DNA of 59,330 bases, filler included, from Catajapyx aquilonaris (Eukaryota), in NCBI GenBank assembly GCA_000934665.2. It is 3 parts of 3 records of this genome, joined end to end, with 100 filler letters (N's around TTAATTAATTAA, not from the genome) between each part and the next. Parts side by side here need not be neighbours in the genome. Positions count along the whole stretch, not along the records: positions 1 to 19,719 come from JYFJ02006403.1; 2 more parts are not named here. One strand, given 5' to 3'. Below are positions 1-59,330 of this stretch, piece after piece. Within the stretch, counting starts at the first letter, position 1. Each line of letters starts with the position of its first letter. The notes below the pieces were generated by a model. The model was not told the origin of the DNA, ran no database searches, and saw nothing but the letters and a program-made list of their open reading frames with translations. A program made the position numbers and the translations under genes.

Positions 1-351
1 CATTCCTTATGGTCCTAGGAAGCACCATGCCAAGTGGCACACTTTCATCATCAAATGCCAGGTTTTACCGAAATATGACGCTAACCGCTTCCACTAAATG
101 TACCCGGACCAAAAGTGATCAGTATAGTGTCCAAGTGAAGATTTCCCCACTACAAAACCGACTGCAAGTCACTTGCGGGACCCCTCAACCTGCCTGCAAC
201 TTGTGGCTGCAAGTCTGCAATCTGCAGGCCGACTTGCAGCCTGCAAGGGTGTTCGTTTTCGCTCCCTCCCGCAAACCGCAGGTAACCCAGGTAACGTAAA
301 CACTTTCGCGGCTGCAACTTTCCAGGCGGGCGTTCATTTTGCAGCCCTTAA

Positions 352-861
352 GGGGCCGCATTAGTAAAAAAATACAGTAACAATCGGTAACAATGCGAGC
401 CCTTGGCGACTACGTAAACAAACTCGCGTTTGCATGGACAGCATATGGGGATTCGACATGTCCACGCATCGGCGGCCTTACGGCCACAAAAATGGTGCAA
501 TGGACACAGAAATTACACCAAAAAATAGGACATGATCTGGCGCAGGGCACCTTCGGCGTCATTTTCCCATTTTCGACCTAGAAGTGACATTTTCATCGAG
601 TTCAAGTGAAAGGAAAATGGAGTTCCCGAATAGCCCATTTGAATAACATGGCGGCAGGAACGCGACAAATTCGGGAACGCATCGGCGCCCGTATGTCCAC
701 AATTTTAATGCAATCATATCGAGCATGGTACCATAGTAAAGGCCAAACCTTTCCGCAGGGCACTTTCGGCGTGATTTTTCCGATTAACCGTCCGTTTCGC
801 CACAAAAAAAAAAATTCCCTCAAAAATGCGCCTACCGTATTTTATTTACTCATGCGCCCCC
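352..861. mobile_element. Non-autonomous TTAA-targeting DNA transposon (Kolobok-like MITE)
   Basis: TTAA at 348-351 and 862-865. Imperfect ~29-bp TIRs: GGGGCCGCATTAGTAAAAAAATACAGTA versus right-end revcomp GGGGGCGCATGAGTAAATAAAATACGGTA. The paralogous intron of gene B has a single TTAA (gaacTTAAtatgcacatccc, ~12279). TTAA TSD with RR..YY ends fits Kolobok rather than piggyBac (CCC..GGG). Confidence 0.7.
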
Positions 862-947
862 TTAATATGCACATCCCTAGTCCATCACTAGTAGCAAAGG
901 ATTGTGTGGGTTTAGATCCTCTTTATCATTGATTCTACATGTTGCAG

Positions 948-2387
948 GCTCCTGTTTATGAGGACAAAGAAGACATTGAGCAGTCCTTTTCTGATCTGAG
1001 TAACTCTGGGGATCAGTATATTCCTATACGTGACTCAGATGACAAGACCTGTGGTGTCTTGAAGAGGAAGAGGAAGAATCGAAGAGGGAAGGTGTGTGTT
1101 GCCATATTAATTAGGGGCCATTTAAGGTTGCAATTTGTCTTTAGGGGAAGGGTGAGTTATTTCTGACTCCTAAGACAGTTCGTCATTCACATGTCTATGA
1201 GGCGAGAGTGGGAGGGAGAGGAAGATGAGCATTACATGGGTGAAAATGTGGCAAAAGCACATAACCAGATCAACCCATAAAATGGCATCAGCTGTGTTCA
1301 TAGTCAACACTGATTGTGAACTAGCTCACTCTGTACTAAAATACCTAGGCAAATGCTGTCCAATAGATAAAAGCCAATGCTTCACAGTTGAAAGTTGAAA
1401 AATTTGACTGAAAGAGAGCCCAATGTGTGCAAATGTATGAATTCTACACCTGTCCATCATGTGGCTCCTGCCTTGGAATTTGGAGTGTACCGCTGTTCAA
1501 AGATGAGTATTTTCTTGCTTAAGCTACCTCTTGATTCAAGATTGCCTTTGAGCTGTGGTGGTGGGAAAGGCCATATTTTCATTGATTTTGCTTGCCATGA
1601 TTGGATCAATGAACAACACTAATACAGTTTAGAATGTGTGTTTAATTTGTGCAGTAGTAATGTTGCATTTTTTTAAAAGGGTAACTGCAATATGCAATCA
1701 GCTAAAACAAATACATCGAGAACCACTGGAGACTTCCATATGGATGCTGCATCTTCAGATGATTTGTGCGTGGGCTTGAAAAAGAAACCAAGGGAAGAGA
1801 CAGCAAACAAGAAGAAGCCAGGAACAGTCCACACTCAAGTGAAGCAGAAGTTGACTGGTCATGAAAGACTCAGATCTGATGGTGGACCTTACTCATGCAG
1901 TGATTGTGATAGGCGTTGTACTACAAAGGATGGGTTACAAAGGCATTACAGGGAAGTCCATCTTGGTGTGAGGCCTTACTCATGTGACATGTGTGACAAG
2001 AAATTTGTTAGGAAGTATCACATGGTTGATCATAGGAGGAGTCACACAGGAGAAAGGCCATTCCAGTGTGAATGGTGCGAAAAATGTTTTTATTCAAGTT
2101 CTCATTACCAGGTTCATGTTCGGATTCACAAGGGATTGAAACCATTTCACTGCACCACTTGTGGCAAAAGATTTGTTCAGTCAGGACACTTACACTCTCA
2201 CATGTTAATTCACTCAGGCGAGAAGCCTTTTGAATGCAGTACTTGTGGCAAAAGATTTGTTCGATCAGGAGACTTACACCGGCACATGTTAATTCACTCA
2301 GGTGAGAAGCCTTTTGACTGCAACATTTGTGGGAAACAGTTCAACCACAAACGCTCAATGCACCGCCATATGAAATTAGTCCATTAG
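948..2387 (+). CDS. C2H2 zinc-finger protein A, last two coding exons (6 fingers); 5' exons outside window
   Basis: Exon 948-1091 (ttgcag|GCT...AAG|gtgtgt; alternative phase-0 donor gtgagt after 1151) encodes an acidic stretch plus KRKRKNRRGK. Exon 1680-2387 (aaag|GGT...TAG) encodes six C-x2-C-x12-H-x3/4-H fingers with TGERPF/SGEKPF linkers. Confidence 0.9.
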
Positions 2388-3369
2388 GCATGGCACAAAG
2401 TTGCATATTATGAAGAAAAAACGAAATTTAAGAAATGCCAAGATAGACCCACCTATACAGGTGAAATCATGGCTCATTTGAGTATAGAATTGAGTTGAGT
2501 TGAGGTTCAGGACAGTAATTTCGTTGTCCATATAACAAAAGGACAAATTCGACATTTTTATACTTTTAGAGGGGAGACAAAAGAAACCTGCAAACTGCTC
2601 CAAAAAAAAAGAGAATGCCAGCCTACAAGTCTAAGTAAAATAGAGTGGAATGGGACAGTGCTTATGGGGCACATATTACGCAGGTACTATGCAGCATGTA
2701 TCAAAGATGATATTGTTGTGAATTCACCCTTGTGTCAGATTTTGCTTGGACTAAATGATTGTTGCTAAAAGGACGTATACCGGTATATGAAGGGGTGCAA
2801 AATAATGAGATTTATCCGAGGTATCCTATTGCATGAGAATGACAGGTTTGGTAAGGAACATAAATGAGACACTGCATAACATGATACCTCAGTGTGAACA
2901 ATATTAAACGATAACAAAGTTACACATTCTGGAGTAAAATATTTTTGGGTACTGTTAATAATAATGCGAGAGGCAGTGGGGAATAAGTCGAGATTTGAGA
3001 GGAATCACTACTGAAATATGAAATCTCAAAAATATCGTCTACTTTGCATTGCAGAAATGATAATAGTTCTGTTGGGCTCGTCCTTTTTCTGAGATTCACA
3101 ATCTTCGTGATGCGATCTGCCATATTGATTTGCGGCTCTTACTCTGACGTAATTTGTCCCATGACCACCCCGTTTTGTCAGAATGCGACTTAACACTTGA
3201 TTGCGCTGGCCGTGGCCGTAACTCAATTTTAGAATAGACGTTAAATTCGTCTATTTGTCATATTGGCGACTAATTATTACACAGTCTCACAATTTCGTCT
3301 TCGGTGGATCTCCTCTCATGCAAATGGAGAATCAAGTTGATATCCAGTAGTTTGCTTAAGAACACATTA

Positions 3370-3720
3370 CAAGCCATCTTGATGTGACGCCTAACTCATG
3401 TGACATAATATTTATTTGGAAGTCACATATGGAAGTTCACAGAAGAATTCACAGAGGAGAAAAGCCATTCTAGTGCAAAGTGTGCGAGAATTATTGTTTT
3501 TTTAAAGTTATAGTTACTGCTATCATGCTTGGCTTCACAATGGATTGAAACCATTCCCTTGCATCATTTGTGGGAAAAGATTTGCATAATTATTCAACTG
3601 ACTTGCAAAGACATATACTATTTCACACACGTGAGAAACCAATGTAAATATAACATGTGGGTAACTGTTCAACCAAAGGGGAAATGTGAAGAGGTATGTA
3701 AAATCCATGCATTAGGCAAA
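3370..3720 (+). pseudogene. Decayed zinc-finger exon, paralogous to genes A/B
   Basis: Colinear similarity to 13420-13850 (catcttgatgtgacgcctaactcatgtgacat; tatttggaagtcacatatgg; cacagaggagaaaagccattctagtgc; ggattgaaaccatt; tgtgggaaaagatttg) with stops and frameshifts. Confidence 0.75.
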
Positions 3721-4422
3721 ATAATCAGTTGTGTATTTTGAAAAGTGTATTTTACAGCCAAGGTCACTCCAGACCTTTGTGGAAATCCTTGTGTGCTTCT
3801 TAGCACATGTCGCCATTAGAAGCCAGCTCATAAATCATCAAATTTTGGGCCATCAAGTGAATAAATTAAATTTATCGTGAGTTCAAAGTTATTCAGACGC
3901 TTAATTTTTTTTTTCAAGAATCTCAATGATTTCAAATTTTTTTCGGACTGAATAATATATTGCATCCTGGTGGATTGGAATTGTCTGTTATGTGTCCCCT
4001 AACACAAAAACATGATTAATTTATGGATACTATGCGCTTGCAGGTGATTTAATAAAACTGCAAAATATTAGTGATAATTGGAGAAACATGCCCATCGTGA
4101 CAAAGATGGTGTTGGTTGTCCCATTCATGTTGTTTTAACTTTTAACAAGTGTAGAACTCTTTATTCCACAGCACAATCAAACAATATTTTTGGTCATAGT
4201 GTAGAAAAATAATGTATTGTGGGATAAATAATGCTCACATTGTCACACTGAGTTTCACATTTTTCTTGTTTGCCCTTGAATCCTCTGCCGTCTCAGATTT
4301 TTCTGTTTCTGAGGCTACTTGGGTCTGGGCTCTGGGCAGAGCTGGGTTGGATTGAAGCACCTGGTCTATCTCCTTCGAGTCAGGGGAGTTGTGGAGGATT
4401 GGTACGGGCAGAAAAAGCCCCT

Positions 4423-4553
4423 GTGGCCCCCGTGGACCAGGATGGATGGGAACAGCAACGACGCGGGTGTCCTGAGGGAGATCTTGTCTCGGGTGATCTC
4501 ACTGGAGAGATGGGCCAGGAATGGAGGGTACAGAGGGCGTGGAGCAGGACAGG
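4423..4553 (+). pseudogene. Diverged, frameshifted copy of the ZF-family first coding exon
   Basis: gtggcccccgtggaccagg resembles ATGGCCCCCGTGGACCTGG. A shifted frame reads VLREILSRVISLERWA. It ends in G|gtgagt and is followed by the same intronic motif (acaagtggt...ggctgccaacc) as the copies at 6410 and 16330. Confidence 0.55.
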
Positions 4554-5097
4554 GTGAGTTGGGGACATTCATTTTTATTAGGTTGCGAGTCACAAGTGGT
4601 ACGTCACAACACTTAGCCACAATCATGGCTGCCAACCTACTCAGTTGCAGAAAAAGCTGGGACTGATTAAATCTTAATTCTGTGTCATGTGAGCCTTATT
4701 TACGAGCAACAAAGTGGGGCCACCTTGAAGTGCTAAGCAAGCTGCATGAATTTTGCTTTTATGAGGCAATGGGAAAAATCAGAGAAAATGTGCACAATAA
4801 GCACAGATAAAAATGTTCTCATAGCTCTACCCGCCATGTAAGTAAATAATCTGCTCCACTCAGAGATTGAAGTCTGGCCTTTAGAATGACATGCTGTTGT
4901 GTTGGGTGTGGTTAACTTATCCCACAACCCGCCCCCCCCCCCCCCCCTCTTCCCCCCAANCTTCTTCTCACCCTTCTCACCCACCCCAACCTTGCAATCC
5001 CACACTTTCCTCTCCTACCCCCGGCTGCCAAGGCTCGACTCAGACAGAGCCATACAAGCTGGGTAACCCTTCCTACCAACCAACCAACCTACCAACA

Positions 5098-5521
5098 ATT
5101 TGCCTGAAAATTGTATATGTTGTAGCCCAGACCATCCTGATCAATGTTGGATAGGGACATTACGAGGTAGGATCTACAGGGAGCATGCTAATGGCCTCCG
5201 AAGGTAATAGGGGGAGTAGTTCGTAGACTACAATAAATCTCAGGAACTCAATAATGGTTATTGCATTAAATTATCTATTAATCTTTATTACCTATTCATC
5301 TGGTTCAAATTCTACTTCTTGAAGGTTGTCATCTGGAGTTTCCTCCAGCTGCACTTCAACATTCATTGTAAGGAAGTGAGGTTTCTCTCACAGCAGTCTT
5401 CTAGCCTCTTCGATGAATAGCAATTAGCATGCTCCCTGTAGGTCCTACCTCGAAATGTCCCTAATAATCCAACATTGATCAGGATGGTCTGGGACACAAC
5501 ATATCCAATTTTCAAGCAAAT
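5098..5521. mobile_element. MITE-like inverted repeat (~95-bp arms)
   Basis: 5098-5191 (atttgcctgaaaattg...gggagcatgctaat) matches the reverse complement of 5423-5521; no clear TSD. Confidence 0.7.
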
Positions 5522-5938
5522 CGAACGGAAGGCCACTCGCCCATATATTTTGTGCCTCATCCTTTCTCCAGGTAGGACCACTTATGAGTTTTGGTGTGTC
5601 CACAGATTCCTTGGATCACTCGTAAGTTTCATGACATGCTTATGGAGATGTTTGTAGGGGATTGAAGGTTGCAAAGGATGATGGAAATCATAATTGGAGG
5701 CAATTGGAGGGAAATACACACCTCATTGCCAGAGCTGTCGATGTCGCCGCTCCTCTGTTGCTGGAAGGCAACTGTCCATGCAGAATTTTTACTGTACCTA
5801 ATTTGTAACCTGTTCACTTGAGATGAGACCCTTATTATCCATATCACACTGAGGCCTGGAGCCACCTGCGCAGCTGAAATCATGGCCCACTTTATAATTT
5901 GGAACTGATTTGAGTTGATAAGGTTCAGCACAACTTCA

Positions 5939-6050
5939 GCGCTATCCGTTCCGTATTAGTTCTTCACAGTCGCTGCTTTCCTTGGCCCCAACAGCTACGC
6001 GACATTCTCCCCCCCCACCCCTGAATCCAACATGGCGTCCGTTGCGAGAA
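5939..6050 (+). promoter_or_regulatory. Conserved putative promoter/5' leader of ZF gene B with YY1-like CAACATGGCG motif
   Basis: Closely matching block at 15880-15985 upstream of gene C (gcgctatccgttcc...ctgaatccaacatggcgtccgttgcgag). In B the ATG within the motif opens only a 10-codon ORF. Confidence 0.5.
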
Positions 6051-6174
6051 TTTTCTCTTCTTGAGACGATTGTTGGTCCGGATTGTGGAGGTGGAACAGG
6101 GTTGGATCGAGTCACAAGTTGTCTATTTCTAATCAAGGGAGTTGCAGAGAGTAGTCTCGATAGGGGAAGGAGCC

Positions 6175-9100
6175 ATGGCCCCAGTCGACAGTGAGTTGGT
6201 GATGGAGATGACAACATTGTCCGTGAAGCGTCTTATCCTGGAGCTGATCCTTCCTCGACTGGACTCGCTGGAGGATGGTGTGGGGGCCCTGAAGGAGTGG
6301 GCCTGGTGTGGCGGGTGCAGAATAAGTGGAGAGGAGGAAGAGGGTGAGTTGAAGGAGGACTTGCAATTTTAAAAAAGAGGGATTTCGACAAGAGGCGCTG
6401 TTGTTGTAAGACAAGTGGTGGTCGCTTTCCAATCAGGGCTGCCAACCCTCTCAAATTAAAATCAAATGTAATTATTCCCTAACGAGCTACAGGTATACCA
6501 TAGGGTATAGGGTATACCTCTCGCCATAGTGAAAAAGTTGGACCCTCATATTGCTCTCTGAACATACCTTGCCTTCCCAAAGTTGCCTTCCCATGCTGAC
6601 GTGCTCAATGACCACCATTCCCATATTATATCCCATGTAAAAGCCCTCTGTGGGTCACATGTGAACGAGAGTGCTGAGAGTCAGGGTTTGACTGGAATGC
6701 GCTTTACCTCTTCAGCTGCAGATGATCCAGGAAACTCACCATCTGAAGATCTCACTAGTTCAGTTGATGCTCAAGTTGAAAATGGAGATTCCGTGCCTGT
6801 GGACAGCATCGAAACTGAGCTGGACCAGTGCAAGGAGGAGGAGGAGGTCATAGTGGAGAATGAAGGACCACAAGAAATCCACAGCTGGGTGAGGATGACT
6901 GAAATTGCTCATTTATAGGGTATGGCTAGGTCAAATGAAATGGCCAGCTCAAATATCTAAGGGGTATGAGACGTTATGGTGCAACTGAGTCATATTTTTG
7001 GAGCGCAAACATAGTACATATCCATGCTGTAAACTAAAGTGCGGAAAGCCAAATTACCATATGATGTCATCGTTTCTTACATTGTTCCTTTTTGTTGCTA
7101 CTGTTTACTCATATTGTTGATTGTTGATGACCAATCAAATTTACTTATAATTTCATTGTGCAATGAAATATTAAGCTGACCAGTGTTGCTACAGATGACA
7201 TTTTTCAATCCAGAGTTTTTGTTTAACCTTAACAATGGTAATGACCTTTCCTATTTAATGGTAGAATCAAGACTGGGGATCCAAAGGAGACAGGACATCC
7301 ATAAACATCAGTGAAATTGCTGTTCCCTCGAATGAGATTCAGTCCGATACAGAAGCACTAGTTGGCAATTCGGCAAATGCAGGTATGATTGTGATGCACA
7401 CAGTGTTTCTCATAATTAACATCGGATAAGTTGTAGGTATTTATCTTTGACATACAATATGGTACTGTATGTTGTAGTGTTTATGTAATGCTAATTACCT
7501 CAGATACTTGACTGCTTGGACTAAATAGCATTGCTGCCAAAAGCATTCCCTTGATGCCCAAGAGTGCACCTTAGATGTTTATTGTTGGCCCGGGTTATTT
7601 AATATCAAAGGCAATGATTGGCGCATCTCCTTGACAAACGTCTGGCCAGAGGAACATGGCTCTTCTATCTGGCCAATCACAGACGGGCGCTCCCCCGCGC
7701 CACAGGAGAAGTGTTGCATGCCCTTGTACTTCTGTATACCCTTGATACAGTACCTGGGATACAGTGCTTTCCAATCTTTTTCGTCGGCGACCCCAAAAAA
7801 ACCGGCACTCAAAATTCGCGACCCTCCTGATGTGCACACTCCTGATGTGCGTTATTATTGCCACGTACTAGGCCTACCTATACCAGAAGAATGAAGATAA
7901 TAATTATAATAAATTGCTGGTAGGGCATGCGGGAAGGGGGCAGAGGTGGGTAAAGGAGAAATTAATATTCATTGTACTAATTTTCCATACAAATATGATT
8001 TATTGCCATATGAAAAACATCTCCAAAAACCTCTGCAAAAACCAGACGGTAAGGAGGAAATGGAGTTTGAGGAAATATTGCACGTATTTACTGAATTTAT
8101 TAGTAAATTCAGCCCAAAATAACTTTCACCATCAGTATGTGTGATCCAAGTTATTTTGAGCTGAATTTACCACAAGAACCGGTTTCCCTAACAGTATTTC
8201 TTCTAACTCCATTTCCTCCTTACCTTCCGCTTTCTTACATTTTTTTTTTTGTTTCCCTCTTTTTCTGCACAGAAAAAAACCTATTCTGCTTTACTATGTT
8301 GGAGTTCCCCCCCCCCCCCACCCCCCTATCCTTCTCCTAAAATTGAAAAATATGTGTCCTCCCTACTTTAAGCAAATTCCTTGCTGCCTGCACATGCTCA
8401 ATGACACCTTTTGCCACCGTCTCACTGGTACTGGATAATTCCTCGTGTCATGTAGTAACCCTTGGCATACATCATCTACTTTTCTTTTGACTGACTCCTT
8501 AGCATTACCCCTGTCGCCAAACACGTTCCTCGTTTGCACTATTTCTTTGTGATATTCCCTATCTTCTTGCAAAGTGTCTATTGTCATGCCAATCATGCTT
8601 GAGACAGTGTGGGGTTGTTTGCCAAATACACAATGTATGTGCTTTCACAGGTTACCCTTAACCAAATTATCAGAACAGGTGCATGAAACATTATGGATGC
8701 ACACATGACATTCATCACACATCATAGAGTAAGTAAGCCCTTTGCACAATAATTGATCTACATTTTTTTCTTGGACTGTGTGTATTTTCCCACTTCCTTC
8801 CTCTGACACCTGCGACGTCATTTCCTCACTGTTCATGATACACTGCAACTTACAATTAGAGCCCTCTTTATGTTTTCGTCTTGAATCCGCAATTTTGGAC
8901 GTTAACTTGCCCATCTCCAATTTAATTTTGGCATCAAATTCTTTGTCCAGTATCAATTCTTCCAGCACAGCGATGCACTTATCCACACGCTTACACTTCT
9001 TAACCCCCATGTACATGTACTTCAGTTTCTGGTGGTAAGACTCCAAGAACATATTCGTATTAAGTCGAGCTCCTTTTTTGAAGCAAAAAAAAACCGTGTC

Positions 9101-12100
9101 CATGATGAGCACATGCTGAGACGACAGATGACAGACAAGTACAAGGGCATGCCACACTTCTCCTGTGGCGCGGGGGAGCGCCCGTCTGTGATTGGCCGGA
9201 TAGAAGAGCCATGTTCCTCTGGCCAGACGTTTGTTCTCCTTGTAACTGCCTCCTCCCCATTTAAAAGGAAGGAGTGAATAGCATTCTTTGAAAATATAGA
9301 GATTATTATTTGCAGAAGTACAGTTTAATGTCATTGCATTTTTGCAGGTGGAGAAGCAGCCTCAACATGTGGCCACGACCATCCTGAAGAAGATCCCCAA
9401 TGCTCCACACTTGATGGGGGAGACTCGCATCAAGATGCACAACTTGGGAGCAGGCAAAACACTGTGGTATGGGAAGAATACCACACATTTTTCCTTATCA
9501 ATTTGGTAGTGACACAAATGTTGAAGAAAAATGAACAATGTTTACTTATGCAGATATGAAATATTGTTAGATAAAGAGTAATACGTTTTCCTCTGTGATG
9601 GTAGAATCAAGACTTGGAAGCAGAAACCAGATTTTGTTTTACATTCAAACTGTGCTTCTGAGACATGTAAAAAAATATACAGGGAGTAAATGAATTCAAA
9701 AGACAAAGTTCTAGGGGTGATAGAGGGGACCAAGAAACACATTGTTCACAGAGGAAACCGTGTCCAGAAACGCCATCTAGAGGGGGTTCATAGACAAGGA
9801 ACGGGTGCGATCAGACGTGTCAGGCGGGCGGAGTTAGCAAGTTGACTGTTTAGTTGCTAGGTGGCTAGCGGATTGTACACAACTTAGCAATTGGCAATAA
9901 CCTGGCAACAACAGAGCCACTTAGCAACTAAAGTCAGCATGCTAGGTAGCGCGCAGATAATAAGCAACAACTTTGTTGTTGCCAGGTTATGGTGAATTGC
10001 GAAGTTGCATACAATCCGCGCGCCACCTAGCAACTAAACGGCCGCTCCCTAACGCCGCCCACCTGACGCGTCTGTGCGCACCGTTCCTTGTCTATGAACC
10101 CCCTCTAGATGGCGCTTCTGGACACGGGTTCCTATGTGAACAGTGTGTGTCTTGGTCCCCTCTATCACCCCTAGAACTTTGTCGTTTGAATTCATTTACT
10201 CCCTGTATATTGTTTTACGTATCTCAGAAGTACAGTTAGAATGTAAAACCATTACAATTGATAAGTGAATAGGACTCTGAATTGGGACTTAGTTCACGGA
10301 TGGGGGATTCTGGAAGTGGAAAGTGGTGTAACTTGGACTTCGGAAGTGATTTTGTATGATGATATCTTAGGCCACACTATTATTTACTACCCTTAGGGTG
10401 CTGCTTCAGAAGTCTCCAGTGGCACTGAACCTGATGGGGATGTCTGGATGAATCCATGCCATCGGCTGCAGCTGACCCATCAAGTGACCCATCTCCTGGC
10501 CCAAGCGGAAGGGTGACCAGGAACAAACGAGCATCTGTGAGTGATGTTATGGTGAAAAAAAGGAAATGTTTTCTATTTTCAACAGTGAGGACGACATTTT
10601 TTGGCTACTTTGCAAAACTTGGATTCTTTATTCAATATTAAAATATTAAGGATCTATTATATTTTACCAGTAATTTGCAAGCAATATGTTGATAGACAGC
10701 ATTGCCAAGTTTGTATACCATTTCCAAAAGACACAAACTTATGCTGTGTTGTTCCCAGCCGTGAAATAATTCCATTGTAGAACTTGAACACTATACACTA
10801 TACACTGTGGAAAACCAAACTACTGTCTGATGTCCTCGTTTCTTACATTGTTGCTTTTTGGTGCTGCTGTTTACTCATATTGTTCTGTGAGGGTATATCC
10901 ACGGAAACTTGATGACGTCACATCACTGTTTCGTTTTCCACACTGTATGTAAGGCATATTGTGCATCAGAGTGTGACAGGAAGTCACATAATTAGTTGAG
11001 GGGAACTGCAGGAGATAATTATTGGTAACGGTGCAGTTTAACCCCACAAAAGTTATGCAGGTTTCTATATATTTTCTGAATCCACTGGATGAGCTGAGTC
11101 CAGTGACACTATTCCCAGCAGGGCTGGTTCTGCGGTTTCCAGTGCCCCTTCGCAGCCTGAAACGTGGCACCCTCATGTTTTAAGAAAGCCTAAGCTGTAT
11201 TTACTTACACATGCATTTCTGATGTACAAATACTCCAGGATCACTCAGTCTGTGTTTTCAATGGTCATGACATAAATCAACATTGCAGGTTAACTCTCAG
11301 CGGTAAATATGCAGTGCTCCGTGCCTGGCACAGTGGCTCCCCTTTTCTCTACAGCCCCCGTGCCATGCTTAGCGAGCTAAGTGTGTTGCGCCGGTCCTGA
11401 TTACTAGTGTTGGGAAATGTTTGGTTCAAGAGGAATTGAATTTTGAAATTGCAAGTAATAACAATCAATAAATGAAAATAAACAACTGTTCCTTTGTTGA
11501 AACAGTTTACTCCCATTCCTGAGGGAAGGCATCTACATGGTAATTTTACTCGTAATGTGGCAGTTGTGTGTACACAGCATTACTGTCTGCATTGTGGTGG
11601 CGTAGATGCGGGTGTTGCGTGATGTGGGTTTGACAAATCCACAATAAAGTTCGTTGGCCTGCGGCACCACAAGACGGACAGTAAATATCACGGATTGAAA
11701 ACTCACAATAAGCGCCTAACTCTGCTATCGCTCCTCATGAACTGAAATTATTAAATAAAATGCATGGGCGAAGTACCATTTGTGACAAAGCTACAGGATG
11801 GATGGTACTTGTGCGATCACTCCAATTCCTCACAGATAACACCAACACAATGCCTTGAATATTTTTAAAAATGCCTCGGCCATGAATGCTCCTGAATGAT
11901 GTTAAATTAAAGTCTTACACTCTAGTTGTATATCCAACAAACCAAGAACAACCGTTTATATACGTCATTAAGCATCCCTCACAGCACTTTGCCATGGCAG
12001 CTATCACAGTTCCATGGAGAATCACATCATGCAACAATGGGAGTGGACAGTTTAAACAAAGGAATACTTGTTTACTTTCATTTTATTCATTATTGTTATT

Positions 12101-13884
12101 ACTTGCAATTTCAAAATTCAATTGCTTTTGAACCAAGCATTTCCGCACTCTCGGAATAGTGTCATTCGATTCAGCTCATCAACCAATGATACAGAAACCT
12201 GCAAGATTTTTGTGGGGCTAAACCTGCACCGAAGCCTAATTATTGCTACAATATAAATTTATGTGGGTCATTTAGAACTTAATATGCACATCCCAAGTCC
12301 ATCCCTAGTAGCAAAGGATTGTGTGGATTTAGATCCTCTTTATCATTGATTTTACATGTTGCAGGCTCCTGTTTATGAGGACAAGGAGGACAGTGAGCAG
12401 TCCTTTTCTGATCTGAGTGACTCTGGGGATGAGTATATTCCTCCAAGTCGCTCAGATGACAAGACCTGTGCTCTCTTGAAGAGGAAGAGGAAGAAACGAA
12501 GAGGGAAGGTTGGTGTTGCCATATTAATTAGGGGCCATTTAAGTTTGCAATTTGTCTTTAGCGGAAGGGTGAGTTACTTCTGACTCCTAATGCAGTTCGT
12601 GATTCACATATTTGAGGCGAGAATGGGAGGTAGAGGAGATGAGCATTACATGGGTGAAAATGTTGGAAAAACCAGATCAACACACAAAACATTATCAGCT
12701 GTGTTCATAGTCAACACTTCATGTGAACTAGCTCACTAAAATACCTAGGCAAATGCTGTCCAATAGTTAAAAGCTAATAGCTTCACAGTTGAAAGTTGAT
12801 AAATTTAACTGAAAGAGTGCACAAGTACAAATGTTTGAATTCTAAGCCTGTCCATCATGTGGCTCTTGTCATGAAATTTGGAGTGTACCGCTGTTCAAAG
12901 ATGAGCTGCTGATTTTGGCAGATCAGACTTGAACATAATTATTATGCTGAGAACATTTTTATGTCGGTGGGAGTATGTTCTGGCTTAAGCTACCACTTGA
13001 TTCAAGATTGCCTTTGAGCTGTGATGGTGTGAAGGCTAGATTTTAATTGATTTTGCTTGCCATGATTGGATCAATGAATAACACTAATTCAGCTTAGAAT
13101 GTGTCTTTCATTTGTGCAGTAGTAATGTTGCATTTTTTAAAAGGGTAACTGCAACATGCAATCAGCTGAAACACATTCTTCAAGAACCACTGGAGACTTC
13201 CATATGGATGGTGCAACTTCAGATGATTTGAGTGTGGGCTTGAAAAAGAAGCCAAGGGAAAAGACAGCAAACAAGAAGAAGCCAGGATCAGTCCACACTC
13301 AAGTGAAGCAGAAGTTGACTAGTGATGAAAGACTCAGGTCTGATGATAGGCCATACCCATGCAGTGATTGTGATAAGAAGTATACTACAAAGTGGGGGTT
13401 ACAAAGCCATTGCAAGGATGTCCATCTTGGTGTTAAGCCTTACTCATGTGACATATGTGACAAGAAATTTATTTGGAAGTCTCACATGGTTGTTCACAGG
13501 AGGAGTCACACAGGAGAAAGGCCATTCCAGTGTGAATGGTGCGAAAAATGTTTTTCTCCAAGTTCTCATTACCACCTTCATGTTCGGATTCACAAGGGAT
13601 TGAAACCATTTCATTGCACCACTTGTGGCAAAAGATTTGTTCATTCAGGACATTTACACCGTCACATGTTAATTCACTCAGGTGAGAAGCCTTTTGAATG
13701 TAGCACTTGTGGCAAAAGATTTGTTCAGTCAGGACACTTACACCTGCACATGTTAATTCACTCAGGTGAGAATCCTTTTCAATGTGGCACTTGTGGGAAA
13801 AATTTCAACCTAAAAGGTAACATGCAACGCCATATGAAATTAGTGCATGGGCAAGGCATCAAGTTGCATATTAAGAGAAAATGA
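6175..13884 (+). CDS. C2H2 zinc-finger protein B (N-terminal module, acidic linker, 6 fingers)
   Basis: Phase-consistent open model: 6175-6343 (phase 1), 6716-6888 (0), 7265-7382 (1), 9348-9466 (0), 12365-12508 (0), 13144-13884, all GT-AG. Candidate exons at 9605 (interrupted by a foldback element) and 10397-10550 (apparent frameshift) must be skipped. The finger exon is certain; internal exon use is inferred. Confidence 0.75.
7634..9234 (-). mobile_element. Internally deleted DNA transposon with MULE/SWIM-type transposase remnant
   Basis: 98-bp TIRs (7634-7731 / 9137-9234, starting ACAAACGTCTGGCCAGAGG) and an exact 8-bp TSD TCTCCTTG (7626-7633, 9235-9242). Minus strand ~8363-9100 reads NTNMFLESYHQKLKYMY..KRVDKCI...CTCSDNLVKGNL*KHIHCV, a SWIM CxCx(n)CxH motif with Cys changed to TGA. 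Confidence 0.8.
9636..10249. mobile_element. Foldback / palindromic MITE (~615 bp)
   Basis: Left half (gttttacattc...tatacagggagtaaatgaattc...ttctaggggtgatagaggggacc) is the reverse complement of the right half over nearly its full length; no TSD found. Confidence 0.8.
11024..12236. mobile_element. Non-autonomous Merlin-family element
   Basis: Ends GGTAACGGTGCAG and revcomp GGCTTCGGTGCAG; exact 8-bp TSD TAATTATT (11016-11023, 12237-12244); subterminal sequence shared with the element at 34500-37225. Confidence 0.85.
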
Positions 13885-14295
13885 ATTTTCAAAAATCCCA
13901 AGACAGCTTCAAACTTTGTGGGAATTGTTACATATTCGTCATACATCTGGGCATTGGATTTAAGGCAGTCTCATTATTCACCATATTTTTAACCAGCCCC
14001 ACTAATTTGGTTCAATATCATCAGGACTGATATGCAGTCTGGAGATTTGTAATTAAAGCCAGATAGCTCTACTGATGCAAGTGTTATGGTAGTCTAATGG
14101 AGATGTTTGCAGGGCGATTTGAGACTGCAAACAATGCCATATACTGTATACATAAGTGGACGGAAGTATGCACACCTCAATGGCAGAGTTGTTGCCTCCT
14201 TTGTTGCCACATTGCTATGCAGGTTATCTGAAAAGTTTGTTGAAAATTACTTAGCATGGCAATCCATTTATTACCAATTACACTAATACGCAAGG

Positions 14296-15302
14296 TTTTG
14301 TTGTTTTGAAATGGAAATGTCTATCTGAATGGATTTTCTCTGCAGATTACGAAAATGGCATTGAAAATCTCCTATTACGTCCAGTTTTCGAGTTACAGGG
14401 TGTGTCATAAATTCATGTGGGTATGTCCACATGTCCAGTGCATAACCTCGATGGAGTTGACCTACAGCAACGTCCTTACACCACATTGTTGTGACACTCA
14501 TCCTTGTTACCACCACCAATATTCATTCCGATTGCATCATTCCACTGGGAGTTATGCACCTCACAAGGTATAACAGTGTGGGTCCGAGGTGCATATCGTT
14601 GAACTTGCGGTCATTATATAAAATCATAATTAAGTATAATTAATCGAGAAAACATTAATATTGTGATGTTGTACGATGAGTAGGTGGCGATGCTCTATCA
14701 TACACCATCATCAAATAAAGTGCAAGACAATTCAAGAGGGATCAGGACCATTTGGAAGAGACCTCCACCCATCCACAAAATGAGTAGTGTTGCAAACTTT
14801 GCGCCTTCCCGATAAATTGCCGTTGTGCATGGGAGGGGATCTCTTCCAAACACTCTTGATACGTCTGGAAATGTTGGGCACTTTATTTGATTATGGAATA
14901 TGACGGAGCATTGCCACCTACTCATTGTACAATATCACAATGTTATCTCGATTAATTCCATAATTATGATTTTATATAATGACCGCAAGTTCACAGATAT
15001 TCACCTCCGACCCACACTTTTACACCTGAGGTGCATAACTCCCTATTGGAATGATGCAATCGGAATGAATCTTGGTGGTCGTAACAAGGATAAGTGTCAC
15101 AACAATGTGGTGTAAGGACGTTGCTGTAGGAGTGTAGGTCAACTCCATCCATGTCACACGCTGCACTTGTGGACATACCCAAGTGAATTTATGACACACC
15201 CATTAACTCGAAAACTGGACGTAGTAGGAGATTTTCAATGTCATTTTCGTAATCTGCAGAGAAAATCCGTTCGGATGCGGCTGTTTATTTCAAAACAACA
15301 GA
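14296..15302. mobile_element. Long-TIR non-autonomous element (~410-bp arms, ~190-bp spacer)
   Basis: 14296-14705 matches the reverse complement of ~14895-15302 (e.g. ctctgcagattacgaaaatg / cattttcgtaatctgcagag). Confidence 0.75.
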
Positions 15303-16120
15303 CAAAAAATGTCAAAAAAAATGCAGATCAGTGTTATTATTTACAAGTTCACTTGCAACTGTACCTACTGAGAAAGCCCATCATTATTTCACCTCAAGAC
15401 ATATGGTGGTGACTGTTCAATTCATGTTGTTTTAACAAGTGTAGAATATCCTTATTCCACAGCACAACCCAACAATAATTAATTTTTGTCATAGCATAGA
15501 AAATGTATCGTTGAATAAATAAAAGCTCTCAATGTCACACTGACTTTGAGTTTCCCTTTTTTTTTGTTTGCCCTGTTTAGATCAAATCAATCATAATAAT
15601 TTTACGAATATGATTTTTTAAATGGTTTTGATGAATTTCTCTGCAGCACATATGCAAAATGATGACAGTTATGTTGATATGAATGCCGAGAGAATTGTCA
15701 TGAGCAAATGCAACAGTATTCCAGCCTGAACAATGTTCTTGTGATCCATTCTAGCAACAGAAAAAGTGTCTCAAGAGCATCACACAGAGAATTAAGAATT
15801 GATGATCCATGGGAGAGAATGATGCCCTTTTAACGTTTTGCAAAAGCCATAATTTAGGGAATCGCATCTTTCCCATTAAGCGCTATCCGTTCCATATTAG
15901 TTCTTAACAGTAGCGGTTCCTTGACCCCAACCGCTACGCGATTTTATCCCCCACCCTGAATCCAACATGGCGTCCGTTGCGAGGATTTTCTCTCTTTGAG
16001 ACGTTTGTTGGTCCGGATCACGGTCCGGATTGTGGTTGGAACAGGGTTGGTTCGAGTCATAGGTCGTCAAGTTCTGTGTCGGGTAGTTGCAGAGGGGAGA
16101 CGATAGAGGAACAAGCCAAC

Positions 16121-17887
16121 ATGGCCCCCGTGGACCTGGAGCTGATGATGGAGACGGTCTTGGTCACGAGACGTCTCCTGGAGCTGATCTTGCCTCGACT
16201 GGAGGCACTGGAGGAAGGTGTGGGGGCCATTAAGGAGTGGGCCTGGTGTGGGGGGTGCCGCATCAGTGAAAAGGAAGAGGGTGAGTTCAAGGGGGAATTT
16301 GACATGATGTGATGTGGTTGTACTGTATGACAAGTGGGGGCATTCCAATCAGGGCTGGCAACCCTCTCAAATTAAAATCAATCGTAATAATAATATGCCA
16401 CGTCTGCCATAGGGTAAAGACTCTTCAGTTGCAGATAATCCAGGCAACTCACCTTCTGAAGATCTCACTTGTTCAGTTGATGCTCAAGTTGGAAATGGAG
16501 ATTCCGTGCCTGTGGGCAGCATCGAAGCTGCAATGGACCAGTGCATGGTGGAGGAGGAGGTCAAGGTGGAGAATGAAGGACCACAAGAGATCAACTGCTG
16601 GGTGAGGATGACTGAAATTGCTCATTTATTTGGTATGGCTAGGTCAAATGAAATGGCGAGCACAAATATTTCAGGGATATGATACCTTATTGTGCAATAA
16701 CGGACTGAGTCATATTTTTGGATCATAAACATACTACAAATCCATGGTGTAAACTAACTGGTATTACTCGGTTTAATTGTAAAATACCATTATAATGACT
16801 CAATTAACTCTAAAGAGGTGGTCAATGTCAATGTCAATCTGGTCAAAACAGTCATGATGAGAACAGAAATTTCCAAATGCCAGCTGTGTAAAGTCAATTT
16901 TTCATTGTTTGCAATGGAAGTGAAATAATTGTTGATGACCAATGGAAATTGCTTACATACCAATTTCATTGTGCAATGAAATTTGTTGACCAGTGCGACT
17001 ACAGATGGCAAATTTTCCATTACAGAGTTTTTGTTTAAAGCAAATATGAAATATTGTTAGTTAACTAGCAAAGTGTTTCCCCTTGTAATGGTAGAATCAA
17101 GACTGTGAATCTGAAGAAGAGAGAACAGCCAGAAACATGGGTGAAACTGGTGCCCTCTTGTGTGCGATTCAGGCGGATTCAGATGTCAAAGTTGGCAGTT
17201 TGGCAAAAACAGGTATGGTTGGCATGCACACAGGTTTTATCATCATTGACATCATAACTGACAAACGCCCAGGGTGAAATGCTGTGGTACTGGAGGGTCA
17301 CTTCATGTAGAGATGTCATTTTGCCTTGAAGTGTTAAGCATGATGATGAATTTTGCTTGTAAGAGGCAATGGGAATAATCACAGAAAATGCGTACAAGCA
17401 CAGAGGAAAGTCCTCATTGCTCTTCCCATAATATGAGTAGATTATCTGCTCCACTCAGATATTGAACTCTGGCTGTAGAACTATATGGCTGTGGTGTACC
17501 GGCGTACTAGAACTATGATCATGCCAACATGCTGTTCTTTTTACAACTCATATTGAAGAAAAACCAGGGGTAGTTGCGACTTATGATGATGAGTTGGACT
17601 GAAAAGTCTGTTATTATAGTGTTACACCAACACCTACTCTATTTGTGACATGTGTACTTGCCAAGTAAACGAGATTCCTGCGGGTCACAGGGACTGGAAT
17701 GTGCTTTCCCTTTTCAGTTGCTGATGACATTCCAGGCAACTTTCCTCCTGAAGCTCTCACTTCAGTCAATGCTCATGTTGAAACCGGAGATTCTTTGCCT
17801 GTGGAAAACATAAAAGCTGAATTGGACCAGTGCAAGACAGAGGAGGTGACGGTGGAGGATGAAGGACCACAAGGAATTGGCAGTTGG
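16121..17887 (+). CDS. ZF-family gene C, 5' exons only (finger exon not seen before the gap)
   Basis: Open, phase-consistent exons 16121-16280, 16429-16601, 17095-17212 and 17718-17887, paralogous to gene B exons 1, 2, 3 and a second copy of exon 2. Confidence 0.7.
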
Positions 17888-18012
17888 GTGAGGATGAAAT
17901 TGCTCATTCATGGGGTCTGAGGGATCAAATGAAATAGAGAGATGAAAAATTAAAGGGCTATGACAGTGATGGTGTAAATTGGCCTTATTTTTAAAACCAT
18001 AAATATATTGTA

Positions 18013-18383
18013 GGGGAGGCGGAGTGGTGCAGCATTACATGTAATAGTAATATGCAATTATGCACCCGCAGATATAAGGTTTCCGGGTTCGATCCCAAGC
18101 CAAGGATCTCTCCCCTTCATCTCGTGAGGAGTTGGGTAGTCTCTGGCTTTGCCTCCAGTGGGATTTCCGCTAGACTAACCACACAGGGGAGTGCACAAAA
18201 TGACCATAGCTACGACATTGCACACACCTTGCACATCCCCTCCCAGTCACCCTGTCCTTGGGCCAGGGCCCTTCATACAAAAGTTCTGATGTACTGTACA
18301 ATGCTGTACATTTAAACCTTCAATAAATGTCCGTGCAATATACCCCAAGGGGTATGTAAGCACTACCCAGGATTATCATCATT

Positions 18384-18453
<70 letters not shown>
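18013..18453 (+). mobile_element. tRNA-derived SINE with (ATC)n tail
   Basis: Head GGGGAGGCGGAGTGGTGCAGC (A box) and GGTTCGATCCC (B box); body similar to the 24936-25297 copy; ~80-bp ATC tail. Confidence 0.75.
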
Positions 18454-18601
18454 GTCTGAATTGGGGAGGGTTGGGGGTGGAAGGTGGGATGGGTAGTTTA
18501 TAGTTTTATATTTCAAAGTGCAACCAATGTGAGTAGAAAACACTGGACAATGTACAGACACCATGTAGAAATGTAATAATACACGGAGGAGACGTGCAAC
18601 A

Positions 18602-19700
18602 GGTAAGGGTGCAGTTTAGAGCCGCAAAAGTCTTCCAGGTTTCTATTTATTTTCTGAATCTACTCGATGAGATGAGTCGAATGACACTATTCCTAGTGTG
18701 CGGAAATGCTTGGTTCAAGAGTAATTGAATTTTGAAATTGCAAGTAATAACAATGAATAAATGAAAATAAACTAGTGTTCCTTTGTTGAAACAGTTTACT
18801 CCCATTGTTGAGTGAATGAATATCCTTGGTGATTTTAAGCGTAGTTTGGGGGTTGGGTGTTCGCAGAAATACTGTCCGCCTTGTGGTGGCGTAGATGTGG
18901 GTGTTGCGGATGTGGATGTGGCAAAGCCACAATAACGTTCGTTGGCCTGCGGCGCCACAAGACGGACAGTACTGGTGCGGTCACTCCAACGCCTCACAGA
19001 TAACACCAACACAATAAGCGGTGGAATATAAACGTAATTTGGGGGTTGTATGTTCTAGCATCACTGTCCGCATTGTGGCGGCGTAGGTGTGGGTTATGCG
19101 TGATGTGGGTGTGGCAAAGCCACAATAACGTTCGTTGGCCTGCAGCGCCACAAGACGGACAGTAAATGTTGCGGATACAGAATCCCACAATAAGCGCCCA
19201 GCTCCGCTATCGCTCCGCAAAGACTAAAAATATCATGCACAGGCGACGTACCGTGCCTGGCAGGGCCACAAGACGGACAGTACTGGTGCGGTCACACCAA
19301 CGTCTCACAGATAACACCAACACAATCAGAGTGGGGCATGCCTTGAGTAAAAGCTTAGGATTAATTTTACGGCAACACTTGTTGGCGGGCAAGAGGCCTC
19401 GAGCAGTGGCCCAGGAGATACCAAGCAACCTCCCTCCTTACTTCCAGGAAGGCTTGCCCAATTATTCCTGATAAGCACCAATGCAATGCCTCGGCCATGG
19501 ACGCTCCTGAATGATGTTAAATTATACTCCTACACTCTCGTTCTATGTCCAACGAACCAAGAACAACCGTTTATTTACATCATTCAGCATCCCTCACAGC
19601 ACGTTTCCACGGAGAATCACCTGACGCAACAATGGGAGGGAACAGTTTCAACAAAGGAACACTTGTTTACTTTCATTTTACTCATTGTTATTACATCATC
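18602..19700. mobile_element. Non-autonomous Merlin-family element, truncated near the gap
   Basis: Starts GGTAAGGGTGCAGTTTAGAGCCGC, identical to the 37225 terminus. Carries ~50-bp internal subrepeats (gccacaataacgttcgttggcctgc...acaagacggacagta) and a fragment of the transposase 5' end (minus strand SWATARGLLPANKCCR). Confidence 0.8.
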
Positions 19701-19719
19701 ATCATCATTTACTTCACGG

Positions 19720-19819
19720 NNNNNNNNNNNNNNNNNNNNNNNNNNNNNNNNNNNNNNNNNNNNTTAATTAATTAANNNNNNNNNNNNNNNNNNNNNNNNN
19801 NNNNNNNNNNNNNNNNNNN
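19720..19819. other. Artificial contig linker
   Basis: 44 N + TTAATTAATTAA (stops in all six frames) + 44 N; identical to 39527-39626. Confidence 0.95.
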
Positions 19820-20311
19820 GACCATGGTGACCCCTATGAAAATCGCCACTAAATTAATCTCCCGACTTTCCCCCACATGAATATGGTTTTTGGTTAACAT
19901 CTCAATGTTTTTAATGAAGCTAGGGACACTTTTCTCGAGGCCCGCAGACCGGCTCCCATAAGGCTCCATGCATAAGGGGCCGCCAGAAGCCCAACTTTGA
20001 AAATTAATATCTCAAAAACGAGATAGACGAACCTCTTGAAACTTCCCAGGAGTATGTGCGACATGCCCAGGAATGGATGGTGTGATTTTCACGAAATTGT
20101 CAATGAATGGACTTAGCGCAAGAACTACCTTAATCCTGAACAAGGTAACTTATGTAAGTGAAACTCTTGAGCAATTGCAAAGCTGAAGGCAGGTCAATTT
20201 CAAAGAGGAAACAGAATACAGTCCATGAGTATATTTCATGGTGTCCCGCTTTCCGATCACTGTTACATTCTGTCAACATCATTGTCACCAACACGAGTAT
20301 CAAGGCTCGCA

Positions 20312-20588
20312 TGCAATTCGTTTTTCGCTACGCGGAACGGTAAACCCAGGGCGAGGTGTCAAAGTGTGTCGTCTGGTAATGAGCGGCGCCGCCACGCGGG
20401 GAACTGGAGGGCTGCACCGCTCTGGGATGGGCCTAGCTAAGCGCGCGGGCAGGCGGGAGCAGCTCTCCAGTTCCCAACGTCCCGAGGGCGTCGTTGGCGG
20501 TCGGCCAGCTTCTAGCGCACTATTTGAATTTCCTCAATTTGACCCCTCGCCCTGGGATTACCGTTCCGCGTAGCAAAAAATGGATTGC
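20312..20588. mobile_element. Small GC-rich MITE (~50-bp TIRs)
   Basis: tttcgctacgcggaacggtaaacccagggcgaggtgtcaa matches the reverse complement of ttgacccctcgccctgggattaccgttccgcgtagcaaaa. Confidence 0.7.
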
Positions 20589-20969
20589 ACCTTCGGATTC
20601 ATGATTCTTTGCCCGATTTTTAGAGCTAAACTTGTTTTTTGAGTGGAGTGTCCCTTTAAGTGCTTCTGCATCCACATCAGCAAAAACCCAATTAAATGTC
20701 ACTTGAGCTAACTCCATCACAGGCTTAAAGATTTAACAGTAAATGATTGCAGTAAGTAACAGATGGAATTAGAGCGATGGAGAGGATCTTGAAAGGCAGA
20801 ACGATATTTCTCAGTTTTCCAGGAAAAGTCCTACATTAATTTATGACATGTAGGAATCAATTCACTTAACTCTAGGAAAGGTGCTTTTTCTTTGTCGTTC
20901 AGAAACCGTCAGAAGTAGAATATAACTACAGAGATAAGGTCACAGTCGGAACGTCGTAGTTCGGTTATT

Positions 20970-22460
20970 ATGAGACGAATATCTACTGTGATTCAGGTGG
21001 AAGAGGCCAGACACTCTGAAAAAGATGACCCCATGAAAGAGGAAGACGCGTTTTGGACAGCGGTCAGACCACTGGCCATGTTGGCCACCTTCGGAGGAAT
21101 CGCTCCTTGTCCATGGCCCAGGAAGGAGGAGAGTTGGAAGTGGCATCATCGGTGGCCTGCAATGGTTCACTTTCTTCTGCTGGCCACGTACATCGCATCG
21201 TTTATTTGGTTCCCATTAGAAGAGTGGCGGAGTAGCAACAAAGCGAGTAAAACGGATTACGTAACATTTATGTTTCTGCGAACAGTCACATTCGGAAGTC
21301 CTTGGATTAATTACATTCTGGTTCAAGCATCTCTACCCAAAATATGGAGGCTCATCCTCCGATTTTCTCGACTGAACATGACACGACACGTAAAGACACT
21401 TCGTCGATGGTCCACGTCGTTAATGATCGCTACTATTGCCTCGCCTCTACTTGTAGCCTCAGTGTATATTTATTTGTATGCCAGAAGTGATGGTGTCCTG
21501 CTTGTACCGAGCAACATGTTCGGCGTATTAATGAAGTGGCACTCCTTAATGATTTTTTATCTAATTCCTGTTGTAATAGTGTACTTGGTTCAAGTTATTC
21601 GGGTTTCGCTGATCGACTGTAACAAGCAATTTGCGCAGGTATGTGCTACTTTAAATATGTCTGCCAATGGGCCGAAGAATTATGACCAAAAATTAATTAG
21701 AAAGCTGACCTTTGCCACTGACCAGTTTCGAGAATTGTGCCTTTTGGTGAGAATCATGAGCAGGACCTTTGGACTGTGCATTGTGGTTGTGTACCTCATG
21801 CTCATTGTATGGGTCACTGGTGTCATGTTTTATTTAGTTATGGTTCCACTGGACAATATATTTCTTAACTGTGATGTTCTTAATCAACATTGGCTTCATC
21901 ATGTCAGCAGCTGCTGCATTCACTGTTATTTTGGGATCGGTTCCACGAGTAGTAAGTATACCACGACAAAAACTCAGATTTGACAGCATCTTCATACATG
22001 ATGCCAAATCTAGTGCATCTCGTAGAATCGATATAGTTCGCAATAAATTAAGGCAATATTTGCCATTTCAGAGCACCTTGTCATTGCCACACCTCATTTT
22101 CGCGAATCGATTTGCCACCGACTTCAGAGTGAAGGCAAACGTACGTATCTCTTCGCAGATTCGCATTCTTCTACAGTATAATTATATTTCAAAACAATAT
22201 ACTCTGCCTCTCCTAAGCTGGATTCACTCATCCAAATGATGAGCAGCGAACCAATGGAAATTACTGCTGCCTATTACTTCACAGTCAAGCGAGGACTACT
22301 CACAGCGGTAATTATTTTACTAAAATGTCGTCTCCAAATTATTTCGTCCAGAGCATTGTCCTAACATGTGTAACATCATATTTTGTAGGTGGCTGGAACT
22401 ATCACAACGTACCTGATTGTGCTGGCACAATTCAGTGGAGGCGAAGATTCCAGTAAATGA
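20970..22460 (+). pseudogene. Gustatory receptor GR-1, single frameshift in exon 1 (pseudogene or sequence error)
   Basis: Exons 20970-21951, 22072-22140, 22218-22307, 22389-22460; C-terminal TYLIVLAQF motif. Homology to paralogs switches frame near 21855-21870. Confidence 0.8.
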
Positions 22461-22563
22461 AGCTGACGGAGATACTCCCGTACCGTAACAGAGAAGAAGG
22501 TTTTGCACAACTACATGTACACCCTCCATACGTAAGTACAAATTCTAGTTTCATAGATCAGAC

Positions 22564-22707
22564 CAAGGGGGTAATCACTCGACTGAAAAGTGTACACTGG
22601 AGTACCAAATTCAAGGAGTACCACGGAGTAATAAAGAGTGAGGTCCCCGAGGAGTACCAGGGAGTACCACTCCCAGGTGTACACCGGAGTACCGAAGTTG
22701 GAAGTTG
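22564..22707. mobile_element. 144-bp insertion with 8-bp TSD
   Basis: GATCAGAC at 22556-22563 and 22708-22715; CAA...TTG ends; internal GGAGTACC repeats; absent from the paralogous site at ~32350. Confidence 0.65.
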
Positions 22708-23263
22708 GATCAGACGTTCAAAATGTATCGGTTACATCATTATATCGAGAATATCGAACACAATGTGTATAGCAATAATTTTTCTTTGTTCTTTTCACGC
22801 ATGAGGGACATGTTACACGAAAGATTTTTCAATAATGAATGACAATGGCTTAGGAAGTGAATAAGAGCCTCTATGCTACTACGCTAGTTAGATATCGAAT
22901 GCCATTATCATTAGGATGAAAAAAAAATGATTTACCACCTTTCGCACTAATATCAATACACACTTGCCATATTTCTCGTCTCCATTGTACATGCCACAAC
23001 AATAAGCAGGCCCATAACAAAAGAGGGCTCAATTAATTGACATTATTCCACCCCACCCGACCTCCTTGGCGCCGATTGCCTTGAGAAGAAGCATTCTGTG
23101 AGCACTTCATGTTGAGGTGCAACGCTAGGTTTATGCGATCGTGAAATTTTGAAAGTTTCATAACCTTTTACTAAAGGATATTTGGAAAGCAATATTTAAT
23201 TTACTGCCATTGCTCTTGCACGTGATAGACCAAACGGTACCTTCAAAAATTATTAATTCGATA

Positions 23264-24770
23264 ATGCCATTCCGAATATCTACTGTGACGCAGGTGGAAG
23301 AGGCCAAGAAGTCAGAAGATACTGCGAAGGAAGACGCGTTTTGGAGCGCGTTCAGACCACTGTCCATCCTGGCCACCTTTGGAGGAATCGCCCCTTGTCC
23401 TTGGCCTAGGAAAGAGGAAAGTTGGAAGTGGTACTATCGGTGGCCTGCAATGGTGCACTTCATTCTGATGGCCACGTATATAGCAGTGTTCCTCTGCTTC
23501 CCACTAGAAGAGTGGAGTGATCAGAAGCGGAATGACAACGGTGGAACAGAAGGGGCAGTGTTCCTGGGTGTGCTTGCAGTCATACACGCAGGTCCTTGGA
23601 TCTGTTACATCCTGGTTCAAGCATCGTTGCCGCAAATATTAAATGTGATCCAGCGATTCTCTCGACTTACCTTAAACCAGCACGAAAAGACACTACGTCG
23701 ATGGGCCACCTCGTTGGTTGTCTTTACCATCGTCTCGCCTGTGCTTTCCCTCTTTACGTCTATACTCAAGAATGCCAGCCAAGGAGTCCTGCTTGTGCCC
23801 AGACACATGTTTGCTGTATTCATGAGGTGGCACAGCTTATTTCTGTTCTACTTAATTCCTGCTCTAATAGTATTTTTGGTAAACATTCTCCGTCTACTGC
23901 TTACTGAATTTAGCATGGAAATCACTGAAATATGTGCTTCGATACGTAAGTCTCCTAATGAACAAAGGAATTATGGCGACAGAATGTCACAAAAGTTGAC
24001 CTCTGCCACTGACCTGTTTCAAGAAATTTGCCCATTGGTGGGATCCATGAGCAAGACTTTCGGAATGTGCATTGTGGTCTTGTATCTCATATTCATCGTG
24101 TGGATCACAACTTTGCTCTTTATTTTATTTATGATGACACAAGATACTTTATTAAATATTGCTTTTTACATCACCATGGTACGCGAAATATCTTCGGCAA
24201 TTGCATTCACTCACATTTTGGGATCTGTTCCACGTACAGTAAGTATTTTAACACTTCAAAAATTACAAATTCCAATATATTCCGACAAAATTACCTGTTC
24301 TCTAAGAAAAACACTTATTGGGACAGGTATTCAGAGATTCACTGAGTTTGAAAGAACTTAACGACAATTTTCATTTCAGAGTACAAGTTCATTACCAAAC
24401 CTCGTTTTCGCCAATCGTGTTGTCACAGACCAGAGAATGAAGGCAGATGTAAATATCCTCTCATTTATTTTTGCAAATACTGTATGTTAGCGTAACATGT
24501 TTTCGAACTAATGACCGTATCTCCTAAGCTGGAATCACTGATGCAGATAATGATCAGCACACCAATGGAGATAACCGCTGCAGATTACTTCACAATCAAC
24601 AGAGGACTACTCACAGCGGTAAATACATAGCTGTCGTTTAAAAATAATGGGAGCGAGATCAATCATGTACTGTATGAGTACATTTGTCACTTACACAGGT
24701 GGCTGGATCTATAACAACATACCTGATTGTCCTGGCCCAATTCAGAGGAGCAGAAGTGTCCAGTAAATAA
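23264..24770 (+). CDS. Gustatory receptor GR-2 (7tm_7), 401 aa
   Basis: Exons 23264-24238, 24380-24448, 24529-24618, 24699-24770. Three C-terminal phase-0 introns, multiple hydrophobic helices, ITAADYFTINRGLL and TYLIVLAQF (TYhhhhhQF signature). Confidence 0.93.
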
Positions 24771-24793
24771 TCCATACTGTATCAGTGATAGAG

Positions 24794-25394
24794 CCTACTT
24801 TTAAAGCGTTAATCCAGAAGATGACAGGTCCTCCCATCCTAGTAACTGCAGCGGGTTACTTCACTGTCAACAGAAGTTTGCTGACGGCCGTAAGTTGTGA
24901 CGACAAAAAGATCTCAATAAATACTGCAATCATTAATAATAATAAAAATAAAAATAATAATCCGGGTAGTGCTTGACCTCATCTGAGGTATATAGCACGG
25001 ACCTTTATTTTTATACTCATATACATTGGAACCTTTATACGTAACGCCCGGGCCCACGGGCAGGATGACAGGAGGGGATGTGCAAGGTGCGGTGCAATGT
25101 CTTTACTTTATGTGGCCATTTTTAGTGAACTCCCCCGGGTGGTTTAGTCTGTAGGAAATACCACCCGAGACGAAGCCAGAGTTGACCCAATGAACTCTGC
25201 ACGAGATGAAGGGGGTGTCCCCGGGCTGGGATCGAACCCGGGACCTTAACATCCGTGGGCGCATGCGTTACCGCAGCGCCACTCCGCCTCCCCTGTTTAA
25301 ATACTGCAATCATTATTAACAGTGACATTATCAGGTTGCTGGTATTGTGGCCACCTATATGATAATTCTCTCACAGTTCACGATCACGGAATAA
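24794..25394 (+). pseudogene. Orphan GR C-terminal exons (GR-4-like exons 3 and 4)
   Basis: 24794-24889 reads PTFKALIQKMTGPPILVTAAGYFTVNRSLLTA|gtaagt; 25335-25394 reads cag|VAGIVATYMIILSQFTITE*. No exon 1 or 2 of their own. Confidence 0.75.
24936..25297 (-). mobile_element. tRNA-derived SINE (same family as 18013)
   Basis: 18-bp TSD TAAATACTGCAATCATTA (24918-24935, 25298-25315); minus-strand head GGGGAGGCGGAGTGGCGCTGCGG...GGTTCGATCCC. Confidence 0.85.
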
Positions 25395-26167
25395 CCATAT
25401 CAACCTGAATCAAAATGAACTCGATAATTGCCATTATAATTCCCTCATGACATGTGCGTTGCATTATTATTGTAATTGCATGCAATTATTTACCCTTACT
25501 GTTCGGCACTTTATGACGTCACCTTATTGTTGATCGAGGGTGGAGCCTGAGTTGACCCTTAGTATTATAATCATGTCCAAGTTAATCACAAACTACCTTA
25601 GGTGCACCTTTGTGTCCTCATTGCTGCGTAGTACAATATGCCATCGTAAATTATTGCTTTGACAATTGTTATTACATCACCATGGCTGACCATGGATAGG
25701 AACCTACTTACAACACAATGCGGCTGTACATTGAAGAAAAACTTACAGTACATTTGTTTCTTTGTCTTTTGTGTAGGTATATAGTATCTCTTACAGTTAG
25801 CCACCTTTGGAGGAATCGCTCCAGGAAAGGGCAGAATTGGAAGTGGTATTTCATTTTTCCTGGCCCTGAATTAGTCCGGTTTATCAGCAGCTGATCAATC
25901 ATTAGAATAAAATGACACCAAGAGGTTATTGTTATAATCATTCATATGATTATGATTTAAATGCAAATATTTTGAATACCGCATGATTAACAATTATATT
26001 GTGATTAATAAATATTATTGTTACTATTAGTGATGTTGTTGTTGTCGACGTCATTACTCTGGTAACTAATCTCTGGTAACCAGAACACATATCAATGCCA
26101 TTGGTCTTTACTCCTCTTTAATGTTACATTCATATTGAAGGCCTAATTGTTATAATTCCCTTGTTGT

Positions 26168-26456
26168 GCCGAAGCAGTGGTAGCGGAGGGGATATGGTAT
26201 CCGACTGCTAATCGGGAGGTCCTGGGTTCGAATCCCGGGGGCCGCTGACCCTGACCGTGGTTTTCGGTGGTTTCCCACGGTCCTTCCAGGAAAATTCCGG
26301 GGTCGTGTCCGTAATTATAGGCCAGAGCCGCTTCCTTCCGTCCCTATCCCATCCCCATATACGAGAAGTAAAAACGAAAGTAAGAGTTCCTGATTTTTAA
26401 AAAATGGTCGTATCCCACCCCCCTAACAGGGCCCATGGCTCTAGCACGGGGTACAA

Positions 26457-26539
<83 letters not shown>
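26168..26539 (+). mobile_element. tRNA-derived SINE with (TTA)n tail
   Basis: B box GGTTCGAATCCC; 15-bp TSD TAATTCCCTTGTTGT (26153-26167, 26540-26554); empty paralogous site at ~38308. Confidence 0.9.
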
Positions 26540-26543
<4 letters not shown>

Positions 26544-27157
26544 TCCCTTGTTGTCATTTTTCTTCTTCAACGTATGGTGGTTGCGGCAACTGGGCGTAAC
26601 ATTACAAGACTAGTAAACCGTATGGATGTGACATGCACACTCAAAGGAACAATCCCTATTTGAGCGACACATGTCTCGGACAAAGTACCGGTATCAAAAT
26701 TCATCAGAAATCAGCAACTTTAGTAAATTGTAATTATAAAATAATTAGCCTACATCAAATTAAAGTAAATAACTCTAGAAGCTTGTAATGGGAATCTAAT
26801 GCAGACATCCCGCAGTTACGTAAATGGATCGTTCCCAAAAGGTAAGACGAAAGGTCATGCTTAATATTCCGTGTATGACACGCATAATTAAGTGACGCAA
26901 GTTAGTCCATTAGTTGTAATGGAATTCGGTTCATCTGTTAAGCTACCTACAGGGATATGCCGATATGTCTCTCTGCGCACTTTCTTCTGACAGGACAAGG
27001 GCACAGCGGCCTGTCATAATGCGTGTTAGTGATTTTTCATAATGGGTGGCGCATTACAGTTGAACAAAATGCATGGTCCAAGTTAGGAGAGTTCTTGAAT
27101 GCCGTATAAGTGACAAATTCTGGGTAGGAAATACACACACAAGGAAGTGTATTCACG

Positions 27158-28662
27158 ATGAGGCTTATGGTGATTCAGGTGGAAGAGTCCAATCCAAATG
27201 ACTCCTTTGAGGAGAAAAACGCGTTTTGGACGGCGTTCAGACCCCTGTCTGTTTTGGCCACCTTTGGAGGAATCGCTCCTTGTCCTTGGCCCAGGAAAGG
27301 ACAGAGTTGGAGATGGTACCAACGGTGGCCTGCAATGGTGCACTTCATTCTGTTGGCCACGTATATAGCAGTGTTCATCTGCTTCCCTCTAGAAGAGTGG
27401 AGTGATCAGAAGCGGAATGACAACGGTGGAACAGAAGGGGCAGTGTTCCTGGGTGTGCTTGCAGTCATACGCGGAGGTCCTTGGATCTGTTTCATTCTGG
27501 TTCAAGCATCGTTGCCGCAAATATTAGATGTGATCCAGCGATTCTCTCGACTTACCTTAAACCAGCACGAAAAGACACTACGTCGATGGGCCACCTCGTT
27601 GGTTGTCTTTACCATCGTCTCGCCTGTGCTTTCCCTCTTTACGTCTATACTCAGGAATGCCAGCCATGGAGTCCTGCTTGTGCCCAGACACATGTTTGAT
27701 GTATTCATGAGGTGGCACAGCTTATTTCTGTTCTACTTAATTCCTGCTCTAATAGTATTTTTGGTAAACATTCTCCGTCTACTGCTTACTGAATTTAGCA
27801 TGGAAATCACTGAAATATGTGCTTCGCTAAGTAAGACTCCTAATGAACAGAGGAATTTTGGCGACAGAATGTCCCAAAAGTTGACCTCTGCTACTGACCT
27901 GTTTCAAGAAATTTGCCCATTGGTGGGATCCATGAGCAAGACTTTCGGAATGTGCATTGTGGTCTTGTACCTCATATTCATCGCGTGGATCACAACTTTG
28001 CTCTTTATTTTATTTATGATGACACAAGATACTTTATTCACTATTGCTTTTTTCTTCATCATGGTACTCGGCATATCTTCGTCAATTGCTTTCACTCACA
28101 TATTGGGATCTGTTCCACGTACAGTAAGTATTTTAACACTTAAAAAATTACAAATTACAATTTATTACGACAAAATTACCCGTTCTCTAAGAAAAACACT
28201 TGGGCCAGGTGTTCAGAGATTCATCGCGTTTGAAAGAACCTAATTTCATTTCAGAGTACAAGTTCCTTACCAACCCTCGTTTTCGCCAATCGTGTTGTCA
28301 CAGACCAGAGAATGAAGGCAGATGTAATATCCTCTCATTTATTTTTACAGAAATTCTGTACGTTAGCGTAACATGTTTTCTAACTAATGTCCGTATCTCC
28401 TAAGCTGGAATCACTGATGCAGATAATGATCAGCACACCAATGGAGATAACCGCTGCAGATTACTTCACAATCAACAGAGGACTACTCACAGCGGTAAAT
28501 ACATCTGCCGTTTAAAAATAATGGGAGCCAGATCAATTACTCTGACAATAATATTCATGTACTGTATGTGCACTTTTGTCCCTTATACAGGTGGCTGGAT
28601 CTATAACAACATACTTGATTGTCCTGGCTCAATTCAGAGGAGCAGAAAAGTCCAGTCAATAA
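27158..28662 (+). CDS. Gustatory receptor GR-3, 398 aa
   Basis: Exons 27158-28123, 28255-28323, 28405-28494, 28591-28662; same intron phases and TYLIVLAQF motif as GR-2. Confidence 0.93.
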
Positions 28663-29197
28663 TCCATAATGTATCGGTGAAACTTTCGAGCAATTTCATA
28701 CCTAATGCCAGGTGAATTTCAAAGAGCTGACAGTAGCATAAAAATGTTCAGAACAGATCTGCAGTTATAATAATCACCAGTTTTAAACTCTGTCTACAAG
28801 TGTTATACATGCACGGAGTGTACATGATGGTCACCTAACTCCATTATGACCAATTATGATTATGGTGGTCGCTTTGCATTTTGTACATGTCGTACATTTT
28901 GTACATGTCGTACACGCTGCAGCTTGTTGTCTTTGCAGTAATTATTTTTTTATATTCCCAACGGGTTGGTTATTTTTCAAATGATTTCTTGGGATAAAGC
29001 GCCTTAACCCAATATTGAACTTGGCGCAAGGTCAGTGAATAATCTTAAACAAAGTTGATGAGTCACATAAATCAACACTTTTTTGCTGTTTTACTATTCA
29101 TAAGGGCGTAGTCATCTCCGAAGCGACAATCAATGAACGCCTGCAGGTATTGGACAAACTTCTGCAATGAGTAGTGCAGACAAAAAGAGTGAGCAAA

Positions 29198-30658
29198 ATG
29201 GTTGACAGGAATAGTGCAGTCATGTCAGTAGGGGAGGTCAAATGTGATGACCACACTTCAGAGAATCAAGAGGCGTTTTGGATCGCGTTCAGGCCACTGT
29301 CCATCTTGGCCACCTTTGGAGGAATGGCTCCCTGTCCTTGGCCAAGGAAAGATGCAAATTGGAAGTGGTACCAACGGTGGCCCGCACTGGTCCACTTCAT
29401 TTTATTCATTGTACACATTGCAATATTGTTCTGGAACCCGCCCGAGAATTGGCGCAATATCAGTAAATTGAGTGCGACATGTAAATGGGCTCATACGATT
29501 ATGGATGCGGCATCCTTATGTGGTCCGTGGATGATCTACATTTTGATCCAACCAAGCGTGTCATTAGTGTGGAAGTTGATTCACCGATTCTCCCGGCTGA
29601 ATATCACCAAACACAAGAAGACATTGAAAAAATGGTCCATGATGTTACTGGCAATTAACCTCTTGTTTCCCTCGCTGAATTTCTTATCTAATCTGATAGA
29701 ATCCTCCCAACAATGGGAACTAAGCAATTTGGTTGAATACTTATTTCTATCGCATTGTGACTTTCTGTTTGCCCTGGTCCTCTTCCAAGTGACATATCTG
29801 GCCATTGTTGTCCGGCTTCTGCTGAAGGACATTGCTGACAAATTAATTCTGGTATCAGACTCGATATGTTCGTCCAAAGAAGAACAAATAATGCGAACGA
29901 TTGACATGCTTGCCACTTTAAAGTCCTGCTCTGAGCAGTATTACGAGCTGTGCATTTTAGTGGAAAAGATGGACTCTATTTACGGACTGTCCATTTTCGC
30001 TAATTACGTCATGTTTTTCACGTGGAGCACAAGCTACCTCTTCCTCAAAGTTTTGGTCCCTTCAGACACCACAACACTTCATCTGCTCTCGAATGTTGTG
30101 GTCGGAGTCGTCATATGTTTGACAATATTTTTCACCATCATGATTGGGTCAATATCCCAGCAGGTAAATAGACCACTTTCCTATTAATATAACTTGAAAT
30201 CTTCCATGGTTTAACTATTTTAGAGCACCCTGCCATTGACTCATCTGATTCGTGCAAATGTCTTTGCTACCAATCCGAGTATCAAGGCTCACGTAAGTTG
30301 TCAATGATATGATTGTGCTAAAATCGCATAATTATCCTCTTCATCAAGAGTACATGCCTCAGGAAGTGAGTTAATAATAGTCTTTCTCCAATTCAGATAG
30401 AAGGATTCATTCAGAAAATGACTGGTCCTCCCATCCAGATAACTGCAGCTGGTTACTTCGCTGTCAACCGTGGTCTGCTGACAGCCGTAAGTGGAGTTGA
30501 CAAAAATATCGAAATAATTATTATACCCAAAAATAAATAACGGCCTATTTCAGTTTGCTGGCTCTGTGACAACGTATCTGATAGTTCTGGGACAGTTCAA
30601 GGTCACGGAATCAGAAGTCGGTGAAAATCATGAGGAAGATCACTTTGGCGAATCTTAA
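29198..30658 (+). CDS. Gustatory receptor GR-4 (divergent paralog), 409 aa
   Basis: Exons 29198-30163, 30224-30292, 30397-30486, 30554-30658; ITAAGYFAVNRGLL and TYLIVLGQF; shares the AFWxAFRPLSILATFGGxAPCPWPRK N-terminal motif. Confidence 0.92.
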
Positions 30659-30865
30659 ACGTTGCCTAACTACATTGTGAGCAAGTATGATTTTAGGAGT
30701 GTAAAAATGTTCTGACACTGAGAAAGATAATTATTCATATATATTCATATAATTATCTAATACACCAATGCGCGCATACTATGTAAATTATGTACGAACA
30801 GTATTTTGATATAATTATCGCCTCTATAACTTACAGGTTTTGACTATTAGTAATGTCACTTACAG

Positions 30866-30935
30866 GTGGCTGTATTTGTCATGCAACGTACCTGATTGTC
30901 CGTGCCCAATTCAGAGTTGCAGAGGAGTCGATAGA
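30866..30935 (+). pseudogene. Decayed GR last exon
   Basis: cacttacag|gtggct... followed by a shifted-frame TYLIVRAQFR. Confidence 0.65.
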
Positions 30936-31414
30936 GATCTTAGGGATAGTGTTAGTCCCACGTGGTTTCACATTATTGGAAAAACCTCTTCTCATTATAT
31001 TGACCACGTGCATATGACGGAGGTGACATTCCCTTACTTATTGTTTGCATAAAATTGATTCACCGGTTTAGTGTAGTCTAGTGTCAAGTAGATTATTTTT
31101 CTGATGTCCACTTCTATATTTTCTGTATTATTGAATTTTTTTGTACTTTAGAATATTTGTAGAATATGTACTATTTTGCACCATTCCCTTCGACACGCCC
31201 ACTTCCCCATTTTTGTGGGGAGGGCATATATATACCGGTCCTTCTCACCACCCACATTACCCCTCCTGCTAACTCTACGGAGTGTAACGGTACATTGGGA
31301 GTCAGGGGGAATAACGCACATGGGTTGGCTAATAACTATAGTATATTACAATATGATACATAAATACAGTGAGAAGGAGTAGGAAGGAAGAAGCTGCTCT
31401 TTATAGCAGTATTG

Positions 31415-32100
31415 TGGATTCACATATACGCGAGTAAATACTTGCGAGCGAATTTCATGTTTCGCTTTTTCGCGTCTTTTACGTCACGAAGAGTGCGAAT
31501 TTTTGAAAAAATTTCCAGGCATTCACGTATCCGCTATGCGATAAAACTTACTCGTTAGTTATGGAGCATGCGCTGTGCAGCAGGGCAGGTAGGAGGGAGG
31601 ACGGGGTCAGGGTCGGTGTGGGCAGGGGGAGGTCTTGGGCAGAGAAAGATGGCGGAGCTCTGTGCTGCGGCGGCAGCCGGCATGGCAGTGAAAATGCTGC
31701 TGAACCGACCACGGAAGGGGGTCCAGGTCACAGTGCACCCAGTGGGGCAAGAGCTGGACGTGGTGCGAAGGCTGGCCGGGTCTGGAGTTTGCGACAAAAA
31801 AATAGGTAACTTCCGAGCTCGGGCATCCGCATTCCTAACATGGCTGAGGAAGGCCGACAAATCCGCGTGGCGGCGCTGGGTGGCTCGAACCAGCTCCAAA
31901 ATTCGCTCGCGTCAAAAATTCGCTTCTATCTGTCTCTGGCAGGCGAGCGCGATTTTGTGTTTAGACGCGCGAGTAACCAAAATTCGCTCGCGTCTTGAGG
32001 GAATTCGCCGATACGTGAATTGCTTTTGTCGACGCGAATTCGCGGAAGGCTGTTTTTCGCTCGCTTTTGACGCTTTTTCGCGTATATGTGAATCCAGCTG
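31415..32100. mobile_element. MITE, possibly Tc1/mariner-pogo type
   Basis: TGGATTCACATATACGCGA at 31415 with its reverse complement ending at 32096; right end ...CCAGCTG|TA; left outer end degenerate; CG-rich interior. Confidence 0.55.
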
Positions 32101-32904
32101 TACACTGGCCACTTGTTCTATAATAATTTTATAATTATTAAGAAATACCTGCAAACGTAAGAATTTGCATTTGATTTAATTTTCTAAACATCTGCATTTT
32201 CATGGTTCACTGGCATATTTTCAATTCAGCGAAATTGACGATACATTTTTGGAAAACATGCATATTGTTTTCATGTTTTCATATTAACATTACTACTAAT
32301 TGAAACAAATGTACACCCGGCATACGTAAGTACAAATTCTAGTTTCATAGATCAGAGGTTCAAAATGAATCGGTTATATCATTTATCGGGAATGTCCAAC
32401 ACAATGTGTAGCAATAATTTTTCTTTGTTCCTTTCACTTATGTGGGACAATCATGTTACACTAAAGATTTTTCAATAATGAATGACAATGGCTTAGGAAG
32501 TGAATAAGAGCCTTTGTGATACTACGCTAGTTAGATATAGAATGCCATTATCATTAGGATGAAAAAAATGATTTACCACCTTTCGCACTAATATCAATAC
32601 ACACTTGCCATATTTCTCGTCTCTATTGTACATGCCACAACAATAATCAGGCTCATAACAAATGAGGGCTCAATTAATTGACATTATTCCCCCCTACCCG
32701 ACCTCCTTGGCGCCGATTGCCTTGAGAATAAGCATTCTGTGAGCACTTCATGTTGAGGTGCAACGCTAGGTTTATACGATCGTGAAATTTCGAAAGTTTC
32801 ATAACCTTTTACTAAACGCTGTTTAGAAAGCAATATTTAATTTACTGCCATTGCTTTTGCAGGTGATAGACCAAACGGTACCTTCAAAAATTATTAATTC
32901 GATA

Positions 32905-34426
32905 ATGCCATTCCGAATATCTACTGTGACGCAGGTGGAAGAGGCCAAGAAGTCAGAAGATACTGCGAAGGAAGACGCGTTTTGGAGCGCGTTCAGACCA
33001 CTGTCCATCTTGGCCACCTTTGGAGGAATCGCTCCTTGTCCTTGGCCCAGGAAAGGACAGAGTTGGAGATGGTACCAACGGTGGCCTGCAATGGTGCACT
33101 TCATTCTGTTGGCCACGTATATAGCAGTGTTCATCTGCTTCCCACTAGAAGAGTGGAGTGATCAGATGCGGAATGACAACGGTGGAACAGAAGGGGCAGT
33201 GTTCCTGGGTGTGCTTGCAGTCATACACGCAGGTCCTTGGATCTGTTACATCCTGATTCAAGCATCGTTGCCGCAAATATTAGATGCGATCCAGCGATTC
33301 TCTCGACTGACCTTAAACCAGCACGAAAAGACACTACGTCGATGGGCCACCTCGTTGGTTGTCTTTACCATCGTCTGTCCTGTACTTTCCCTCTTTACGT
33401 CTATACTCAGGTATGCCAGCCATGGAGTCCTGCCTGTGCCCAGATACATGTTTGTTGTATTCATGAAGTGGCACAGCTTATTTCTGTTCTACTTAATTCC
33501 TGCTCTAATAGTATTTTTGGCAAATTTTCTCCGTCTACTGCTTACTGAATTTAGCATTGAAATTACTGAAATATGTGCTTCGCTACGTAAGACTCCTAAT
33601 GGACAGATGAATTATGGCGACAGAATGCGTCAGAAGTTGACCTCTGCCACTGACCTGTTTCAAGAAATTTGCCCATTGGTGGGATCCATGAGCAAGACTT
33701 TCGGAATGTGCATTGTGGTCTTGTACCTCATATTCATCGTGTGGATCACAACTTTGCTCTATATTTTATTTCTGATGACACACGATACTTCATTCACTAT
33801 TGCTTTTTCCTTCATCATGGTATTCGGCATATCTTCGGCAATTTCATTCACTCACATTTTGGGATCTGTTCCACGTACAGTAAGTATTTTATCACTTAAA
33901 AAATTAAAATATTCCTATATAATCCGACAAAATTACCTGTTCCCTAAGAAAAACACTTGGGACAGTTGTTATTCAGAGCTTCAGTCAGTTTGAAAGAACT
34001 GAACGACAATTTGCATTTCAGAGTACAAGTTCATTACCAAACCTCATTTTCGCCAATCGTGTTGTCACAGACCAGAGCATGAAGGCAGATGTAAATATCC
34101 TCTCATTTATTTTTGCAAATACTGTATGTTAGCATAACATGTTGTCGAACTAATGACCTTATCTCCTAAGCTGGAATCACTGATGCAGATAATGATCAGC
34201 ACACCAATGGAGATAACCGCTGCAGATTACTTCACAATCAACAGAGGACTACTCACAGCGGTAAATACATCTATCGTTTAAAAATAATGGGAGCGAGATC
34301 AATTACACTGACCTTAATATTCATGTACTGCATGTGCACTTTTGTCCCTTACAGGTGGCTGGATCTATAACAACATACCTGATTGTCCTGGCCCAATTCA
34401 GAGGAGCAGAAAAGTCCAGTAAATAA
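32905..34426 (+). CDS. Gustatory receptor GR-5, 401 aa
   Basis: Exons 32905-33879, 34022-34090, 34171-34260, 34355-34426; very close paralog of GR-2 and GR-3. Confidence 0.93.
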
Positions 34427-34862
34427 TCCATAAACCATAACGTATCAGTGATCGGCCCTACTTTTAAAGGGTTAATTCAGAAGATGACAGGTCCTCCCAG
34501 GCTTGGGTGCAGTTTAGAGCCGCAAAAATCTTGCATGTTTCTATACATTTTCTGAATCTACTCGATGAGCTGAGTCGAATGACACTATTCCTAGTGTGCG
34601 GAAATGTTTGGTCAAGAGTAATTGAATTTTGAAATTGCATGTAATAACAATGAATAAAATGAAAGTAAACAAGTGTTCCATTGTTGAAACTGCTTCTTCA
34701 TTTTCGTACGTGAGGGATTCTCCACAGAAACGCGCGGGTTGCCAAGACAACATGTTGGAAGGGAGTCAGAAAAATCACAATAAACAGTTGTTCTTGGTTC
34801 GTTGGAGAGAAGGGAAGTCTTTTAGTAGCAGGCGTTCCATTTAAAATCAGAAAGGAGAATTC

Positions 34863-35940
34863 ATGGCCGAGTCATTTGTTAGTGTTCCTATCTGGAATCG
34901 GGCAAGTCTTCCTAGAAGCAAGGAGGAAGGTGTCTCTTGGGCCACTGCTCAAGGCCTCTTGCCCGCGAACAAATGTTGCCGAAATAGGCATCCCATGATT
35001 GTCGATTACACGAGAAATGGAATAGGTGCTTTCCGATGCCATAAGTCCACCTGCTGGACACAAATCTACATAGCGACGAACACATGGTTCGAATCGGTCC
35101 ACCTTGAGCCCCAGGTCGCCATCAGGTAATATTTGTTCTGACTTCCAGTCAAAATGATTTCTAATTTATTTTTCTTGCTGTTATCATTAATTAGCGTGTG
35201 CTATGGATTTGCTCACGGGGAAAGCTATGACCGTGTGATTCATGAGACCAGGTTTATTGACGTCAATGGTGTACCGGAGGCGCATAAACGCAGCAAACAC
35301 ACAGTATGCGATTTTTACAACTTTTGCCGTGAGCTAATAGTACAGGACTTTCTGGAGCAACAAGACATTCGGGGACAGATAGGAGGAGACAACGTGATTG
35401 TGCAAATTGACGAAGCAAAGTTTGGCAAAAGAAAGCACAATACCGGAAGAAGAGTCGAAGGCGATTGGGTATTGGGGGTGATCGCGGAAGGGAGCGAAGA
35501 CATAAGATTCGTCATTTGCCCTGAAAATTCCAGGGCTTCCAATAGTCTACAGCCCATAATACAAGAGCATGTTGCCGAAGGGTCAATTATTCACACTGAC
35601 TTCTGGCGTGGATACCTAGGGCTAGGCGGGATAGGCTACCTTCATCAGGTCAGTTTATACGAAGTCATCGAAAAATAAATACTGAACTACCATTTCTGTT
35701 TCATTCAGCGGGTTAATCATAGCAAGCGTTTTGTGATGGATGATGGCACTCACACACAAAGAATAGAGGCCAGCATGCTGGCGTCCTGCAAAGGATTACT
35801 TCCGACACAGGAGGATTTCAGAGGAACACTTTGCAGACCACCTCGTGGAGTACCAGTGGCGCCGGCAATGCAGGAAGGAACATTTAGATCCCTTCAGTGC
35901 GCTTCTTGCTGCTATCCGCCGGGCCTACCCAGTTTCTTAG
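34863..35940 (+). pseudogene. Merlin/ISXO2-like DDE transposase, two introns, one frameshift
   Basis: Exons 34863-35125, 35195-35648, 35709-35940. Motifs VQIDEAKFGKRKHNTGR, IIHTDFWRGY, VNHS..F, HTQRIE, EYQWRR. A frameshift at ~35775 (extra atgc) precedes WRPAK. Confidence 0.88.
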
Positions 35941-36617
35941 GTAAGGTTCGGTTGCATTAGCCTGGCCCTTTTGTACTGAAGCCTCCTCGCCTTAGGCGGC
36001 GATGTCCCAACGCTTATTGTGTTGGTGTTATCTGTGAGGCGTTGGAGTGACCGCACCAGTGCTGTCCTTTTTGTGGCCCCGCCAGGCACGGTACGTCGCC
36101 TGTGCGTGATATTTTTAGTTTTTGCGGAGCGATAGCGGAGCTGGGCGCTTATTGTGGGTTTCTGTATCCGCAACATTTACTGTCCGTCTTGTGGCGCCGC
36201 AGGCCAACGAACGTTATTGTGGCGCCGCAGGCCAACAAACGTTATTGTGGCTTTGCCACACCCACACCACGCAACACCCACATCTACGCCGCCACAGGGT
36301 GGACAGTATAGGCTAATGTTTCAAATACAAACCCCACAATATGGGCCCAGCTCGCAACCGCTCGCAATTAACTTCAATCACCAATCAATGCCTGGCTGGG
36401 CCATCACAAAGTACTGGTTCGGTCAGTCCAACTAGGAAACAGGCGTCTCCTCCAAGGCCTTGGCTACAGCTTCGTCAACTGAATATTTCAGGGATCGCCG
36501 CAGAGTCCACCAGAGTGGGTCACTACAGCAAGCTAGAGAGGTTCATCACCATCATCTCCAGGAAAGTCAGAAGCACAAAACGGCCCTTTTAAGGGCCACC
36601 CTCCCCCCCGATGTATC

Positions 36618-36752
36618 TCCACCTTGCCGTGGTGGGGGGGCTTGTGTTTCTCCTATGATCCTAAGAGCTCTTCCGGAAGTGGATCCGTCTACCGGTCTGA
36701 TCTCCTAAGCCGGACAGGTCTGTGGGTTATAGGAGACAGACTAAGAGGGATA
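36618..36752 (+). repeat. Segment resembling the conserved 5' region of RTE-clade LINEs
   Basis: CCACCTTGCCGTGGTGGGGGGGCTTGTG...ATGATCCTAAGAGCT...GGACAGGTC...CAGACTAAG recalls RTE 5' UTR consensus sequences; recognised from memory, not searched. Confidence 0.45.
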
Positions 36753-37586
36753 CACGCCTTTCCTCTATTATTTTTCTCTCTCTCCATTTGTCCCACCTTT
36801 GTACCTTCTGATAGCCATATGACCGTAGTTCCTTCCAAATCCCTCACTCACTCACTCGAACAATTGATCAATCAATCTGGGCCACCAATTTGATCCGTAT
36901 GATATGGTATATGCTTTGTTTTTGTGACAATGTTTTTTATTTTAGCCAGAGTATGATTCAAATAATCCCGTACAAAATGAAGAAAAAAAACTATTCTCAA
37001 ATTACCATGGAGATGCCCCCACGAAATGAGTAAACATTTTCAAAAAAAAAAAATGTTTATTTTCATTTGTTCATTGTTATTACATGTAATTTCAAAATTC
37101 AATTACTCTTGAACCGAACATTTCCGCACACTAGGAATAGTGTCATTCGACTCAGCTCATCGAGTAGATTCAGAAAATGTATAGAAACATGCAAGATTTT
37201 TGCGGCTCTAAACTGCACCCTTACCTAATATAGTTCAATAGTTTTGTTGATCGAGGGTGGAGCCTGAGTGACCCTTAGCATTATAATCATGTCCAAGTGA
37301 ATGACAAACTACCTTAGGTGCACCTTTGTGTCCTCATTGCTGATCAGTACAATATGCCATCGTAAATAAATTATTGCTTTGACAATTGTTATACATCACC
37401 ATGGAGAGTAACCCACTTACAACACAATGTGGCTCTATACATTGAAGAAAAACTTACCGTACATTTGTGTCTAGTCTTTTGTGTAAGTAATTATAGTATC
37501 TCTTAGTGATAGTAGAGTGAAGCAGAAGGAACCTGCAAATTTAGCTAGTGTAGATACGACCTCAGGGTTTTACATGCCTCAGCTTG

Positions 37587-37885
37587 TTTTCTTTTCTTTT
37601 TAATTTTTAATTTTTTTAATACCCCATGATAGGACTCGAGGCCCTCTTAGGGGGGAAGGGGGATTTCCCAAGGGAGGGCGCCGTGCATTAGTCATTTCTG
37701 ACATTCTTTAAACACCAGGCCTTTTCTCCTGGCCCTAGGCAGAGTAGGGAGTGCGAATCTGCCCCGCCATGTCGGGTGAAAAGCGGAAAAAGTTCCGACC
37801 AAGCAGAGCTGACGGGGACGGGATTTGAACCACAGCCTCCCGCTTGGCTGGCCAGTGGCATCACCATTAGACCACCATGCCTCCC
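37587..37885 (-). mobile_element. tRNA-derived SINE
   Basis: Minus strand GGGAGGCATGGTGGTCTAATGG (A box), GGTTCAAATCCC (B box), A-rich tail. Confidence 0.7.
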
Positions 37886-38032
37886 TCTTCCGCTTGTATT
37901 GTTGCACTGATATTTTAGAAATATCCAACTGGTTTTTCTCTTTCAACTGGTTGTTGGTATTTTATGCCTATCCCACTTTTTAACTGGAATAATGCTTAAC
38001 AAAAGTGCGTATAGTCAACACTTTATTGTTGT

Positions 38033-38216
38033 TTTTGCTATTCATAAGGGCGTATAGTCACTTTCGAAGGGACAGTCAATGAGTACATTAGTTTTGCAAA
38101 GAGGAGTGCAGGAAAAGAGAGTGGACTAAATAGTCCGCAAAAATCATACGGTCATCTCAGTGGAGGAGGTCAAGCAGAGTGGCCACTCTTCAGAGGAAGA
38201 AGATGCGTGTTGGACC
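38033..38216 (+). pseudogene. 5' remnant of a GR-4-type gene
   Basis: Colinear with 29085-29285 (tattcataagggcgta; gaggtcaa; ccactcttcagag; gcgtgttgga), reading EEVKQSGHSSEEEDACW. A smaller GR exon-1 fragment lies at 25800-25850. Confidence 0.6.
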
Positions 38217-38949
38217 AGCAAACATAAAATGCCATTGGTCTTCACTCCTCTTTAATGTTACATCCATATTGAAGGCCTAATTCTTAAATAATTTCCTAAT
38301 TCTTCTATAATTCCCTTGTTGTCATTTTTCTTCTTCAACGTATGGTGGTTGCGGCAACTGGGCGTAACATTACAAGAATAGTAAACCATATGGATGTGAC
38401 ATGCACACTCCAAGGAACAATCCCTATTTGAGTGACACATGTCTCGGATATAGTACCGGTTTCAAAATTCATCAGAAATCAGCAACTTTGGTAAATTGTA
38501 ATTATAAAATAATTTGCCTACATCAAATTAAAGTTAATAATTCTAGAAGCTTGTAATGGGAATCTAATACAGACATCGCGCAGTTACGTAAATGGATCGT
38601 TCCCAAAAGGTAAGACGAAAGGTCACATTTAATATTCCGAGTATGACATGTATAATTAACTGACACTTGTCATAATAATAATGAAAAGTCAGGGCTAGTG
38701 GCTATGCCGGTCCAGCAGAAAAATAAGGTTGCCGATTCGGGGAGGGACCGCCGTTGGTCATCAATGTCCACATCCCGTGGTGCCTTCTCGGTCTCGTTGG
38801 CAGCAGCATGGGAAAAATGATAGAAAGTGGAATTTCGGCTACCTCTAAAACTTTGAAATTTTGAATAATTCCAATAGATTAATATATGAAACTCCATGAC
38901 CTAATTGATGTCATAAACAAATCTACTGTACGAGAATACGTGAATGTAA

Positions 38950-39420
38950 AATTAGGGGGCACGGCAGTGCCCCCGCCAAGTTCTCGCCGCACTGCCGGAC
39001 CACCTTTACCCGACACAATTCACGTCATTTTGACCCCCTCGAATCTTCGCACTGGTGAACACACGTGGCTTCAAAATTTTTATTTGGGTAGATAAAAATC
39101 GATTAAAAATAATGCCCCCTTAAGTCCATGTTCATATCTCTTTTCATTTCCGACTTACAAAATCCTAAAAACTCCCAAAACGGCCAAAATGTGACACTCA
39201 CTGACTGACTGACTGACTGATCATCAAAATTATACGGTACTTCCCGTGGTCCTAGGATGCTGAAATTTGGTATGCTGGTAGATCTTGTCAAACAAACACC
39301 AGAATAAATCTGAAAACGGCACTTTTTTGAATCTAAATGCTCAAAAAAAATTATTTTCACGAAGTCTGCTGCTGCTGACCAGATGCGGCATTTTTAACAC
39401 GGATGACTTTTAACTTTGAA
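38950..39420. mobile_element. Helitron/Helentron-associated non-autonomous repeat (DINE-1-like)
   Basis: Hairpin GGGGGCAC-GGCA-GTGCCCCC (38955-38974), (CTGA)n at 39201-39220 and ctgaaatttggtatg motif; boundaries approximate. Confidence 0.45.
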
Positions 39421-39526
39421 TTTCCAGTTATGCTGGTGCTCCTCCTGCCTTCCCCACGTTCTCATCTCCTCACCCCCTCCCTTCCCCCCCTCCTGCATAC
39501 CGCTAGCCAACGACGTAGCCAGGCCC

Positions 39527-39626
39527 NNNNNNNNNNNNNNNNNNNNNNNNNNNNNNNNNNNNNNNNNNNNTTAATTAATTAANNNNNNNNNNNNNNNNNN
39601 NNNNNNNNNNNNNNNNNNNNNNNNNN
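39527..39626. other. Artificial contig linker
   Basis: 44 N + TTAATTAATTAA + 44 N. Confidence 0.95.
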
Positions 39627-40060
39627 ATATATCTGATAGCTATCATAAAATCTGATAACAAATTATTATGTAAAATCTTATTGGATATTAATACTAAAAG
39701 TGATATCGGATATAAACAATTATAACATCGGAAATCTATCGACAAATTATGATCATATCTGATATCCATATTAGATATCACAATTTGTCGATATCGACAT
39801 CAGATATTATCCTAATGTCGATATCAGATATTATCATAATATCGATATCAGATATTATCATAATATCGATATCAGGTATTATCATAATGTCGATATCGAT
39901 ATCAGATATCATAATATCGATATAGGATATTATCATAATATCGATATCGATATCGGATATTATCATAATATCGATATCGATATCAGATATCATAATTGAA
40001 CTATACCGACAAATTTTGATATCAAATATCGATGAATTCCGACAATATCGAATATCGGCA
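39627..40060. repeat. AT-rich minisatellite built from GATATC/ATCGAT palindromes
   Basis: ~24-30-bp units such as atcgatatcagatattatcataat. Confidence 0.85.
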
Positions 40061-42706
40061 TGGCATATGATAATGTAAATCGATTTTCTTTCTATAGGTA
40101 ACGGATTTCTTAGAGTGAACAGACACGCCCCCACGGGCGAACCAATGGGGTCGCCTGTATGACCGTGCGTCACAGTGAGGTTGCCAGGTGAAATACATAA
40201 ATGTAATTAACATGTGTATTTTAAAAAGGAATTCGACCGATATCAATTATTTGGTTCTGACATAATTTATGAACACTAAAGCATTATTTAGAATAGCGTA
40301 ATAGAAAAATTAAAATCAGCAACCTTGCCACATGGGGACTACTTTCAAGGCGAGAGACAAAAAAGCATCGGGATCCGTGCCCGCGTAATTTCGAAGCATT
40401 GTTCGAATCCAAGGCAACGGTGTTCGAATCTCTTCTTTTCACTTCTTTTCGGCGCGCATAAGCACCATCGGAATAAGTTGTCCGGCTCTGGCCATGTACA
40501 TGTTGTCATGGTGCCAAAGTGGTGGGGGAGGGAGGAGAGAAGTTTGTTTGGGGGCGGGGCCATGGGCCCAGCAGTTCAATCTAAGAAATCCATTGCCTTT
40601 ATTTTCAGCTATTTTCATGACATATTTGTTTAAAAATTTTAAAAAATTACCTTGCCATGTCAGTTTTCAACACATTTCCANTCGAATAGGCCTGTATGGA
40701 CCTGAAACTAAGTCATCCCTAACTTTGATTCACCCCTGCTTCACACCAATAGACCAATCACATTACAACCACCTCACCGGGAGGTAAACCCCCACACACA
40801 CCCAAATGAAATTTTTCTGATGAAACCCAGTAAAATCAGTCTTCCATTAACCCCCCCATCCCCCCCAACGCCACTCAACTTGTTAACAAACGAACAGAAT
40901 ACACCGGAGGGCGTCCGTGCCAAAACCGGCCGAGCGGATCATGGCCAGTCCAATTGCCGCCCGAGGGGGGGAGGGGGGAGGGGGGGGGGTATATAAAAAA
41001 CCCTACTTTTCTGTTAGGAAAAACTTAAAAAAAGGAGGTAGTTTCAGGGCGAGTGGGCCAACTTGGAGCGCTTTGCTTCCTCGTCATCCGCACGGCCGAC
41101 CATCCATCAAACGAAGAACTGCAGCTTACACCACGGTTCCTTTGTACCAAAAAAACGAACCACCAGATCCGTTCATTGGTTACCGAAAAAAAAAAATATT
41201 AAGGAAATAGTAGAAGATAAGGCCCCTTAGACATGCAAAAATAAAGTCATATTTTTTTAAAACATTGCAATCAACTAATCTACCGGTTCACACTGCCGTC
41301 TTTAGTCTTTTGTGTTCAGGCGCACAATACAGATAGCGAGAAGGGTATGCTGGTATTGTTGTCCACCGCACAGCTAATCCACCTTCCGCCATTTTTTTTA
41401 AACATCCCTTAGGGAACCACGGCCTGTAGCCAGATGGAACCGAAACGTCCCGATTGTTCCCCAATCTACCAAGCATACACGCCCATTTTTTTTAGGTAGG
41501 GGAATACATCAGAGAGAGCGTTGTTTTTCTCCCATTTCCCCCCGCTACACAACCCCTGAAGCACGAAAGGCAATTTGGCCACGAAATCACTTTCAAAACA
41601 AAAAAGAAAAAAAAATGGCAGCCAAAGTACATATTTTGGACAATTTGCAACGATGTATTCGGCCATTTTTTAATTAAGGGTGGCATAAAACTGCAAAAAA
41701 TTTCGTCGCGCCTTAGCTAAAGCCGGTCCTAATCTCTGGCTACATCCCGTGCCTTCCCTCCAAAATGGTTAATCTTCTTAAAACTAATGTGGCAATATCG
41801 CAGTGAGGGGGATACGAACTTTGCGGGGCCAACAGTCTGAGGTGTTATAAGACAGCCGGCAATTACGTAGGAAAGTTAACGAAGAAAAGGGGTGAGATCA
41901 GGTGTCAAGAAATTAGGACTGGCTCATATGCACACAAAAAAAAGTGTCGCTGAGACACGTATGTATCGTCAAATTGTCGGCTGAGTGTGGACTCACGTGA
42001 TTGTTGAGTATGCGAAATCACAAACTGGCAACGTCTGAATTCAACATTTGGTATACTCCAGCCTATATCTTGTAGCAGTCTGATCAATCAATTTTTATCA
42101 GCTGTGTTCAAGTGGTTTTCTCGGGGTTCTTAGTTTGCATGATCAATGGTAAATCCAGAACAAGTTGTGCTGGACTACATGTGATTTCGCATCTCAGGGT
42201 TCACGGTATTCTCCATTAAAATATTTAAAAAATCACTGGCAGTTCACTCGTGGGGCAAAACTGAAATCCAACCGCAAGATACACCAGGTTTCCGGAGCAA
42301 AGTAAAGGTTTATCACACGCTTTCCCCCCCTTATTTGGCGCTGACGTTTCCGGGACCATTATTAAGACAAATGTCTCCGTATACCGTACTTGTGCAGCAA
42401 ATGGACCAAGTGAGCAAACTGCCGGGAGTGGAATTCAGGAAGCAAATGCAAGGCCAGAATCGAAACGGTTTTGCAGAATCCAAGATGGCGGCACAGTCAG
42501 CGCCGCCATATTGGATTTTGTAAAGTGGTTGATTAGGGAAGTGGGGCCAACTAAGCCAACGTTTCGGACAGTAGAAAGAAACTGAATTCTAGCCTCCCAT
42601 GGCTCAACAGGACCAGCACAAGTAGCTCGTTCAAGTAACCAGCATACAGAACATGTCTCAGTAACAAAGAAGTAACGATGGCACACTGACACTCTTTCCA
42701 GTGGCT

Positions 42707-45700
42707 TCACTCGTCCCAGAGGCAGAACTGCTTCTGCGCCACATAGTACTCGAACAGATGGCACTGCCGACATGTCCTGATCCCGCACCGGTACGTGACC
42801 GCCTTCCCCTGTCCGTCCCGTCCCTTGCAGTACTTGAGCGAGCACGGGTACCAACCGATGCATATCTCCAAGTGGCACAGGCAGGCTCGGCTCAGTTCGC
42901 CCGTGTCCGGACACCGGATCACTTTGCTGGGAGGGAATCTCTTCACCGCACTCACCAGTGGCGACATGTCTCCACCAGCTGACAAGTAGAAAGGTCACAC
43001 AAATTAGCACAAATAATGAGCATCCACAACTTAATTTTAGACTTTTTCTCATCGAAAATACAGTAGCTCAGCTGTCCATTTGTCTGTGGACAGAAAGCTT
43101 TTTGCAAGAAAACTAAAATAAACATAATGCTAATTACAATACAATTTAAAAGCTCGCCGCTTCATTTCAAAGCATGCGTTTAATTGTTGGTTACACTTCT
43201 GATAGCCATTATGAGGCGAGTATTATTCTGAGGCTGAATAAATTGGCGCGTGTTACAATGGCGGCCTATCAGGGGTCCCTTTTGATGACTTAATTCATAA
43301 CATCGGGTCAACCACCTCCAAGAGGAGTGAAATTCCCTTCGACGTGGCCTTATATCAACCTGATCATCCATTGGCACCTGTCACCCTGTTGTTAAAGCCA
43401 CGGGAGCGTCTATATCGATTTGCTGTCAGGGGGGAACAGCTTGGACAAATAGGCCCGCCTATTGACACGCTGACACCCGGGCGTAAGGGCTGGGAAGCCA
43501 AGGCGACGGTTACGGGATTTGCGCCCGCTTGGAGAGTAACTAACGGCCATATTAATTAGGGATGTGGAGGGGGGAGGGGGGGGGGTATCGACGCGATTTT
43601 CAATAATCGCCGTCTGGGCCAGGCTAGACGGAAGGGCTATTGGTGGCTATGAACAATGCAGGAAGGCACCACCTGTCGATATACCCTGCGGTCGGGGGGC
43701 TTATATTCAGATGGGATGATAGCACCTTGCGCTATATATAAACGGCCAGGGCCAAGTGTGTCTAATGAGCCGGTTTATTCATGCTGTACTCTTACAAGAC
43801 GACACATGTTAGCTCATTTATACCGCGTAACCGATTTGTCTCGCTCCTTCTCTACTAAGTAAGGGTTAGGTTCGCTAAGCTCAGCTGTGCGCCTGCGCCA
43901 CAGCAGCGCAGGGATTGGATAAGCCATGCGCCTGCGCCACAGCAGAGCAGGGATTGGATAAGCCATGCGCCTGCGCCACAGCAGAGCAGGGATTGGATAA
44001 GCCATGCGCCTGCGCCACAGCAGAGCAGGGATTGGATAAGCCATGCGCCTGCGCCACAGCAGAGCAGGGATTGGATAAGCCATGCGCCTGCGCCACAGCA
44101 GAGCAGGGATTGGATAAGCCGTGCACCTACGCCACAGCAAAACAGGTAAAAGATAAGCCATACGCCTGCGCGGAAACTCCGAACTCTACCACCTTGTACA
44201 GGGGCCGTATGCACCGATACGGCTTATTTACACCCTCCATAACACCAAATGGCTACTAACCGCGCATCAGCACCTGCTTTTGCAAGACATCTGTGCTATC
44301 TGGACTACACCGACACGGCACTTCCCCTTTAACGTTGCAATTGCACAATTGTAATAAGCGAAGGCAGAGGCCGCGGTATAATAAGACGCTCCATAAAGCT
44401 CCCGTGCAGTTAGCAATCTCATCCAATTTCAAAATCAAGTGGCCGGCTCCTGCTAGCCACAGAGCGCATGTAGCATTAGCGCCACTGAAGCTGCTTAAGA
44501 CCTCATTAAACTATTCCCCCACGAGACTCTCTTCCATAGCCAACTACTTTCGCCTCTCTTTTTTTTTGAGGGGGGGGGGGTACNGGGGGTACGTTCTAAC
44601 CGGCCGGCTAGCGGATTATGAGCAGATGCAATAAAGGCCAGAATTGGCCAGGAGGATGGCCACTGCCAGCGCCTCTAAGTGAAGTCGTAAAAACAAAAAT
44701 TGGGGAGGTCCTGGCCACCATATTTCTTCTAAAAACACACAATATTTCCACCCCAGGCCACAACCTAATAAGAATTCGCCCCCCTCTTTTACCAACAGAA
44801 CTCCTTATCTCCCAGGTCCACTGCCTTGCAACTCACTTGGGCGCATCCTCAGGGCGTCCCCCCTTTTATCAAGAAGTAATTTCCCATCGCAATGCAATAC
44901 GGACGAAACGACGGGGGCCTCCCCGGGTCCTTGTTGTGCGCGCTACAACTGTCATTTCGCCGGATAATTCTATTAGTCCAGAACGTGAGGAGAGGCGTCG
45001 CATCTGAATCAGGTTTTGCGTCTGTGTGTCCCTGGCACCGCACGTTGGTGTGTGTGTAACACTTTCTGCACGGGAGGACTCCACGCGAGCTGAAATTGAT
45101 ATCTGTCCATTCCAAACCTCGGGGCCGAGCTGCCCCCAGGATTTATTGCGGGAGCCGCCCTCCCATTTTCTCTCCCTCCCCACGCTTGTTATCACCGCCA
45201 GTGTGCCACCACCACTTGGATAGGACATCCAACGGTATAGAACCGCTCTCTTCACCCTCAGGCTACCAGAAAATAGATATAAGCACACTGTACAGTCAGG
45301 AGTAAGGTAGCAGACCTGAAGCTCAAAACAGCCTCCAAGACCTCTCTTCCTGACAAGTCGTGAAGAACACGGAGGAGTGCCTCTCTTGGAGAGTTCTGCG
45401 AACTCAAAATAGCCATCAAACCTCTTTATGACAAGTGGTGATGAGTGAGGATCACTTCTCTTACGTTAGACTACTGAGATGCTATTTTGAGCGTCAGGTC
45501 TGCTACCTTACTCATAGAGGTGACTGTACAGGTTGCTCAACCCTAAGAGTTGGGTACCTGAGGACCCATCGTCCCATAAGCATGTGATAGGGTGTCGAAT
45601 AAACAAGTGCCACCCTTGCGCTTCGGCTACTAGGTCCCTCGAGGATGTTTAAACGTCTTGAAGCATCGACGGTGAGGGGGGGTAAGGCCAAGAGGATGCT

Positions 45701-48478
45701 CCTGAATAAAAGATGAGTGGGAGGAAAGGTTTAGTACAACAAAGGCCATTTCCGCTTTTATGAAGCAAAGGGAAAGGACCTTTTGCATGGACGAGACGGA
45801 TGCCAACCTCACCCATCTTTCTTTATTAGGCTTGGAGGACCGCCATGCGGAATATTTTTGCCCACCGTTTCAATTTACGTCCCTGGGCCAAAGGCGCGCT
45901 CTGCATGGTTAAATCACTGGACCCCCCTTTTTGCCTGTAGAAAGTGGTGGTGGGGGGGGGNNNNNNNNNNNNNNNNNNNNNNNNNNNNNNNNNNNNNNNN
46001 NNNNNNNNNNNNNNNNNNNNNNNNNNNNNNNNNNNNNNNNNNNNNNNNNNNNNNNNNNNNNNNNNNNNNNNNNNNNNNNNNNNNNNNNNNNNNNNNGGGG
46101 GGGGGGGTTATTTCCACTGCCTCTACTTCTAATAGGACATAGGCAATAACTGTCTAGGGAGGAAATATTTCCAAGCATTTCTCTTGTAAAGAACGTGGGC
46201 TTTGCTGCAAATGTGTGGCGGGCAACTTGTCTCTTCATTACTCGCACTCTGAAAAGGCTTTAATGTAAGTGTCGAGTCGGAGTTACGTATGGGGACATGG
46301 TGGTGTAAATTCGCCGCAGCCCAAAATGTAGCTTCCCATCAGGATGTACGTCATTTATGACTCGAATCGCTATTTACACGTACCGGTACATTGCGGTTAG
46401 CTGCCTCTTGTTTGCAGCGAACGGTACACCGAGCACGCTCTCAAACTTATCCGTACCGCAGACGGGCTTTAATAGCTGTCGTCGTAAATGCGGGAATATC
46501 CAACTGAAGGGTGGAGTTGGCGACGTTCCTGTTTGTGGGTGCCTTGAGACGACTAAGTTCTCTCAAAGTTTCACACTTTCGTATATACATGCCAAACAGC
46601 CCTGGAAGCGGTTTCCAACGCATATTCTTAGGGTGCGGCTCACTCTCCCAGCCATTTTGAATCCACACGCCAATTAGGCCCGCGGTTTACACAGCGGTCT
46701 GTCACACGAGTCAACTTTTCCACGCACCAAATCCCGCGAACCCGCCCCTTCCACTTCAGCCCCACTTGCGCCGCCCGAAATAATTACAGATCGTGACATC
46801 CACCATCGTGACATATTCATGAACCGGTAGCATGCATCTGTAACATGCAGCACGTACTCCATAACTCTCTCTCTCCCCGACACCACCACCTCCCAGTCTC
46901 CTAAATCTTTCATTCGTCATCGAACAGACCAGTCGATACAATACCCTTTCCCCCCATCCCCCCTCCCCCCCCCCCCAAAAAAAAACTGTCGCACTTTTCC
47001 CTCCGTCGTGTCAGCGGGAAATCAATTGGTTGCTTGGGAAAATTCGCATCTTGAAGTCCCCCTCCTAACCACTCCCTCCGACAGCNGATGGGTCGTGTTC
47101 CATCCCCGGGTCTGCCTTAATGCATCTCGATCGACGACACTTTATCTTTTCTCACGGAAGGGAGGCGCGCCTCTCCCGGGCCGCCCCCGGACTGCAAATT
47201 AATTTCCCCCCTCCCGCCCCCTCTTTGCTAATGGAAGGGACGTGATCTAGCCCCCAAAATGCGCTTGGATAATTATACAGAAAAAAAAGTACGGCTTTAA
47301 ACAATACAACCGGTTGGGATGGACACTTGTTGCACACCCAAGTCGATCAACATATTTATTTTTAAAAAAAAGGTGGTCGAAATTGAAACCTCTTATTCTG
47401 ACCTTGCCCCTACATAAGCCAAACCCTGGAATTGGCCGCGACCGCGTGCTAGGAGGGGGTGTTGGTGGGGCTAACATGGTCCATAAAGCCGGCCAGGCGG
47501 TCAAAAACCAATATTTACGCGGTCTAGCTAGGGAGTCTGGCATAACTCCCAACTGCAACAGTTCATTCCGTTTAATAGAGGGTAACGCCCCCTTTCCCAG
47601 CCTCGACGGTCGATAAATCCTCCCCCCCTGGTTGCTCCCTCCCCAAGTATTCCTTCCCCCAACTTTCTCATCTCTTTCCCTTTTGCGAAAACGACTCCGC
47701 CAGTGTCGATCATACAGCTGCTGCTTCAGCAAACGTTGCTTTAATCGCCCTAGTCCTCCCGTCCGATCGCTGGTCGCTTTTTTGGGAGGAAAAAATCTTC
47801 AAAGACAGACCCCTGCTGTTCACACACAGTAAGATGTGTATCCTGACTGTTCAGGGCTACCCATCATGCTTTGGTGTATGCCGGGCAGTATTACTCTCAG
47901 GATGAACCCCTGGCAGGCAGACTTCCCGGCATACACCCAAGCGTGATGGGCAGCTCTGAACAGTCAGGATACACATCTGAACAGTCAGGATCTACACCTG
48001 AACAGTCAGGATCTACACCTGAACAGTCAGGATCTACACCTGAACAGTCAGGATCTACACCTGAACAGTCTGGATCTACACCTGAAAGCGGATACTTACG
48101 CCTCTGAGCGGCCCAAAGTTTAAGATGTGCTTCTTGGGCGTATGTTGCTTCGGTAGCTTCCGCACATACGTTGCGTAAGTGCGGAGAGATGATACCGGAT
48201 TGTGCCAGGTCCACGAATAGATCCAGAGGATGCGTGTCTCTTCCCCGGTCCTCTTCTGGCGTCCGGATAGTGCCAGGGTTTTTCTGCAATAAATAGCGGC
48301 CATATTAAGGTCAATCGCAATTTGGGATCATCGATGGACATACCTGTCTCAGCTTGGCCATTGCATCTGCTGCGATGAACTCTCCCTTCTGGTATCGCAG
48401 CACAAAGCACATGACCTGGTACTGGCTTTGGCCTCGTTCCTCTTCTCCCAGGACCAACGCCTTCAATATCTGCACTTC
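42707..48478 (-). CDS. oaf: Out at first protein, last three coding exons (5' exons not found in window)
   Basis: Exons 48478-48344 (EVQILKALVLGEEERGQSQYQVMCF...DAMAKLRQ), 48283-48100 (KNPGTIRTPEEDRG...SPHLRNVCAEA) and 42978-42707 (...WYPCSLKYC...YRCGIRTC...YYVAQKQFCLWDE*). GT-AG boundaries with phases 0 and 1 are consistent; motifs are characteristic of the OAF family. Confidence 0.92.
43885..44170. repeat. 39-bp minisatellite, ~7 copies
   Basis: Unit GCGCCTGCGCCACAGCAGAGCAGGGATTGGATAAGCCAT, head-to-tail with no spacers. Confidence 0.95.
45288..45531. mobile_element. Small MITE-like inverted repeat
   Basis: ctgtacagtca..gagtaaggtagcagacctga.gctcaaaa.agc matches the reverse complement of 45481-45531. 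Confidence 0.6.
47832..48085. repeat. Hairpin (~54-bp stem) whose right arm runs into a 21-bp tandem array (x6)
   Basis: 47832-47885 pairs with 47925-47978; unit CTGAACAGTCAGGATCTACAC continues to 48085, next to the oaf donor at 48099. Confidence 0.9.
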
Positions 48479-49403
48479 CTGGAACGAGCAAGAGAAACGC
48501 TGCAATTACCAAATGTGCTCCCGGATCTCCCCCCCATTTTCTTTGACACGACCCAAAATTCTTTCCCGCCTTAGATTTAATTACTAGCTTCCCGGCACGT
48601 CCTTCAAAATTTCCTTCCGCGCTCCAAGGCCACGTATTGATCAATTTCTAAAACGAATGAGGTTATAGAAAGATCGATCAAGCCCCCTCTTAATGCGCCT
48701 AAGGACAACTAGTTTTTCCCCCCGAATAAAGGAGTCGAAATTGACGAATTCGGGAATCTGTAATCATATGATGCTGGCATACAGCCCAATGTTTACCCTT
48801 GTAGGTTGATCCGAATGCGGCAGACTGCATTTATGACACTCAAGGCGACATTTAAAGCAATTTACATGTACTCCCCCACACATAATGAGAATCCCCCATC
48901 CTTTTTTCTCCAGAAACATCACCAGCCAAGGGGGCATAAAAGCAGGCGTCATCCGGATTGGCGGGAACTTGCTGAATAAGTCCACCCTCTCTCGTCGTCG
49001 TCTCAGCACCGGGATTACACTCCTGAGGGAAAAGGATTCACCTCACTTGAAAGGTTTACCACCTAATTCGACGCCGAGAAACGCAATGCTGGAGATATCC
49101 CCCGAATTCATTTACGCTTCCCTAGGGTCAGATCCCGGTCCAAACATCCCGCTCCCCCCTTATAGGCCCGGTCCTCTACGGCGTCGAGTCGCGTCGCTCA
49201 GACGACGCGACGCTCCCAAGGCTTACATTACCGCCACAGTTTTATCGGGTTTAAAACTCGGGACCGCTTCTGATCTGACCAAGGTACAGTGACCCTGAGA
49301 GGAAAATTTCAGCAGGGCGAAAACTTAATTTAGCCAATTGTCCAGGGTGAGTCATCATCTCCGCTCAGCAATGTGCATGTAGTTCCACTACCCCCTCACC
49401 GGC

Positions 49404-49618
49404 TACATGGTGCTTCATAAAGGCTTGTTTGCCCCCTCACGATTTCAGCATCGGTCGCACGATCAGACGCTTTGCGATTGTCGGTCGCACGATCAGACGC
49501 TTTGCGATTGTCGGTCGCACGATCAGACGCTTTGCGATTGTCGGTCGCAAACCGTCTGGTCGTGCGACCGATGCTGAAATCGTGAGGGGGCAAACAAGCC
49601 TTTATGAAGCACCATGTA
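49404..49618. repeat. Hairpin (~65-bp stem) with 30-bp tandem repeats in the loop
   Basis: tacatggtgcttcataaagg...acgatcagacg pairs with cgtctggtcgt...gcaccatgta; unit TCGGTCGCACGATCAGACGCTTTGCGATTG, ~3.3 copies. Confidence 0.9.
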
Positions 49619-50359
49619 CCGGATACGCAGGGTCGTATAACTGAACACTGCCGACGTGTGCATAATGTAAGGTTCTTCCCGCAAAAGCCGCATTGGCTAC
49701 CTCCTGTCTCTCGCACTCCTATACCCGTCATTTACCCGCAAAATTATTCACACCAGTACCACCAGGCTTCACCCCCACTCTCTCGCACAAGCATTCTCCT
49801 AGCCCCTGCTCCGGAATATCCGATTCCAGATACATTTGAAATGCAAATGAGAGGGGGGGATCCTGAAAACACGTGGAGGTTTTTAAGTCAATAATTCCGC
49901 CTTTCCTTTCTAGGCCACGGTATCCGTCATATGTTACTGTGAGTGCAAGAGTGGATGTGCTTTACTATATTTCGGGAGGGCCGCAGATCTGACACGGATC
50001 GGATAACTCCACTCTAGCTTACCAAGAACCAACATTCGCCATGTATATGCCCTACTCTTATTTGCCGATCTCGTCTCAACCCAAAAATTCCCAATTAAAA
50101 ACCAGCCCGAACTTCGCCCCATAGTGACACGTCCTCGTAAAAGAAAAGATCCTCACAAGAATAGTCTCCCCAATGAATTATGCGGCACCAGCGTGTTTTT
50201 CATCCCGCTCCCAAGACTTCCCTCGCCGCCATGAATCAAAAGGAAGGGATCTAATTTGCGATCCCCCAAAAGTGGAGCAAGGGCGCTGGATGATCACCGG
50301 CACTTGGTCGCATGTTAATGACCGTGGGTCTCCTGGAAACGCATAATAACCGCTTAGAG

Positions 50360-53300
50360 CTGTGGTTTCCAACCTTTTACCAACTGCGACCCCCTAAACA
50401 TGTTTACATAAATGTGCGACCCCCCCCCCCCTCCCGGCCCCTTTACAACTGCCCAATTTCCAGACAACACACTCTGTACGACCGCAAAAATGGTTCAATT
50501 TACACAGAAATTGCAAAAAAGTTCAACAAAGCCTCGCGACCCCCGCGCGACGATGCCCGCGACCCCCCCGGGAGACAGTTACTCATATAGTTACCCATAT
50601 AGCGCGTAACCCATATAGACGGTCACCCATATTAACTGTTACTCATATAGAGAGTAACCCATAAATTATAGAACGTAACCCATATAGACGGTCACCCATA
50701 CATACGGTTACCCATATAGAGCGTAACCCATAGAGTAACCCATAAATTATAGAGCATAACCCATATAGAGTAACACAGAGTAACCCATATTATAGTAACA
50801 CCGAGTAACCCATATATAGCGTAACCCATATAGATGGTCACACATGTAGAGCAACCCATATAGACGGTAACCCATATTAACGGTTACCCATATCGAGACC
50901 ATATAGAGAGTAACCCAAAAATTATAGAGCGTAACCCATATAGACGGTCACCCATATTAACTGTTACCCATACAGAAAGTAACCCATAAATTATAGAACG
51001 TAACCCATATAGACGGTTACCCATATAGAGTAACACAGAGTAACCCATATGTAGCGTAACCCATATAGATGGTCACACATGTAGAGCGACCCATATAAAG
51101 CGTAACCCATATAGACGGTCACCCATATAGATGGTCACACATGTAGAGCAACCCATATAGAGAGTAACCCATAAATTATAGAGCGTAACCCATATAGAGA
51201 GTAAGACAGAGTAACCCATATTAACGGTTACCCATAGAGTAACCCATATAGACGGTTACCCATATAGAGAGTAACAGAGTAACCCATATAGATGGTCACA
51301 CATGTAGAGCAACCCATATAGAGTAACCCATAAATTATAGAGCGTAACCCATATAGAGAGCAACCCATATTAACGGTTACCCATATAAAGAGTAACCCAT
51401 AAATTATAGAGCGCAACCCATGTAGATGGTCACACACGTAGAGTAACCCATATAGACGGTAACCCATATTAACGGTTACCCATATAGAGTAACCCATATT
51501 ATAACGGTTACCCATAGAGAGAGTAACCCATAAATTATAGAGAGTAACCCATATTAACGGTTACCCATAAATTATAGAGAGTAACCCATATAGAGAGTAC
51601 CACAGAGTAACCCATATAGTGCGTAACCCATATAGACGGTAACCCATATTGAGAGCAACCCATATAGAGAGTAACCCATAAATTATAGAACGTAACCCAT
51701 ATAGACGGTCACCCATACAGACGGTTACCCATAGAGTAACCCATAAATTATAGAGCGTAACCCATATAGATGGTCACACATGTAGAGTAACCCATATAGA
51801 TGGTCACACATGTAGAGTAACCCATATAGACGGTAACCCATATTAACGGTAACCCATACAGAGAGTAACCCATAAATTATAGAGCGTAACCCATATAGAG
51901 AGTAACACAGAGTACCCCATATAAACGGTCACCCATACAGACGGTTACCCATATAGAGCAACCCATATTAACGGTTACCCATATTTAGTAACCCATAAAT
52001 TATAGAGCGTAACCCATACAGAGAGTAACCCATAAATTATAGCGCGTAACCCATACAGACGGTTACCCATATACAGAGTAACCCATAAATTATAGAGCGT
52101 AACCCATATAGAGAGTAACACAGAGTAACCCATATTAACGGTTACCCATATAGAGTAACCCATAAATTATAGCGCGTAACCCATATAAAGAATAACACAA
52201 AGTAACCCATATTAACGGTTACCCATATAGAGAGTAACCCATAAATTATAGCGCGTAACCCATATAGACGGTTACCCATATAGAGAGCAACCCATATAGA
52301 CGGTTACCCATAAATTATAGAGTAACCCATAGAGTAACCCATAGAGTAACCCATACAGAGCGTAACCCATATAGACGGTTACCCATAGAGAGTAACCCAT
52401 AAATTACAGAGCGTAACCCATATAGAGAGTAACACAGTGTAACCCATATTGAGAGCAACCCATATTAACGGTTACTCATATAGACGGTAACCCATAAATT
52501 ATAGCACGTAGCCCATACAGACGGTTACCCATATAGAGCTCAACCCATATACAGAGTAACCCATAAATTAGAGCGTAACCCATATAGAGTAACACAGAGT
52601 AACCCATATAGATGGTCACACATGTAGAGTAACCCATAAATTACAGAGCGAAACCCATATAGAGGGTCACCCATACAGACGGTTACCGATAGAGTAACCC
52701 ATAAATTATAGCGCGTAACCCATATAGACGGTCACCGATACAGACGGTTACCCATATAGAGCGTAACCCGTTTACCGGCTAGTCATATAGACGGTAACCC
52801 ATAAATTACAGAGTAACCCATAAATTATAGAGTAACCCATAGAGTAACCCATACAGAGCGTAACCCATATAGACGGTTACCCATATAGAGAGCAACCCAT
52901 ATAGACGGTTACCCATAAATTATAGAGTAACCCATAGAGAGCGTAACCCATATAGACGGTTACCCATAGAGAGTAACCCATAAATTATAGAGCGTAACCC
53001 ATATTGAGAGTAACACAGTGTAACCCATATAGAGCGTAACCCATATTGAGAGCAACCCATATTGAGAGTAACACAGTGTAACCCATATAGAGCTCAACCC
53101 ATAAATTAGAGCGTAACCCATATAGAGTAACACAGAGTAACCCATATAGATGGTCACACATGTAGAGTAACCCATAAATTACAGAGCGAAACCCATATAG
53201 AGAGTGATACAGAGTAACCCATATAGAGAGCAACCCATATAGACGGTAGTCCTACAGAGAGTAACCCTATAGAGAGTAACACAGAGTAACCCATGTAGAG

Positions 53301-53840
53301 CGTAACCCATATAGACGGTTACCCATATAGAGTAACCCATAAATTATAGCGCGTAACCCATACATATGGTCACCCATATAGAGTAACCCATATTAACGGT
53401 TACCCATATAGACGTACCCATACATGTAGACGGTAACCAATATAGAGAGCAACCCATATAAAGAGTAACCCATAAATTATAGAACGTAACCCATATAGAG
53501 AGTAACATATACACAGTCACCCATATGTGTGTCAGAGTTACGGCGACCCGGCCATAACGGCCCCGCGCCAATGTATCTCATCATCCACCCATATAGAGAG
53601 TAACATATACACAGTCACCCATATGTGTGTCAGAGTTACGGCGACCCGGCCATAACGGCCCCGCGCCAATGTATCTCATCATCCACCCATATAGAGAGTG
53701 ACACAGAGTAACCCATATACTGTAGAGAGCAACCCATATAGACGGTAACCCATATAGGGAGCATCCCATAAATTATAGAGCGCAACCCATATAAAGCATA
53801 ATTGAACAAAGGCTCGCGACCCCCAGGTTGGAGACAACTG
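50360..53840. mobile_element. hAT-like non-autonomous element ends enclosing a satellite
   Basis: Left CTGTGGTTTCCAACCTTTT..GCGACCCC; right GCGACCCCCAGGTTGGAGACAACTG. These match the CAGTGGTTCCCAACCT-type hAT MITE end; TSD not intact. Confidence 0.6.
50575..53795. repeat. Complex short-unit satellite with AACCCATA core (~3.2 kb)
   Basis: Irregular concatenation of 12-24-bp variants (agagtaacccatat, agacggttacccatat, agagcgtaacccatat, aaattat, agatggtcacacatgt); ~98-bp duplication at ~53497-53695. Confidence 0.95.
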
Positions 53841-56800
53841 GTTAGTCACAATCCTGTAGGAAGCCGCTTCAACTTGCTAATTCCTGAAGGACGCCTAAAT
53901 TTGCCTCCGCATCAAAGCGCTGAAGGTTCTTGTCCGAGGTTGGACCCCCAAATCCTTGACCGGAGGCTTTTCACACCATGTCATGTGATAAGGTGGGTCG
54001 GAGCACACAGCCTCTTCAGTGGGGACGATCAAAGAGTGTGGTGACATCAGTCTGTGATGCCACTGGAAACCTCGTAGCAGTTTGATGACACCGAGTTGCT
54101 CAAAACTTTTTTGGAACGTTGAATTTATAAACCGAAATCGTCATAACTTCGAGGTCACTGAGTAAATCCCTTGTTTTTCGGGGACGCACGTTTTTGGCCG
54201 GCGGTTTTTGATATCTGAACCCCCCCGAATGTGCAATCCCATAATCACAGACTAGGATCGCAATTCCGATCATAAACCTCAAATACAATATTAATGCACT
54301 CGCAGACTATAAGCGAGTCCATATACCCCGCGCGTGACTAACATCTCGGCCAGTCACGACCCAAAAAAACTGTACAATTTCTTGCTCGATAATCAGAGAT
54401 TTCGTATACGCTTAGTGAACAAAAAAAACTCGGCGGTACAACTAGTAAACAATATTCATGACCATTTTCCGCGGTCATGAACGCAAAGCTTCGACGCGTC
54501 GCAAATAAGTGAGTTAGCAGGAGGCACACGTGCGAGAGATTGACTTGTAGATGGTCGGGGTGTATTTGCGTCGGTCGGGTGTGCAAAGTAGGTGATGCGG
54601 GTTTTCCCCTGGGCGGGCGTATTTCACAGGGGATATTTTACGGCCCCATTGGGCCAGGATGCTGTTCCTCCGGGCTGTATCTGTAACATGATGGCCACCA
54701 CGTTTCAGCAGCGCGATGCATCATGCATGTACAAACTCATTGACTTTCATGACCTTGCATATGGATGCCGGAGGGTTCTGGGTATGTGCGTGTTAGTGGG
54801 TGGGGAGGATGGGTACCGCTGCCTGTGCCACACACCGACGGGGGAATTGGGGCCTGGCACAAGTAAATGGAAGCAGGCCTGGAGGGGGAGGTCACAAAAA
54901 GCCTGTCTTTTTAATTTGGGTTTTATGCGGGCGGCGGTCGTGGGTATGAAGCCGGCAGATGGGCCTATGATGAAGCGCAAATTTCGGAAGAACAGCCTGC
55001 GGAGGAGCCTTGCCATGGCGTGCTCTGCGTTCCGGCACCGAATTCCACCCTGACATATACGCTTCTGCACGTCGATGACCCCCAAAAAAACGCTCTTTGA
55101 AAATGGAAAATGCACCTAACGTCACAGCCTATCACGGACAAATGCTCCAAAAGTTTGAAATAAAACTTTTTTACAGCCTGCCGGTTGAGGGAAGAATAAG
55201 CAAGACGGGTAATTAGCTTCTTGCTATCTAAGAAAACCTCGAGTGCCACCCATTATCATCATCCTGAAATTTTACGGGTGCTTTTAATTGTATGCAAATA
55301 AATGGCGAGATGGGGGGCATTGTGGGTACACGCTTTCCTGGGAAACTGCGGTGCAATTAGTGCATAGTAAGTGATCATGGCCCGCAATGCGCTCATTGCT
55401 GCAAACTAACCGTATTAAATTTATCATCAGGGCTGCCCGCAAAATGGAAATTTTCAGGTAACCTGCAGATTGTTTCGTTTACCGTGCCTGTTCATGCAAT
55501 CACGACGTGGGTAAATTTGTAACGCAATAATAAGGAATTAAAATGTTTGAGTTTGGCCGCGCCTGTTTTGTGTGGTCAATCAGTTATGCTGGCAAATTGC
55601 ATCGATTCGATACATCGATATTCTCCAACACCTTCCAAAAAAAAAAAAAAAAATNNNNNNNNNNNNNCCCCCCCCCCCCCCCCCGACAACCGGTCATAAC
55701 TTATAAGTAAACCCGCAGAAACGTCCCAAATGCGGTGCCAACGAGGTTTTCACAGACAACAGCGCTGATAAGGTATGAAAAATTGAAGCCAGCAACTTGA
55801 TATACGCACAGGAATAACAGAATAGCTCGTGTGTTCCGGTAATGCATCAAAAGAACAGCCAATTACAGGATGAGTGTCATGACTCACTAAGACGGAAGCC
55901 ATATTTCACCGTCCTAATTACGACAACTCCAGCCCCTCCTGTCCATTCGCAATTCCACACACTCTCTACCCCCACGTAATCTTGATTGGGCTGACATTAC
56001 TGCCAATTCCCTTGCGTATCATACCCACTCTGTAATCTGGAAATGTGAACTTGCCCGCTATCACACGTGACATCTAATAAAAGGAAATTACTCGAGAGGG
56101 CTCCTTCGCGACACGACTACTTACGACATTCCCGCCCCATGTTCGATTATACACCACACCGCCATTTTGGATCCAAAGTATGACAGGCGACATATTGCAT
56201 CAAGGAGCCATTTTTAATCCATTACATTCGTCCCATGCCATTTTGAGTCCACATGTTCTAGCCTCCCATGCCTAGTGTGAACCGTACGTAAAACCGGGCC
56301 CAAAACCCGGTCGATTGCGACGCAGTATCCCGCCTTTTCTCCCGTGACAGCTCTGCTCTGCATTCACCCTGAATAACCCGGGCTGCAACTTTCATGCCCC
56401 GCGCCATTCCGCTTATAGATACGAGGCCACATCTTTTAACAATTGATGGGGACACACCATTCCATGATTGCGCCCGTGTTTCCGTGCAGCCCAACCCCCG
56501 AGCCCCCACAGGAAGGATTAATGCTCAAGTTGGTGTTCCAGGCACGTGGAACCCTTGTCTATAGGTACCCCCCAAAAAGACCAGACCACACACACACACT
56601 TCGTGCTTGACGGCTATTTCGATAGATGCGCGTAAGTTCAGCAAAAATTGTGCCAAACACTAATTGAACGTCTGCAACGTCTCACGGAACCCGAAATTGA
56701 ATACCGCCACGTGAAGAACTACTCAAGCTGTCGTTTACATGTTCCAGTCAACCTTACAGTGCCCTTCAACCGTCGAAAGACAGCCTGAAGAGTTTCGTAA

Positions 56801-59330
56801 AACTTTCTGGGGGCCGCCTTCTGACATTTTCTCAAGAAGCTCGCCCACTCGATTTCAGCTAAGGAATCAAAAAGATCCGCACTTTTTCCACCTGTTCTGT
56901 TCAAACTTTTTTTCCTCTCCTTCTAGTTTTCAGGCAGCACAGTGGGATATAGACTTGATTTTTCAGCAGTCAACTTCACAATACAATTACTTACGCACAG
57001 CCAAAAGTTACAGCAGGTATTACGCAACAAAAAAAAGTTACGGGTTGGGGGAACAAACTCAGCGATCACTCCCCAAATTGCCAATTGCCAATTCACCTCG
57101 GGTCCCATAATTAGCCAACGCACAGCTCTTCCCGCAGCATCCATCGTGGCCTGGTAAAATATGCACCACTAATCCACTCAGCTTGCGATGACATTGATAC
57201 AATAGGACTAGGCAAAATTAACTGGTCCCCCAAGTACAGACAATATGAACTGCAGTGTTAGCCAGATGAGACTGAACCATTCATTCTGACCGAGCGGGGG
57301 GAAAAATGGCTGAGCACTTCGATGTGCACCATAAAGTGGAGATATCATAGAAATCCCTGGCTAGCCGCAAACCAACGTATCGAATAATTTTCTATAACGC
57401 TTTTGAAAAGAACGGATAACAGTTCCAAATATAAGCTGGTTATCAAGGATTCAATATGGCGATTTATAAGAACGTACAGGTGCACAGTATTGCCCTGGCT
57501 CTAGTGATCTCTCGGGGCAATTCCGCAGCATAATCTGACCTGTAATCAGACCACCGGTGCGGTGGTCTGTTTACAGGTCAGATTGCTCACTAGGCCTAAA
57601 ATCGCTCTGAGGCCTCATCTGGCAGCAAAAACAGACATAATTGAAGTCTGCTTTTATCGTTCTCTCTGTCCAAGTAGGCCTCCCAAGCAAACAGAGTCTG
57701 CATGCAAGTGGTCCTCATGTAGACCCCTGCACCCCCCAGCATCTCTCCGGAACATCTATCTGGCCTCGGATTCACTGCTCCTCCATTTATCAAGGCTTTT
57801 CCATTGTCCGCTGGAGCCTCCAAGTCGCGGGACGGACCACTTTTTTTCTCTCTCTCTCTCTTCCTTCTAGCAACTTTCTTTCCCTCCGGAGCCGGTGAGG
57901 AAAGCCTGGCTTCTTCTTCTTCTTTTTTTATACCTCCTTCCTCTTCGTCATTCCCTAGAGCGGCCTCTTCCACGTCATCCATTGATAGTCGCGGAGATTG
58001 TCACAGCAGAGTTGCCACGTCGACACTTGGCGCCCCGAAGCGATTTATGTTCCGCTCTGGTTATTATTTTTCCTCGCGTCTTGCCTGTCCCCCAGACTTA
58101 GGTTTTTTTTCGTGTATATATCGGAGAACATAATTTACACGCCAGCTACTTTTCGAGTTTCAAAGTTGTCGCTGGGGAAAACCGGGATTAATGCTTACGG
58201 TGGATTACAGCGAATATTACATTTTACATAATATACATATGATCTAAAGTTAAGCGGAAAAAAACCCATTGGAACACAGCATATCAGCACATTCCAGGGG
58301 GCCGTCAACGGTTCAAAAATTACGCAGTCGAAAATTAGTTTCCACTTAAAATTTCGGCATTAAAACCCGAGTCGTATACACGTCAACATTCCGTGCTCGC
58401 AAATCAGTTACCCTGAGCTATTTTGGTCCCGAAAAAAGCGATGATCGACATTTAAACTGCGGTGTGTAAATGATAAGGCTTGATAGCGTACAAGGCGTTT
58501 AGCGGAAAACATGAACTCTATTAATTTGAAACAAACATATTCGTAGCAATTACCACCAACGTTGGTCGAAAAACAGTAGAGCTACTTAAAAATCACAGCT
58601 AAAAAAAAAATACGAAACGGACATCGCACAAAAATTTCTGCTATTATAATCAAAAACGAGTGAGTCTGTTTAGTTTTGCAAAGTAGGATACACACCGAAT
58701 CCCTCATTATGTTGTGACAGTAGTTCTGCCTTCGCTCTCCCAAGTGCAGCTTATTTTGGAACCAGAAATTTGCAGTTTCAATTAATTTGCCTCCGGACTT
58801 GTTAGCGTGGACTGCGCAATGCGCTCCCAGGCAACCATATTACTGAATATTCTTTAGTTAGCGGGGCGGGAACGGCCGTGCAAAATTGATCCATGTTAGG
58901 GCCTCGCAAAATCAGCCCCAGAACCTCGCTAGCAATGGTCAGGCTGCATGCTATTGTCCCTAACTTTTCTGCTCCAGGGTTGCATGTCAAGAGTGTCGAA
59001 TCCAGAGGCCTTTACACTGCTTTACATATACTGTCATTTTAAAAGTTGGCTACAATCATTATTATATTGCCATTTCATGTAGCCAATTAATCAGGGAGCA
59101 TATACTATATAAGAGGCGCAAACACTCGATTTGTGCGTCTCTCTGTTTAGGGCGTTGCCAAGGCTGGCGGCCATTTTGAAGTGTGTGGAACGCCAACGAG
59201 GTATAAATAGGGTACAGGCAGGCCGTCAAGGTCCACGGGGGTCCGCCATCTTCGATGGTTTTGGCTGCCATGGCAATACACGGCAATAACACGCGCGAAT
59301 TTGAATTCGATATTGGAATGGGTAAGTAAA

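Follow-up and report, generated by a model that had tools for sequence, protein, structure and literature searches.

What is encoded by the first exon of a cluster of tandem C2H2 zinc finger genes in Catajapyx aquilonaris? The original prediction had proposed that this exon carries an N-terminal module (here, the head) that defines the zinc finger family and belongs to no recognized domain. We analyzed a window of 59,330 nucleotides (i.e., the whole stretch of DNA, filler included) and favor, at a probability of roughly 0.55 and from the sequence, the reading that exon 1 encodes a short coiled-coil self-association head, most likely trimeric, whose cysteines probably share a metal. The basis for the head is two young intact copies, in genes B and C.

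Architecture of the Gene Cluster

The genes are best read as tandem C2H2 transcription-factor genes with the order head, long acidic linker, basic tract, and six fingers (Table 1). Gene B provides an open model of 487 amino acids in six exons whose splice sites are canonical and whose phases match, and five of these six exons have boundaries in common with a paralogue; the fingers of gene B, arranged in tandem with TGEKP-type linkers, match PF00096 in six stretches (E = 1.3e-25). Its leader contains a 10-codon upstream ORF starting at 6032. The exon phases suggest that the gene B head is spliced to the finger exon, and the proposal that the module defines the family stands to this extent: head and fingers occur together in one complete model, but that basis is a single gene. 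Only one of the three heads (B) is tied to a finger exon within the window; the 5' part of gene A, first exon included, falls outside it, and no finger exon was found in gene C between the head and the contig end at 19719. Twice, a finger exon is followed by a shared flank and then by a head exon (3374/4106/4423 and 13144/15403/16121). Gene B contains a candidate exon that breaks the frame, and the gene may be a young pseudogene or reflect an assembly error.

Table 1. Features of the zinc finger gene cluster, in positions of the window
Feature	Position	Strand	Remarks
Gene A second-last exon, acidic, basic tract at end	948..1091	+	91% identical in nucleotides to 12365-12508, with the same splice sites
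Gene A last exon, linker and six C2H2 fingers	1680..2387	+	
Decayed finger exon	3374..3720	+	Stops and frameshifts
Decayed head exon	4423..4553	+	21-nt deletion, cysteines gone, RVISLE retained
Gene B putative promoter and 5' leader	5937..6174	+	Conserved with gene C; CAACATGGCG at 6028
Gene B exon 1 (head)	6175..6343 (169 nt)	+	Predicted helix 6-44, heptads L22-A43, CxxC 45-48, phase-1 donor
Gene B RhxxhE motif, RLDSLE	6256..6273	+	g-a-b-c-d-e register
Gene B CGGC	6307..6318	+	
Gene B exon 2, acidic linker	6716..6888	+	Phase 1 to 0; boundaries common to gene C
Gene B exon 3, linker, fast evolving	7265..7382	+	Phase 0 to 1
Gene B exon 4, linker	9348..9466	+	Phase 1 to 0; paralogous copy absent from window
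Candidate gene B exon	10397..10536 (140 nt)	+	Good splice sites; whole inclusion breaks frame
Gene B second-last exon, KRKRKKRR (NLS-like)	12365..12508	+	Phase 0 to 0
Gene B last exon, linker and six C2H2 fingers	13144..13884	+	
Gene C putative promoter and 5' leader	15877..16120	+	CAACATGGCG motif of gene B at 15963; 10-codon upstream ORF at 15967
Gene C exon 1 (head)	16121..16280 (160 nt)	+	RLEALE 16196-16213, CGGC 16247-16258, phase-1 donor
Gene C exon 2	16429..16601	+	
Gene C exon 3	17095..17212	+	
Gene C, in-frame copy of exon 2 from an older duplication	17718..17887	+	Final exon seen before contig end 19719

Sequence and Predicted Structure of the Head

Translation of both head exons, each followed by a GTGAGT donor in phase 1, reproduces the two peptides quoted originally, and the changes within the core are conservative, as had been stated: B and C differ at 4 of 30 residues in L22-S51 (D/E, S/A, D/E, and L/I). 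Residues 12-21 are weakly conserved between the two and carry a two-codon indel. Heptad a and d positions in gene B are L22, I25, L29, L32, V36, L39, and A43, making about three heptads in a short coil that contains P27, G35, and G37 in both genes, with W42 and W44 lying off the a/d core. An amphipathic, leucine-rich pattern had been noted; the a/d positions are indeed hydrophobic, but the helical hydrophobic moment exceeds that of shuffled sequences in only one of five segments (p = 0.044; 0.21-0.79 in the other four). The RhxxhE motif is present in register in all three head copies (B, C, and the decayed copy at 4423), which count as one observation rather than three because the copies are related; by chance, it appears in 4.5% and 7.9% of composition shuffles.

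AlphaFold2, with an alignment only two sequences deep, predicts a single helix over residues 6-44 (mean pLDDT 79.9) and a low-confidence, unstructured cysteine region. A Foldseek search of the PDB with this head model found no match, which for a two-sequence model does not exclude a family by fold, and VIA-align returned generic helices only (best Z 4.9) and was uninformative on fold.

The decayed head at 4423 is a real copy, as claimed: 5' flank, exon, and following intron all align. GTG replaces its first ATG, both cysteines are missing, and its codon-position differences from gene B (9/6/5 over 21 codons) look neutral. An in-frame ATG at 4442 opens a frame up to a phase-1 donor at 4554; gene B is unlikely to use this copy as a functional alternative to its own first exon, given the neutral pattern and the presence of none of the three promoter-region motifs common to B and C.

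Selection on the Head Exon

Genes B and C are young duplicates, with non-coding differences at 67 of 510 sites (0.131; range 0.12-0.16), which we used as the neutral yardstick. Because they are so young, the invariant KEWAWCGGCRIS run does not go beyond chance: its 12 residues are identical, but neutral simulation at 0.131 gives P = 0.16-0.28, and we rejected the run as proof of function. The identity of exon 1 (41/53 residues) is likewise within neutral expectation (P = 0.40) and similar to that of exon 2 (45/57).

Purifying selection on the head exon, one of the checks originally proposed, is supported by the single available pair, B vs. C, with a dN/dS of 0.32 (Fisher p = 0.0045). Across 41 unambiguously aligned codons of exon 1, differences fall 7/1/11 by codon position (p = 0.003), compared with 6/6/5 in exon 2 and 8/14/10 in exon 3. 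Second positions differ at 1 of 41 codons, below the non-coding rate (p = 0.023), and at none of the 30 codons of L22-S51; part of the selection signal arises because third positions, at 11 of 41, differ above the non-coding rate (p = 0.014). Taken alone, R19-S51 gives a dN/dS of 0.47 (p = 0.21); the last 13 residues, L39-S51, a stretch picked post hoc, are the most constrained (dN/dS 0.12, p = 0.011). Exon 1 is not uniquely conserved, because an older comparison shows constraint on exon 2 as well (dN/dS 0.27, p = 0.0008). The diversification of the fingers is well founded, with differences at 15 of 24 base-contact positions vs. 18 of 141 other sites (p = 6e-7).

Searches for Known Domains and Relatives

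The absence of a match to catalogued domains held when checked: both heads and exon 2 matched no Pfam family at E up to 10, nor did exons 3, 4, and the second-last exon of gene B, scanned singly, at E up to 1. KRAB, SCAN, BTB, and THAP are families included in Pfam, and peptides P0001 and P0002 had no profile match to any of them. We also agree that the head is not a ZAD (PF07776), for which there was no Pfam match and which has four invariant cysteines where the head has one pair (C45 and C48), the other cysteines in the first 310 residues of gene B being single (95, 161, 172, 228, and 244). NCBIfam and PHROGs yielded no family for three peptides.

Among longer proteins, none of 96 candidates was a homologue of P0002 at E up to 1; of the pattern matches, 0 of 95 in metagenome contigs and 0 of 10 in viral contigs were confirmed, the ESM Atlas gave no usable match (low recognition), and a two-sequence profile run against 1.84 billion proteins found no true relative. 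One profile match (E = 9.6e-4, 15 positions) was to a repetitive 276-residue protein without the head's helix and was dismissed. These blank homologue searches are weak, because the finger-exon linker (one distant fish protein) and a neighboring receptor (none of 2962 candidates) also have no close relatives in them, and a lineage-specific head cannot be told apart from one that the databases sample poorly. Sequence matches in the PDB were limited to two thioredoxins (E = 0.79 and 0.86; residues 32-50), a resemblance that we attribute to chance: the likeness is a WCxxC motif only, an acidic linker follows it, and Pfam gave no match. Judged by their listings, none of the papers retrieved in the literature search describes this head, and the listed works on WCGGC had unrelated titles.

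A Putative Self-Association Head and Its Alternatives

That the head dimerizes or oligomerizes, as first suggested, is plausible from its heptads and RhxxhE motif; coiled-coil formation, trimer state, and metal binding are what we infer from them and from the cysteines. About three heptads would zip with the identical helix of other subunits, and R28-L29-x-x-L32-E33 would most likely set a parallel trimer. The two cysteines at the helix end would probably stabilize the weak coil via a metal ion common to the chains, and the metal would be shared because a lone CxxC cannot bind zinc by itself. Such oligomers could raise avidity and let paralogues that differ in the DNA their fingers read combine in mixed complexes. 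RhxxhE is reported to stabilize parallel trimers (PMC5940361, PMC3653964), and it is also described in dimers and antiparallel trimers (PMC3653964).

The same role with another stoichiometry would result if the head were a dimer closed by one inter-chain Zn(Cys)4 site, as in the Rad50 zinc hook or a minimal ZAD, a variant of self-association that we consider unlikely. The Rad50 hook caps a coil with two arms, a hairpin unlike the single helical arm of the modeled head. One CxxC per chain would supply exactly four ligands in a dimer, Rad50 is reported to homodimerize by zinc through such a site (PMC5093744), and all ZADs are described as homodimerizing (PMC7913770), but in short coils RhxxhE is reported to favor trimers (PMC3653964). 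It is doubtful, too, that the head is chiefly a docking helix for a co-repressor or co-activator, a KRAB- or FiNZ-like effector with W-A-W-C-G-G-C as part of its binding surface and self-association minor, although the two roles are compatible. An own first exon, a tandem cluster, and fast-changing finger contacts fit the reported KRAB/FiNZ layout (PMC10547256), L39-S51 is the most constrained part (dN/dS 0.12), W42 and W44 lie off the a/d core, and insect tandem zinc finger expansions are described as lacking KRAB and KAP-1, with partners that are not known (PMC6444547); the regular a/d pattern and in-register RhxxhE favor a coiled coil instead, and SUMO, PxVxL, PxDLS, and WRPW motifs are absent from the first 310 residues of gene B. 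KRAB-like recruitment of a co-repressor, raised in the original prediction, is unsupported.

We hold it to be quite unlikely that exon 1 codes no distinct domain but a commonplace N-terminal stretch whose apparent conservation only reflects recent duplication, with B and C perhaps decaying. The low non-coding divergence (0.12-0.16), the neutral-compatible identity of exon 1 and of its invariant run (P = 0.40 and 0.16-0.28), the frame-breaking candidate exon in B, the lack of a finger exon in view in gene C, and two decayed pieces in the cluster would all fit, but second codon positions differ at only 1 of 41 codons (p = 0.023; 0 of 30 in L22-S51), and exon 1 is 41% hydrophobic vs. 17% in the linker. 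Capture of a fragment is improbable, whether from a thioredoxin (its WCxxC strand-loop) or from a transposon (an ORF1-type coiled coil, cf. DUF3669): DUF3669 is reported to derive from L1 ORF1p (bioRxiv 10.1101/2025.03.01.640934), CR1/L2 ORF1 is described as having coiled-coil and zinc finger/leucine zipper parts (PMC4120745), and thioredoxins are the sole PDB sequence matches, but those matches are not significant, the head model has no strand, no transposon sequence resembling exon 1 was found within the window, and the 1.84-billion-protein profile search gave no true relative. The self-association head remains our preferred reading, and its function is best read as like that of ZAD or DUF3669, yet the head is a member of neither.

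Comparison with Known Systems

Pairing a private head with variable fingers is a familiar design; the head itself matches no catalogued family. Outside ZAD, most tandem zinc finger expansions of arthropods lack a known head or partner, and a short head peptide with a clear prediction, trimer vs. zinc-bridged dimer, offers a route to how such families gain oligomerization. The ZF271-like/APEZ genes of Hemiptera similarly form tandem insect C2H2 clusters with pseudogenes, high turnover, and no KRAB, and are reported with fingers as their sole domain (PMC6444547), whereas the family here has a constrained head. FiNZ-ZNF genes of cyprinid fish are described as sharing an N-terminal module that is short, unnamed, and encoded by a separate exon, together with lineage expansion and adaptively evolving fingers (PMC10547256); their module is 28 residues, glutamate-rich, and directly upstream of the finger exon, in hundreds of genes and with knockdown data (PMC10547256), whereas gene B has four linker exons between head and fingers, and two intact head copies are in view. 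ZAD-C2H2 genes (PF07776) likewise occur in arthropod tandem clusters with a head, variable linker, and fingers (PMC7913770, PMC7655104), and the head here likewise contains cysteines and probably oligomerizes, but the ZAD is described as having four invariant cysteines, one intra-chain zinc, and two helices with a two-stranded sheet in ~70-80 residues (PMC7913770, PMC7655104), in contrast to two cysteines after a single predicted helix. The Rad50 zinc hook, from another protein class, shares with the predicted head a single CxxC beside a coiled coil, where zinc is reported to be possible only between chains (PMC5093744).

DUF3669 of amniote KRAB zinc finger proteins, like the putative coiled coil here, is an N-terminal RhxxhE coiled coil before a C2H2 array, and homo- and hetero-trimerization of its paralogues is proposed (bioRxiv 10.1101/2025.03.01.640934). 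It is described as having 10 heptads, two motifs, and KRAB alongside, and as amniote-restricted and L1-derived (bioRxiv 10.1101/2025.03.01.640934), whereas the head here shows one motif in about three clear heptads, adds a CxxC, and has neither KRAB nor a Pfam match. Tentatively, and against the odds as we see them, this arthropod lineage may have independently evolved a DUF3669-like trimerizing coil with an inter-chain cysteine metal clasp, one of several unrelated heads working side by side in this genome, in several clusters with diversifying fingers and mixed trimers of combinatorial DNA specificity; if true, this would be convergence with the vertebrate DUF3669 head.

Conservation of the Head Exons

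We examined the head, the peptide encoded by exon 1 of genes B and C in a tandem C2H2 zinc-finger cluster, in which a predicted helix with heptads is followed by a CxxC. Translation reproduces the two peptides of the original prediction, and both exons are, as it held, phase-1 first exons. The decayed third copy that it placed at 4423 is likewise homologous to both heads across leader, exon, and following intron; no additional copies occur elsewhere in the window. This copy lacks the first ATG and both cysteines and carries a 21-base deletion, and its differences by codon position (9/6/5 from B and 10/6/5 from C over 21 codons) have a neutral-like spread. The deletion equals exactly one heptad, leaving the frame and the coiled-coil trimer motif RhxxhE (h, hydrophobic) in place. 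An ATG at 4442 is open for 37 codons up to a phase-1 donor, through which the copy could in principle splice to exon 2 of gene B.

The invariant KEWAWCGGCRIS is present in both B and C but is not evidence by itself, because neutral simulation at the B/C non-coding rate (67 of 510 aligned sites differ) yields identical runs of at least 12 with P 0.16-0.28; at least 39 of 51 identical residues arise with P 0.40. Selection is detected in the codon comparison: exon 1 has a dN/dS of 0.32 between B and C (p 0.0045), whereas the values in exons 2 and 3 are 0.72 and 1.7. Once the acidic tail and the 10 to 12 codons that align poorly near the indel are excluded, differences in exon 1 fall 7/1/11 by position (p 0.003) over 41 codons. 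Weighing against this, third positions of exon 1 differ more often than non-coding sites do (p 0.014), and R19-S51 taken alone gives a dN/dS of 0.47 (p 0.21). Judged from sequence, the purifying selection that the prediction needed is real but modest, and comes from a single gene pair. Exon 2 is constrained too when compared with its older duplicate (dN/dS 0.27, p 0.0008).

In a comparison of B with C, linker exon 3 outpaces neutral change, with 14 of 39 residues identical and differences of 8/14/10 by codon position. Fast-evolving linkers are reported in one account of ZAD-ZNF genes (PMC7655104).

Coordinates of features in the window
Feature	Position	Length	Remark
Decayed head copy	4423-4553		
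Gene B exon 1	6175-6343		phase-1 end at GTGAGT
Gene C exon 1	16121-16280		phase-1 end at GTGAGT
Linker exon 3	7265-7382 (B), 17095-17212 (C)		
Candidate gene B exon	10397-10536	140 bases	good splice sites; whole use breaks frame
CAACATGGCG	6028-6064 (B), 15963-15999 (C)		upstream of heads
CAATCA(G/T)GGCTGCCAACC block	4620, 6430, 16346		intron 1, all three head copies
Intron 3 insertion, gene B	7634-9234		
ORF remnant	8645-9361		minus strand
Palindromic/inverted-end elements	5098-5521, 9636-10249, 14299-15300, 20312-20589		MITE-like, up to 1 kb
Receptor-like genes	20919-34424		five in tandem, second piece
Transposase fragment	35142-35678		ISXO2-like (PF12762, E 7.6e-7)
Spacers	19720-19819, 39527-39626	100 bases each	joining three pieces

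Gene Models and Genomic Surroundings

Six exons of gene B give an open frame of 487 residues, comprising the head, an acidic linker (residues 52-225, 27% D+E), KRKRKKRR, and six C2H2 fingers. Its exon boundaries are common to gene C for exons 1-3 and to gene A for the last two; exon 4 has no paralogue in the window. Because the 140-base candidate exon breaks the frame unless it is skipped or shortened at weak internal donors (10441 or 10483), gene B would be one of three things: intact, mis-assembled, or newly broken. In gene C, exons 1, 2, and 3 and the older exon 2 duplicate form a single open frame of 207 codons. Since gene C then runs into repeats and the contig end, it is the exon phases of gene B, together with two occurrences of a finger exon followed by a shared flank and then a head exon, that suggest the head is joined to fingers.

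CAACATGGCG, which we take to resemble a YY1-type promoter motif, opens a 10-codon ORF (MASVARIFSS / MASVARIFSL) whose ATG sits in a strong context and whose frame differs from that of exon 1; it could be a regulatory upstream ORF. The conserved CAATCA(G/T)GGCTGCCAACC block lies 66-86 bases inside intron 1. The insertion in gene B has inverted ends of 98 bp (98% identical) and a near-perfect 9-bp flanking repeat, and holds an ORF remnant, resembling a Mutator-type transposase piece, a likeness for which Pfam gave no support.

Neighborhood across a spacer is meaningless; the genes with heads all lie on the first piece, which shares interspersed repeats with the second. The receptor-like genes there have long first exons, without Pfam or sequence matches but matching 7tm_7 clusters of the ESM Atlas. 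In that atlas their first ORF is similar to gustatory receptors of arthropods (score 0.96), and 7tm_7 is annotated on 42% of members of the matched cluster. These receptors and the shared repeats suggest an arthropod as the source of the DNA.

Predicted Structure and Proposed Role of the Head

In line with the original failure to match it to ZAD, KRAB, SCAN, BTB, or THAP, the head matches no family in Pfam, NCBIfam, or PHROGs, and it has no true relatives among 1.84 billion proteins; none of the papers listed by literature searches describes it. As the lineage is thinly sampled, these blanks show the head to be uncatalogued but not thereby young. From an alignment of the two sequences, AlphaFold2 models residues 6-44 as a single helix and leaves the cysteine end unstructured. 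In the heptad register adopted here, a/d positions are occupied by L22, I25, L29, L32, V36, L39, and A43, and R28...E33 at g and e forms RhxxhE, seen as RLDSLE (B), RLEALE (C), and RVISLE (decayed copy). In any register, the motif occurs in about 5-8% of shuffled peptides. Its salt bridges are described as stabilizing parallel trimers (PMC5940361), and for short coils it is presented as a strong determinant, though some dimers carry it too (PMC3653964). The hydrophobic moment is modest, and residues P27, G35, and G37 are expected to make the coil less stable. The head is, overall, real, uncatalogued, and modestly constrained.

The proposal of an effector or dimerization domain divides here. 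In-register RhxxhE and heptads make oligomerization plausible, and we put self-association of some kind at about 0.7. A KRAB-like effector is possible but lacks direct support; SUMO, PxVxL, PxDLS, and WRPW motifs are all absent from the first 310 residues of gene B. With self-association, the head would zip paralogous subunits together, trimers being the favored form at roughly even odds. Because one CxxC alone cannot hold zinc, the single CxxC may share metal between chains, bracing the weak coil. The acidic linker would keep finger arrays apart. The basic tract probably serves for nuclear entry, as a nuclear signal; changing DNA specificity would come from the fingers. Their diversification, which the original prediction cited, is clear at the sequence level: positions -1, 2, 3, and 6 differ between A and B at 15 of 24 sites vs. 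18 of 141 elsewhere (p 6e-7), an excess present in fingers 1-3 and 4-6 separately, with introns 9% different.

Comparison with Known Heads

The head lacks the tested defining features of ZAD, KRAB, and DUF3669, heads of known zinc-finger proteins. RhxxhE with heptads is nonetheless common to it and DUF3669, in which the motif is described (bioRxiv 10.1101/2025.03.01.640934). In its proposed working the head would be like ZAD, SCAN, BTB, and DUF3669, and the gene layout is like that of FiNZ or KRAB genes.
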